Origin: a virus
DNA: 36,899 nucleotides
Strand: one strand, 5' to 3'
IMG/VR virus record: IMGVR_UViG_3300045988_033662
Span: 1-36,899 of that record
Positions 1 to 36,899 of the stretch are shown in pieces; within the stretch, counting starts at the first letter, position 1; every line of letters begins with the position of its first letter. Both the position numbers and the translations under genes were made by a program. The notes under the pieces were generated by a model. That model was not told where the DNA came from. It ran no database searches and worked only from the letters and a program-made list of their open reading frames with translations.

Positions 1-119
1 TCTTTTTTTCTTTAATGCTAATGGTAATAACAAAATACCAACTGCAAATGCAAATCTAATAACTCCAAATGAACTCCATAATTGAAGCATTCCCATTTTA
101 ACAAATACTCCAAATGCAA
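1..119. repeat. Terminal direct repeat copy 1: 119 bp identical to 36781..36899 (circular-closure overlap)
   Basis: Compared both ends base by base and the strings are identical. The repeat sits exactly at both window termini and lies inside one continuous minus-strand reading frame. Confidence 0.95.
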
Positions 120-924
120 TACATAATAATAGTGAAAGTCCTGTTCCTATTTTCTTATTTCCTACTTCATGAAGTGCTACTGCAATACTATCTATTGTTG
201 ATGTAGTTACTCCAAGAACTGCTACTAATAGAATAATATGCATTGGTAGTGTAAATTTAAAGAAAGCCATTCCTAATATTAACAGCATATAAAGTCCAAA
301 TAAAAATGCTCCTAAATAATAACCTTTTTTACTTTCATCTGCTTCTGCTCTTTGCCAATGTTGTACATCTCCAATAGGTCCAGCAAATAAAATAAGTCCA
401 GACCATACTCCCCATAGCACACCACTCATGCTAGTTGGTGCAAATGCTTGTAATGGGGCTTTTGTAAATATTCCAACTGATATAATTACGATTATTGATA
501 CAATAGCAATGATCCATTGATATACATCTGTTTTAACTGATGTTGGTAGTCCTTTTTTGTAAACAATTAAAGTAAAGAAAAATCCTAATGCTATTGTTAT
601 CAAATATGCTGCAGTTGTACTACCTGTAATAATTAAAAATTGTTGATTGATAAAATTCAACTGAACTAATAAGCAAAATAATTGAATTATTAATGCTATT
701 ACTTTTACTTCTTTTCTATTATAAGTTTCTGGACTAATTTTTTTATTGTTATATAGCCATCCAAATAATGCAAGTGTTAAGGTATTACAAACAGCCCATA
801 TAATCCATGCGATTATACCTTTCTCTTGAGCTATTTGTTGTCCCATGATTAAAGATGTTCCCCAAGCCCAACTTGCAGCACTTGAAGCACCTATTCTTTT
901 AAAACTTAAGTTCTTATTTGTCAT
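1..924 (-). CDS. Polytopic membrane protein, transporter-like, 5' part. ATG at 924; continues across the junction into 36631..36780; 357 aa in total.
   Basis: Hand translation from ATG 922..924 gives MTNKNLSFKRIGASSAASWAWGTSLIMGQQ... with no stop down to base 1. It is in frame with track ORF 36631..36876 ((924-96)/3 is an integer). About 10-11 hydrophobic segments. Missing from the ORF track only because it runs off the window edge. Confidence 0.75.
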   Translation of the reverse strand, partial: MTNKNLSFKRIGASSAASWAWGTSLIMGQQIAQEKGIIAWIIWAVCNTLTLALFGWLYNNKKISPETYNRKEVKVIALIIQLFCLLVQLNFINQQFLIITGSTTAAYLITIALGFFFTLIVYKKGLPTSVKTDVYQWIIAIVSIIVIISVGIFTKAPLQAFAPTSMSGVLWGVWSGLILFAGPIGDVQHWQRAEADESKKGYYLGAFLFGLYMLLILGMAFFKFTLPMHIILLVAVLGVTTSTIDSIAVALHEVGNKKIGTGLSLLLCIAFGVFVKMGMLQLWSSFGVIRFAFAVGILLLPLALKKKR

Positions 925-1340
925 TTTTATCTCACTCTCATTTTCAAGCCATCACATGATGCTTTTATTTAATTTAAGGCCTTTTTTTAGCCAATTTCTC
1001 CGACTTTGTTATCAGCAAGTCTAATAGTCAACAGCTTCATCATTGTTTCACGGATTGTTCTCGTAATGAATTAAGTCATCGACTTTCTTATAAATGATAT
1101 TGATTCTCTTGTTTCACATTTTCATTCCCTTCCTTTCTTATATCGCCCGCTCATGTTCCACGTGGAACACTTTCGCATGATTTTCGCTTCTTTTTGAAAC
1201 AAAAAACGGCTTATACTCACATTATAGCGTTAATTTAGCCGTTTTTCCAAAAAATCTTTGTATTTTATTATTTTTGTGTTCTTGCGTATCAGCGTTTCAT
1301 CTTACTGTCACACCAGACCATGCTCATTACCACGGGCGGG
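925..1340 (-). promoter_or_regulatory. 416-bp non-coding region between HNH and the membrane-protein gene; candidate cos/packaging site plus promoter and long leader
   Basis: No ORF longer than about 18 codons. Perfect 14-bp palindrome GTTCCACGTGGAAC at 1155..1168. G+C-rich motifs at 1144..1150 and 1333..1340. Minus-strand TTGGAA (1245..1250), 18 nt, TATAAT (1221..1226). Hairpin arms at 1202..1211 and 1237..1246. Near-copy of the cassette palindrome at 1186..1201. Confidence 0.3.
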
Positions 1341-1721
1341 TTATTTCAAACTGTCTATTCTCTGCATAGCTAACTTAATTAAATACTCTTTGTCAATCAT
1401 TCCTGCATCAGCCATCCTGTGACAGTCTTTGCATAAGCATATAAGGTTATCATCTTCCAACCATAGCTCTGGCTTGTCTTTCAGCTTCTCTATGTGATGT
1501 ACCTCGACATTTCTGTAGTTGTAAATACCTTTGTCCTTGCACACTTCACATAGATAGTTTGCATCCTCTCTAATCTGCTTGCTCTTCTCTGTCCATGCAC
1601 TCTTGCTTCTCATCCTTGACTCTTTGTAACTGTACTTGTATCGCTTCTTTTCTGCCTTGCATACATACCCTTTCGGATGTATCTTCCCGCACCTGCTACA
1701 AGAATAATAGCCTTGTGCCAT
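1341..1721 (-). CDS. HNH homing-type endonuclease (terminase-associated HNH of cos phages)
   Basis: Cys pairs CSRCGK...C, EVHHIEKLKD and NLICLCKDCH form an HNH/zinc motif. ATGA-type overlap with the endolysin stop. Confidence 0.85.
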   Translation of the reverse strand: MAQGYYSCSRCGKIHPKGYVCKAEKKRYKYSYKESRMRSKSAWTEKSKQIREDANYLCEVCKDKGIYNYRNVEVHHIEKLKDKPELWLEDDNLICLCKDCHRMADAGMIDKEYLIKLAMQRIDSLK

Positions 1722-2755
1722 TACTTAACTCTGATACGCTGTCCAGCACGAATCTTATTCGGATTAGCAATACCGTTCATCTGTGCTAAATGCTGATATG
1801 TTGTTCCGTATTTAGAAGCAATACCACTTAATGTATCGCCACGTTTAACAGTATAATATACTGCTTTACTTGCTTTATTAGAATTCATCAGTTTACTAAC
1901 AATTGCTTGTATTGCAGTGTAGTTATATCCTGCTCTTGTTAAACGCTGTTTGCGATCATCGCCATTGCCCCACTTTCCTGCAATGACTTCCTGTGCAATC
2001 TCTTCATTAGATTTCTTTGCAAGCTTTGCATTCACTGCGTTCTGAACAGCATTGTAATCATATCCTGCATCGGTTAAGCGTTTCTTTCTGTCAGTTCCAT
2101 TACCCCACTGACCCGCAATCACTTCCTCAGCAATCTGATCAATTGGTTTTGGCTGAGGTTGTGTTGTGTTACCTCTTGAATATCTTGAAAGGTCTGCATA
2201 CATTACATTCTTGTCTAATGGCTTAGAAGTGTACTGTTGTAATGTGCCGTATTGGGAAGTGTTTGTATGCTGTGATCCATCATTCTTGCCCCAATTAGCC
2301 ACCCATTTGTCGAATCTGTCATTTAAGCCTTTTACATACTGAAGCCATGAACTAGAAGTGTAAATACCAGAATAATATCCTGCGTCTTCAATCATTTTGC
2401 AGAACTTATAACAAATAGGTGCAATAGTTCCATTTGAGAACTTAAAGCCGTGTTTCTTTTTATATCCATCTGCATCTTCCATATCGAACCATACGCCAAC
2501 CTTGATATCGTTCTTATATTTTGCAATTGCATTAAGCACTCCTCTTGCTTCTGCTTCTGCTTCTGCTTCATTCAGTGCATATGAATAATGATATACCCCA
2601 AATGGAATGCCTAGCCTTTTGCACTCGTTCACGTTTCTTTCAAATTTTTCGTCTAAATGAAAGTGGCCATAACCAACACGAATAATTACGAACTGCCCTT
2701 TATATTGTTCTAAATTAATATTGCCGTTGTGTTTTGAAATATCAATACCGTACAT
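1721..2755 (-). CDS. Endolysin: GH25 muramidase + two CW_7 (Cpl-7-like) repeats + C-terminal LysM
   Basis: N-terminus MYGIDISKHNGNINLEQYKGQFVIIRVGYG is GH25-like. Two repeats IA(E/Q)EVIAG(Q/K)WGNG(T/D)DRK(K/Q)RLT.AGY.Y. C-terminal YYTVKRGDTLSGIASKYGTTYQHLAQMNGI is LysM-like. Confidence 0.85.
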   Translation of the reverse strand: MYGIDISKHNGNINLEQYKGQFVIIRVGYGHFHLDEKFERNVNECKRLGIPFGVYHYSYALNEAEAEAEARGVLNAIAKYKNDIKVGVWFDMEDADGYKKKHGFKFSNGTIAPICYKFCKMIEDAGYYSGIYTSSSWLQYVKGLNDRFDKWVANWGKNDGSQHTNTSQYGTLQQYTSKPLDKNVMYADLSRYSRGNTTQPQPKPIDQIAEEVIAGQWGNGTDRKKRLTDAGYDYNAVQNAVNAKLAKKSNEEIAQEVIAGKWGNGDDRKQRLTRAGYNYTAIQAIVSKLMNSNKASKAVYYTVKRGDTLSGIASKYGTTYQHLAQMNGIANPNKIRAGQRIRVK

Positions 2756-2769
2756 TTTTTTATCCCTCC

Positions 2770-3117
2770 TTATTTAACCTTGTCTTCAAGTCCTTTTATT
2801 CTTTCCTCGTGATCATCCTTGTACTTGAACAACGTCTTTACACGTTCCGTAACAAGGACGAGTTGTTCTGATACATTTTTCAACTGCTCAGCCTTTTCGC
2901 TATTTTCTGCCATCATCTTTTTTGTGGTGTCGCAAAATTCATCAAGTTTTACATTAATCTTTACAAAGTTTTTTTCGATATCCATCTGCCTATTCTTTTC
3001 TCGCTCTGCCTGCTCTTCCTGACGTTTTTTGCCACCTGCAAAGGTGTTTATCAACGTGCATGCAAGCGATGTCAAAGAAATGAGTAATGCGATGCTTACG
3101 CTTGTTTCTGGATTCAT
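2770..3117 (-). CDS. N-terminally membrane-anchored coiled-coil protein in the lysis cassette
   Basis: One N-terminal TM segment (VSIALLISLTSLACTLINTFAG) followed by a charged heptad-rich region. Sits between holin and endolysin. Confidence 0.5.
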   Translation of the reverse strand: MNPETSVSIALLISLTSLACTLINTFAGGKKRQEEQAEREKNRQMDIEKNFVKINVKLDEFCDTTKKMMAENSEKAEQLKNVSEQLVLVTERVKTLFKYKDDHEERIKGLEDKVK

Positions 3118-3345
3118 TTATTTCACCTTGTTATAGTTTGCTGAGCTTACCTGTAAACATGCACCAATGCAAGTACCAATTGCCGAAATAGTTCCTGCAA
3201 TAGCTTCTGCATAACTCCATCCCCAGATTTTGCCGAGCGTGATAATTAACACTGAAAATGCGTTCGTTCCAACAAGTGCAACCCACTTTAGAATGTCATA
3301 TGTTTTATTAGAAAATACCATTTTTTTGCCCTCCTTTACTAACAT
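3118..3345 (-). CDS. Holin with dual-start motif (ATG 3345 and ATG 3321)
   Basis: 75 aa with two hydrophobic segments, immediately upstream of the lysis genes. Two in-frame starts are 8 codons apart (MLVKEGKK-MVFSNK...), each behind its own duplicated SD string (gagggcaaaaaaATG / ggagggcaaaaaaATG). Confidence 0.6.
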   Translation of the reverse strand: MLVKEGKKMVFSNKTYDILKWVALVGTNAFSVLIITLGKIWGWSYAEAIAGTISAIGTCIGACLQVSSANYNKVK

Positions 3346-3370
3346 TTTTTTGCCCTCTTTCTCTACTGTA

Positions 3371-3418
3371 ATTATACTCTAATTATTACCAGAAAAAAGG
3401 GTTTTTATGCCCTTTTTT
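3371..3418 (-). promoter_or_regulatory. Candidate terminator hairpin (3393..3418) followed by a -10-only promoter (TATAAT = 3371..3376) upstream of the holin
   Basis: Minus strand reads AAAAAAGGG-cataaaaa-CCCTTTTTT, then TATAAT with no recognisable -35. This pattern is typical of activator-dependent late promoters. Confidence 0.3.
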
Positions 3419-3442
3419 CAATCGTAATTTCAATGTACATCG

Positions 3443-3805
3443 CTAATCATTTTCTTTTTCCTTTAACTCTTCATAATAGCTTTTTAAATCTCCAAGATAG
3501 CTATTCAATCTATCATTTTCTGTTCTATGCATCCACTTTGCTTTGAATTTGTTCACACACTCTTTATATTTTTCTTCTCCGATATCGCATGAATCGAACC
3601 ATTCCAAGCCATGTAGCAAGCACATTACATCTGCCATGAGTTCAGATAGTTCTCTGTCATGCATCGGATTCAAGTTTCTTGCAATTCTCGCGATTTTCTC
3701 ATTACAAACATTTGTGTAATAATTGTCTACACGATTTTCAAAACGATCTCCAAACAATGCTTCGTTTATCTCATTTGCTATATAGTTATGACTTCCACCA
3801 CTCAT
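3443..3805 (-). CDS. Hypothetical protein (120 aa), last gene before the late promoter
   Basis: Track ORF with ATGA overlap to the upstream gene stop. No family recognised. Confidence 0.55.
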   Translation of the reverse strand: MSGGSHNYIANEINEALFGDRFENRVDNYYTNVCNEKIARIARNLNPMHDRELSELMADVMCLLHGLEWFDSCDIGEEKYKECVNKFKAKWMHRTENDRLNSYLGDLKSYYEELKEKEND

Positions 3806-4041
3806 GATTTAAGTACCTCTATAGCTATTGAAGTTGTGTGAGTATCATTAAAGTCCATCACAGAAACAATTTTTTTGTCTCCGTAGTCTTTTTTTACTTT
3901 TTCAAATTTAAACAAGCCTATAGGCTTTCCGAATGGAAATATTTCTCTGCTTTCAATCAGTTCGATAGTTTTGTACTTTGGATTAAAATCTTTAACAAGT
4001 ATTCCTTCAACATCATTTAATAATTTATGTGAATTATTCAT
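3802..4041 (-). CDS. Hypothetical protein (79 aa)
   Basis: Track ORF in the same orientation, translationally coupled to the 120-aa ORF (ATGA overlap at 3802..3805). Confidence 0.5.
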   Translation of the reverse strand: MNNSHKLLNDVEGILVKDFNPKYKTIELIESREIFPFGKPIGLFKFEKVKKDYGDKKIVSVMDFNDTHTTSIAIEVLKS

Positions 4042-4091
4042 AATTCTTCATACTCCTTCTGAATCTGTTCCATTATTTCTTTGCCTTTCTT

Positions 4092-4262
4092 TTATTTTTT
4101 TTGCTCAATAATGATTTTCCCGTTTTCTGCCTTAACTGTGATCTCTTTTTCAGGATCAAGCCCAGATTCCGCCACAATCTTTTTTGATATTGTCGCATTA
4201 TACGTGTTGACCTTTACGTCACCACCGAGCGTTTTGTACTTCAATTTTGCAAGTTTTGCCAT
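4092..4262 (-). CDS. Small AbrB/SpoVT (MazE-like) fold DNA-binding protein, 56 aa. Not in the ORF track (under 60 aa).
   Basis: Hand translation: MAKLAKLKYKTLGGDVKVNTYNATISKKIVAESGLDPEKEITVKAENGKIIIEQKK. SD GAGAGG lies upstream. The pattern resembles swapped-hairpin AbrB-type domains. Confidence 0.45.
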   Translation of the reverse strand: MAKLAKLKYKTLGGDVKVNTYNATISKKIVAESGLDPEKEITVKAENGKIIIEQKK

Positions 4263-4304
4263 TTTTTTACCTCTCTTTATCTTTTCAAATATATAGTTAT
4301 CTAA

Positions 4305-4434
4305 CTCATGAAGTAGTTTGAGAATGCCAACACTAAGTATTAGGAGAAACGATTTTCAGTAAAAGTATTGGAAAATTATAAGTCATATTATAAGTATTGC
4401 GTTTTGTGCTGACACCCTCAAACAACTTCACGAG
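4305..4434 (-). repeat. Long-range inverted repeat: 18-nt arms 4305..4322 and 4417..4434 enclosing 94 nt
   Basis: Arms are ctcatgaagtagtttgag and ctcaaacaacttcacgag. 16/18 are Watson-Crick, and one of the two mismatches becomes a G.U pair only in minus-strand RNA. The loop holds three AAGTATT repeats (4335, 4363, 4392) at 28-29 nt spacing and two TATAAT boxes. Confidence 0.6.
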
Positions 4435-4474
4435 CCATTTTTTATATTTATTTAGTTCTGCATTTTATTCATCA

Positions 4475-4549
4475 CTATTCTTTCCAGAAATATCCAATCG
4501 CTATCAAAACTATTGATACTGCTATGAGTAATATTCCGATAAAATCCAT
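4475..4549 (-). CDS. 24-aa single-TM hydrophobic peptide (MDFIGILLIAVSIVLIAIGYFWKE)
   Basis: ATG at 4549 lies 8 nt downstream of a strong AGGAGG, and one base after the stop of the 61-aa ORF. Not in the ORF track because of its size. Confidence 0.45.
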   Translation of the reverse strand: MDFIGILLIAVSIVLIAIGYFWKE

Positions 4550-4550
4550 G

Positions 4551-4736
4551 CTATCTGCCTCCTGCAATAAGAAAATACTGCACGAACAGTATATTCATGA
4601 ATAATGAACTGCAACAGAAGACTTTCACTCCAGTTGAGTTCCAGTTATTTCCAGTAAGAACCATGGAAATTAGAATAACTAATATACATATGTCTGATAA
4701 AAGGCATAATGCCCTGTTTTTATTCAATTTTTTCAT
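4551..4736 (-). CDS. 61-aa two-TM small membrane protein
   Basis: Track ORF. AAGGAG SD about 10 nt upstream of the ATG. Two hydrophobic segments. Confidence 0.5.
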   Translation of the reverse strand: MKKLNKNRALCLLSDICILVILISMVLTGNNWNSTGVKVFCCSSLFMNILFVQYFLIAGGR

Positions 4737-4766
4737 TCAAAATCACTCCTTTATCATTCGTAAATA

Positions 4767-4910
4767 TCAATGAATCCCTATATCGAAAATGATATTAAAT
4801 ATACAGAATCTAAGTAGGTTTTTAATAGAATTTTCTTATGAGCCACGTTTTGATTAGTCCGTGTAACTAATGTTTTTAAAATATGAGTATCAATATAGGG
4901 ATACATGATT
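4767..4910 (-). repeat. Second long-range inverted repeat: arms about 4767..4786 and 4890..4910 enclosing about 100 nt
   Basis: Core is atgNatccctatatNga against its reverse complement. One mismatch is a U.G pair only in minus-strand RNA. The right arm overlaps the stop codon of ORF 4909..5115. Confidence 0.5.
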
Positions 4911-5115
4911 AATCTTCCTCTTTAATCCATTTTAGAAAATTTTCTTTTGAGTAGAATGGACAATTCCCTTCACAGCTCCCAATGTCACAAGGTACATCTA
5001 TTCTATTTCCTTTTAAAGAATCATTGAAATTGTAACAGACACAATCTCCGTACATTTCCATTTCACCAATATAATTAGCGACTGCTTCCAGCTTCTCATT
5101 ATTTACAAATCCCAT
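4909..5115 (-). CDS. Cys-rich small protein (68 aa)
   Basis: Track ORF. Has CxC...C....C...C and ends ...FLKWIKEED. Resembles the N-terminal part of gene 7042..7671. Confidence 0.5.
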   Translation of the reverse strand: MGFVNNEKLEAVANYIGEMEMYGDCVCYNFNDSLKGNRIDVPCDIGSCEGNCPFYSKENFLKWIKEED

Positions 5116-5119
5116 ATTT

Positions 5120-5272
5120 TCAACCTCTTTTGACTAGCTGAACATCTGCAACATTTTCTTGTGACTTGACAGTGTAGCCAATAACGTAATATTTCTTTTT
5201 TAATTCTTCGAGTTCGTTCAAAAACTGCTGATAAGTGATGTAGATTACTTTTTTTATCAAATAGTTATTCAT
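5120..5272 (-). CDS. Hypothetical small protein (50 aa, not in track)
   Basis: Hand translation MNNYLIKKVIYITYQQFLNELEELKKKYYVIGYTVKSQENVADVQLVKRG. Fills the gap between two minus-strand ORFs. Confidence 0.4.
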   Translation of the reverse strand: MNNYLIKKVIYITYQQFLNELEELKKKYYVIGYTVKSQENVADVQLVKRG

Positions 5273-5278
5273 GTTATT

Positions 5279-5533
5279 TCACCTGCTCTTTTTAGTCCAT
5301 CGCCACGTTGTGGTTTCTGCCTCAATTAGAATATGAGGTTCTGATGCTTCTTCTGCAATACCAACATTAGTTACGATTGCATTGCCGTATGTTTTTTTGC
5401 CTTTTGTATATTCCTCTGATAAACATACAGATGACTTAGTTCCTCGAAAAGTCACAGCATCAATTTTGAGATCATTTATCTTTAGAATAATAGGAATTTT
5501 TCCTTTTATATTAGTTAATAATTCATTTAGTTT
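5279..5533 (-). CDS. Hypothetical protein (likely start MKLNELLTNIKG...)
   Basis: Track ORF 5279..5632. An internal ATG at 5533 would give a short overlap with the upstream ORF stop at 5523. Confidence 0.45.
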   Translation of the reverse strand, partial: KLNELLTNIKGKIPIILKINDLKIDAVTFRGTKSSVCLSEEYTKGKKTYGNAIVTNVGIAEEASEPHILIEAETTTWRWTKKSR

Positions 5534-5780
5534 CATCTTCAACCATCTCGCAGTGTTTAAAAATTTCCTCAAATTCATTATCAGTAAAAACAATTTCCGT
5601 AGGATCAATACGATAGATATTTCCTTTTCCATCTTCTATGATGGCAAATACACCACTAACTTGTCCTCCTGGATGTCCACCAATCATAGGTGATGGCGAA
5701 ATTACATATGAATTCTGCTCAAAACAGTGAAATATATAATTTTCATCTTCATATCTGCATGGTCTATAATAATCTTCCAT
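5523..5780 (-). CDS. Hypothetical protein (85 aa)
   Basis: Track ORF, tightly packed in the minus-strand operon. Confidence 0.5.
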   Translation of the reverse strand: MEDYYRPCRYEDENYIFHCFEQNSYVISPSPMIGGHPGGQVSGVFAIIEDGKGNIYRIDPTEIVFTDNEFEEIFKHCEMVEDETK

Positions 5781-5789
5781 AACCTTCTC

Positions 5790-6122
5790 CTATCTGATAA
5801 ATAAGTAAATCATCAACATAAGTGTAGCAGCATAGGCCGCTGCTAAGATAAAGAAATCTATGTTAGCTGCTTTGTTGCTTTTAACAAGCTTTCTATTGAA
5901 TTTATGAAGATCTTCAATCTTTTCTTCATCTTGGTTGCAGATAGCTAACAAACACTTGTTTGCTTTTTCATAACTTTTGTACTTATCTTCTAAATCTTCA
6001 TATTCAGCTTTTAAATCTTCAAATTCTTCTTTTAAAAAGGAATACTCTTCTTCTAGCTTCTTATATTCAGCTTCCTTTTCTTCTACCATTTCCTGTACTT
6101 TTTCAGCGCTAAAAACTGCCAT
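5790..6122 (-). CDS. Tail-anchored coiled-coil membrane protein (110 aa)
   Basis: Highly acidic, heptad-rich N-terminus (EEKEAEYKKLEEEYSFLKEEFEDLKAEYEDLEDKYK). C-terminal TM segment FFILAAAYAATLMLMIYLFI. Confidence 0.55.
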   Translation of the reverse strand: MAVFSAEKVQEMVEEKEAEYKKLEEEYSFLKEEFEDLKAEYEDLEDKYKSYEKANKCLLAICNQDEEKIEDLHKFNRKLVKSNKAANIDFFILAAAYAATLMLMIYLFIR

Positions 6123-6471
6123 CGCATCTAGCCTCCTCTTCTAATTCTTTTATATGATCCTGAGTTCTTTTCATGGATCTTTCTATTTTTCTTTCTATGA
6201 TTCTAGCAATTTCACGTACCTCTAGATAATCCATCAAATATAGCTCATAGATGCATATCAATACATCTGCAACCTCTTCATCCAAATGTGAAGCATTGAT
6301 TGGGTCAAATCCATTACGTTTGATTTTTGATATTGCTTGTATAAGTTCAGCATTTTCTTCCATTGCAATGGTGAGCATATGCTGATCGCCCCATGTCTCA
6401 CATACTTTTTCGAGTGCAGGACAATTTGATACAAGAGCATCAAGTATATTATTTAATTCATGTGAATCCAT
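6109..6471 (-). CDS. MazG-like all-alpha NTP pyrophosphohydrolase
   Basis: EENAELIQAI ... LDEEVADVLICIYEL matches the paired EExxE / ExxD metal-binding helices of the MazG/dimeric dUTPase-like family. Confidence 0.6.
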   Translation of the reverse strand: MDSHELNNILDALVSNCPALEKVCETWGDQHMLTIAMEENAELIQAISKIKRNGFDPINASHLDEEVADVLICIYELYLMDYLEVREIARIIERKIERSMKRTQDHIKELEEEARCDGSF

Positions 6472-6483
6472 CTATTTTTCTCC

Positions 6484-6582
6484 TTAATCAACAACAGGTT
6501 CATTGCTTTCACATTCCTGTTTGAGTTTTTCTAGAAATTCTGCGTTTGTCATTTCATGAAGTTCAGTATCTTTTTTAGTCAT
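6484..6582 (-). CDS. Hypothetical micro-protein (32 aa, not in track)
   Basis: MTKKDTELHEMTNAEFLEKLKQECESNEPVVD. GGGAGGA SD about 7 nt upstream. ATG lies 2 nt after the upstream stop. Confidence 0.4.
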   Translation of the reverse strand: MTKKDTELHEMTNAEFLEKLKQECESNEPVVD

Positions 6583-6584
6583 CG

Positions 6585-7040
6585 TTATCCTCCCATATCT
6601 GGACAGATACAGTCCAATTGATAATCTTCAAAGTGAAGTTCTTCATCTTTCAAAATTTTTCCATCAACAATTTCAATGATCTGATTGAATTCCAACCCTT
6701 TTTCAAAACCATGGATTTTCATATCAATATGATATTTTTCACATGTTTTCAGAAGTTCATCTGCTGAAATTCCCCATGCAAATTTAGAATCAAAGACTGC
6801 AACAAAGATTTCATCATTTTCATATTCAGAAAGATAAACTTCTACACCTTCGACAAATCCCCTTCTTGTGTTTTCAATCCAACATGTTTCATTTGAATCA
6901 ATGTCACCATATTCATCTACTGATAACTTTGGATGCTCTTCACCAAGAAATCCAACAGGATGCAAACCTTCAAGAATGAATTTTGTCATATTTTCTTTTG
7001 TTCCACGAACTTTTAAAGTTCCAGCGCACCAATTTGGCAT
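6585..7040 (-). CDS. Api92-like / DUF1281-like protein (start MPNWCAGTLKVRG)
   Basis: The N-terminal MPNWC..L.V.G signature is what I recall for that family. AGGAGG SD precedes ATG 7040. Confidence 0.45.
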   Translation of the reverse strand: MPNWCAGTLKVRGTKENMTKFILEGLHPVGFLGEEHPKLSVDEYGDIDSNETCWIENTRRGFVEGVEVYLSEYENDEIFVAVFDSKFAWGISADELLKTCEKYHIDMKIHGFEKGLEFNQIIEIVDGKILKDEELHFEDYQLDCICPDMGG

Positions 7041-7041
7041 A

Positions 7042-7671
7042 TTATTGTTCCTCCTTAATATTCTCAACAGCACAATTTTCTAAAACCTCTTTAATTGAAG
7101 TAGGTTTCTCATCTTCCCACTTCACAAATTTGAATAACTCATTAAATGACCAAAGCATCTTGTATTTATTTTCAGAAACCAATCCATTAAAATCATTTTC
7201 AGAAACCCAACCATTAAAAGCTTTTCTAGGTACGCTATTATATGCCATTAAATTATCACTCGGACTTCTGACAATGAATTTATAACCTCCTTTTTCTAAC
7301 CATTTCAAAATTTCATATTCCAATCTGCGCCAAATTTCTGTTAATAGATCTTTATCTGGTTCATCTAAATATAAACTAATATCGCCATTTTTATCTCTAG
7401 CAATATATTTATAGTATAGTTTGTAAACATGACGTAACAGCGAATATTCCGATCTCGTTAACTTAACAGGCTCTTTGTATTCTGATAAAAGTCACTTTAA
7501 TCTCGCCACTGAGCAATTACTTCTTTTTTTGCTCATTCCACATTCCGAGCAACGTCTTCCACCACATTGCCAAAAATCTCCTTCTTCACCTTTGCTAAAT
7601 GTAAAACTTGCAGCATCTCTCTCTTCGATAAACTTTAGCAATTTATCTCTATATTTTTCAGCATTTAACAT
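7042..7671 (-). pseudogene. 209-codon reading frame interrupted by a single in-frame TGA (7492..7494); nonsense allele or UGA read-through
   Basis: ATG 7671 (behind GGAGGA) gives 59 codons, then TGA, then 149 further sense codons in the same frame to TAA at 7042. No in-frame ATG occurs until 107 codons past the TGA; the track ORF 7042..7323 begins at TTG 7323. Frame checked codon by codon: (7671-7323) = 348 = 3 x 116. Confidence 0.7.
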
Positions 7672-7678
7672 TTTCTTT

Positions 7679-7717
7679 TCCTCCTGTAAATTAGTGTTTT
7701 AAGTGTTATCGCTTCAC
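7679..7717 (-). repeat. 39-nt intercistronic element, copy 1 (36/39 identical to 10425..10463)
   Basis: Minus strand reads GTGAAGCGATAACACTTAAAACACTAATTTACAGGAGGA, ending in the SD of the next gene. Confidence 0.8.
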
Positions 7718-7738
7718 CACTGATAGAATATAGGCTTA

Positions 7739-8122
7739 TTAATCTAAACCTAGAAGGTGATATATATCATCCTCGTCGGGTTCCTCAAACTCCTCATGAT
7801 ATGAGTAAGGAATTCTACAGAACTCTGAATGGGCTTTATAACCTTTGTAAGTGAGTTTCATGATAGGGCTTAGACTATCATGAAGTTCGTCGTAAGCCTT
7901 CTCTAAAGCTTTATATTCAGCGTTTAGAGCGTCCTTACCTTCAGCAATTGCTTCGCCGAAGTCTGAAATGCCACATTCATAGACTTCTTGTTTCTGTCTA
8001 TGCAAGTTCTCAAGACTTGCCTGGCAGTCCTTGAACATCTTGAAATCATATAACTCAAGATCATATGAATCCTTGATGTTGTTTCTTTCATTTTCCACAT
8101 TCTTTAAATTTAAGTCTTCCAT
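7739..8122 (-). CDS. Hypothetical acidic protein (127 aa), first gene behind promoter cassette A
   Basis: Track ORF. No family recognised. Confidence 0.55.
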   Translation of the reverse strand: MEDLNLKNVENERNNIKDSYDLELYDFKMFKDCQASLENLHRQKQEVYECGISDFGEAIAEGKDALNAEYKALEKAYDELHDSLSPIMKLTYKGYKAHSEFCRIPYSYHEEFEEPDEDDIYHLLGLD

Positions 8123-8160
8123 ATACGTTTACTCCTTGGGGATTTCCCTTTCCTCTTTGC

Positions 8161-8229
8161 ATTATTATAATACCATAATATGGTAATAATTGCAATACTT
8201 TTTATCGTATTTTGTTTCTTTTTGAAACA
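8161..8229 (-). promoter_or_regulatory. Promoter cassette A: palindrome TGTTTCAAAAAGAAACA (8213..8229), -35 TTGCAA (8190..8195), 17 nt, TGgTATTAT (-10 = 8167..8172)
   Basis: Read on the minus strand. Same architecture and spacing as cassettes B, C and D. Confidence 0.65.
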
Positions 8230-8240
8230 TCATTTTTTTG

Positions 8241-8267
8241 ATAAAAAAAGACTAGGTTTTCCTAGTC
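8241..8267 (-). terminator. Rho-independent terminator (GACTAGG-AAAA-CCTAGTC + T7)
   Basis: 7-bp G/C-containing stem, 4-nt loop and T-run on the minus strand. Contains the stop codon of the frameshifted gene. Confidence 0.7.
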
Positions 8268-8557
8268 CGTTGTTCTAAAGAAATACTTAAGATCATCACC
8301 ATCGAAATGGTCAAGAACCCACTCATCAGCCTTGCGCCAAAGCTCGTCATACATCTCGGCAAGCATGTAGTTACTTCTGTAATGCTCGCTGATCTTCCAA
8401 TTCAGAACCATGACAAGCATATTCAATGTTGTTCTGCCATGCGTTGAACGCTCTTCGAGAAGTCCTCATAAAATGTTGTGCGTGGCTTATATCCTGTCAT
8501 TGCTTCGATATTCCACGTTTTAATTGTTCCGATATTAATTGTTTCCATGTTTTTCAT
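8262..8557 (-). pseudogene. Frameshifted small gene: 44-aa N-terminal ORF (8423..8557, good SD) and 52-aa C-terminal ORF (8262..8420, no SD) in different frames
   Basis: Hand translation gives MKNMETINIGTIKTWNIEAMTGYKPRTTFYEDFSKSVQRMAEQH* and MLVMVLNWKISEHYRSNYMLAEMYDELWRKADEWVLDHFDGDDLKYFFRTTD*. A third frame between them reads RRAFNAWQNNIEYA. Confidence 0.55.
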
Positions 8558-8619
8558 GTTTTTTTTACCTTCCTTTTTTGTGTGCCCACACTTTAGGCGG
8601 TGGGCTTGCCTTTATATCA

Positions 8620-8946
8620 TTAATTCATTGCCTGCACTTGGCTTGCGCTGAAAAAACTTGCTTTTTTCATGAACATTCTTTTCTGTTCTTCTGTCATTCC
8701 CTCACTGTTTTCAGTTTCCTTTGATACGCATTTCCAGATGTAGAACTGTGCAACAGCTTTTTCGCCTTTCTTCACACAATAGCCGAGCTTTTTCCATGCT
8801 TGGAATGTATGAATGTCTTCTGGTTCATCGAGGATCATTTTGTTGCCGTTTTCATCCTCAACCTCAAACTGTCTGCCAGTCTTTCCAATCTTTCCATTTT
8901 TCATAAGTTCAACTGCTTCATTGAATATAATTTGTGCGTTTGTCAT
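8620..8946 (-). CDS. Hypothetical protein; possible ArdC-N-like ssDNA-binding domain
   Basis: HTFQAWKKLGYCVKKGEKAVAQFYIWK ... FFSASQV resembles the W..LG..V.KGEK / F...Q pattern of ArdC N-terminal domains. This is from memory only. Confidence 0.35.
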   Translation of the reverse strand: MTNAQIIFNEAVELMKNGKIGKTGRQFEVEDENGNKMILDEPEDIHTFQAWKKLGYCVKKGEKAVAQFYIWKCVSKETENSEGMTEEQKRMFMKKASFFSASQVQAMN

Positions 8947-8962
8947 GTTTTTTCTTTCCTTT

Positions 8963-9100
8963 CTATTTCATCCAACCTAAGTTATATTCCTTGATTAACT
9001 GCTTTGCCTGTCTAACTGTAAAATCTGACTTTTTGATTCCAGTTTCACCATTTCTATTTAGAATCTGTAATGCTAATTCTTTGATTTCTTTTGTTGTCAT
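8963..9100 (-). CDS. Hypothetical micro-protein (45 aa, not in track), first ORF behind cassette B
   Basis: MTTKEIKELALQILNRNGETGIKKSDFTVRQAKQLIKEYNLGWMK. Confidence 0.4.
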   Translation of the reverse strand: MTTKEIKELALQILNRNGETGIKKSDFTVRQAKQLIKEYNLGWMK

Positions 9101-9135
9101 GTTTTTTTATCTCTCTTTCTTTTTATCTCTCTTTA

Positions 9136-9205
9136 CATTATTATAATATCATAATATAATAGCGATTGCAATACATTTTTCCGTATTTTGTTTCTTTTTG
9201 AAACA
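9136..9205 (-). promoter_or_regulatory. Promoter cassette B: palindrome 9189..9205, -35 TTGCAA 9166..9171, TGaTATTAT (-10 = 9143..9148)
   Basis: Same module as cassette A. The palindrome starts 2 nt after the DnaC-like stop codon. Confidence 0.65.
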
Positions 9206-9206
9206 T

Positions 9207-10031
9207 TTAACCGTTTAATATATCCATCAGTCTTGAGTCCTGCATCTTGTTTTTTCTTCTATCCTCTCCGCTTACAAGTACAGGAAGGCACATTTCAATA
9301 ATACGACTGTAGATTCTGGCTTTGCTTGTGTCTTCTGTATGGTACAAATCTGAATACTTTAGATTAGTGGTAATTATCATTGGTTTTCCGCTTCTGTATC
9401 TCGCATCAATAATGTTATACACCAACTCGTTAACGTACTCCGTGTTTCGCTCAATCCCGAGATCATCAATAACTAAAAGGTCAAACTCGTTCAGGCTGTC
9501 CAGATATTTCTGCTTCCCTTCATACATTCCCTGAATCGTATTGATGATTCGCGCAAAGTTTGTTACCAGACACGGAACACCGTTGTCAATCAATTCATTT
9601 GCAATACATGATGCAAGAAACGTCTTGCCCGTTCCAACTCCACCAAACAGAATAAGTCCTTTTCCTGCTTTCTTGAACTCGGAAAATCTTCTGACATAAC
9701 TCCTGCACATGTCGCTAGCCTTCTTTGATTTCTTATCGTCGTGATCAAATCGGCATTTCTGAAGTCCTCTGTCAGGAAAGCCTGTGTTCCTGTATTTTTC
9801 AATTTGAGCCAGTCTTTCCTGTTTCTTTTGCTCTGCAATCATGCATGAGCACATCACAGGAACATATCCACCAATCAGCGACAGCCATTCTCTTCGTGGC
9901 TCGTTGCATTTTCGGCAATAAATCATATTGCCGTTGGTATATTCATATTCAACATCACAAGTGGCAAGCATGCGCTGTATCGCTTCATCCGTCGGATCTT
10001 CATTTTTAAATATATCGTATATGCTTTTCAT
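9207..10031 (-). CDS. DnaC/IstB-like AAA+ helicase loader with N-terminal Cys cluster
   Basis: Walker A GGVGTGKTFLASCIANEL and Walker B LLVIDDLGIE. N-terminal C..C...C.C. Confidence 0.75.
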   Translation of the reverse strand: MKSIYDIFKNEDPTDEAIQRMLATCDVEYEYTNGNMIYCRKCNEPRREWLSLIGGYVPVMCSCMIAEQKKQERLAQIEKYRNTGFPDRGLQKCRFDHDDKKSKKASDMCRSYVRRFSEFKKAGKGLILFGGVGTGKTFLASCIANELIDNGVPCLVTNFARIINTIQGMYEGKQKYLDSLNEFDLLVIDDLGIERNTEYVNELVYNIIDARYRSGKPMIITTNLKYSDLYHTEDTSKARIYSRIIEMCLPVLVSGEDRRKNKMQDSRLMDILNG

Positions 10032-10417
10032 TTTTCTGTTCCTCCGTAAGCTCTTTCTATAATTTCATGTAAAATGCGTTCTTTATTTTCTTCTATAGCT
10101 TCAAGAATCCAGTCAAAATTGATTTTTGTTCCACCTGGTAAAATTTGCGGGTTATACCTTCCCCAACATGCACCTTTTTTGTCATATGCGTATACTGTAA
10201 CGTGCCAATAGCTTTTGAGTCGTTCTTTGATAAAACCTTTTTTATGCCATACATTTATCAGATGTTCTTTGTAGTCGTTTTCAACCTTTACAAATTCAAC
10301 CTCTATTCTTTCACCTTTAGAGTTTCTATCATTGAAACGATAAAATTTTCTTGTTCCTTTTGGGTTCATTGTCTCGATTGCATATTCATGGCCATCAATG
10401 ATTTTTGTTTCTTTCAT
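10028..10417 (-). CDS. Hypothetical protein (129 aa)
   Basis: Track ORF. ATGA overlap with the downstream gene. Preceded by the 39-nt element. Confidence 0.55.
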   Translation of the reverse strand: MKETKIIDGHEYAIETMNPKGTRKFYRFNDRNSKGERIEVEFVKVENDYKEHLINVWHKKGFIKERLKSYWHVTVYAYDKKGACWGRYNPQILPGGTKINFDWILEAIEENKERILHEIIERAYGGTEK

Positions 10418-10424
10418 GTTTCGT

Positions 10425-10463
10425 TCCTCCTGTAAGTTAGTGTTTATAGTGTTATCGCTTCAC
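10425..10463 (-). repeat. 39-nt intercistronic element, copy 2
   Basis: Minus strand reads GTGAAGCGATAACACTATAAACACTAACTTACAGGAGGA. Confidence 0.8.
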
Positions 10464-10470
10464 TCTTTTT

Positions 10471-10686
10471 TTATTTACTTAATTTGAATGGAAGCCATGA
10501 GGCTTTTAATTCATCAAGTTGGTTCATGATGATTTTTAATGTATATCTTCCACCGCAAGGAATATAAGTGGTTTCGCCGTCAAGGCTGAGGAAGTTTCCT
10601 TCCTCATTAACGATAGCGAAATAACTTTTTGTTCCTCCGCGAGGACCACATAAACCGAACATTTTAGATACATTTACAATTTTCAT
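10471..10686 (-). CDS. Hypothetical protein (71 aa)
   Basis: Track ORF with SD GGAGGT upstream. Confidence 0.5.
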   Translation of the reverse strand: MKIVNVSKMFGLCGPRGGTKSYFAIVNEEGNFLSLDGETTYIPCGGRYTLKIIMNQLDELKASWLPFKLSK

Positions 10687-10698
10687 AAGTATTACCTC

Positions 10699-10899
10699 CT
10701 AATCTTCATCAAATAGTGTGAATGTTTCATCTTCAATATTTGCACATAGATTATAATTGTACATATCATCTTGTTCGTAGTAGATACCATCAACCCACTC
10801 ATTGGCGTGTCTCATAATATCATAGTGATTTAAACTTTCGAAATAATCCATTCCTTTCAATTCTAATGCTTCTTTACTTACATAATATTTTGTTCCCAT
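10699..10899 (-). CDS. Hypothetical acidic protein (66 aa)
   Basis: Track ORF with SD AGGAGGAACGGAAAATG. Confidence 0.5.
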   Translation of the reverse strand: MGTKYYVSKEALELKGMDYFESLNHYDIMRHANEWVDGIYYEQDDMYNYNLCANIEDETFTLFDED

Positions 10900-10917
10900 T
10901 TTCCGTTCCTCCTAATA

Positions 10918-11076
10918 TTACTTGCTCAAACCGACAAACTTCCAGCCATTAGCCATTGCACATTCAAGGTCATGGCCATTGTATGCGACTTTGTATTCGC
11001 CATCTTTTTCAACGATGTAACCATCTGACCAGCTTCTAGTTTCATATGCTTTTTTAATTGCTTCTTCATATTTCAT
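10918..11076 (-). CDS. Hypothetical micro-protein (52 aa, not in track), first ORF behind cassette C
   Basis: MKYEEAIKKAYETRSWSDGYIVEKDGEYKVAYNGHDLECAMANGWKFVGLSK. GAGAGG SD upstream. Confidence 0.45.
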   Translation of the reverse strand: MKYEEAIKKAYETRSWSDGYIVEKDGEYKVAYNGHDLECAMANGWKFVGLSK

Positions 11077-11100
11077 ATCTTTGTACCTCTCTCTTTCTAC

Positions 11101-11169
11101 AACATTATAATATCATAATATGAAAGTGATTGCAATACTTTTTATCACATTTTGTTTCTTTTTGAAATA
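11101..11169 (-). promoter_or_regulatory. Promoter cassette C: palindrome 11153..11169 (one mismatch), -35 TTGCAA 11130..11135, TGaTATTAT (-10 = 11107..11112)
   Basis: Same module. The palindrome abuts the replisome-organizer stop codon at 11170. Confidence 0.6.
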
Positions 11170-11889
11170 TTATTTTCCGTAGAACATTTTCATGAGGTCT
11201 TCTTCCGACTCATAGCCATTCTGGTCGTATTTCTTCTCTGGCTGTTTCTCCTGCTTTGTATATTCATTCTTCAAAGGGAAGATTCCTTGCCAGTTATGCG
11301 TTATTGACTGATTAAGAATAGCAATCTTTGTCGTGTCGTTATTTCCTAATTCATCAAGTTTTTTCAGCATTAGTTTAAGAGCATACTCTGTCATTGGTTT
11401 CTTGATAAATGATCTCATCTGTACAAATGCTTTCAATGCATTCTGTAATTCTTCATTTTGTGTATATCCTGCAATCTGTTCATCATACGATTTCGACTTG
11501 CTCTTTCTTTCTTTCTTATTACTTACTGTATTATTATTTGTATTATTATCTGTATTACTTTCTTTCAAATTCTGAATATCAGCATTGCAATTTTTTATAT
11601 TCTGCCTTTCAAAATTTGAAAGTCTGCTTTTCAGTTCTCGCTTTCTTCCATCAAAATTTTGGATGTATAAGTATCCACATTCAATAAGTTTTGAAATTGC
11701 TGTCGATACCTTCGTTTTACTGCATTGGCAGAACTCTGCAAGATGCTCGTTACTTGCATAGCATCCCTTTTCGCCTTGGTCTAAGCTGTCAATTTCCATA
11801 AGAATAACTTTATCAAGCGCATTAAGCCTAGTGTCTAGCCACACTTTCTTTGGAATCCATACGCCCTTGAAGTCTCTGCTTTCGTTCAT
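11170..11889 (-). CDS. Phage replisome organizer (N-terminal winged-helix + C-terminal DnaD/DnaB_2-like domain)
   Basis: FKGVWIPKKVWLDTRLNALDKVILMEIDSL...NEHLAEFCQCSKTKVSTAISKLIECGYL at the N-terminus. C-terminal ALKAFVQMR...LKLMLKKLDEL...ILNQSITHNWQGIF. Low-complexity N/T-rich linker. Confidence 0.7.
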   Translation of the reverse strand: MNESRDFKGVWIPKKVWLDTRLNALDKVILMEIDSLDQGEKGCYASNEHLAEFCQCSKTKVSTAISKLIECGYLYIQNFDGRKRELKSRLSNFERQNIKNCNADIQNLKESNTDNNTNNNTVSNKKERKSKSKSYDEQIAGYTQNEELQNALKAFVQMRSFIKKPMTEYALKLMLKKLDELGNNDTTKIAILNQSITHNWQGIFPLKNEYTKQEKQPEKKYDQNGYESEEDLMKMFYGK

Positions 11890-12066
11890 GTTTTTGCTTC
11901 CTTTCTTTTCTACTCTACGATTTTCAATGTGATTTTCCTTTAATAACAGAAAACCGTATCACATTAAGTCCGCCAACCTAATGCAATACGGTTCATGTAC
12001 CTATTCAGTTTCATCACTGCTATTCAGCAATGGCGATTACTGAATAGGTGGTGTAGATTTTTGCTA
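11890..12066 (-). ncRNA. Structured ~175-nt 5' leader of the replisome-organizer gene (alternative hairpins plus a terminator-like hairpin)
   Basis: Minus-strand RNA has one 5' arm CCUAUUCAG (12048..12040) and two alternative 3' arms, CUGAAUAG (12027..12020) and CUGAAUAGG (12008..12000). A long hairpin AACCGUAU...AUACGGUU (11993..11952) follows, then UUUCUGUUAUU. Confidence 0.4.
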
Positions 12067-12068
12067 CT

Positions 12069-12136
12069 CTATAATATTATCATCATAATGTGATTAAGTC
12101 AACACATTTTGCCGACTTTTGTTTCTTTTTGAAACA
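12069..12136 (-). promoter_or_regulatory. Promoter cassette D: palindrome 12120..12136, -35 TTGACT 12097..12102, TGaTAATAT (-10 = 12074..12079)
   Basis: Same palindrome-to-(-35) spacing as cassettes A-C. The cassette overlaps the last 12 codons of the DUF1064-like ORF. Confidence 0.6.
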
Positions 12137-12497
12137 TCTTGATGTCTTTACTCGTAACTATGCTGATTGTGTAATCTGGATATTTGTATTCGAACAGTTT
12201 TTGCTTTAGGCGGAAAACGTCAGTAATTACTGCTGTAGAGCCTTTTACGTCCTCGATGATATAACTATCATCTTCACACAAGATGTACCTGAAATCGGCT
12301 TTATACACGATTCTACGCCATGTCTTGCCATTCTTCCTGAATGATGGCAAAAGTTCAAAAGAAGGCTGTAATTCCAATGCCCTTATAACTCCTGCACGTT
12401 CCAGAATATTCAGCTGTGCATATCGTTCAGCTTCAAGCTTTGAATCAAACTTGATGCCATCAGCAATCGTCTTTGTATTGTGATATTTTCTATACAA
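12099..12497 (-). CDS. DUF1064-like (endonuclease-fold) phage protein
   Basis: YHNTKT..DGIKFDSKLEAERY..L...........LELQP.F.L........R...Y.ADF.Y......IIEDVKG matches what I recall for DUF1064. Confidence 0.55.
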   Translation of the reverse strand: MYRKYHNTKTIADGIKFDSKLEAERYAQLNILERAGVIRALELQPSFELLPSFRKNGKTWRRIVYKADFRYILCEDDSYIIEDVKGSTAVITDVFRLKQKLFEYKYPDYTISIVTSKDIKMFQKETKVGKMC

Positions 12498-12507
12498 TCA
12501 AATCACC

Positions 12508-12822
12508 TCACAGATAAGATTTTCCGAAAATGTCGATAAATTCATCTGTTGTCCATGCATACTCGTCCATCGCTCTTTCTTGCCCCAATTTTTTCAGATA
12601 CATGTCAAATTCATGCCCTTTTCGGTTATGCACGCCATACTCAGACATGTTGTGATCTTCAGGCCTGATGAACACGACAAGACCATACTCGATTGATTTT
12701 TTCCTGTTGGCAGTGCCAAAGAAAACTTCATGCCTATGTGTGCCCTCATAGCGCTGATTGCTGTAATAATATGTGTGACCGTTAGCCTGATACATGCCAT
12801 TAGGCATAATTGAATCTCTCAA
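12508..12822 (-). CDS. Conserved His-rich hypothetical protein (104 aa)
   Basis: Track ORF with HRHEVFFGTANRKKSIEYGLVVFIRPEDHN. Family not assigned. Confidence 0.5.
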   Translation of the reverse strand: MRDSIMPNGMYQANGHTYYYSNQRYEGTHRHEVFFGTANRKKSIEYGLVVFIRPEDHNMSEYGVHNRKGHEFDMYLKKLGQERAMDEYAWTTDEFIDIFGKSYL

Positions 12823-13269
12823 CTAATCACCTCCTATAAATTTAAGCTGTGCAATTTTTGACGGTGTTAGCGTTGGTATTCCTACCTCTTCGCATTCGCT
12901 TCTTACACCATCAAGCAATATAGCAAACTCCTTAGAATCCATCTGGGAACTGCCTTTATAAATCTTGTAATGCGTGAACTCCTTGCCGTTTACCGTACCT
13001 TTGCCTATCTCCTCATAGTACTTGAAATAGCTATGTAGGCTCACATCTGAACGAATGCTAACAACCTCATACTGCCCATATCGTTTAAGCATGAGAAAGT
13101 GGCATTCTTGATTGTCCATCCTCATAACGCTAGCTAGCTGATTGAGGAGTGACCAATAATAAGAGTTGACTGTAAGAGAGCGCTTTTTTTTCTTTTCCTT
13201 TATCTCAAAGATCTTTTGCTTATCCTGCTCAAACAGCCACGTAATTATTGCCTGTGCATTTCCAATCAT
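12823..13269 (-). CDS. NinB-like recombination-associated protein
   Basis: KRSLTVNSYYWSLLNQLA ... SSQMDSKEFAILLDGVRSECEEVGI parallels the lambda NinB RSLDQN...W / S.M...EF..LL pattern. Confidence 0.4.
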   Translation of the reverse strand: MIGNAQAIITWLFEQDKQKIFEIKEKKKKRSLTVNSYYWSLLNQLASVMRMDNQECHFLMLKRYGQYEVVSIRSDVSLHSYFKYYEEIGKGTVNGKEFTHYKIYKGSSQMDSKEFAILLDGVRSECEEVGIPTLTPSKIAQLKFIGGD

Positions 13270-13284
13270 GCCACTTTTCCCTCC

Positions 13285-13698
13285 TTAAAATGGGAGATCA
13301 TCTTCTTCTAAATCAAAATGTTCATTATCATTTATGTTGTCTGGCTCAGTATAGCCATTATTGTTATAGTTACTTTGTTCACGGTTCTTAGTTTCTAGGA
13401 ACTCAACATGATTAACCAACACTTCTGTAACATACACTGTTCTCCCATGACTATCTTCATAATTCCTTGTTCTGATAGAGCCATTAACTGCAATTCTATC
13501 TCCTTTATGAACGTACTGCTCTAAAAGTTCAGCCGTCTTTTTCCACGCCACGCACTTAATGAAATCTGCTTCTTGCCCGTCATTTGTCTTGAAGTCCCTG
13601 TTGACTGCAAGTGTGAAACTTGCAACAGCCGTTCCATTGTCTGTCCTTCTTAGTTCAATGTCTCTTGTAGTACGTCCAATTAATACAACTGTATTCAT
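13285..13698 (-). CDS. ssb: Single-stranded DNA-binding protein
   Basis: OB-fold N-terminus MNTVVLIGRTTRDIELRRT.NGTAVASFTLAVNR. Acidic C-terminal tip EEDDLPF. Confidence 0.9.
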   Translation of the reverse strand: MNTVVLIGRTTRDIELRRTDNGTAVASFTLAVNRDFKTNDGQEADFIKCVAWKKTAELLEQYVHKGDRIAVNGSIRTRNYEDSHGRTVYVTEVLVNHVEFLETKNREQSNYNNNGYTEPDNINDNEHFDLEEDDLPF

Positions 13699-14291
13699 TG
13701 TTCTTTACTCCTGTAATATTCTTCTATGATTTCCCATGCCATACCCTCGTTTACAGGGCTGTCAATAACTTTCCTGATGCCACCCCTGAGATGTATGATC
13801 TTCAGGAATTGTGCATCAACTCCGTAACTTTGCATCAATCCAATTCTGTATAAGTTCAGCTGATATGCGATCTTTTCTTTGTTTAAAGAACTGACGGTTT
13901 TAATGTCCGCAATGCCAGTTTCACCATCCATAAGCATTGTCATGTCCAGTCGTCCGCATGCAATCGGCATATCATCCTTGAAAATCACAATCGGCAACTC
14001 ACTGTCCAGAACCTCGAATCCGTATTGTTTCTGCAGAAACTTAAAGTTTCGCACTGCTTCGCTTCCATCATCATATCCCGAAACATTAAAGTTTTCGATT
14101 GCCTTATGCACTGCCGTACCTCTTTTAGCCGCATTATTCAACACGGCAGGAGGCACGCTTGCATAATCGTTTCTATACTTCACGCCAAGAATCTGCGAGA
14201 CACTTGGCAACATAAGCCCATCATACAGATATGTATGAGTTTCAGGAAAAAATTCAAGCGTACCGCCTTTAATGCTGAATGTCTCCATCAT
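13695..14291 (-). CDS. PD-(D/E)XK (RecB/Cas4-like) exonuclease
   Basis: GRLDM...IADIKT...QLNLY is a D...(D/E)xK...QxxxY arrangement. Sits inside the ERF/SSB recombination module. Confidence 0.6.
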   Translation of the reverse strand: MMETFSIKGGTLEFFPETHTYLYDGLMLPSVSQILGVKYRNDYASVPPAVLNNAAKRGTAVHKAIENFNVSGYDDGSEAVRNFKFLQKQYGFEVLDSELPIVIFKDDMPIACGRLDMTMLMDGETGIADIKTVSSLNKEKIAYQLNLYRIGLMQSYGVDAQFLKIIHLRGGIRKVIDSPVNEGMAWEIIEEYYRSKEQ

Positions 14292-14602
14292 TTCACCGTG
14301 ATGCGGATGTATGGCTTTACTTTTGAGATTTTGGCGTACAAGTCGTATACGTCTGGGTTTTCTTCCTTAAAAGTCTTGCTGTCGAATTTTTCTGTGTCAT
14401 GCTCTGGAATGAATGTAATCTTCAAAAACTCATTGTCGAGCTTCAATACGCCGTACTTCTGCATAGCATCAAGAATTTCTTTCTTCATGCTGTCCTGCTG
14501 TTTCTTAATCTCTTTCGCCTGTTTCTCAAGGCTGATGATTTTCTCGCATACTTCTTTAGAAAAAGTAACGTCTGATCCTGTTCTTTCAATAATATTAGCC
14601 AT
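14288..14602 (-). CDS. Hypothetical coiled-coil protein of the recombination module (start MANIIERTG)
   Basis: Track ORF 14288..14692. ATG 14602 follows GAGGA and gives only an 8-nt overlap with the upstream ORF. Confidence 0.5.
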   Translation of the reverse strand: MANIIERTGSDVTFSKEVCEKIISLEKQAKEIKKQQDSMKKEILDAMQKYGVLKLDNEFLKITFIPEHDTEKFDSKTFKEENPDVYDLYAKISKVKPYIRITVK

Positions 14603-14882
14603 TGTTTTCATCCTCGCTGTAATCAAATTTAACAAATTGATATTTGCCGATAACTCTTTTGATTGGCTCGTCTTCTGCACCTGCAAGAACACGCAATGCT
14701 CTTTTTACATCCTCACCACATAACGTGCAGACTGCAAGCACGGTTGCCTTTTTTTCTCCGAACTGCGTATCAACCAGAACCTCGTCACCTTGCTCAATAT
14801 TGGAATAAGCAGGCGAATAAAATAGGTATTTTTTACTATTGCCAGTGTGCTGGCATACTACAAATTGTTCAATTTTACTCAT
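14595..14882 (-). CDS. Hypothetical protein (95 aa)
   Basis: Track ORF, tightly packed. Confidence 0.5.
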   Translation of the reverse strand: MSKIEQFVVCQHTGNSKKYLFYSPAYSNIEQGDEVLVDTQFGEKKATVLAVCTLCGEDVKRALRVLAGAEDEPIKRVIGKYQFVKFDYSEDENNG

Positions 14883-15492
14883 GACTGTTCCCCTTTATAT
14901 GCTTCATATTCTTACTAATCAACTCACTTGCCTTCGACATCGGCATATCTTCCAGCTTTTCGATATTGTTCATATTTAACAGCTTTTCAAGATTCTCGCC
15001 TGTATAAATCTTGCTCAATACTACGATTTGTCTTGGTGACGCCTTGCGTTCCGTGCTGTTCGTTGCTTCATCATCATTGCCATCCGTATCTTCCTCTGTT
15101 GCCATTCCAAGAAATGCACCTAATGAATAACGCTTACGGTATGTGATCTCTGCACCTTCATCTTGCAACTTAGCGCCTTCCTTAACTGCAAACGGGTAGG
15201 TGTTTGTCTCGAATACGTGTCCGCTCTTGTGTACCAGAATACAGCGAACACCGTTTATGCCGTTCTCGTCAACTCCAATAGGCTGTAGCAATGCAAAATT
15301 CTTATTTTCTTTTATCTTGTTTAAAATGTTGTCTAGTGGTACATAATCAAATGCTTTGCGCATCCATTCTCCTGTTTTTCTGTTCTGCACAGAATAGTTG
15401 ACCTGTGCGGACTTTTCAAGTCCTTTCAACTGGTTTACAAGCTCAATTAAATCTGTTGCGATTTCTGGTGTTATGTTTTCAAATCCTTTCAT
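14875..15492 (-). CDS. ERF-family single-strand annealing protein (start MKGFENITPE)
   Basis: FDYVPLDNILNKIKE...LLQPIG...RCILVHKSGH...ITYRKRYSLGAFLGMATEEDTDGND is ERF-like. ATG 15492 follows AAGGAAAA. Confidence 0.7.
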   Translation of the reverse strand: MKGFENITPEIATDLIELVNQLKGLEKSAQVNYSVQNRKTGEWMRKAFDYVPLDNILNKIKENKNFALLQPIGVDENGINGVRCILVHKSGHVFETNTYPFAVKEGAKLQDEGAEITYRKRYSLGAFLGMATEEDTDGNDDEATNSTERKASPRQIVVLSKIYTGENLEKLLNMNNIEKLEDMPMSKASELISKNMKHIKGNSHE

Positions 15493-15601
15493 TTTTCTTG
15501 TTTTCCTTTCTTTTTGAAACATCAATTTCGTACTGTTCAATAATTTTGTTTAATTCTTCTGCGTGACCGTTTTCTACGATTTCTTCTACGATTTCAAACA
15601 T
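15479..15601 (-). CDS. Hypothetical micro-protein (40 aa, not in track)
   Basis: MFEIVEEIVENGHAEELNKIIEQYEIDVSKRKENKKNERI. GGGAG SD lies 9 nt upstream. Sits between cro-like and erf. Confidence 0.4.
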   Translation of the reverse strand: MFEIVEEIVENGHAEELNKIIEQYEIDVSKRKENKKNERI

Positions 15602-15605
15602 GTTT

Positions 15606-15800
15606 TCAGCTCCCAATAATTATATTCGCATATTCATATCCAAACACTTTGCAGAACACTTTGACAAGCTCTGTAGAAGGATTATGCGTTCCTTGCTCAA
15701 TACAAGCATAATGGCTCGTTGATATTCCGAGCATTTCTGCAACGTCCTTCTGAGTAAAACCCTTTGAAATTCTGAATGCTTTCAATTCTGCTCTTTTCAT
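15606..15800 (-). CDS. Cro-like XRE-family HTH protein
   Basis: GFTQKDVAEMLGISTSHYACIEQG is an HTH_3 pattern. Divergent from the repressor gene. Confidence 0.65.
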   Translation of the reverse strand: MKRAELKAFRISKGFTQKDVAEMLGISTSHYACIEQGTHNPSTELVKVFCKVFGYEYANIIIGS

Positions 15801-15948
15801 TTCGTGCCCCCTTTCTGCCTTACATTATAAACCCCTTGTAATCAAATTGCAACTACTTTTCATCAAAAGACGGTTATTTTTTATTGTTTCAAATAGCTAC
15901 GGTGTGTTATCATCGAAATATAAACTTTTTTAGGTGGTGTAAAGAATA
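15801..15948. promoter_or_regulatory. Genetic-switch region with divergent promoters
   Basis: Minus strand: TTGCAA (15847..15852), 17 nt, TATAAT (15824..15829). Plus strand: TTGTTT, 18 nt, TGtTATCAT around 15885..15914. Partly palindromic TTGTAATCAAATTGCAA overlaps the minus-strand -35. A TGTTTCAAA half-motif overlaps the plus-strand -35. Confidence 0.55.
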
Positions 15949-16260
15949 ATGATAAACAATAAATCGATTGGAAGGAAACTAAAAGAACTGCGCAACTCCC
16001 GTAACCTTAGACAGTCTGAGCTTGCCGAACTTGTCGGACTTTCAAGACCTGCAATATCGAATATTGAGTCTGGGAAACGTTCCTTGACTCTTTCCACTTT
16101 GAAACGTTTTTGCGAGGTTTACGGCATTGACATTTCATATTTTGGCATTGATACGTCAACCTATGATGAAACGACAGACCTCACACTGCGCATCGAGTCT
16201 CTGTTTCATGATCTTCCTGAACCTGAGAAAGAAGATAATGAAGTTGTACCTAGACAGTAA
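15949..16260 (+). CDS. CI-like XRE-family repressor (no peptidase domain)
   Basis: LRQSELAELVGLSRPAISNIESGKR is an HTH_3 pattern. First gene of the plus-strand lysogeny operon, upstream of the integrase. Confidence 0.7.
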   Translation: MINNKSIGRKLKELRNSRNLRQSELAELVGLSRPAISNIESGKRSLTLSTLKRFCEVYGIDISYFGIDTSTYDETTDLTLRIESLFHDLPEPEKEDNEVVPRQ

Positions 16261-16451
16261 AAATGTTTCTGATTGAAACCATCTGTCGAAAAAAAAGAGT
16301 TGTCTAACTCATACTCAATTTTGAGATCTTCCTGTTCAGCATAAAGATTAAACAGCAAAGAATAGAAACTTTCAGCGTCCATATGCTCACCGCCTTTCAA
16401 TGGCTAGTATGGACTGCTTTTTTTATTTTCAATCAATCGGAGGTATTTTTT

Positions 16452-17786
16452 ATGAGAAAAAAACTGCGAGTGGCAGGATATGCTCGTGTTTCAACAGATG
16501 AACAAAAAAAATATGGTTACTCAATACAGGCACAAATTGACGAAATAACGCAATGGTGCAACGACAACGACCATGACTTACTACATATCTACATTGATGA
16601 AGGCTACTCCGCAAGCACCATGAAACGCCCGCAACTGCAATCCATGCTGTCAAACTTGAAAAATCTTGATGCCATAGCTTTCACACGCCTTGACCGTTTA
16701 TCACGTAACGTCCTTGAAGCAAACAAGATGCTTGAACTTCTTCAGCAAAACAATGTCGCCATGATTTCCATTTGTGAGGACGATATAAACACGTCCACTG
16801 CAAACGGCTTGTTCATGTTCAACCTAAAAGTCAACCTTGCAGAACATGAATTAAAAAAAGGCTCTGAACGCATCAAAGCCGTATTTGAATACAAGATTGC
16901 ACAAGGCCAACCTATCACTGGCAATGTTCCTTTTGGTTACAGGATTGCCACGGAAAACGGAAATAAACGCATTGTGATTGATGAATCCAAAGCACCAATA
17001 GTGAAAGACATTTTCGCATCATTTCTCCTGCATCAATCAGTCCATTACACTGTCGAATACGTCAACAAGAAATACGGCCTGTCTAGACCTTACATGTCAT
17101 ATATGCACATACTAAAAAATGAATTTTATGCAGGATCATACCGAGGGAACTCCAACTACGCCGAGCCATACATCACGAAAGAAACATACAATGCCGTTCA
17201 GACCGCATTACAAGCCAACATACACACGGGAATACAGCGCCATACATATTTATTCACTGGACTGTTAAGATGCCCAGAATGCCGCTCTAAGCTTGTTGGA
17301 GTGAGCCATCCAAAAGGTGGCAAGCGATATTATTACTATAGATGTAACAATGCCCACTCGGTGCATACATGCACGCATAAAAAGCACTATGCGGAACTTG
17401 CAACGGAAAAATATCTGCTGTCTAACCTTGACGATCTTTTGAAAAACCATATAGCCACAATATCAAGCATCACTTCTGAAACAAAGAACACAACTGAAAA
17501 GGAATTAAAAGAACTAAGAAAAGAACTTGATAATCTGAATTATATCTTCATTAAGAAGCGTATGCCTGTAAGTACCTATGAACGTCTATATGCAGAAACG
17601 GAAGACAAAATAAAAAGGCTTGAATCTTTCAAGCCTCAAAGTACTGATCATCTTAATCAATTTTTGAACAGCGGTTGGCGCTCAATATATGAGAACCTCA
17701 CACGTGAGAACAAGCGCACGCTGTGGCGCAATGTCCTTGAATCTGTCCATGTTTCACCTGATGGAATAGAAGTTTTCTTCAAGTAA
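16452..17786 (+). CDS. int: Large serine recombinase (integrase)
   Basis: MRKKLRVAGYARVSTDEQ is a resolvase-type catalytic Ser region, followed by a recombinase domain. Zinc ribbon CPECRSKL...YYYRCNN...C and a C-terminal coiled coil. ATG 16452 follows GGAGG; the track ORF start at 16383 is upstream read-in. Confidence 0.9.
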   Translation: MRKKLRVAGYARVSTDEQKKYGYSIQAQIDEITQWCNDNDHDLLHIYIDEGYSASTMKRPQLQSMLSNLKNLDAIAFTRLDRLSRNVLEANKMLELLQQNNVAMISICEDDINTSTANGLFMFNLKVNLAEHELKKGSERIKAVFEYKIAQGQPITGNVPFGYRIATENGNKRIVIDESKAPIVKDIFASFLLHQSVHYTVEYVNKKYGLSRPYMSYMHILKNEFYAGSYRGNSNYAEPYITKETYNAVQTALQANIHTGIQRHTYLFTGLLRCPECRSKLVGVSHPKGGKRYYYYRCNNAHSVHTCTHKKHYAELATEKYLLSNLDDLLKNHIATISSITSETKNTTEKELKELRKELDNLNYIFIKKRMPVSTYERLYAETEDKIKRLESFKPQSTDHLNQFLNSGWRSIYENLTRENKRTLWRNVLESVHVSPDGIEVFFK

Positions 17787-17789
17787 AAA

Positions 17790-17807
17790 GCAGGCATTTC
17801 AGCCTGC
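17790..17807 (+). terminator. Hairpin after int (GCAGGC-atttca-GCCTGC) with a weak T tract
   Basis: Read directly, 4 nt after the int stop codon. Confidence 0.4.
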
Positions 17808-17870
17808 CCTTTACTAGGAGAATTCATGTACCAATGTCAACGAAATTACACCTATAATATACACCAATCA

Positions 17871-17897
17871 ATCACCGAATGCAACGGTGATTTTTTC
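17871..17897 (+). terminator. Rho-independent terminator (ATCACCG-aatgcaa-CGGTGAT + T6)
   Basis: 7-bp stem plus T-run on the plus strand. Confidence 0.6.
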
Positions 17898-17907
17898 TTT
17901 ACTAAGA

Positions 17908-17941
17908 TATGCTAACCTGTAGGATATGACAAGTTAGTATA
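17908..17941. other. Candidate attP core: imperfect inverted repeat TATGCTAAC-N16-GTTAGTATA between convergent terminators
   Basis: 8/9 arm complementarity. Located beside the serine integrase, in the only gene-free gap between the plus and minus transcription units. Confidence 0.25.
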
Positions 17942-17953
17942 GAATTTTGCAGA

Positions 17954-17980
17954 TAAAAAAAAGCTCCCTTTCGGAAGCTC
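17954..17980 (-). terminator. Rho-independent terminator (GAGCUUCC-GAAA-GGGAGCUU + U8)
   Basis: GNRA-type tetraloop hairpin with a U-run on the minus strand, overlapping the stop codon of ORF 17979..18212. Confidence 0.75.
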
Positions 17981-18212
17981 AAAGTTCAATATGAATTGTT
18001 TCACCTGTTTTTAAGATTGCAACAGGAACGTAGTAACCATAATCGTCGCACACTATTTTAACCTCGCTAACATCTGATGTGGCAACTCTTGGAGTGCCAT
18101 CATAAATAATGAATACTTTTTCTTCATCATGCATCTGCTCAATCTGGCTCTCTAGATAATAGCTAGTATCAACTTTAAAATTTTTCTGTCTTGCTCTTTT
18201 TAATATTTTCAT
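17979..18212 (-). CDS. Moron-type hypothetical protein (77 aa) with its own promoter and terminator
   Basis: Track ORF bracketed by a consensus promoter and a strong terminator. No family recognised. Confidence 0.6.
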   Translation of the reverse strand: MKILKRARQKNFKVDTSYYLESQIEQMHDEEKVFIIYDGTPRVATSDVSEVKIVCDDYGYYVPVAILKTGETIHIEL

Positions 18213-18243
18213 GTTTTGTTTTCCTCTCTCTCTTTACAACTAC

Positions 18244-18296
18244 ATTATAATACCATAACGTTATAATGTCAAACGTTTGTTCGCACTTCTTTGACA
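18244..18296 (-). promoter_or_regulatory. Consensus sigma-A-type promoter TTGACA (18267..18272), 17 nt, TATAAT (18244..18249). The -35 lies inside inverted repeat TGTCAAA-N16-TTTGACA (18267..18296).
   Basis: Read on the minus strand. Exact consensus hexamers with exact 17-nt spacing. Confidence 0.7.
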
Positions 18297-18305
18297 ATTT
18301 TTTGC

Positions 18306-18343
18306 ATAAAAAAAGCAGCACGCCGAAAACCTCCGACATGCTG
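18306..18343 (-). terminator. Terminator of the tail operon (CAGCAUG...CGUGCUG + U7)
   Basis: Hairpin plus U-run on the minus strand, about 55 nt after the stop of ORF 18399..20117. Confidence 0.6.
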
Positions 18344-18398
18344 AGAAAGGAATGCAGTGAACATGAAACACTGCACTCATAGTATATCATGACTTCGT

Positions 18399-20117
18399 TT
18401 AATATCCAACAACTCTCGTTATGAAAATTGCATTTTCTGCCGAATATGTTGATCCGTTGTTCTTCGGTGTGATCTGGTAATTCTGGCTGAATGTGATCAT
18501 TGAACCAGACACATTCACAAGAGCAAACTTTGCATAATCAAAGTCTGCAATATAATGTATCGTGCCTAAATGTACAAGTTTTCCATTCGGGCTGAATACC
18601 TTCACACTGCCACAAGCATTATTACCAGACGATCTGTAAAAGATTTCAAGATATGTGTAATTTTCCGCACTGTCTGATAATGTGACAGTTTCTGCTGTTC
18701 CATTTGCACTGTTGTAAAGCACCTTGCCACTAAGGCTCACGCCATTTACTTCAAAGCTGTTATCATACTTTGGAAAGCAGTTAACGCCCATTGAGCTTAA
18801 ATGCCTATCAAAATAAATAATTGGTATACCCTTATCAATAAACAAATTATAAGTTGTCGAGCCTATCAAGTCACTGACTATAACTCTTATATCCCATGCG
18901 AATTTATTGTCAATATCAAAACTTGTTTGCGTGTTGTCTTGAATTGTTTTTAATGTTGAATAATTTGTATCAGTTGTTTTTTTGTACTGATATTGAATTT
19001 TAATTACGTTCTTATCATTAATGCTTGATATACTGCCATCAACGGTTAAATGTGTTGTTGAATAGAAATTATTTTCTCTTTGACAATTAATAATTGCGCT
19101 AGGCTGAACCCAGTCAACAACAGTTACATCTTTTGAATAGGTTGATTTGTTCCCACGACTGTCAGTTACAACGATTGAAGCAGTTAAGTTTGATGATGAG
19201 TTGACAATTCCAAAATCAATTATCTGAGAAGGAACGCTTGAACCACTCAAAGTAGCGCTTTTTGTAATTCCGTTAAGCAATATTTCAGCTTTTGACAAGG
19301 TTGCATACTTCAACGCGATCAAGTTGGTTAGCTTAAATTCCAAATTGCTATTATTTCTAATGATTATTAGATTATCCTCAGTTATATCGGATGTTTTTTT
19401 GTTGCTATCATAATAATCAATTTTATCAATTTTAGGGTTTGCGTTTGCTACATTACATGTAAATTTAACCGATTTAGTCCCAATTTTAGTCGAACCGTTG
19501 TATGTATCAGCATAAATAGTACCCCAACTGCTATTTAAGTTTGGAATTTTGCTATAAAACGATTCAGGAATTGTCCATGTGCAGTTGCTTGCTACGTTTG
19601 TCGCTATAGTACCATTTAAATCATAAAAAGAATATCTAACGGTATGTGTAAATTTATCACTATGACGGTTCATGTGAATTGTTATTGTACTGCCAATGTC
19701 ACCAATATTTTCGGTTGTATTTGGCCACGTGATGCATGACGGCTGGCTCGCTCTTGCAATCTGTGGCAGGCTCCACGAACCAGAACCGTTACAGTTTGTA
19801 GAAGCGCTATAGATTGCACTCGACACGCTAGCACTAAAAGAAGCGTTCCCCTCCGAATTATGACCAATTGTGTAAGAACCGCTTGCGATAGTGCCTTTGT
19901 ACTGCTGCACCCTTGTGCCGTTATAATAAACACAATTGCCGTTGATATATACACTCGTTGGATTTGATCTATACCAACTAGAATTACCGCCTTCTGCGCT
20001 AATTCTCCAATTGATCGTAGTATTATTGTTAGCTACGCTTTGGCTTGCTACGCTCCACGAAAACTGTACATGTCGTCCATCATAGCTGTTTGTGTTGAAA
20101 CTTCCATTTGAAGCCAT
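18399..20117 (-). CDS. Distal tail / receptor-binding protein candidate (DUF859-like N-terminus)
   Basis: N-terminus MASNGSFNTNSYDGRHVQFSWSV...NNTTINWRI resembles siphovirus DUF859 proteins. Last gene of the tail operon and rich in S/T/N. Confidence 0.5.
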   Translation of the reverse strand: MASNGSFNTNSYDGRHVQFSWSVASQSVANNNTTINWRISAEGGNSSWYRSNPTSVYINGNCVYYNGTRVQQYKGTIASGSYTIGHNSEGNASFSASVSSAIYSASTNCNGSGSWSLPQIARASQPSCITWPNTTENIGDIGSTITIHMNRHSDKFTHTVRYSFYDLNGTIATNVASNCTWTIPESFYSKIPNLNSSWGTIYADTYNGSTKIGTKSVKFTCNVANANPKIDKIDYYDSNKKTSDITEDNLIIIRNNSNLEFKLTNLIALKYATLSKAEILLNGITKSATLSGSSVPSQIIDFGIVNSSSNLTASIVVTDSRGNKSTYSKDVTVVDWVQPSAIINCQRENNFYSTTHLTVDGSISSINDKNVIKIQYQYKKTTDTNYSTLKTIQDNTQTSFDIDNKFAWDIRVIVSDLIGSTTYNLFIDKGIPIIYFDRHLSSMGVNCFPKYDNSFEVNGVSLSGKVLYNSANGTAETVTLSDSAENYTYLEIFYRSSGNNACGSVKVFSPNGKLVHLGTIHYIADFDYAKFALVNVSGSMITFSQNYQITPKNNGSTYSAENAIFITRVVGY

Positions 20118-20119
20118 AG

Positions 20120-21799
20120 CTAATTACCTCCCATAGTTGAAACTAAGCCAATTCCGTCATTTGTCATTTCACCGTCATTATCGTACAAAGTAATTGGTAT
20201 GAATCTCATTTTGTTACAAAGTGTTATTTCCTCCTCGACAACGCTCTTTTTCTGATGGAACTCATCCTTTGATGCCCAATAGATTTTATTGCTGTTTCTA
20301 TCATATCCAGCAAAGCCGATTTCGTTATTGATGACAATATAGCTATCATCTACACCGTTCAAGCGCAATCCATTTTTATCAAGTATACCGATTAAATTGT
20401 TAGCCTCGTCATAGATTTCAAGAGTTCCAAATTGATTGAGGTTAGATCCTAGCTTTAACGTTCCGCCTTTTATTAAATCAGCCGTCATATTGATAACATT
20501 GATCTGTTCCATGTTTAATACGTTGTCAATAGTCCATGCACTCTTGAACGCTCCATTGATTCCAGTGCTTGAAAATGCAATACCACCGCTGTTGATCATG
20601 ATAACATGGTGAGCTTCTTCCTTTGGTAATGCATCAACCACAAGAATCTTGTCTCCTTCATAAATAACGTATGAGGAGCTCATAGCGCTCAATATTTTAT
20701 CCGTCGCGGTTTTTAATTCCTCACTCAGCGTAACTTTAATAACTTTGTTATTTTCCTGTATAGTTTGTTGCGTACTGCTAGTTATACTGTCAACTAGATT
20801 AGATAGCTTTTGCTTGAAGTTTCCAAACTCTAATTCAGTATATCTTTCTAGGATACAGTCATAGTCATAAGCAATAACATTAGTTGTAATATCTAATCCT
20901 AATCTTTCGTCTTTTACAACTATTGTATCTCCTACATCAGTAATTTTTTCAAGATTTGCCTTCAGCTTGTAATTCACACTAGGCTTACAGTTTGCATTAA
21001 CGTAGTCTTGTGCTTGTGTTCGCAAATCGTTCATTAAAGCGTTATTATAAGATGCCTTGTTTAAATTGCCGTCAGCGTCCTTATAATCATCTTCTTCTAT
21101 TCCATTTTGTTCAAAAGAAACACATTTCGTATATGGTATGTCATATTGAGTATTGCTATAAATATACTGTTCATCTAATAAAAGTCCATCTTTTCCGACT
21201 GGCATTAGCTTTGTCACTACGTTATCCCAGTTATATTCGCAATTTATTTCTTTTAAATTCTTTGCATATCTTACAACAACACCATTGTCTTTTCCTATTT
21301 CATTCTTTATAGCTATCATGAAGTTGTCTCTTACAAGATGACCGCCCCATCGCTCTATAACCGTAGTAATAGCCTCATATAGCGATTTTCTAACACATCT
21401 AAAGGAATTTATCGTTGTAACGTCTGAAACTGTTGTAAATGGGCTTGTGTTGTCCGTGGCGTTGTTTAAGTGATCAAGTGCGTCGTTGCAATTTTTGTCA
21501 ACAACATAGCTATCAGCGATTAGATAGTTTTGGCTATCGTAAAACACGTGATAGCATTTAGCACTTATCTTTTTTCGTGTCTTCTCAATATTCGTTATTC
21601 TAAATGCTTGCTCACCTTGTGGGGTATTTGCAACGACAATTCTATTTTCAGTTAGATCATCAATGTAATCAAGGCTTGTTTCTAAATCCAAGTAGAAAGA
21701 ACCATTATCCTCTTTGTGCACTTTAGCCTTTAATGGTTTTATGACAATATCGCCGTTTGTGGTAAATGTTTTGTCATTGCTGGAAAACAATCTAATCAT
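20120..21799 (-). CDS. Tail-associated protein Tal (prophage tail endopeptidase-type N-terminal domain)
   Basis: MIRLFSSNDKTFTTNGDIVIKPLKAKVHKEDNGSFYLDLE... is the typical start of this family. Position lies downstream of TMP/Dit. Confidence 0.65.
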   Translation of the reverse strand: MIRLFSSNDKTFTTNGDIVIKPLKAKVHKEDNGSFYLDLETSLDYIDDLTENRIVVANTPQGEQAFRITNIEKTRKKISAKCYHVFYDSQNYLIADSYVVDKNCNDALDHLNNATDNTSPFTTVSDVTTINSFRCVRKSLYEAITTVIERWGGHLVRDNFMIAIKNEIGKDNGVVVRYAKNLKEINCEYNWDNVVTKLMPVGKDGLLLDEQYIYSNTQYDIPYTKCVSFEQNGIEEDDYKDADGNLNKASYNNALMNDLRTQAQDYVNANCKPSVNYKLKANLEKITDVGDTIVVKDERLGLDITTNVIAYDYDCILERYTELEFGNFKQKLSNLVDSITSSTQQTIQENNKVIKVTLSEELKTATDKILSAMSSSYVIYEGDKILVVDALPKEEAHHVIMINSGGIAFSSTGINGAFKSAWTIDNVLNMEQINVINMTADLIKGGTLKLGSNLNQFGTLEIYDEANNLIGILDKNGLRLNGVDDSYIVINNEIGFAGYDRNSNKIYWASKDEFHQKKSVVEEEITLCNKMRFIPITLYDNDGEMTNDGIGLVSTMGGN

Positions 21800-21835
21800 C
21801 TTTAAGCCTCCTTTCTCAGCGTGTTATAGCCTTAT

Positions 21836-22936
21836 TTATGCCGTTCTCTTCCACATGAATACAGCTAAATATGGTGGCATATTGTTATGTTTTCCGCCTC
21901 CACCTTCGAGTCCAGTTCTGTTGCCATCTTCGTTTTTAGTCGCTTTTATGTTAGGCACGATATTAGTAGTTTCAGTCTTAGTTAGAGACTTAGCCCCAAA
22001 ATTGGTTGATATGAGAGTAGCGTTCTTGTTAGCAACAATTGTCCAGTCGTTTGTATCATGATTATGCTCAGGCATTTCGGTAGCGTTTAATTGATGATAG
22101 TATTCACCGCCTGTTTCACCACTTGCAATGTCTGGTTTTTCTGCCCCAAGTGATCCAAATCTTGTATTCGAATTTGTGTCCGCAACTGCTCCTGCTCCAA
22201 TTAGGAAACGTCCTTTCAGCCTTTCCCACGTTCCGCCAAACAGTGTTGATGGATCAGTACTGTTTACGCTCATGTAGATAGAGCCAACTGGATAAGTCTT
22301 GTTAAGTAGGTTTTCGGTGATTCCAGTATCGCCCTTTGCGCCGTTTGTTACCGTAAATGTTGATGTTGTTCCATCATTATATGCAATCGTATATGTATCA
22401 ACCAGTCCACTTGTTGATGTCTTTGCAATTGTTTTAATGCCTTTGCCGTTGCTTACGTTGAATGTTCTTTTAGTTCCGTCTGTAAGTGATATTTCGTAAG
22501 TATCAGTCAACCCACTTGTGCTAGCTTTTTTGATTTCCTTGATGCTCTTCCCGTCCTGACCTTTTACGCCCTGTGGCCCTTGAGGCCCTGTATCGCCTTT
22601 TTCTCCAATGTCGCCCTTTGCGCCGTTTGTTACCGTAAATGTTGGCTTTGTGCCATCTGTAAGTGTGATTGTATAAGTGTCTACAAGCCCACTTGTTCCT
22701 GTTTTGCTAATACTTGAGATTCCGTTTCCGTTTCTGTTTGTCACCGTGAAAGTTGACGTTGTTCCATCTGTCATCGTGATTGTGTAAGTATCAGTCAGCC
22801 CACTTGTGCTAGTTTTTTTGATTTCCTTGATGCTCTTTCCTTCCTGACCTTTAAGCATCAATATTTTCACGATAGGTTTTCTAATATATTCGCTCATTTT
22901 GGCTTTTACTATAGTTTTTCTAATATTCTCGCTCAT
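21836..22936 (-). CDS. Tail fibre: four ~35-aa beta-rich repeats + collagen G-X-Y stretch + C-terminal phage tail-collar domain
   Basis: Repeats SI.EI.KT.TSGL.DTYTIT.TDGT..TFTVTNG x4. GDIGEKGDTGPQGPQGVKGQDG. C-terminal YPVGSIYMS...GGTWERL...FL...G...GGE..H.L...EMP.H.H. ATGA overlap with the upstream ORF. Confidence 0.7.
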   Translation of the reverse strand: MSENIRKTIVKAKMSEYIRKPIVKILMLKGQEGKSIKEIKKTSTSGLTDTYTITMTDGTTSTFTVTNRNGNGISSISKTGTSGLVDTYTITLTDGTKPTFTVTNGAKGDIGEKGDTGPQGPQGVKGQDGKSIKEIKKASTSGLTDTYEISLTDGTKRTFNVSNGKGIKTIAKTSTSGLVDTYTIAYNDGTTSTFTVTNGAKGDTGITENLLNKTYPVGSIYMSVNSTDPSTLFGGTWERLKGRFLIGAGAVADTNSNTRFGSLGAEKPDIASGETGGEYYHQLNATEMPEHNHDTNDWTIVANKNATLISTNFGAKSLTKTETTNIVPNIKATKNEDGNRTGLEGGGGKHNNMPPYLAVFMWKRTA

Positions 22937-23277
22937 CTTGTCACATCGCTTTCTATTTCTAGTGCTCCATTGAGGATTGTAAATACATCTCCGTTCAGTT
23001 CGATTGACAGGTCATAATAATACAATCCTGCCTCAATATTTTTCGTGTCCTCTGGTGCAACACGAACAACATAATACAGTTTTGTGCCGTCCTGCTTTGA
23101 AAAGTTGATTCCTTTTTCAAGTTCCTTATGAAACACTACATCATCATCGTCAAAATTCGTTTTGCAGGTAAAATCTGCCTTTTCTAATTTCTGCGGAGCT
23201 TCGTCAAACTCAACTTCAAACGCAAAGCTCAACGTGTCCCCTCTAATCATTTCAAGATTATTTCTCATTATATCCAC
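22933..23277 (-). CDS. Small beta-sandwich-like virion protein (114 aa)
   Basis: Track ORF between Dit and the fibre. Family not assigned. Confidence 0.45.
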   Translation of the reverse strand: MDIMRNNLEMIRGDTLSFAFEVEFDEAPQKLEKADFTCKTNFDDDDVVFHKELEKGINFSKQDGTKLYYVVRVAPEDTKNIEAGLYYYDLSIELNGDVFTILNGALEIESDVTR

Positions 23278-23969
23278 CTCGATAGCTTTTCAAACGCAAT
23301 ATAAGTCAATGTTCCATCCCATGACACGGAGTTAGCCCCAATTTTAAGAACGAACTTGTCATAATTTCCGACAACGTATCGGTTCATCAATACATCGTCA
23401 TTGTACGCCTCAAGCCTTCCTGTGTCTATCGTGATGGAATTTGTCGTACTCAAGTCAATACGGAACAACTGCACGCCATTCAATGACAGATTGATTGTAC
23501 CTGTTCCTTTAATATGAATAATTGGCTTTGATACATAATTGCCGTTATTTCTTACTATGAAAGCACTTGTCGGATTGCTGAACACCTTCAGTTTCTCGAT
23601 ATTGCTGTATTTGAACGGCTGTACATGATACGTGATCTCAGCCGTTCTGAATCTCATAAGTCGTTCATAATCAATCGCATCTAGAATATCGTACACGTAG
23701 TATTTTTCTGGCTCATTTGAAAATGTTACCGTTCCGCTTGAATTGAAAAACGGAATAATATCATCAATATCATATTCGCCAAACAAACCGATCTTCATTT
23801 TTTTGTCATAAGCCGAATATCCAAGCCTTGTGATCACATCACCATCACGTCCGTCTATCTGCTCAATGCTTGTACGCATCAATGGCTTTGTAATCGGTGG
23901 CAATTCCTGTATCAGCAATCCTTTTAAATATCGGCTGTCTTTTCCATTTTGAATAACATAATTTCTCAT
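23268..23969 (-). CDS. Distal tail protein Dit (siphovirus tail component)
   Basis: Immediately downstream of the tape measure. The ...IEQIDGRDGDVITRLGYSAYDKKMKIGL... pattern is typical of Sipho_tail family proteins. Confidence 0.65.
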   Translation of the reverse strand: MRNYVIQNGKDSRYLKGLLIQELPPITKPLMRTSIEQIDGRDGDVITRLGYSAYDKKMKIGLFGEYDIDDIIPFFNSSGTVTFSNEPEKYYVYDILDAIDYERLMRFRTAEITYHVQPFKYSNIEKLKVFSNPTSAFIVRNNGNYVSKPIIHIKGTGTINLSLNGVQLFRIDLSTTNSITIDTGRLEAYNDDVLMNRYVVGNYDKFVLKIGANSVSWDGTLTYIAFEKLSRWI

Positions 23970-23981
23970 ATTTTTACCGCC

Positions 23982-26411
23982 TTAATCGTATATCAACTTT
24001 GTAACAGTTTTATCAACAAAATGTCCCATTTCTTCATCATCCATCTCGATTTTAACATGTGATAGTGCATCCTTGAATGCCTCAACCATAGAAGCGTAGC
24101 TTCTTCCACCACTTGCAGAAACGCCACCGTTCACGTTGAATGCGTCAGACATTCCACTCGCCAATGCTTCTGTCTGACTGATAAGTTCAGGGCTTGCCTT
24201 TCTTAAAGAATCACTCAGTCCTTCCACCATATCAGGCATCCAACTTTCGTATTCAGCAAGAGGCCCTTCATCAGGTCTTGAGAAATGAAGGAAAGACTTG
24301 ATCTTGTTTGCGACGTAACTTACTGCACTTGTGACATGATGAATCGCATTTCTGATGCCGTTTGCGATACCCTTGACCATATCAACACCCCAATTATACA
24401 ACTGACTTGGAAGACTTCTGATTTTTCCAATGATGTTATTTACAAGTCCAGATGCTGCATTTGCACCTGCTCGTGCCAACTGCCCTGCAAAGTTCCATGC
24501 GTTATTCAATGTATTTGATAGCCAATTCCATACAGCAGACGGAAGACTACGGATAAATGATACAACCCTGCTAACAAAGTTAGAACCTGCTTCAGAAGCC
24601 CTAGAAACCATGTTAGAAGCCCAGTTCTGTACATTACTTATAACTACACTAAGGAATGCACCAATGCGCCCAGGAAGAGCCTGAAACCACGATATGAGGT
24701 TGCCTATGAATCCACCAACCGATGTAATTACATTTCCGACCGTGTCCTTGAATGCATTCCACACGCTTATAACAGCATTACGGAATCCCTCGTTTGTGTT
24801 CCACAATGTGACGATTGTTGCTATGAGCCCTGCAAGCAACGTGGCAACCAACATAATAGGGGTGGCATTCATGACACCGTTAAGCAATGCCTGTGCAACA
24901 GATGCGCCCTCATTAGCAACCTGAAATGCTTTAACTGCTTCAACCACGCCGTTAATCATGCTTGCAACGTTCCATACCATCATCGCCGTCCCGATTCCTG
25001 CAACAAGTGAAATAATTGTATCACCATTATTCATGATGAATCCGAATAAATCACCAACAGCAGAAACAATATCATCAATAACAGAAACGACAGAATCAAT
25101 ATCCATATTGTCGATTGCATTTGTAATGTTTGGAATCCACTCGTCAGCGGCCTTTTTCAGAATCGGCTGTAATGCTTCGCCAAGTTTTGAATTAATCGTA
25201 TCACTCAATGTTGAAAGTCTGCCATCCAAAGTCTGAGACTGTGCATCCATTGACTTAAAGTATTTTCCGCCTTCAGATGTTGAACGCTTCATTGACTCTG
25301 TGATTTCATCCACCGACATTCTGCCTTTTGATATTCTGTCATAAAGGCTTTGCATACTTTCTCCTGTATGTTCTGAGATTTCCTGCAACGGGTTGAATCC
25401 TGCATCAATCATCATGTTGATGTCTTCAAGCGATACTTTCTGCGCTGAGTTCATTTTCCCGTATGCCCTCGCAATGGACTCCAGCTTGTCCGCGCTTCCT
25501 TGAGAAATATCACCAAGCATCATCATACTGCCAACTGCATCATCAGCATTGAATCCAAAGTTCATCAGCAAAGATGTTGCATCTGCCAACTGTGGCATAT
25601 CAAATGGCGTTGTTGCTCCAATGTCAGAAAGTTTCTTAACAGTCTCGCTTGCCTTGTCTGCTGAACCTGTCATGACCGTAAACGATGTTGTGTAATACTC
25701 CATTGACTTCTGATAGTCAACCGCACCACCTACAAGCGACTTGAATCCATCAACAACCTTGCTGATTGCCTGTGATGCGAGATTAGCCATCGTGCCTTTA
25801 AGCACTGTAAAACCATCGTTAAGGTTTTTTGATGTGCCATCAGCATCACCCATCTTTTTCGACAGATCATCAACCTGTTTTGCACTACCATCAGATTCTT
25901 TGCCTAAATTGTCAATCTCTTTTGTGGTCTTGATAACATCGGCTTTTGCGTTGTTCATCTGAACGGCAAGCTGTGACAGTGATTTCTTGTTTTTGTCCTG
26001 TGCCGTTGAACTTTCATCATACTGTTTCTGAAGATCATCAACAGCCTTTTTCTGTTCTTCGTATTCTTTGGTATTTTTCCCAGATTGTGCTTCGATGCTT
26101 GCAAGCTTTACCTTTGCATTTTCCAACTTTTCACCAAGTTGTATATGCTCATTTGCTGACTCCTTAACAGCTTCATAATACTGCTTGTACTGGTCAGATA
26201 CTAACTTTAGCTTTGCCTTCTGCTCTTCAAGGCGATTGCTCAGTACGCCACTCTTGGCTGTCAATGCTTCGGTGCTTGTGTCGTTCTTTTCATACGTACT
26301 CGTGACGATCTTCATTTCTGAGGATACTTCACGCAAGTTCTGCGTGATCTGGCTTAATGCTCGCCTGTATTCACTCTCGCCCTGAAGTTTAATTGTTCCA
26401 CCAAGTGCCAT
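23982..26411 (-). CDS. Tape measure protein
   Basis: 809 aa. N-terminal coiled coil, central TMP core (TTPFDMPQLADATSLLMNFGF), hydrophobic glycine-rich segments, and a position after the chaperone pair. Confidence 0.85.
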   Translation of the reverse strand: MALGGTIKLQGESEYRRALSQITQNLREVSSEMKIVTSTYEKNDTSTEALTAKSGVLSNRLEEQKAKLKLVSDQYKQYYEAVKESANEHIQLGEKLENAKVKLASIEAQSGKNTKEYEEQKKAVDDLQKQYDESSTAQDKNKKSLSQLAVQMNNAKADVIKTTKEIDNLGKESDGSAKQVDDLSKKMGDADGTSKNLNDGFTVLKGTMANLASQAISKVVDGFKSLVGGAVDYQKSMEYYTTSFTVMTGSADKASETVKKLSDIGATTPFDMPQLADATSLLMNFGFNADDAVGSMMMLGDISQGSADKLESIARAYGKMNSAQKVSLEDINMMIDAGFNPLQEISEHTGESMQSLYDRISKGRMSVDEITESMKRSTSEGGKYFKSMDAQSQTLDGRLSTLSDTINSKLGEALQPILKKAADEWIPNITNAIDNMDIDSVVSVIDDIVSAVGDLFGFIMNNGDTIISLVAGIGTAMMVWNVASMINGVVEAVKAFQVANEGASVAQALLNGVMNATPIMLVATLLAGLIATIVTLWNTNEGFRNAVISVWNAFKDTVGNVITSVGGFIGNLISWFQALPGRIGAFLSVVISNVQNWASNMVSRASEAGSNFVSRVVSFIRSLPSAVWNWLSNTLNNAWNFAGQLARAGANAASGLVNNIIGKIRSLPSQLYNWGVDMVKGIANGIRNAIHHVTSAVSYVANKIKSFLHFSRPDEGPLAEYESWMPDMVEGLSDSLRKASPELISQTEALASGMSDAFNVNGGVSASGGRSYASMVEAFKDALSHVKIEMDDEEMGHFVDKTVTKLIYD

Positions 26412-26426
26412 ATGTACCCCTCCTTC

Positions 26427-26672
26427 CTAGAACCAGTCGTCCTCATGTTGCGATTTTTCATATGCTTCTTCGTATGTTGTTCCTGTCTTTTCAAGCATCA
26501 GCTCAAAATCGAAATCATCCTTGTAATGCTTGTAAAACAGGTTGAAAGTTGTCAGTGTCATTCTTCCAACCTCATGAAATGTAAAACCGAGCTTGTTACG
26601 CCCGATAAAGTAGAACCATGTAAAGTCTATCGGCTCTGGTTCATCCACTTCATCGGGGATTATGCGTTTTTT
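26427..26672 (-). CDS. -1 frameshift extension of the tail assembly chaperone (GT-like product = 27013..26666 fused to this frame)
   Basis: The frame of track ORF 26427..26648 is open back to the slippery site. After a -1 slip the reading is ...SAEKKRIIPDEVDEPEPIDFTWFYF... Confidence 0.6.
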   Translation of the reverse strand, partial: KKRIIPDEVDEPEPIDFTWFYFIGRNKLGFTFHEVGRMTLTTFNLFYKHYKDDFDFELMLEKTGTTYEEAYEKSQHEDDWF

Positions 26673-27013
26673 TCGGCACTCTGCGTGCTGTCAACGACAA
26701 CATCGTTCATCAGCTGTGTGGATGATTGCAAGCCAATTTCCGTGATCATTCTGCCTACCTGCTTTTTAGTAAGCATCTTTTCTTTTGTGTCATTTTCCTC
26801 GTTCTCGATGTCAATTCCTTCATTCAGCATTGCCGTGATTCCGAAGATAACGGCCTTTGCGTTTGGTTCACCATCGTTTTCTTTACCATCTGTTAGTTTA
26901 CCCCAGCTTTCAAGTGTGCCGTACTTTTCCTGAATAACTTCCATCACGTTCAGATTGAAAACTAGCTTGTATTTCTTGTCTTTGTATTCAAGTGTCTTTG
27001 AGATTTCCTTCAT
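26660..27013 (-). CDS. Tail assembly chaperone (G-like)
   Basis: 117 aa, between the major tail protein and the tape measure. Ends ...TQSAEKNA* with the slippery heptamer 2 codons before the stop. Confidence 0.7.
   Translation of the reverse strand: MKEISKTLEYKDKKYKLVFNLNVMEVIQEKYGTLESWGKLTDGKENDGEPNAKAVIFGITAMLNEGIDIENEENDTKEKMLTKKQVGRMITEIGLQSSTQLMNDVVVDSTQSAEKNA
26666..26672 (-). promoter_or_regulatory. Programmed -1 ribosomal frameshift heptamer A_AAA_AAC
   Basis: Minus strand reads GCC GAA AAA AAC GCA TAA. A X_XXY_YYZ motif in the zero frame, in the conserved G/GT position. Confidence 0.65.
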
Positions 27014-27066
27014 GTTTACCCTCCTGAAAAAATAAGACAGGGACGAACCCTGCCTTTAATATTCTT

Positions 27067-27630
27067 TTAGACTGAATTCTTTGCCATCAGTCCTTCAAGA
27101 TATGTGACAGCTTCAGTCTTTGTATCAAACGTTTTAGATTTTGACCATGTGTCATCTGCCAATGTAGCCACCACTCCGTTAAGTTCAGTTGTGCTGAATG
27201 ATACGCTTTCACCCTTTGTAGAATCATCCTGTGACGGTTCTGAGAATTTAACTTTGCATAGGAACTCTACCGTGTACTTGTAAGCTCCGTTCACCATTTT
27301 TGTAACGATTCTTCCGAAACCTACGTATGGCGCAACATCAGTTGCCTTTCTGACAAGCTCTGCACCTTCTTCTGAAACCGTATGTCCTAGAAGATCTGCC
27401 ATAGTTTGCACATCTTCATTGTCGATTCCGATTGTAACAGAACCCTTCTGAAATGATGTGTCGCTCTCTGCTAATGCATCATCAGCGTATAAAGATGCAT
27501 CATTGTTAGAAATATCAACCTTGCAGGAAATAGCCTTGGCTGGCTTTTTCGCGCCATCATAACTTGCTTTACCTGCTTCCGATTCTGTAAGTTTTGAATA
27601 TCGGAAGTTATTTAACCCAATTTTAGCCAT
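27067..27630 (-). CDS. Major tail protein (start MAKIGLNNFRY)
   Basis: AAGGAG SD precedes ATG 27630, with a TAATG overlap to the upstream stop. Size and position fit phi13-type major tail proteins. Confidence 0.7.
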   Translation of the reverse strand: MAKIGLNNFRYSKLTESEAGKASYDGAKKPAKAISCKVDISNNDASLYADDALAESDTSFQKGSVTIGIDNEDVQTMADLLGHTVSEEGAELVRKATDVAPYVGFGRIVTKMVNGAYKYTVEFLCKVKFSEPSQDDSTKGESVSFSTTELNGVVATLADDTWSKSKTFDTKTEAVTYLEGLMAKNSV

Positions 27631-27977
27631 TATTCGCTCCTTTCGATTGAAAAACATAATGTCTTGTGATAATACTTCGTATCATCCTCATACATATCTT
27701 CGGATGATCTGTCAGGTTGCCACATAAACCCAACACTCGTAAGCAATGCCTTTAATGCTTTTTCAATCGGCTTGTAATTGCCTTTTGAGTAAACATCAAA
27801 GTCATAATATTCAACGTAGTTTAGTAGTTTATCATCACCATGTAACACGCTGTCAGCATCTGTCATAATGTAAGTGATGTATGTTTCTGAACTTCCATTG
27901 TATCGTAAGAACTTGACTGGAATTTTTTTGCCGTTGACCGTAAAATCACTCAATGTTTTTTCGATGAGATTATTCAT
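27630..27977 (-). CDS. Tail completion / neck protein (unassigned family)
   Basis: Track ORF at the synteny position between the gp10-like protein and the major tail protein. Confidence 0.45.
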   Translation of the reverse strand: MNNLIEKTLSDFTVNGKKIPVKFLRYNGSSETYITYIMTDADSVLHGDDKLLNYVEYYDFDVYSKGNYKPIEKALKALLTSVGFMWQPDRSSEDMYEDDTKYYHKTLCFSIERSE

Positions 27978-28398
27978 CCAACAGACCCCCGCTTAAATTC
28001 TTCTGTGCTTCTTCCATTGCTTTCATAATCTGTGACTTTTTGAAAGACTTTCGGAAAAAAGGATGCTTTGGATATTTCCTTTTGTCACTGCCATACTCGA
28101 ACATGTTAGCAACAAGTGGTGCAGGAGTCTTCTTGCCTTTCTTGTTTTTGAAATATCCAGTGATCATAACTTTCGTGTTGATACCATCATCTGATGGAGT
28201 TTTGTACACCTTTGACAGTTTCACATGACTGCTGAAGCCTGAACTTTTCAGCGCCTCTGGAAGTGCCGAAATAACGTTCTTGTAAACAACCTCTGCACCT
28301 GCTTGCGTCATGCCACCAAAGATGTGATCAAACTGCTTGTCGATGTAAGATATATCCTTCAGCACGCTATCATCAATATCAAAAGCAATCTTTGCCAT
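27970..28398 (-). CDS. HK97 gp10-like tail-component protein
   Basis: Synteny and the C-terminal ...FEYG...KYPKHPFFRKSF... motif. Confidence 0.55.
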   Translation of the reverse strand: MAKIAFDIDDSVLKDISYIDKQFDHIFGGMTQAGAEVVYKNVISALPEALKSSGFSSHVKLSKVYKTPSDDGINTKVMITGYFKNKKGKKTPAPLVANMFEYGSDKRKYPKHPFFRKSFKKSQIMKAMEEAQKNLSGGLLDE

Positions 28399-28724
28399 CA
28401 GTGAGTCACTTCCTTTGCCTGAATCTCTAGTTCTACGCTGTTTTCATCAACATTGTTCAGATATTCGATTGTGTATGTCTTGCCATGAAATTCAATCAGC
28501 ATATCTCTTGTGATTTCTGTTTTAGGATATCTGATTGTGAAATTGGTGTATGCTTTTTCAAAATCAGAATTGTTGGCAATCAACGTGAATCCTTTTGTTG
28601 TTCTCACGTATGCATATGGTGTAAGAATCACCTTTTTCTGTTCTGTCTGAAAGCCATCATCATCTGTCACAATCACCGTTTTGTAAATTGTGATTTTCTT
28701 TGAATACTTCCCTGCGTTTAACAT
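28398..28724 (-). CDS. Head closure / head-tail adaptor protein
   Basis: KKITIYK....DDDGF......ILTPYAYV......E.......TIRY....IT.DM.IEFHGKTYTIEY pattern. Synteny supports it. Confidence 0.6.
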   Translation of the reverse strand: MLNAGKYSKKITIYKTVIVTDDDGFQTEQKKVILTPYAYVRTTKGFTLIANNSDFEKAYTNFTIRYPKTEITRDMLIEFHGKTYTIEYLNNVDENSVELEIQAKEVTH

Positions 28725-28734
28725 GTTTCACACC

Positions 28735-29034
28735 TCACAACAGATTGACACTGTGCATTGCAAGAATACTCTGCACCGTGTTGTTCAGGTATTTGCTGTC
28801 AACATACATTGTTCTGTTGTACCACATGTCCTGACAAAAAGTAAGCACCACAATCACAAATTCAGGATATTTGTCAACGCCAGCATCGTCAAGCCCTGTA
28901 TAGTTCTTGATAAATGAGGTTGCAACAGAAATAAGCGTGTTCAATGTATTTATTTCACTCTCTGTTACTTCGTCCAGTCTCAAATAATCTGCGACACTTT
29001 CTACTGTAATATCACTGACTTTGCTTACTTTCAT
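28735..29034 (-). CDS. gp6-like head-tail connector protein
   Basis: VADYLRLDE...EINTLNTLISVATSFIKNYTG motif, immediately after the capsid gene. Confidence 0.6.
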   Translation of the reverse strand: MKVSKVSDITVESVADYLRLDEVTESEINTLNTLISVATSFIKNYTGLDDAGVDKYPEFVIVVLTFCQDMWYNRTMYVDSKYLNNTVQSILAMHSVNLL

Positions 29035-29050
29035 ATCACTTTACCCCTTC

Positions 29051-30190
29051 TTATTTGCTTGCTGCCATCACAAGTTTTGCAAGCTTCTGAGTGTCTGCAA
29101 CCTTTGCATCCCACTCAACGAAAGCTAGAATACCTAGTAGATGTTCTTCTGCATATCTTTCCTGCAATACCTGCATGTTAGCATCTTCTGAAACCTTCAC
29201 TGCAAGACCAGAGAAGTCACCGTAATAAATTGTTGTTTTTCCTGCAAGCATCTTGCCCATCGCATCAGAGCAATAAACGTCTTTGCCTAGAAGTGTATAT
29301 CCCCACTTTGCTGTAAAGTCACGGTTCAAGAGATAATCGCCATCATTATCCTTCAACTTTCTGATTGCATTTCGAGTTTCACGGTTCATAATCCAAATAG
29401 AATTACCCTGATAGTTGTCAATCACCTTGTCCTGCACATCCATCAACTCGTCTGATGTAATCTTTGTGGCTGCGGCAGTTGTAACAGTCATATCTGATGT
29501 AATTCCAGTTAGACCTTCAACCTTGCCTACTGTTCCGAACAAAATCTCATGTTCAAAATACAATGCGATCGCCTGTGCCATTTTTGCTTCGACAAAACCA
29601 ACGATGTCAAAGTTGGAATTGTTAATCAAGCTCTTTGAAATTTTTGCAAGGCAACGTGCAAGGAAACCGCCAAGAGTAATCTGACTGATAACAACTTTCC
29701 CAGATTCTGCTGTTGTTCCTTCGTCTGCATACTGCATCACGATGGAACTGTTCTGTGCATCATACTTTGGCAATACTAGATTACCAGTGATGTTATAGCG
29801 GTCTGCCATAGAAAATACAGGTGAGATTTCAATGACCTGAGAAATGATTTCATTCCATACAGTTGTCGGAATCAATGTCTTGGCATCGGCAGGCATTGTC
29901 GGTGTGTCAGTATTCACAATGCCACGAATTGCATTTTCAAACATTTTGTGATCTTTTTCTGCATTTGTCATTTCAACAGGTGTGCTTGGCACTTCCTTCA
30001 TGCTCATTCCTGCCATCTGGTCATACATAGCAACAGTTGCATCAATGTCCTTGACTTCCTTTTCAAGGTCTGCGAACTGCTTCTTTTCGTTTTCAGATGG
30101 TAATCTGTTTTCTGCCTTTGCAGTTGTTAGCAGTTTCTCCATCTGAGCGACTTTTGAATTTCGATTTTCAATGAGTTCTTTTACGTTCAT
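29051..30190 (-). CDS. Major capsid protein, HK97 fold, with N-terminal coiled-coil delta-like region
   Basis: 379 aa, following a ClpP-like protease. N-terminal MNVKELIENRNSKVAQMEKLLTTAKAENR... Confidence 0.85.
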   Translation of the reverse strand: MNVKELIENRNSKVAQMEKLLTTAKAENRLPSENEKKQFADLEKEVKDIDATVAMYDQMAGMSMKEVPSTPVEMTNAEKDHKMFENAIRGIVNTDTPTMPADAKTLIPTTVWNEIISQVIEISPVFSMADRYNITGNLVLPKYDAQNSSIVMQYADEGTTAESGKVVISQITLGGFLARCLAKISKSLINNSNFDIVGFVEAKMAQAIALYFEHEILFGTVGKVEGLTGITSDMTVTTAAATKITSDELMDVQDKVIDNYQGNSIWIMNRETRNAIRKLKDNDGDYLLNRDFTAKWGYTLLGKDVYCSDAMGKMLAGKTTIYYGDFSGLAVKVSEDANMQVLQERYAEEHLLGILAFVEWDAKVADTQKLAKLVMAASK

Positions 30191-30205
30191 TTCTTCACCC
30201 CTCCA

Positions 30206-30962
30206 TCATTTTTTTAATGAACTAATAATATTCTCATATGCTGAATAATCAAGCACACGATCCTCGACAGGTTTTTCAACCTGTTTTGGCTTTCTTAATG
30301 CATCTGGAACATGCTTATAATTTCTAAACAAGTCCGTTGCACATGCCTGTACATCCTTCACACTGTCCAACGCATTCACGTTGAAATAATTTCCGATGTA
30401 CATATCATCATCAGGATTGCCACAGAACCATGTTTCGTTGTCCACTAGCTCTGCAATCTTTTCTGCTGTGATTCCTTCTTTTGCTTTGCTTTCATACATT
30501 GGCAACATCGTTCCGCTTTCAATCAAATTGAGTGTGTCAATGTCGTGCTGTAGCTCGTTAGCATTTCCGTAAGCATACGTCATTGGCTTGTGGATCATCA
30601 GCACAGAATTCTTGTAAATGTTGATATCGTCTGCAACCATGGCAAGATACGTTGCGGCACTTGCACACAATCCATCAATATATGCATGAATCTTTGCTCC
30701 GCTGTTCTGCCTGAATCTCTTTAGCATCGAGACCATTGCGGAACTTGCAAACACTGAGCCACCGCCTGAGTTGATGTAGATATTAAAATCTGTCACACCG
30801 TTCAAGCTGTCAAGCTCTGTCTTGAATGCGTTTGTGTCAACTGCTGTTTCTGATTTCTCACCAGTCCACCAGTCAGGCACGTTTTCATCAACGATATCTC
30901 CATAAACATAAAAATCTGCACTAGTTTTCGTCAGATTCTTTAGGTACTTGTAGTTCATCATC
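30206..30962 (-). CDS. ClpP-like (S14) prohead maturation protease
   Basis: INSGGGSVFASSAMVSML...IDGLCASAATYLAMVADD...VLMIHKP. ATG 30962 follows AAGGGGG; the track start at 31015 is read-in from the portal gene. Confidence 0.8.
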
Positions 30963-32177
30963 TGCCCCCTTTTCAGTTTCTTCAACTTTCTCAGCCGTTT
31001 CTTCCTCTTTTCCACCTGTCACCTGTCCAGTGTTTGGCGTGTAATAAATTCCTGTGTTGGTGTCATACAATACTGCGCCAAGTCCAACATTGATCACGTC
31101 CATGCCCTCAATGTAATTGAGATTTTCCATTCGGCGCAACTCATTGATAGTCATAAGTCCTGTTTCTTTTGCAACCTTGTAAGCGTCGAATCTTTCCTTG
31201 ATGCTTGCTTTCATAATTTCTTTCGTATCAAATTCAAAGAAGAAGTTTCGTTTTTCTTTTTCTAACAGCAGTGTGCTGTTTAGAGCTGTCTCAAATGCTT
31301 TAATAATCGGATATATCGCTTCCTTGAATGTCAGGTTGAAGTCACTGTGAATATGGAATACTCCATTTATTTCATCCTGTAAAGTCTTCTTGCTCTCATT
31401 CAACTGCATTTCAACCGAACTATTTGACGACTCCTGAAACTTGATGCCGTTGTTTAGAACCATGACGGATTCGGTGTTGTTGGCGTATAACCTCTTCCAT
31501 GCTTCTTTGAGCTTGTCAACTTCTTCTTGTCCAAGCCTACGCTCTGCCTGTAAGAATCCTTTTTTATTACCACCTGTCAGAACCAGCCCAAGCTGATAAA
31601 CCAACGTACTGTATGCCGTTTCAAGGGCCTTTGAAATTTCTTCAGTCAATCCCTTTCCGCTTGCTCCATCTTTGGTGTTCCTTAACAACTTGACCATGTT
31701 CCATGGATATATTTTATTTGCCCCAACATAGAACTGTACGAAACGGTTCATCGGGTCGGAATTTGACCACACAGTGACGTTCATATCTGAAATATATTTC
31801 AGCGCCGTTACGTTGTTCTGTCTGTCTCTTTGGATAAAACAATATCCACCCTTGCCGAGTAAGTAATCCTCGACCATGGCTTTTTTTGTTTGGAAACCGT
31901 CAAGCGTGTTTCCAGTGTCGCCATTAAGCATTCGTACACGGCTGTCTCTCTGCACTTCTTCAACCTTGCCGTTCTTGTACTTGTAAAGCTTCACAGGCAT
32001 GGATGCAATCGAACCGCTGATAAAGTCAACGGCACCTGATACGGCAGGAAGTGTCAGAGCCTTATCTCTTGTGATGGTCTCATTATTAAGCAATGCCGAC
32101 AACAGCACATCGTCAAGCTGAACACTTTGATCGTTAAGATTTATTTTGTTCTTGATTCTTTTCTTAAATAGTGCCAC
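30921..32177 (-). CDS. Portal protein (HK97 family), GTG start
   Basis: 418 aa between TerL and the protease. Family-typical central region. The start codon at 32177 is GTG. Confidence 0.85.
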   Translation of the reverse strand: MALFKKRIKNKINLNDQSVQLDDVLLSALLNNETITRDKALTLPAVSGAVDFISGSIASMPVKLYKYKNGKVEEVQRDSRVRMLNGDTGNTLDGFQTKKAMVEDYLLGKGGYCFIQRDRQNNVTALKYISDMNVTVWSNSDPMNRFVQFYVGANKIYPWNMVKLLRNTKDGASGKGLTEEISKALETAYSTLVYQLGLVLTGGNKKGFLQAERRLGQEEVDKLKEAWKRLYANNTESVMVLNNGIKFQESSNSSVEMQLNESKKTLQDEINGVFHIHSDFNLTFKEAIYPIIKAFETALNSTLLLEKEKRNFFFEFDTKEIMKASIKERFDAYKVAKETGLMTINELRRMENLNYIEGMDVINVGLGAVLYDTNTGIYYTPNTGQVTGGKEEETAEKVEETEKGADDELQVPKESDEN

Positions 32178-32259
32178 TCTCGTTACCGCCCCTCGTTAGT
32201 ATTTTCTATTTGAAACATTTTTACACACACATATTAGCATAAATGCACGTTTATATCAA

Positions 32260-33957
32260 TTAAATCATCTGGAATGTGAAGTCACCTTCATTCAAGAAAT
32301 AATCCTGTTCTAGAAGGTAAATCGCATTGATAAGTGATACAACCATATCAACCTTGCCGTTGCTCTTTTTCTTGCTAACATACATATTTTTGTTGGTATC
32401 ATAAGCACATTTAGCATTCTGATAATTGATTTCAAGAAGTTTGTTCTCTGTGTATTTGAATTTCTGTTTAAGTATTGCTTCTTTCATCCTCTTTGTCGGA
32501 GAATGCAAGACGCTTGAATACTGCTTAATCTGAACTGTGTTATATCCCTCATTTGCGAGTTTCTGCGCTGTGCTTAATGCATTCCATCTATCGTATCCAA
32601 TCGCCTGTATTTGTACGTTATAACGGCTCTCAAGGCTCAAAATGAACTGCTCAACAAATGCATATGAGATAACTCTGTCACCACACGCAATCACCTTTCC
32701 ACTCTTCAATAGTTCTTGATAGTTCACACGTTCTGATATTGTTTTCTCTGTGATTCTGTCTGATGGAATGAACGCAAAACTTTCTGCAAGAATGTTATCA
32801 TCATCATCTACAGAAACCATGGCAACAGATGTATTATCGTTTGATTCTGAAAGGTCAACACCTAAATATACGACTCTGCCGTTCCAGTCAATGTCTGCAA
32901 CCTTGCACGCCTGAACATCCTTAACATCAATAAACGTTTCAGTTCCTTGTCCTTGATAAATGATATTGCAGTGCTTTGTGACGAAGTTCTCTCGCTCGTT
33001 CTCAATAGCAATGGCTCTGGCTCTTTTCTTTACAAGATCATCCCAAATTTCAGGGATTTCCAATGATGCAGGATTCGCCTGCTTCAAAACAAGATTGTCT
33101 GTTTCCCAGTCTGATGTTTTGTCTGGCTCATATAGAAGTGCAAAAATAGTATCGTCTTTCTCGATGCCGTCAAGAACCTTCTTGGCATATGCAACCTCGT
33201 CCTCGAAAGGATTGTCGATTGTCGGATATTTTGTACTGATAATGAACCCTAGTTTGTTGACAACGTTAAGCTGTCCTGATCGCATCGCTTCGACAGGATA
33301 ACCGTTTGGCAATGCTCCAACTTCATCTGCGATAAATGCATTCGGCATACGTCCGTCCATACGGTTGTTACTGTATGCAAGCGGTATAAGCATGTTTTCA
33401 TTCGGTTTGAATTTGATATAGTCCCTTAACAGTTTAAAACGCTTCGTCCCTTTATATTCATAAATAAGCGGACTGCTTTTTATTGTATCTGAGATTGCCT
33501 CTTTTATCTCTCTCGACAATGCACCATCTGGCGCAACTGAAAAGAACTTTGAGAACTTTGGTTCAGTAAGAAACAAGATAATAAAGATTGTCCCGACCGT
33601 GTACGTTTTAAAATTTTTTCTACAAATTTCCAACAGCCCTGTCTCATATCTGCGCTTTTTCGGCTTGTCACGATATACAGTGCATAGCATGGCTGTATAT
33701 ATCAACCACTGATACCCCGTAGCGCACTTATACATAGACTGTCCTGCTTTCAATCCTTTTGGCATGATAAGCAGTTTCAGAATATTTTCAATCTGCTGAA
33801 CCTTCTTTTCAGATACAAAGTACTTTGCGTTTTTTCCTTCTGCAATCTTCATCCAGTCTCGCATCTGTTTTTTGACGTATCTCGGTGTGGTTTTCTTTCT
33901 AACAGATTTTTTGCAATATTCGTAAGCCTTACTGCTCGTCACCGCCATCATCATCAC
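32260..33957 (-). CDS. terL: Terminase large subunit
   Basis: 565 aa with a Terminase_1-type N-terminal ATPase and C-terminal nuclease region. Overlaps the TerS end. Confidence 0.85.
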   Translation of the reverse strand: MMMMAVTSSKAYEYCKKSVRKKTTPRYVKKQMRDWMKIAEGKNAKYFVSEKKVQQIENILKLLIMPKGLKAGQSMYKCATGYQWLIYTAMLCTVYRDKPKKRRYETGLLEICRKNFKTYTVGTIFIILFLTEPKFSKFFSVAPDGALSREIKEAISDTIKSSPLIYEYKGTKRFKLLRDYIKFKPNENMLIPLAYSNNRMDGRMPNAFIADEVGALPNGYPVEAMRSGQLNVVNKLGFIISTKYPTIDNPFEDEVAYAKKVLDGIEKDDTIFALLYEPDKTSDWETDNLVLKQANPASLEIPEIWDDLVKKRARAIAIENERENFVTKHCNIIYQGQGTETFIDVKDVQACKVADIDWNGRVVYLGVDLSESNDNTSVAMVSVDDDDNILAESFAFIPSDRITEKTISERVNYQELLKSGKVIACGDRVISYAFVEQFILSLESRYNVQIQAIGYDRWNALSTAQKLANEGYNTVQIKQYSSVLHSPTKRMKEAILKQKFKYTENKLLEINYQNAKCAYDTNKNMYVSKKKSNGKVDMVVSLINAIYLLEQDYFLNEGDFTFQMI

Positions 33958-34303
33958 CTCCGTTAATGATATTCATAAGCGTGTCTGCATCCTCGGTTGT
34001 ATCACTTACATTATAATTTTTAATGATCTTCATTAGAGTTGCGACTGTTCTATTTGCACTATCTGTTGTTGCATTATAATCTTTTACTGCTGGACTAGAA
34101 TATAAATTTTTTCTGCCCTTGACATATTCTTTTTCAACTAATATTCCATCCTCTTTTATAGATTTTTCTAATTCAAATAACATAACTAATTGCATTTGGT
34201 ATCTTTTGAAAGTGGTTATAAAAAAGTAATTACTTTGTACTCCACTTTCTTCTGCAATTCTTAAAATTTCTTGTGCTTGTTCGGTTAAAGTCATTTTTGC
34301 CAT
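33929..34303 (-). CDS. terS: Terminase small subunit (P27 family-like)
   Basis: 124 aa, ...FFITTFKRYQMQLVMLFELEKSIKEDGILVEKEYVKGRKNLYSSPAVKDYN... Sits directly upstream of TerL. Confidence 0.7.
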   Translation of the reverse strand: MAKMTLTEQAQEILRIAEESGVQSNYFFITTFKRYQMQLVMLFELEKSIKEDGILVEKEYVKGRKNLYSSPAVKDYNATTDSANRTVATLMKIIKNYNVSDTTEDADTLMNIINGGDDDGGDEQ

Positions 34304-34325
34304 ATTATCACCCCCTATAAATTTT

Positions 34326-34877
34326 TTACTTGAAATTTTTTATTCGATATGATTTGTTATAAGTCTTTTGGTCCTTAATCATCATTTTTAAAAAATCTTC
34401 TCTTGTGAAATCAGATAATCTAAATACTTCTTCTGGCTTCATTCCTAATTCCTTACATATTTCTTTTGTTGATTTTCCTTCATCTAATAATTCTTTTACA
34501 ATTGCTTTCATTGGTTCTAATAAATGAGTTCCCCTTGCTCTATTATGTGTAATAGTTCCATAAACATCTTCTGCATGATCTTTATGGTCTACAATAACAA
34601 CTGGAACTTTATTTTTTAATAATGTTTTTAATGGTTCTCTGCCTGATACAGTCCATCTATGAAAACCATCTATAATTGTATAATCAGGTCTTATAACTAT
34701 TGGCATAGTCCAACCATTTACTAATATAGACTGAACTAATAATTCAAGATTTTGTTCTGATACTTTATTTGGGTTGTAATTATTTGGTTTTAATAAATCT
34801 CTATCAACAAATTTAACATTTTCTAAAGGTTCTAATATATTTTTATTTTCATATTTTTTCATTTCATTTTCTTTCAT
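34326..34877 (-). CDS. IbrB-like ParB/Srx-fold protein
   Basis: LKPNNYNPNKV...IIDGFHRW...THNRARGTH motifs of the IbrB-type ParB-like nuclease domain. ATG 34877 follows GAGGTG; the track start at 34883 is GTG. Confidence 0.6.
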   Translation of the reverse strand: MKENEMKKYENKNILEPLENVKFVDRDLLKPNNYNPNKVSEQNLELLVQSILVNGWTMPIVIRPDYTIIDGFHRWTVSGREPLKTLLKNKVPVVIVDHKDHAEDVYGTITHNRARGTHLLEPMKAIVKELLDEGKSTKEICKELGMKPEEVFRLSDFTREDFLKMMIKDQKTYNKSYRIKNFK

Positions 34878-35967
34878 TTCCACTCACCTCAGATACATAC
34901 ATAAATAACTGCATGTCTAACGCTCTTAATGCTCTTCCTTTGGGGTCTCCACCAATTACTATATTACATAACTCTTTGTAATGTTTTTGATTTAAAAATG
35001 GTCCATATTTAATTAATATTCTATTAATTAGTTTTTTTACATTCTGCATAGGTTTATTATCAAATCTCCATTCTTCTTTTAACATCTCAAAGAATTTATT
35101 CTTATAATCAACTTCTTCATCTTTCTTTGCTTGTTTATTTTTCTTTTGTCTTCTAAATAATTCAGTATCATAATAAAGCATTGCCATATAAGCATTTGGC
35201 TCTCTTTTACAAATCTTATCAAATAGTTCTGGATAGAATTCACACATCTGAGTTAAACTTCTAGCAGTATCTATACTAAAGAATTGGCTTATTCTTAATC
35301 TATTAATTGGAACTCCTACTTGATACATGAATTTATAGGCATCTGGGAATTCTAAGTTATTATCTCTTATATACATCCAGACGTCTTTATCAGTCCAGTC
35401 ATATATAGGAAACATTTTATCTTGTTCTTTTCTTGTTGCTAAATTCATCATTCTTTGAACACTTTCACTTACTCTAACGCCAATTACTGTTACACAATTT
35501 TTATTTTTTTTATCCATGAACCTTTGATAGGTATCATGTCTTTCATCAAGTAATGGGTCATTTGTAATTGCGAATTTTGGTTTTTGTCTTATCCAAACAT
35601 CTTTTTTAGTTTCATCCCAACAAATAAAACTTTCATCATTCGTTAATTGATTAAAGCAATTATAATGCTTTACCTGAATACACCACCAATTAAAAGGTAC
35701 TCCAATACTCAGCCATTGTAATCTCATGCTTTTAACTTGTTTTTCTACACATGGGAATATTGCTTCTTCGTCTATAAAGTCAACTATTAATTTTGATTTG
35801 TCTATTTCTCCACTTTGACACATTTTAAATATTAAATCATTTAAGCAAATGCTATCTTTACCACCGCTTACTGATAATTCAATTCTACTAGCAGTTTTAA
35901 ATATATTTTTTATTCTTATCTTAGCCATAGTTACAACATCAATGTTTGAGTATTGTTTTTTAATCAA
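34864..35967 (-). CDS. IbrA-like PP-loop ATP pyrophosphatase (PAPS-reductase family with DUF3440-like C-terminal region)
   Basis: PP-loop SVSGGKDS near the N-terminus, ...VIGVRVSES... and 367 aa. The start is TTG 35967 (behind GGGGAG) or ATG 35928. Confidence 0.65.
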   Translation of the reverse strand: MIKKQYSNIDVVTMAKIRIKNIFKTASRIELSVSGGKDSICLNDLIFKMCQSGEIDKSKLIVDFIDEEAIFPCVEKQVKSMRLQWLSIGVPFNWWCIQVKHYNCFNQLTNDESFICWDETKKDVWIRQKPKFAITNDPLLDERHDTYQRFMDKKNKNCVTVIGVRVSESVQRMMNLATRKEQDKMFPIYDWTDKDVWMYIRDNNLEFPDAYKFMYQVGVPINRLRISQFFSIDTARSLTQMCEFYPELFDKICKREPNAYMAMLYYDTELFRRQKKNKQAKKDEEVDYKNKFFEMLKEEWRFDNKPMQNVKKLINRILIKYGPFLNQKHYKELCNIVIGGDPKGRALRALDMQLFMYVSEVSGNERK

Positions 35968-36583
35968 GATATATCATCTCCCCACAAGAAGGACATATAA
36001 TATATTTCTTCTCATTTTTTTCTGCACCGACTTTTGTTTCCGTTACCATTGTTACTGGATCATTTTTAATTTCTGGTTCTTTTTTAATTTCTGGTTCTTT
36101 ATAACTTGTTTCTTGTTTTGGCTCTTCTTGAATAAATTTAGTATCTGTTATAGTGCCATAATTTTTTATTGCTTCTTCAACTTGTTCATCCGTTGCAGTC
36201 ATTTGCTCCAAAATAAACTTGTCATAACCAGCGATTTCAAAATCTCCTATTCCAGTTATCTCTTGAATATAATTATTTATTTCATTGTAATCATCTGCAC
36301 CTAAGCCATATATTTTATTATCACTTAAAATTAATTTTTTCTTCTCAATTTCTGATAGTCCTGTTTTTCTATAACATTGAACATCTGTTTTATTCATTTT
36401 TACTAAAGCAAAATATAAACCATTACCAATTAAGATATTATTATCTTCATCAATAACCATTGCTCTTGTCTGCCCAAACTGTTCTACACTTTTAATTAAT
36501 TCATCAATTTGTTTATCATTATGTTTTCTGACATTTTTCTCCAATGGTTTTAAATCACTTAATTTTACTACTTCTAATTTCAT
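35960..36583 (-). CDS. ParB N-terminal-domain protein with C-terminal CxxC zinc-ribbon-like end
   Basis: LKPLEKNVRKHNDKQIDELIKSVEQFGQTRAMVIDEDNNILIGNGLYFAL is ParB/Srx-like. Tandem EPEIK(K/N) repeat from an 18-nt duplication (36064..36097). Ends ...YIICPSCGEMIYLD. Confidence 0.6.
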   Translation of the reverse strand: MKLEVVKLSDLKPLEKNVRKHNDKQIDELIKSVEQFGQTRAMVIDEDNNILIGNGLYFALVKMNKTDVQCYRKTGLSEIEKKKLILSDNKIYGLGADDYNEINNYIQEITGIGDFEIAGYDKFILEQMTATDEQVEEAIKNYGTITDTKFIQEEPKQETSYKEPEIKKEPEIKNDPVTMVTETKVGAEKNEKKYIICPSCGEMIYLD

Positions 36584-36630
36584 CTCATTTTCCTACTTTC
36601 TAAAAATTCTCTAGCACTTGTTAATCTTTA

Positions 36631-36899
36631 TTACAATGCTTTTACTGATACATAACCAAGTATTATTGTTGCTATCATAAAACTTATAACTCCAACAATT
36701 GAATTAATTGTAATTTGTCCTAAAGTTGCAAACAATACCATTAGTCCAAATGTTATTGCTGATACTGGAATTACTATATTTCTTTTTTTCTTTAATGCTA
36801 ATGGTAATAACAAAATACCAACTGCAAATGCAAATCTAATAACTCCAAATGAACTCCATAATTGAAGCATTCCCATTTTAACAAATACTCCAAATGCAA
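36631..36899 (-). CDS. 3' part of the junction-spanning membrane protein (see 1..924)
   Basis: Track ORF 36631..36876 is in frame with 1..924 through the 119-bp overlap. Confidence 0.75.
   Translation of the reverse strand, partial: AFGVFVKMGMLQLWSSFGVIRFAFAVGILLLPLALKKKRNIVIPVSAITFGLMVLFATLGQITINSIVGVISFMIATIILGYVSVKAL
36781..36899. repeat. Terminal direct repeat copy 2
   Basis: Identical to 1..119. Confidence 0.95.

Follow-up and report, generated by a model that had tools for sequence, protein, structure and literature searches.

Repeated early-region junction modules with a conserved 15-bp dyad in a temperate siphovirus related to Cequinquevirus phages

Introduction

Repeated promoter-bearing modules between genes have been described from T4-type phages as PeSL (promoter-early stem-loop) cassettes (Arbiol et al. 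2010, PMC2839356; Comeau et al. 2014, PMC4122927). The stem-loops of these cassettes are stable and G/C-rich, have been shown experimentally to be terminators, and vary in their position within the motif. In the cluster A mycobacteriophages (L5, Bxb1) the stoperators are known (PMC9283540, PMC6550527), asymmetric 13–14-mers that equal the operator of the early lytic promoter and covary with the repressor. The TP901-1 operator, AGTTCAT-GAAAC-GTGAACT, comes with a distal third site (PMC4941734, PMC7250872).

The window, i.e. the whole stretch of 36,899 nucleotides analysed here (IMG/VR record IMGVR_UViG_3300045988_033662), is syntenic with the L. delbrueckii phages c5, LL-Ku and Ld17 and with PMBT4. 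Its genome order is that of c5 and LL-Ku and the genes are homologous, DnaC and DnaD being only 28–32% identical to the c5-like counterparts. The GenBank records of c5 (EU340421.2) and LL-Ku (AY739900.2) annotate terminator–promoter pairs at the matching junctions; -35, -10 and terminators are marked in them, and the 15-bp element described below is unmarked.

Results

Anatomy of the four cassettes

The four near-identical promoter modules with a palindrome reported in the preliminary description belong to a repeat family that spans about 94 nt per module on the minus strand. The 17-bp palindrome TGTTTC-N5-GAAACA is perfect at 8213–8229, 9189–9205 and 12120–12136 and has one mismatch at 11153–11169. 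When up to one mismatch was allowed, six matches were found against 0.19 expected, and none of 100 shuffles reached six. The full 17 bp are present in the window, but only 15 bp, GTTTC-N5-GAAAC, are conserved in relatives, where the outer T and A vary; the dyad core is thus GTTTC-AAAnA-GAAAC. With copy B as reference, identity was 76% for copy A, 81% for copy C and 64% for copy D. Every cassette includes the dyad, A-tracts, a -35 (TTGCAA or TTGACT), a 17-nt spacer and a TG-extended -10 (TATTAT or TAATAT), as had been described. Also the distance of 26 nt from dyad centre to first -35 base was recovered in all four copies when dyad centres (8221, 9197, 11161, 12128) and the matching -35 starts (8195, 9171, 11135, 12102) were measured. 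The 12-mer TTTCAAAAAGAA has six exact occurrences and two near matches, all on the transcribed strand.

Cassette A (8138–8231, minus strand) has its dyad at 8214–8228, the -35 TTGCAA at 8195–8190 and the -10 (TGg followed by TATTAT) at 8172–8167. It follows a terminator (8268–8249), not a stop codon, and downstream of it are the leader and RBS of a 127-aa ORF (7739–8122). In cassette B (9114–9207, minus strand; -35 TTGCAA 9171–9166, -10 TATTAT 9148–9143) the dyad (9190–9204) lies one base past the DnaC-like stop codon, and the cassette heads a 45-aa ORF (8963–9100) and an ArdC_N-like ORF (8620–8946). The dyad of cassette C (11078–11171, minus strand; dyad 11154–11168 with left arm ATTTC, -35 TTGCAA 11135–11130, -10 11112–11107) adjoins the stop codon of the DnaD/HTH_36 replication gene, and the cassette leads into four small variable ORFs and then the DnaC-like gene. 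Cassette D (12045–12138, minus strand; -35 TTGACT 12102–12097, -10 TAATAT 12079–12074) is orthologous to T3-P2 of phage c5 and is followed, after a 180-nt leader, by the DnaD-like gene; a second inverted repeat, AATGTG-N10-CACATT, surrounds its -35. The palindrome had been placed at the preceding stop codon in copies B, C and D, which is correct for B and C but not for D, where the dyad (12121–12135) lies within the final codons of the DUF1064 gene and the frame crosses the palindrome to stop inside the -35 (TTGAct).

A consensus scan found promoter-like sites to be no commoner in the window than in shuffled sequence. Judged by consensus and conservation, the cassettes are probably promoters, and the sequence data support reading the modules as conserved sigma-A-type promoter cassettes that would split the early region into units.

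Further dyad copies and dyad-free promoters

The degenerate copies and the half-site noted earlier are real and are located at 1186–1200, 15506–15520 and about 15886–15900; the perfect-arm copy at 16265–16279 and the one-mismatch copy at 32202–32216 are additional to them. The pre-late copy GTTTCAAAAAGAAGC (1186–1200, minus strand) stands immediately 3' of a terminator T-run, and its 19-nt core TTTCAAAAAGAAGCGAAAA is common to promoter P6 of c5-like phages. The promoter-less copy GTTTCAAAAAGAAAG (15506–15520, minus strand), just 5' of the ERF start codon and within a 45-aa ORF, is identical in 33 of 33 relatives, and the perfect-arm copy GTTTCTGATTGAAAC (16265–16279), in the interval from the CI-like stop codon to the integrase start, is kept in 27 of 27. 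The one-mismatch copy GTTTCAAATAGAAAA (32202–32216, minus strand) is at the TerL/portal junction. Site X, GTTTCAAATAGCTAC (15886–15900, plus strand), is a partial site over the -35 of the putative CI promoter (TTGTTT-18-TGtTATCAT); it reads GCAAC in some relatives and is missing in both relatives with a replaced CI module.

The predicted main early promoter, that of the Cro-like gene (15824–15852, minus strand; TTGCAA-17-TATAAT), has AAAAGTAgTTGCAAT in common with cassettes A–C, and none of the dyad copies of the window lies over it. Direct reading of the sequence shows TTTnGATGA direct repeats flanking this promoter, which are better candidates for Cro/CI operators than the 15-mer. A fifth promoter with the same type of core and leader (18244–18272, minus strand; TTGACA-17-TATAAT), predicted to drive the moron at 17979–18212 beside the integrase gene, is without dyad. 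The dyad is thus separable from the promoter core.

Conservation among relatives

The search of related phages suggested in the preliminary description covered 39 close metagenomic phages and 40 more distant DnaC relatives. Perfect dyads, 2–6 per 10–20 kb, were found in all 39 of the former, counts that are not independent events since these phages are closely related, and the dyad was absent from all 40 of the latter. At the site after DnaC, 39/39 relatives have perfect arms, with an arm diversity of 0.000 vs 0.13 upstream and 0.36 in the next 15 nt downstream, which supports maintenance of the dyad by selection and not by chance. All four G/C positions in the arms are fixed, in contrast to the neighbouring A/T-rich positions, which vary. 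Although not used in finding the sites, the loop AAAnA, AAA at -52/-50, AAAA at -43/-40 and GT at -38/-37 were nearly invariant. Arm variants seen were ATTTC, GAAAT, GAAAG, GAAGC and GAAAA.

With the transcription start assumed, the four copies and 108 of the 113 promoter-linked sites of relatives are centred near -61 and present the same helix face, and one 10-bp deletion variant retains the helical phase. Of 124 early-strand matches to an extended -10 promoter, 109 carry the element. It also occurs without promoter, at the DnaD/DnaC junction in 11 relatives and at the junction of DnaC and the next gene in four. Perfect dyads are kept by the five family members that have lost CI or carry a replacement (L057, L064, L077, L078 and L086).

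Variable gene slots behind the cassettes

Among the 39 relatives, 15 distinct first genes were found after DnaC, 14 after DnaD and 10 after the terminator-type junction. The genes behind cassettes are present in only 4–10 of the 39, and six downstream gene families sit behind more than one upstream context. The cassette is linked to the upstream gene until about +5, and the sequence further 3' tracks the downstream gene. Homology breakpoints cluster just 3' of the cassettes, and also occur at many gene borders without one. The cassettes head exchangeable, hypervariable accessory-gene slots, a feature on which the preliminary description did not remark, and are a real, selected module of regulation and recombination.

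Comparison with c5-like phages

The c5-like phages carry the same element (GTTTCAAAnAGAAAA / GTTTCAAAnAGAAA) upstream of the -35, and their core CAAAAAGTgTTGAC... TGTTATATAAT can be aligned to the window cassettes. Promoter P2 of c5 and LL-Ku, after the DUF1064/Holliday-junction-resolvase gene, and P4, after DnaC, correspond to cassettes D and B, respectively. The gap from 15-mer to -35 is 17, 18 or 19 nt in c5, LL-Ku and PMBT4. The right arm is GAAAA in c5-like phages vs GAAAC in the window, so the element is there not a full dyad. These phages are virulent and have 0–4 copies, whereas the dyad is perfect and universal in the window clade. In them the element lies directly 3' of a real terminator T-run, so it might simply result from a T-tail lying beside an A-rich UP element, while the window clade has lost the terminator at three of the four junctions. 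The c5-like element is also found over the -35 position of other promoters. The Cro proteins of Ld17 and Ld3 are identical and the phages have two vs no element copies, i.e. there is no covariation with Cro.

The alignments indicate that the cassette layout, in a further point beyond the preliminary description, is inherited from an ancestor in common with the Cequinquevirus lineage, and part of the fixed 26-nt distance is due to common descent.

Candidate binding factors

CI-like, Cro-like and AbrB-like proteins had been named as possible factors. The complete genomes of c5 and PMBT4 encode no homologues of the CI, AbrB-like or IbrA/IbrB proteins and the element is kept in them, so these proteins are unlikely readers. 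The Cro-like candidate stays viable, being the only HTH protein common to all element-carrying phages. As the reader must be common to the virulent c5-like phages, the Cro-like protein, RNA polymerase and a host factor remain, the Cro-like protein being our first guess.

Discussion

Proposed function of the module and alternatives

On balance, the module is probably a junction unit derived from a Cequinquevirus ancestor, which would restart transcription and promote gene exchange and in which a 15-bp protein contact site would time the promoters. It would consist of the 15-bp GTTTC-AAAnA-GAAAC near -61, A-tracts, a sigma-A promoter, and a leader with RBS; the phased A-tracts at -63/-59, -53/-50 and -43/-40 resemble an UP element. 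Each module would restart early transcription at the head of a small accessory-gene slot, and because it is repeated, homologous exchange between copies could swap, insert and delete the slot genes, as in T4 PeSL cassettes. We infer that the 15-bp element is contacted by a protein in a sequence-specific manner and is under selection of its own, apart from the promoter; with one helical turn between them, the two 5-bp arms would suit a dimer. Most likely the element modulates or times promoters that are already strong, and at promoters whose -35 it overlaps it may act as a block. It is unlikely to serve an obligatory class I activator.

The main alternative dispenses with a dedicated factor: the element would form the distal edge of a set of three phased A-tracts touched by the alpha subunits of RNA polymerase, perhaps stemming from the meeting of T-tail and UP element, with incidental dyad symmetry. 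The invariant A-tracts at about -61, -51 and -41 are consistent with this, as are the phase-preserving deletion variant and the element's presence on most early-strand extended -10 matches. Phased A-tracts near -43, -54 and -65 are said to be typical of Bacillus promoters (a finding attributed to Helmann, 1995), and in c5 the bases after the element fit the UP-element consensus, reportedly that of Estrem et al. from 1998, at 13 of 14 positions. We nevertheless regard this alternative as rather unlikely: the G/C positions of the arms are invariant next to varying A/T-rich ones, the element is perfect at promoter-less junctions and between the CI-like and integrase genes, and the promoter at 18272–18244 has the same core without it. 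Distinctly less probable is coordination of the four promoters by a dimeric phage factor that would work from -61 as a class I activator. The regular position of the centres would agree with it, and the Cro-like protein, its only viable candidate of the three, is encoded by every element-bearing phage and could be expected to act at site X over the -35 of the CI promoter. The activator role proposed in the preliminary description from the position is, however, not specifically supported, the -35, TG-extended -10 and phased A-tracts being already good and the promoters strong on paper. The c5-like gap varies from 17 to 19 nt, promoter-less copies are conserved, copy number does not covary with Cro sequence, and the TTTnGATGA repeats would be better Cro/CI operators.

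Distributed operators of the CI-like repressor, silencing internal promoters and blocking prophage read-through in the manner of TP901-1 OR/OL/OD or of stoperators, would fit the sites at gene boundaries and on both sides of the CI gene, the N-terminal domain of CI, 33–36% identical to Tuc2009/phiLC3-type repressors, the operator of the related TP901-1 with its distal third site, and the absence of a dyad from the moron promoter near the integrase gene, a promoter that should be active in lysogens. Yet the main lytic promoter has no overlapping dyad, a site at -61 would not occlude a promoter, and perfect dyads are retained by the five CI-deleted or CI-replaced members and the element by virulent c5-like phages without CI homologue, which makes such operators quite improbable. 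The canonical parS is TGTTNCACGTGAAACA, a 16-bp palindrome, and the half-sites TGTTTC/GAAACA of the dyad equal those of parS. The dyad might thus be a parS-like loading site with one extra central base, from which a ParB-family protein of phage or host acts at a distance, like KorB on RK2. A near-canonical parS, TGTTCCACGTGGAACA (1154–1169, one mismatch), is 20 nt away from the pre-late copy, the window encodes two ParB_N-type proteins (35960–36583 and 34326–34883), and ORF1 of c5 is also a ParB-nuclease. The dyad, however, differs from parS in spacing and has AAA instead of the central CG, phages with 65–68% identical IbrB homologues have no such sites, c5-like phages have the element without the parS-like site, and ParB_N proteins near terminase are usually related to nucleases or modification; we consider this reading very improbable. 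An RNA hairpin in read-through transcripts, either as a boxB-like antitermination site or as a processing site, is already largely refuted. The 5-bp stem and A-rich pentaloop resemble lambda boxB, and copies B, C and D, without upstream terminator, would be transcribed. However, the hairpin reaches about -4.6 kcal/mol at best and fails to form in copy C and in the pre-ERF copy, transcription would seldom reach copies that stand behind terminators, and arm changes are never compensated; the stem thus lacks the compensatory changes expected if it were a nut boxB of the lambda type, and Rfam gave no family match to the element.

Comparison with known systems

As in CRP-type class I sites and UP elements, the element is centred near -61 on the promoter side of the helix and the A-tracts stand at the expected alpha contacts. 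Class I sites are centred near -61.5 or whole helical turns further upstream, and the window centres fit the first of these positions when the start is assumed. The core does not appear weak as in class I promoters, with TTG of the -35, the TG extension, TAnnAT and the A-tracts conserved. Unlike CRP-type sites, the element is also found promoter-less, and the promoters look self-sufficient; we know of no activator for the window cassettes. Within the UP-element region (-59 to -38) the proximal AAAA at -43/-40 is invariant, and the distal half is a poor fit in the window and a good one in c5.

With stoperators the window has in common many copies of a short site at gene boundaries and a strand bias relative to transcription. 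Identity with them was rejected, as the sites are absent from the early promoter, do not covary with the repressor, and persist without it.

In PeSL cassettes and in the window alike, a repeated intergenic module begins at the upstream stop codon, ends at the next RBS and contains an AT-rich stretch followed by a sigma-70-type promoter; it precedes small ORFans of hypervariable regions, and recombination between its copies explains indels and replacements. Compared with the PeSL stem-loop, the window dyad is weak and AT-rich, with 5-bp repeats that do not vary in sequence or position, and it is not a terminator: no terminating stem-loop was found in the cassettes (folding no stronger than -4.6 kcal/mol, two copies unfolded, no U-run after), separate terminators being found only at copy A and the pre-late site. 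Host and phage type also differ from those of T4-type phages, the window coming from a gut-type temperate siphovirus with a low-GC Gram-positive host. The four-fold early restart with its dyad would thus be a variant of layouts known in Lactobacillus phages and T4-like phages.

Structure of the promoter cassettes

The palindrome TGTTTC-N5-GAAACA (17-mer) was found as three perfect copies and one with a single mismatch in the four minus-strand promoter cassettes A–D (8138–8231, 9114–9207, 11078–11171 and 12045–12138), and altogether six sites with at most one mismatch to the 17-mer were detected against 0.19 expected by chance. The repeated unit is about 94 nt long. In all four copies the -35 is TTGCAA or TTGACT and the -10, TATTAT or TAATAT, is preceded by TG; 17 nt separate the two boxes, and the distance from the palindrome centre to the -35 is 26 nt in every one. 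Both degenerate copies, one of them the pre-late copy at 1186–1200, were also present, as was the partial site between the CI and Cro genes (about 15886–15900). The preliminary description was sound as a whole. It had the palindrome of cassette D abutting or overlapping the preceding stop codon; there the DUF1064 frame instead passes through the palindrome and ends inside the -35. Further dyad sites lie at 16265–16279 and 32202–32216, the former within a 58-aa ORF with a good RBS (16206–16382, minus strand) that overlaps the 3' end of the CI-like gene in antisense orientation and is called by gene callers on some related contigs.

Among 246 distinct site contexts the conserved core was 15 bp, GTTTC-N5-GAAAC (the element, or dyad), with the loop AAAAA, AAATA or AAAGA, and the outer T and A of the 17-mer varied. 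The asymmetric 12-mer TTTCAAAAAGAA lies on the transcribed strand every time.

The phage genome and its relatives

The window begins and ends with the same 119 bases and is hence a circular phage genome of about 36.8 kb; its G+C content is about 37%. The plus strand carries only a CI-like HTH gene (15949–16260) and a serine recombinase gene (16383–17786). All other genes are on the minus strand, where the early order is Cro-like HTH (15606–15800), ERF, putative nuclease, SSB, NinB-like, DUF1064, DnaD/HTH_36 replication protein and DnaC-like loader. These are followed by many small ORFs, the holin, a GH25-CW_7-LysM lysin and an HNH gene and, beyond the circle junction, by ParB-like, IbrA-like PAPS-reductase and IbrB-like genes, TerL and the structural genes. 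A tail-region ORF (21836–22936, 366 aa) includes tandem repeats of 282–288 nt at 22322–22852, 75–79% identical.

The relatives gathered by a pattern scan and a DnaC-based search were 39 contigs from one IMG metagenome, forming a single tight family with DnaC identities of 83–95%. The same phage was seen in several further metagenome assemblies, each time on contigs of at most 50 kb, and all Cro-encoding contigs found were likewise metagenomic and of at most 50 kb. A 20-mer scan of species genomes for the host produced scattered single matches only and no prophage; lysin and tail-protein searches indicated nothing narrower than low-GC Gram-positive hosts. Loss of the lysogeny module is seen in several family members (L057, L064, L077, L078 and L086): L057 and L078 by partial deletions, L086 with a fusion of the CI N-terminus to the C-terminus of the integrase, L077 with lysis genes and L064 with a transposase gene upstream of cro.

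Conservation and selection

Each family member carries two to six perfect GTTTC-N5-GAAAC sites per 10–20 kb, and no dyads were found in 40 more distant DnaC relatives. For the selection test, sites were chosen by genome position and not by sequence to avoid circularity. The arms were perfect at all 39 post-DnaC loci, with a diversity of 0.000; for the 15 coding bases upstream the value was 0.13, and for the next 15 bases downstream 0.36. As search positions, the arms, TTG and TAnnnT were excluded as evidence of conservation elsewhere in the cassette; among the other positions, the loop AAAnA, AAA at -52/-50, AAAA at -43/-40 and GT at -38/-37 were nearly invariant, and variation was found at -49 to -44 and in the spacer. 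From these near-invariant loop and A-tract positions, the upstream region is seen to have three CAAAA(A) units at -64, -54 and -44. Phased A-tracts of this kind go with strong Gram-positive promoters. The cassettes are real, selected regulatory modules.

Dyads and promoters occurring apart

Between the DnaD stop codon and the RBS of DnaC, 11 relatives have a dyad and no promoter, and in four relatives a promoter-less dyad is present after DnaC. The right arm is GAAGC in seven of the 11 promoter-less DnaD sites, which hints at relaxed constraint there; the seven probably represent a single event. The promoter at 18272–18244, driving a moron beside the integrase gene, has the core and leader of the cassettes and no dyad, and a third promoter type present in some relatives also lacks one. 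Altogether 109 of the 124 extended -10 matches on the early strand are accompanied by a dyad. The moron itself (17961–18272), found in few family members only, is self-contained and lies between the tail-fibre and integrase genes, with a perfect TTGACA-17-TATAAT promoter, a 77-aa ORF (17979–18212) and its own terminator.

The element in Lactobacillus delbrueckii phages

TerL is 76–77% identical to that of the L. delbrueckii phages c5, LL-Ku, PMBT4, Ld3, Ld17 and phiLdb, with which the gene order is also shared, lysis genes ahead of packaging genes included. Identities to the c5/PMBT4 homologues are 56–57% for HNH, 47–49% for a 198-aa protein, 40–44% for the Cro-like protein and 28–32% for DnaD and DnaC. 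Megablast found no match between the early region and isolated phages, and the kinship to Cequinquevirus is visible only in proteins and inside the cassettes. The c5 and LL-Ku records have annotated terminator–promoter pairs at matching junctions (in c5, T3-P2 after the DUF1064/resolvase gene and T6-P4 after DnaC), and PMBT4 has an 81-nt promoter repeat in four copies that can be aligned with the window cassettes.

In the c5-like phages the element, GTTTCAAAnAGAAA[A], is situated between the terminator T-run and the promoter, and 17, 18 or 19 nt separate the 15-mer from the -35, compared with 18 nt in the window. It is present in four copies in c5, two in LL-Ku, two in Ld17 and one in PMBT4, and in none in phiLdb and Ld3; counted separately, one copy of a variant, ATTTCAAAAAGAAGC, precedes the holin gene in c5, Ld17, PMBT4, phiLdb and Ld3. 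This pre-holin variant has 19 nt in common with the pre-late copy of the window and provides the annotated -35 of P6 in the c5 record. As an IMG/VR scan for the c5-type arrangement gave only c5, Ld17 and four isolated matches, the element is confined to the Cequinquevirus-like lineage. In LL-Ku (4865–5140 of the locus compared) the Cro-like gene seems frameshifted in comparison to c5 and Ld17, with the HTH region out of frame in the annotated ORF22.

Possible roles and readers of the element

The class I activation by one dimeric factor that the preliminary description favoured is one of several readings that fit. It is weakened by promoters that look self-sufficient, by the dyads without a promoter, by the variable gap between the 15-mer and the -35 in relatives and by the elimination of two of the three factors it proposed. 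An RNA hairpin was rejected, as folding reaches -4.6 kcal/mol at most, two copies are unfolded and arm changes are never compensated; an Rfam search of the window found no family match. A mini-ORF running through the cassette (ATG TTT CAA AAA GAA ACA, MFQKET) was rejected as well: the ATG is missing in many copies (AAGTTTC, TAAGTTTC, TAGTTTC, CAGGTTTC), no RBS precedes it and the differences between copies are not synonymous. It is conceivable, if rather doubtful, that the element is the recognition site of a new regulator, phage- or host-encoded and common to the Cequinquevirus-like lineage, which would time every restart promoter and act at sites covering the -35 boxes of the CI promoter and the c5 holin promoter P6. 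In that case the cassettes would be integron-like, promoter-equipped slots for the accessory-gene trade of temperate Gram-positive phages, for example in candidate anti-defence genes, with shuffling of the kind described for the promoter-early stem-loop (PeSL) cassettes occurring outside the T4 group. The best-supported description treats the element as a conserved putative protein-contact site.

The CI-like, AbrB-like and IbrA/IbrB-like proteins are unlikely readers of such a site, no homologue of them being found in PMBT4 or c5. Perfect dyads are kept in five family members with CI deleted or replaced, and covariation with CI found no footing, since the sole "divergent CI" (L086) is the CI–integrase deletion fusion and thus uninformative as an allele. 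An IbrB/ParB-like binder was rejected, as FP_Taranis and vB_RanS_PJN03 encode homologues of 65–68% identity and have no dyads. The AbrB-like candidate (56-aa ORF, 4092–4262), also rejected, has a weak SymE/AbrB-fold match only and no homologue in the phage collection, c5-like phages included. Absence does not count against a ParB-nuclease-type protein, as one is shared at about 30% identity. The Cro-like protein is the only HTH protein in every element carrier; outside the family the only homologues found in a search were weak XRE-type matches of 33–38% identity. No Cro covariation was detected within the c5-like phages, and Ld17 and Ld3 have identical Cro proteins with two versus no element copies. 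None of the known motifs compared (CodY, GlnR/TnrA, LexA, CRP/FNR and the sigma-B and sigma-W -35 boxes) fits the element. The Cro-like protein, RNA polymerase itself or a host factor remain as candidate readers.

Of three direct repeats TTTnGATGA within 15800–15949, one covers the -10 of the CI promoter, one is upstream of the -35 of the Cro promoter and one falls in the spacer of the latter. They are distinct from the dyad and look like better candidate Cro/CI operators. The TP901-1-type repressors, distant homologues of the window CI-like protein, have AGTTCAT-GAAAC-GTGAACT operators, one of them distal; the likeness to the window dyad is a resemblance and not a test. In an Oscillospiraceae MAG (L032, 59% G+C), an AT-rich island at 7330–7410 carries the identical 17-mer TGTTTCAAAAAGAAACA and, after a gap of 17 nt, TTGACA-17-TATACT, before an XRE-HTH and S24 peptidase (LexA/CI-like) gene; the -35 is overlain by a second copy, TGTTGACATATGAAACA, which is degenerate. 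Identity of the encoded protein to the window CI is only a generic 25%. A search by eye for a weaker second dyad over the core promoter, as at this locus, found none.

Neighbouring signals and genes

A perfect 16-bp palindrome, TGTTCCACGTGGAACA, is present at 1154–1169, 20 nt after the pre-late element, and is one mismatch from the canonical parS consensus. It is kept in the family while its flanks vary, directly upstream of variable ParB-like genes, and is absent in c5-like phages. At about 1040–1113 there is a ParB_N-type gene remnant ('INIIYKKVDDLIHYENNP*NNDEAVDY*') with several in-frame stops; the gene at this position in relatives is intact and encodes 259 aa (MENKKMNIVYKKVKDLIPYENNPRNNDEAVDYV...). 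The stretch 34326–36583, just upstream of the terminase genes, encodes a ParB-like protein (207 aa), an IbrA-like PAPS reductase (367 aa) and an IbrB-like ParB_N+HTH protein (185 aa), annotated elsewhere as 'co-activator of prophage gene expression'; the three-gene arrangement is shared with Faecalibacterium phage FP_Taranis.

A terminator hairpin (AAAACGGCT...AGCCGTTTT) has its 5' arm within the spacer of the promoter-like TTGGAA-18-TATAAT at 1205–1250, so that transcripts arriving from upstream would terminate and those begun there, without the 5' arm, would read on. The 180-nt leader after cassette D (11890–12069) includes a 20-pair terminator-like hairpin (11994–11951), situated before the DnaD-like gene, as well as the inverted repeats CTATTCAG/CTGAATAG; these structures could be an attenuator or a replication origin. 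Around the cassette D -35, the inverted repeat AATGTG-N10-CACATT (12087–12108), largely kept in relatives, could be a separate operator.

Exchangeable gene slots and comparison with known cassettes

Nearly all relatives carry the genes from Cro through DUF1064 as well as DnaC; the ORFs right behind the cassettes are found in only 4–10 of the 39. The first genes belong to 15 families behind the DnaC cassette, 14 behind the DnaD cassette and 10 behind a terminator-type junction; six gene families have more than one upstream context, and the 127-aa ORF of the window was found behind three different junctions. According to mutual-information analysis, the cassette is linked to the upstream gene until about +5, beyond which the sequence tracks the downstream gene. 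Homology breakpoints between the window and its relatives are concentrated just downstream of the cassettes, and other gene borders have them too.

The best-supported description is of a lineage-inherited junction module, in which the element is combined with an UP-like tract and a sigma-A promoter, that heads exchangeable accessory-gene slots and recombines like PeSLs. If this is true, the slots are an obvious place to search for host-takeover and anti-defence genes in this phage group, and in lactic acid bacteria the element may be useful as a compact promoter part. Since this short and strictly conserved element also occurs in dairy phages that can be cultivated (c5, LL-Ku and Ld17), its function is directly testable.

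The same gene-exchange behaviour has been described for the PeSL cassettes of T4-type phages (PMC2839356; PMC4122927), and the window cassettes likewise head exchangeable accessory-gene slots and recombine. They would then represent an independent second case of repeated promoter cassettes being both expression units and recombination points, taking the PeSL idea beyond the T4-like phages, which have Gram-negative hosts, to small temperate phages that infect low-GC Gram-positive bacteria. The cassettes are in this respect a variant of kinds of system already known.

Follow-up and report, generated by a model that had tools for sequence, protein, structure and literature searches.

What function would be served by four co-oriented genes wedged between the cos site of a phage and its small terminase gene? 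The window analysed here, the whole 36,899-nt stretch of IMG/VR record IMGVR_UViG_3300045988_033662, carries such a block. From its sequence the block had been read as a cargo island that might modify DNA or tie packaging to late-gene activation, an interpretation that, as a whole, is in part supported by the analysis below.

A foreign four-gene block beside cos

The genome is circular: bases 1-119 of the window recur unchanged as 36781-36899, and without this 119-bp terminal duplication the true circle is 36,780 bp long. Its minus strand reads endolysin, HNH, a 416-nt gap, membrane protein, ParB-like protein, PP-loop enzyme, ParB-like protein, terS and terL, which confirms that four extra genes, all in the same orientation, separate HNH/cos from terS. 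The features are as follows.

2755..1721, minus strand: endolysin, first gene of the tract in transcription order
1341..1721, minus strand: HNH endonuclease (Pfam HNH 3.9e-8; phrog_144 1e-21), left flank of the cargo slot
1290..1340 (approximate), unstranded: candidate cos region, GC-rich (CCCGCCCGTGG...), placed by mapping of the phage c5 end
1221..1250, minus strand: match to a sigma-70-like promoter (TTGGAA-18-TATAAT) preceding the cargo and terminase genes
1021..1125, minus strand: pseudogene relic, decayed 5' end of a ParB gene
1..924, minus strand: N-terminal 308 codons of the transporter (ATG at 924), probably a divergent LeuT-fold protein of the sodium:solute symporter lineage
36631..36780, minus strand: C-terminal 49 codons and stop of the transporter (36781-36899 only repeats 1-119)
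35960..36583, minus strand: ParB-fold protein; NTP motif degenerate (GNGLY replacing GHxR), linker acidic/lysine-rich, CxxC at the C-terminus
34864..35967, minus strand: IbrA-like PP-loop (SGGKDS) enzyme, N-terminal PAPS-reductase-fold domain and helical C-terminal domain
34326..34883, minus strand: IbrB-like ParB/Srx-fold protein with DGFHR and HNRARG motifs and a C-terminal HTH
33929..34303, minus strand: small terminase terS (phrog_13845 4e-47; GC3 22%), right-hand end of the exchanged block
32260..33957, minus strand: large terminase terL, right flank, backbone common to all relatives

The original prediction joined 36631..36899 to 1..924, which breaks the reading frame of the membrane protein; joined correctly on the circle, 36631..36780 plus 1..924 form an ORF of 357 aa whose product has 98% identity to a metagenomic protein cluster. 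The composition of the block is foreign. Its four genes have 28.2% GC against 37.9% in the remaining genome, where the lowest same-size window elsewhere has 32.0%, and their GC3 is 13-20% versus 30-50% in neighbouring genes. The five 60-nt G+C counts on which a distinct composition had been proposed are all exact on recount.

To the left, HNH is conserved in all relatives, and the protein is 89-94% identical in close relatives with the island present or absent. Through a shared TTTTTTGGAAAAA landmark, the genome of Lactobacillus phage c5 (L039) can be placed with its left end at about position 1297 of the window, which puts a genome end between HNH and the cargo, and the candidate cos region is conserved in island-less relatives too. 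The c5 end, the HNH-terS spacing of relatives and the identity of TerL to that of L. delbrueckii cos phages all agree with a basic HK97-like layout of HNH, cos, terS and terL.

The gap after HNH, predicted to be a leader of about 300 nt and measured here at 416 nt, has three parts: 1340..1154, conserved in all relatives; 1125..1021, the stop-riddled relic of another ParB gene; and about 100 nt that are island-specific. It contains no regulatory RNA known to Rfam, and we rejected a riboswitch; the gap is made up of the cos-proximal region and what is left of the 5' end of a ParB gene that was displaced. The promoter match agrees with the consensus at 10/12 positions, but the number of sigma-70-like sites is not above shuffled expectation, so it counts as weak evidence. 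The translation of the relic, MKM*NKRINIIYKKVDDLIHYENNP*NNDEAVDY*, was compared with the ParB N-terminus of relative L010, MENKKMNIVYKKVKDLIPYENNPRNNDEAVDY, and its source gene is the ParB of an alternative cassette composed of ParB, a TAGT glycosyltransferase and UDP-galactopyranose mutase. Homology by blastn extends to window position 1024 for L010 and to about 1153 for other relatives. Judged by these alignments, the left recombination junction lies at about 1024, where the relic marks it, and the four-gene block has directly replaced the glycosyltransferase cassette, whose dead ParB 5' end remains.

The slot exchanges cargo, including known or predicted DNA-modification cassettes

TerL is 76-77% identical to its counterparts in the L. 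delbrueckii cos phages c5, LL-Ku and phiLdb, and 93-99% identical in close metagenomic relatives. In sister phages (TerL 93-98%) the slot is empty, holds deletion derivatives of the island (L013, L026, L027, L035) or carries other cassettes. That the genes are inserted cargo, as had been proposed, is borne out by relatives with TerL at 72-74% (L064, L068, L074, L079, L081), in which just 192-425 bp lie between HNH and terS. Empty slots, deletion derivatives and the GC content of 28% versus 38% indicate that the block is dispensable, accessory DNA.

The cassettes found in its place all encode a ParB-N protein of their own and are DNA-modification systems, either known or predicted. L030 carries a 7-deazaguanine cluster of ParB(CxxC), DpdA-like protein, QueC (5e-55), QueD, QueE and FolE; L009 carries a fusion of ParB with an N6/N4 methyltransferase; and L010, L022 and others carry ParB with a TET-associated glycosyltransferase (PF20691, 6.6e-36) and UDP-galactopyranose mutase (2.8e-75).

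The right-hand limit of the exchange lies beyond the four genes. Across relatives whose TerL is 93-98% identical throughout, terS is 92-97% identical in all carriers of the island or its remnants, versus 60-84% in all others. In island-less relatives the whole of terS is 55-78% identical, rising to at least 88% from the start of terL onward, with the identity step at about 33960; island carriers are 90-100% identical throughout. The proposal that the 5' half of terS was acquired with the island was thus too modest, in that the whole gene has travelled, and the terS allele co-segregates with the cargo in these sequence comparisons.

An IbrA/IbrB pair with two further partners

Profile searches recovered both predicted folds above cut-off: the enzyme matches Pfam PAPS_reduct (PF01507, 41.7 bits, 1.6e-10, cut-off 22.5) and phrog_2302 (2e-74), and the small ParB protein matches Pfam ParB_N (PF02195, 32.5 bits, 9e-8, cut-off 26.3) and phrog_2159 (2e-70). 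The enzyme family aligns with the annotated E. coli-phage IbrA at an hhalign probability of 99.8% (E 3e-28, 249 columns), homology that is also seen by tblastn (2e-23), and the product of the gene downstream is 37% identical to E. coli-phage IbrB (E 3e-29) and 67% identical to Taranis gp38. This upholds the predicted IbrA/IbrB pairing, and we regard the two proteins, by sequence, as true IbrA/IbrB homologues. The hhalign alignment ends some 50 residues into the DUF3440 region. DUF3440 (PF11922) is found by Pfam in the IbrA of the E. coli phage (5e-33) and of S. thermophilus phages (6e-52), and has no match at E<=0.01 in the proteins of the window, Taranis and PJN03.

Foldseek matches of the enzyme's AF2 model (pLDDT 82.7) are the PP-loop folds of PAPS reductase, TilS, NcsA and LarE (including 2e21, 1ni5 and 6scy), at 13-14% sequence identity to the TilS/NcsA-type structures. 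Invariant residues include SGGKDS, present in 69/71 IbrA homologues, C60, C91 and C103. The conservation of an N-terminal extension in homologues favours a TTG start at 35967. We rejected assimilatory PAPS/APS reductase (CysH) and ATP sulfurylase (CysD) as identities for the enzyme: it falls far below the cut-offs of the CysH profiles (TIGR00434, 24.5 vs 165; TIGR02057, 22.3 vs 254; NF002537, 21.6 vs 154) and the CysD profile (NF003587, 29.8 vs 195), all of these matches are local, covering about 35-50 residues, and an ECG[LI]H-type C-terminal catalytic motif is absent from its sequence.

The parallel drawn with DndC/DndB and type 4 BREX does not hold if taken as membership, as the profile tests for DndC, DndB and BrxP failed. 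The enzyme has no DndC or SspD match in PADLOC and no dndC match in NCBIfam, and its only PADLOC match of phosphorothioation type is to BrxP (1.8e-6, 24.5 bits), covering residues 141-200 of the enzyme against a 779-position model. Neither ParB-fold protein matches the DndB or DGQHR-domain models of NCBIfam and PADLOC at E<=0.01, and the IbrB-like protein resembles DndB only in the short DGFHR motif. The genes flanking the module include no DndA/D/E, no Ssp/BREX partners and no cysteine desulfurase.

Among IbrB homologues DGxHR is present in 69/69 and HNRARG in 67/69. The HTH of the window protein is seen as a weak Pfam match to HTH_Tnp_1 (0.0023), and its sequence matches in the PDB are Spo0J/ParB and 1vk1. 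A role as a chromosome or plasmid partition ParB was rejected, with the partition model TIGR00180 (ParB/Spo0J) at 36.8 bits against a cut-off of 58.45 and no ParA in the examined set of proteins encoded around the module; the second ParB protein has no match to this model. That second protein had been described as a ParB with a zinc ribbon. The ParB fold stands (phrog_620, 1e-34), with further matches to phrog_498, the ParB domain of phage methyltransferases (1e-23), and to the N-terminal region of PADLOC MTase_II (4e-11), and the protein is 34% identical to Taranis gp36. The full zinc ribbon does not stand, as there is a single C-terminal CxxC. This CxxC occurs in 66/66 distinct homologues, 59 of which have only 2-3 cysteines in total, and GNGL[YHFL] occurs in 46/66.

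The membrane protein has no direct match in Pfam, PHROG or NCBIfam. Its AF2 model (pLDDT 87.8) resembles LeuT-fold transporters, in keeping with the transporter-like character that had been predicted; Foldseek matches include CHT1, ApcT, AdiC, SGLT/SGLT2 and NIS (E about 1e-4, TMq <=0.68), the best being the SSS-family transporter CHT1. Longer homologues of 455-510 aa, found at the same operon position by the HMM of the window family, match Pfam SSF (PF00474) at 1e-16 to 6e-25; the window protein is about 100-150 residues shorter. On the strength of the structural matches and these SSF matches, the protein is probably a LeuT-fold relative of sodium:solute symporters.

A widespread operon at the head of the terminase genes

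Across 129 distant viral and prophage loci (80 prophage and 49 informative viral), the five-gene order mem-PAPS2-ParB(CxxC)-IbrA-IbrB recurs in 59/80 prophage loci (61/80 if two loci with a split or duplicated transporter ORF are included) and in 31/49 viral loci, and nine loci of each kind have the four-gene form. The order holds across phyla, with Clostridia, Bacteroidales and Treponema as hosts. PAPS2 is a second PP-loop enzyme, with GKDS in 37/39 homologues, and this second PAPS-reductase-like gene, usual in the full module, is missing from the window. Of the predicted four-gene system, co-occurrence in a fixed order stands (in Taranis and in most of the 129 loci), and four as the usual number does not, as the module usually has five genes. 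TerL is the first large ORF downstream in 41/43 distant loci, spanning at least four terminase families. Literature searches returned no characterised equivalent, as the original prediction had it, and its recurrence in these sequences makes the block a phage operon that is widespread and uncharacterised. In S. thermophilus phages and E. coli phage PhiR5_2 an IbrA/IbrB pair lies away from the terminase and lacks the transporter, and so the extended module may differ in function from the plain pair.

Proposed ParB-assisted DNA modification and its alternatives

We consider phage DNA modification the most likely function of the block, rather than the sulfur metabolism that is usually annotated, because the same slot in close relatives carries known DNA-modification cassettes; these lend support to the earlier suggestion that the module could modify DNA as an anti-restriction measure. 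For the fuller reading, in which the block is an IbrA/IbrB-type mobile operon that modifies DNA with the help of ParB proteins, probably for anti-restriction or anti-defence, we see an even chance. It also counts for DNA that the IbrA fold resembles PP-loop enzymes with nucleic-acid bases as substrates or with sulfur-transfer activity. Phage ParB-like proteins are, by experiment, required activators of a DNA-modifying enzyme on double-stranded DNA (PMC13229309), DpdB and DndB are the ParB-fold partners in Dpd and Dnd systems (PMC12839542), and ParB-MTase fusions are enriched in phages (PMC12704722).

In the mechanism we propose, the IbrA-like enzyme would spend ATP to adenylate an oxygen of DNA, either a base carbonyl, modelled on TilS and TtuA/NcsA with their tRNA substrates, or a backbone phosphate, as proposed for DndC, and the adenylate would then be displaced by a nucleophile, sulfur or an amine. 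In TilS and TtuA/NcsA a base carbonyl is adenylated and then displaced by an amine or sulfur, and with displacement chemistry of this kind an imported substrate would make sense. To our knowledge a transporter is an unusual component for DNA-modification systems; here the sodium:solute-symporter-like protein might bring in whatever group is attached, or a precursor of it. The two ParB-fold proteins would recruit the enzyme to double-stranded DNA and activate it, the IbrB-like one with intact DGxHR and HNRARG motifs and an HTH, the second with an NTP motif that is degenerate and with a C-terminal CxxC, through which a shared metal could hold a dimer together. Because the genes begin just after cos and overlap or abut up to terS/terL, the module is probably co-produced with the packaging proteins, and DNA would be modified before or during packaging. 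We know of no modified base or chemistry on record for any IbrA/IbrB system, so the proposed DNA target draws on gene context.

The classical IbrAB annotation would make the module a co-activator of late-gene or prophage transcription, with IbrB near late promoters and IbrA performing an enzymatic step that switches on the packaging/late operon. IbrAB reportedly activates, by genetic evidence, the prophage eib genes of E. coli ECOR-9 (Sandt et al. 2002). This sole experimental datum known for IbrAB points to transcription, but could be indirect. The homology to annotated IbrA and IbrB is genuine, the module heads the terS/terL operon in 41/43 loci, and in Taranis it directly follows a RinA-like activator. 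However, sister phages with 93-98% TerL identity lack the module or carry broken copies, so it is not required for late expression; the replacements in the slot are DNA-modifying enzymes with no regulators among them; and a transcription factor would have little obvious use for a transporter and as many as two PP-loop enzymes. We hold this role to be distinctly unlikely, and the predicted coupling of packaging to late-gene activation found gene position as its sole support. The fixed position and the linked terS would also be accounted for if the ParB-fold proteins and the enzyme aided terS/terL at cos, given that terS/terL directly follow the module in at least four terminase families and that the module is completely linked to one terS allele in sister phages. 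Such a packaging accessory is highly improbable: related phages package with an empty slot or unrelated cargo, presence or absence of the island makes no difference to the cos-proximal region, and other cargo types have their own linked terS alleles, which fits physical linkage in a recombination hot spot.

Two further explanations move the chemistry away from DNA. The PP-loop enzymes could act on tRNA or other RNA, a nucleotide or second messenger, or a protein, with the transporter feeding the substrate, in the service of host takeover or anti-defence. The closest structural matches do include the tRNA-modifying TilS and NcsA and the cofactor sulfur transferase LarE, and the ParB/Srx fold takes in kinases such as SerK (NCBIfam 3e-5, PDB 1vk1), which act on small molecules or proteins, as well as sulfiredoxin (PMC12704722). 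We nonetheless think a non-DNA target unlikely, as all alternative cassettes of the slot aim at DNA, IbrB retains its HTH, and the second ParB is similar to the one found as a domain in DNA methyltransferases (phrog_498). The other explanation, that a true PAPS/APS reductase or ATP sulfurylase with a solute importer boosts host sulfur metabolism, follows current annotation: PHROG places phrog_2302 and phrog_424 in the category 'moron, auxiliary metabolic gene', and such prophage genes have been filed under 'host metabolism' or as AMGs (PMC11318856; PMC10434257). With CysH and CysD scores far under curated cut-offs over short stretches, no ECGLH-type motif, homology of the enzyme to IbrA and not CysH, and two ParB-fold proteins obligately flanking its gene, sulfur assimilation seems to us barely credible.

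Relationship to known systems

For the preferred reading, a ParB-assisted DNA-modification operon, the closest known systems include the adjacent, homologous IbrA/IbrB pairs of PhiR5_2 and S. thermophilus Moineauvirus phages, which share the SGGKDS PP-loop and the DGxHR ParB fold with HTH. They differ in that their IbrA reaches DUF3440 (E values as above) and the window enzyme falls below, in that the window module adds a transporter and ParB-CxxC (and most of its relatives a second PP-loop gene), and in that the window module adjoins the terminase and their pairs do not. Another is found in the cultured Faecalibacterium phage FP_Taranis, in which gp35-gp38 match the four genes one for one, order included, and likewise precede terS/terL, with identities of 22% (transporter, E 2e-11), 34% (ParB-CxxC), 37% (IbrA) and 67% (IbrB). 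The Taranis backbone is different, with an unrelated terS, a TerL of GpA type and two small genes separating IbrB from terS, and its four genes are annotated one by one, not as a system.

Further afield, DndB/DndC, like SspD and BrxP, combine a PAPS-reductase-fold PP-loop ATP pyrophosphatase with a DGxHR-type ParB-fold protein in a DNA-modification context (PMC12839542, PMC11662687). Unlike them, the window module lacks DndC, SspD or DndB profile matches and DndA, DndD and DndE, is phage-borne, has no paired restriction component and includes a transporter. A small phage ParB-fold protein beside a DNA-modifying enzyme is also found in 5mYOX176/ParB176 (thymine dioxygenase) and DpdA/DpdB (7-deazaguanine insertion). 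In 5mYOX176/ParB176-type clusters the ParB is needed for activity on double-stranded DNA and terminases are frequent neighbours (PMC13229309), and sister phage L030 holds a DpdA/QueC cluster with ParB(CxxC) in the very slot of the window module. The window differs from both in having a PP-loop ATPase in place of a dioxygenase or transglycosylase, two distinct ParB-fold proteins and an activity that is predicted. With the ParB-MTase, Dpd and TAGT cassettes of sister phages the module shares its locus, a likeness of gene context. TilS and TtuA/NcsA offer a mechanistic analogy only, with no membership claimed: their PP-loop fold is among the top structural matches of the window enzyme, and they differ in their tRNA substrates, C-terminal domains and partners.

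Genome layout and composition

The window holds a complete circular phage genome with a true length of 36,780 bp and an exact 119-bp direct terminal repeat (window 1-119 = 36781-36899). Because the assembly is circularly closed, features that span its ends need to be joined with the duplicate removed. The original prediction had joined 36631..36899 to 1..924, and the 119-bp duplication then breaks the frame and disrupts the membrane-protein ORF; once corrected, the protein shares 98% identity with a metagenomic cluster.

Features of the island and its surroundings, in window coordinates
3345..3118, minus strand: holin, 5' of the endolysin in minus-strand order
2755..1721, minus strand: endolysin (LysM), before the HNH gene
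1721..1341, minus strand: HNH endonuclease, before a 416-nt non-coding stretch
1125..1021: stop-riddled relic of a ParB gene
924..1 joined to 36780..36631, minus strand: multi-pass membrane protein, 357 aa
36583..35960, minus strand: upstream ParB-like protein, 207 aa
35967..34864, minus strand: PP-loop enzyme, 367 aa
34883..34326, minus strand: downstream ParB-like protein, 185 aa
34303..33929, minus strand: terS
33957..32260, minus strand: terL

The five 60-nt G+C counts behind the original description of an AT-rich tract were all exact on recount. The four island genes have a GC content of 28.2% vs 37.9% elsewhere in the genome, where the lowest value among windows of the same size is 32.0%, and their GC3 is 13-20% vs 30-50% in neighboring genes. 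The TerL backbone resembles that of Lactobacillus delbrueckii phages, and among genomes the nearest island proteins are those of uncultured Clostridia. A probably temperate lifestyle follows from the sole long plus-strand gene, which encodes a large serine recombinase/integrase (16383-17786; phrog_95, 4e-113). Instead of directly following the tail genes, the holin and LysM endolysin occupy the distal end of the early/replication block, just before HNH/cos.

Proteins encoded by the island

The PP-loop enzyme passes Pfam PAPS_reduct (41.7 bits vs a cut-off of 22.5) and matches phrog_2302 (2e-74), and the profile of its family aligns with the annotated IbrA of an E. coli phage (probability 99.8%, E 3e-28). 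Its AF2 model (pLDDT 82.7) resembles PAPS reductase, TilS, NcsA, and LarE. Pfam DUF3440, which is found in the IbrA of E. coli and S. thermophilus phages, was undetected in this enzyme, and a PDB sequence search gave no significant match. Membership of the DndC, SspD, or BrxP families was rejected for the enzyme, which matches neither DndC nor SspD and aligns with BrxP only locally; DndB membership was rejected for the ParB-fold proteins.

The downstream ParB-fold protein passes Pfam ParB_N, shares 37% identity with IbrB and 67% with gp38 of the cultured Faecalibacterium phage Taranis, and carries the motifs DGFHR (conserved as DGxHR in 69/69 homologues) and HNRARG (67/69). The upstream protein finds its matches in phrog_620 (1e-34) and in the ParB domain that phage methyltransferases possess, carries GNGLY in place of the usual GHxR, and ends in a C-terminal CxxC that is present in 66/66 homologues. 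This protein had been credited with a zinc ribbon, which does not hold: with a single CxxC and 2-3 cysteines in total, it has half a metal site. The membrane protein has no match in four HMM libraries, while its predicted structure (pLDDT 87.8) has the LeuT transporter fold with CHT1, of the sodium:solute-symporter family, as the top match, and longer homologues at the same operon position match Pfam SSF (1e-16 to 6e-25).

The module recurs ahead of diverse terminases

IbrA/IbrB-type genes are abundant: the search returned over 2,000 homologues, hits in 223 cultured-phage records, and occurrences in prophages of three bacterial phyla. In Taranis, homologues of all four window genes stand in unchanged order ahead of terS and terL, while its terS is not homologous. 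The IbrA family retrieved 80 viral loci, and a fifth gene, a second PAPS-reductase-like gene (PAPS2), was found on JGI contig L003, reached separately through transporter-family homologues. Family HMMs were built from the viral loci of the IbrA search together with L003. Upstream sequence was sufficient at 49 distant viral loci; 31 of these have the five-gene order transporter-PAPS2-ParB(CxxC)-IbrA-IbrB, and nine have the four-gene form seen in the window. Bacterial-genome loci (n=80) include 59 five-gene and nine four-gene loci, plus two in which the five-gene order includes a split or duplicated transporter ORF; their hosts are Lachnospiraceae, Oscillospiraceae, C. difficile, Bacteroidales, and Treponema. 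Prophages of C. difficile (OX246690 type), Otoolea muris, and Acetatifactor muris are among the carriers. The large terminase is the first large ORF downstream of the module in 41 of 43 loci, and at least four terminase families are represented. The co-occurrence next to terS that the original prediction proposed to survey is supported.

Among cultured phages, the sole DNA-level match to the island was a ParB stretch of 413 bp at 70% identity in Riemerella phage PJN03, and tblastn of the transporter returned no match. Three loci (L105, L106, L102) carry two or three tandem IbrA/IbrB sets, one of them beside a ParB-N6/N4 methyltransferase, and modification modules appear to be stacked there. 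At L128 (3954-5354) and L143 (4137-5354), PAPS2 of the phrog_424 type is 406-467 aa long and begins with ~200-250 additional residues that Pfam does not match.

The HNH-terS interval as a site of variable DNA-modification cargo

Searching with TerL recovered 80 relatives, many at 93-98% TerL identity, and the interval from HNH to terS holds different contents among them.

Contents of the HNH-terS interval in relatives
Empty, with an HNH-terS gap of 192-425 bp: more distant relatives (TerL 72-74% identical)
The window's island
Five-gene version of the island
Deletion derivatives of the island: L013, L026, L027, L035
ParB-N6/N4 methyltransferase: L009
ParB + TET-associated glycosyltransferase (TAGT) + UDP-galactopyranose mutase: L010, L022 and others
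ParB(CxxC) + DpdA-like + QueC/D/E + FolE: L030

This interval is a hot spot for DNA-modification cargo. L030, whose TerL is 94% identical to that of the window, holds in the same interval a complete 7-deazaguanine DNA-modification (Dpd) cluster of ParB, DpdA-like, QueC, QueD, QueE, and FolE genes (4039-7645; also in L037). The L030 ParB ends in a C-terminal CPYC, and its N-terminal ~110 residues are nearly identical to the ParB of the L009 ParB-methyltransferase. The TAGT cassette (glycosyltransferase PF20691) lies at 4954-7670 of L010 and also occurs in L011, L022, L043, L044, L053, and L063; ParB and TAGT are likewise found in the cultured L. delbrueckii phages c5 and phiLdb (L039/L040). TET/JBP dioxygenase is absent from the TAGT cassettes of sister phages, those with near-identical TerL, and the cassette hints at galactofuranose-type DNA glycosylation.

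Natural deletion or disruption derivatives of the island (L013, L026, L027, L035, L097, L098) include a fusion of transporter codons 1-57 straight to ibrB as well as internal ibrA deletions. Intact copies occur in the same metagenome. The module is not essential, and its turnover is fast. Several close relatives also have terL interrupted at two different positions, by an insert of ~0.6 kb (TerL residues 1-30, then 2-565 ~620 bp on; L016, L017, L019, L031) or of ~1.1 kb (TerL 1-123, then 118-565 ~1.07 kb on; L043-L045, L053, L054). These inserts are probably introns, inteins, or homing-endonuclease insertions; terL of the window is uninterrupted.

Junctions of the island

On the left, homology to island-less relatives ends at ~1153, and homology to L010 ends at 1024, within the first 32 codons of the L010 ParB gene. 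These codons are kept in the window as the relic at 1125..1021, from which it follows that the island took the place of a glycosyltransferase cassette. On the right, identity to island-less relatives is 55-78% over all of terS and at least 88% from the start of terL on, while island carriers stay at 90-100% throughout. These values support the suggestion that the 5' half of terS was acquired with the island, and widen it to the entire gene. The terS and terL genes share 29 nt (33929-33957), and as the identity break between island-bearing and island-less relatives falls there, the recombination junction coincides with the boundary between the two genes. Each cargo type has its own terS allele, an association explained most economically by simple physical linkage. 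It also prompts the question whether small terminases suit the modification state of their target DNA.

Lactobacillus phage c5 has a genome end that corresponds to window position ~1297, and cos accordingly falls between HNH and the cargo. The proposed leader at 925..1340 was rejected as a riboswitch or leader RNA: the whole window has no Rfam match at gathering thresholds, a sensitive scan of 800-1500 gave chance-level hits only (E ≥ 0.37), and the region is accounted for by cos-proximal conserved sequence and the ParB pseudogene. A promoter-like site lies at 1250..1221, and such sites are no more frequent than in shuffled sequence. Terminator and promoter scan counts were at or under shuffled expectation, with no terminator-like site within the island, and the island genes overlap or abut, which fits co-transcription with terS/terL.

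Function of the module

The usual labels of IbrA/IbrB-type genes are 'PAPS reductase - host sulfur metabolism' and 'co-activator of prophage gene expression', and module-type genes have been annotated in publications as sulfur-metabolism AMGs (PMC11318856; PMC10434257). The PP-loop enzyme does pass the broad PAPS_reduct profile, but falls far under the curated CysH and CysD cut-offs, on which identity as a true PAPS reductase was rejected; among the rival readings, the sulfur AMG one alone is close to excluded. Specific evidence also argues against a transcription co-activator, the role under which IbrAB is labeled, against a non-DNA target of the module enzymes, and against an accessory role in packaging.

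Precedents for ParB-fold partners of DNA-modifying enzymes are at hand. A DNA thymine dioxygenase needs a phage ParB-like protein for its activity on dsDNA, and such clusters often adjoin terminases (PMC13229309); DpdA and DndC are partnered by ParB-fold proteins (PMC12839542); and phages are enriched in ParB-methyltransferase fusions (PMC12704722). Together with the contents of the HNH-terS interval, these precedents make a ParB-assisted DNA-modification, anti-restriction system, with a PP-loop catalyst and an imported substrate, the best-supported reading of the operon. As to its chemistry, the candidates are thiolation, phosphorothioation, and lysidine-like amination by way of an adenylated intermediate. 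It is a more tentative, and rather doubtful, proposition that the five-gene operon is a new class of phage DNA hypermodification. Under this scheme, a dedicated sodium:solute symporter would bring in an exogenous small molecule, PP-loop adenylation chemistry would attach either this molecule or sulfur to the bases or backbone of DNA, and the two ParB-fold proteins would serve as DNA-loading activators.

If this scheme is true, gut prophages of Clostridia, Bacteroidales, and spirochaetes would widely carry a so far undescribed DNA modification, and the 20-year-old IbrAB phenotype would be accounted for as a side effect of DNA modification. The broader DNA-modification reading would correct a widespread annotation, and its confirmation would give phage anti-restriction a new chemistry, the ParB-CTPase fold another class of partner, and DNA labelling perhaps new enzymes. 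Interchange with 7-deazaguanine, methyltransferase, and glycosyltransferase cassettes makes ParB-assisted modification needing an imported substrate a testable hypothesis and offers a concrete route toward the function of a widespread family, with cultured Taranis and the prophages of C. difficile and Lachnospiraceae as tractable test systems.

The IbrA/IbrB pair is already a known family, biochemically uncharacterised, and full-text searches of the literature turned up no functional work on phage IbrA/IbrB or on the five-gene module. Nor did the literature searched describe the transporter-containing operon, its fixed pre-terminase place, or its exchangeability with Dpd, methyltransferase, and TAGT cassettes. 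The plain IbrA/IbrB pair of E. coli and S. thermophilus phages differs from the module on both counts of architecture, as it lies elsewhere in the genome and is without the module's extra genes.
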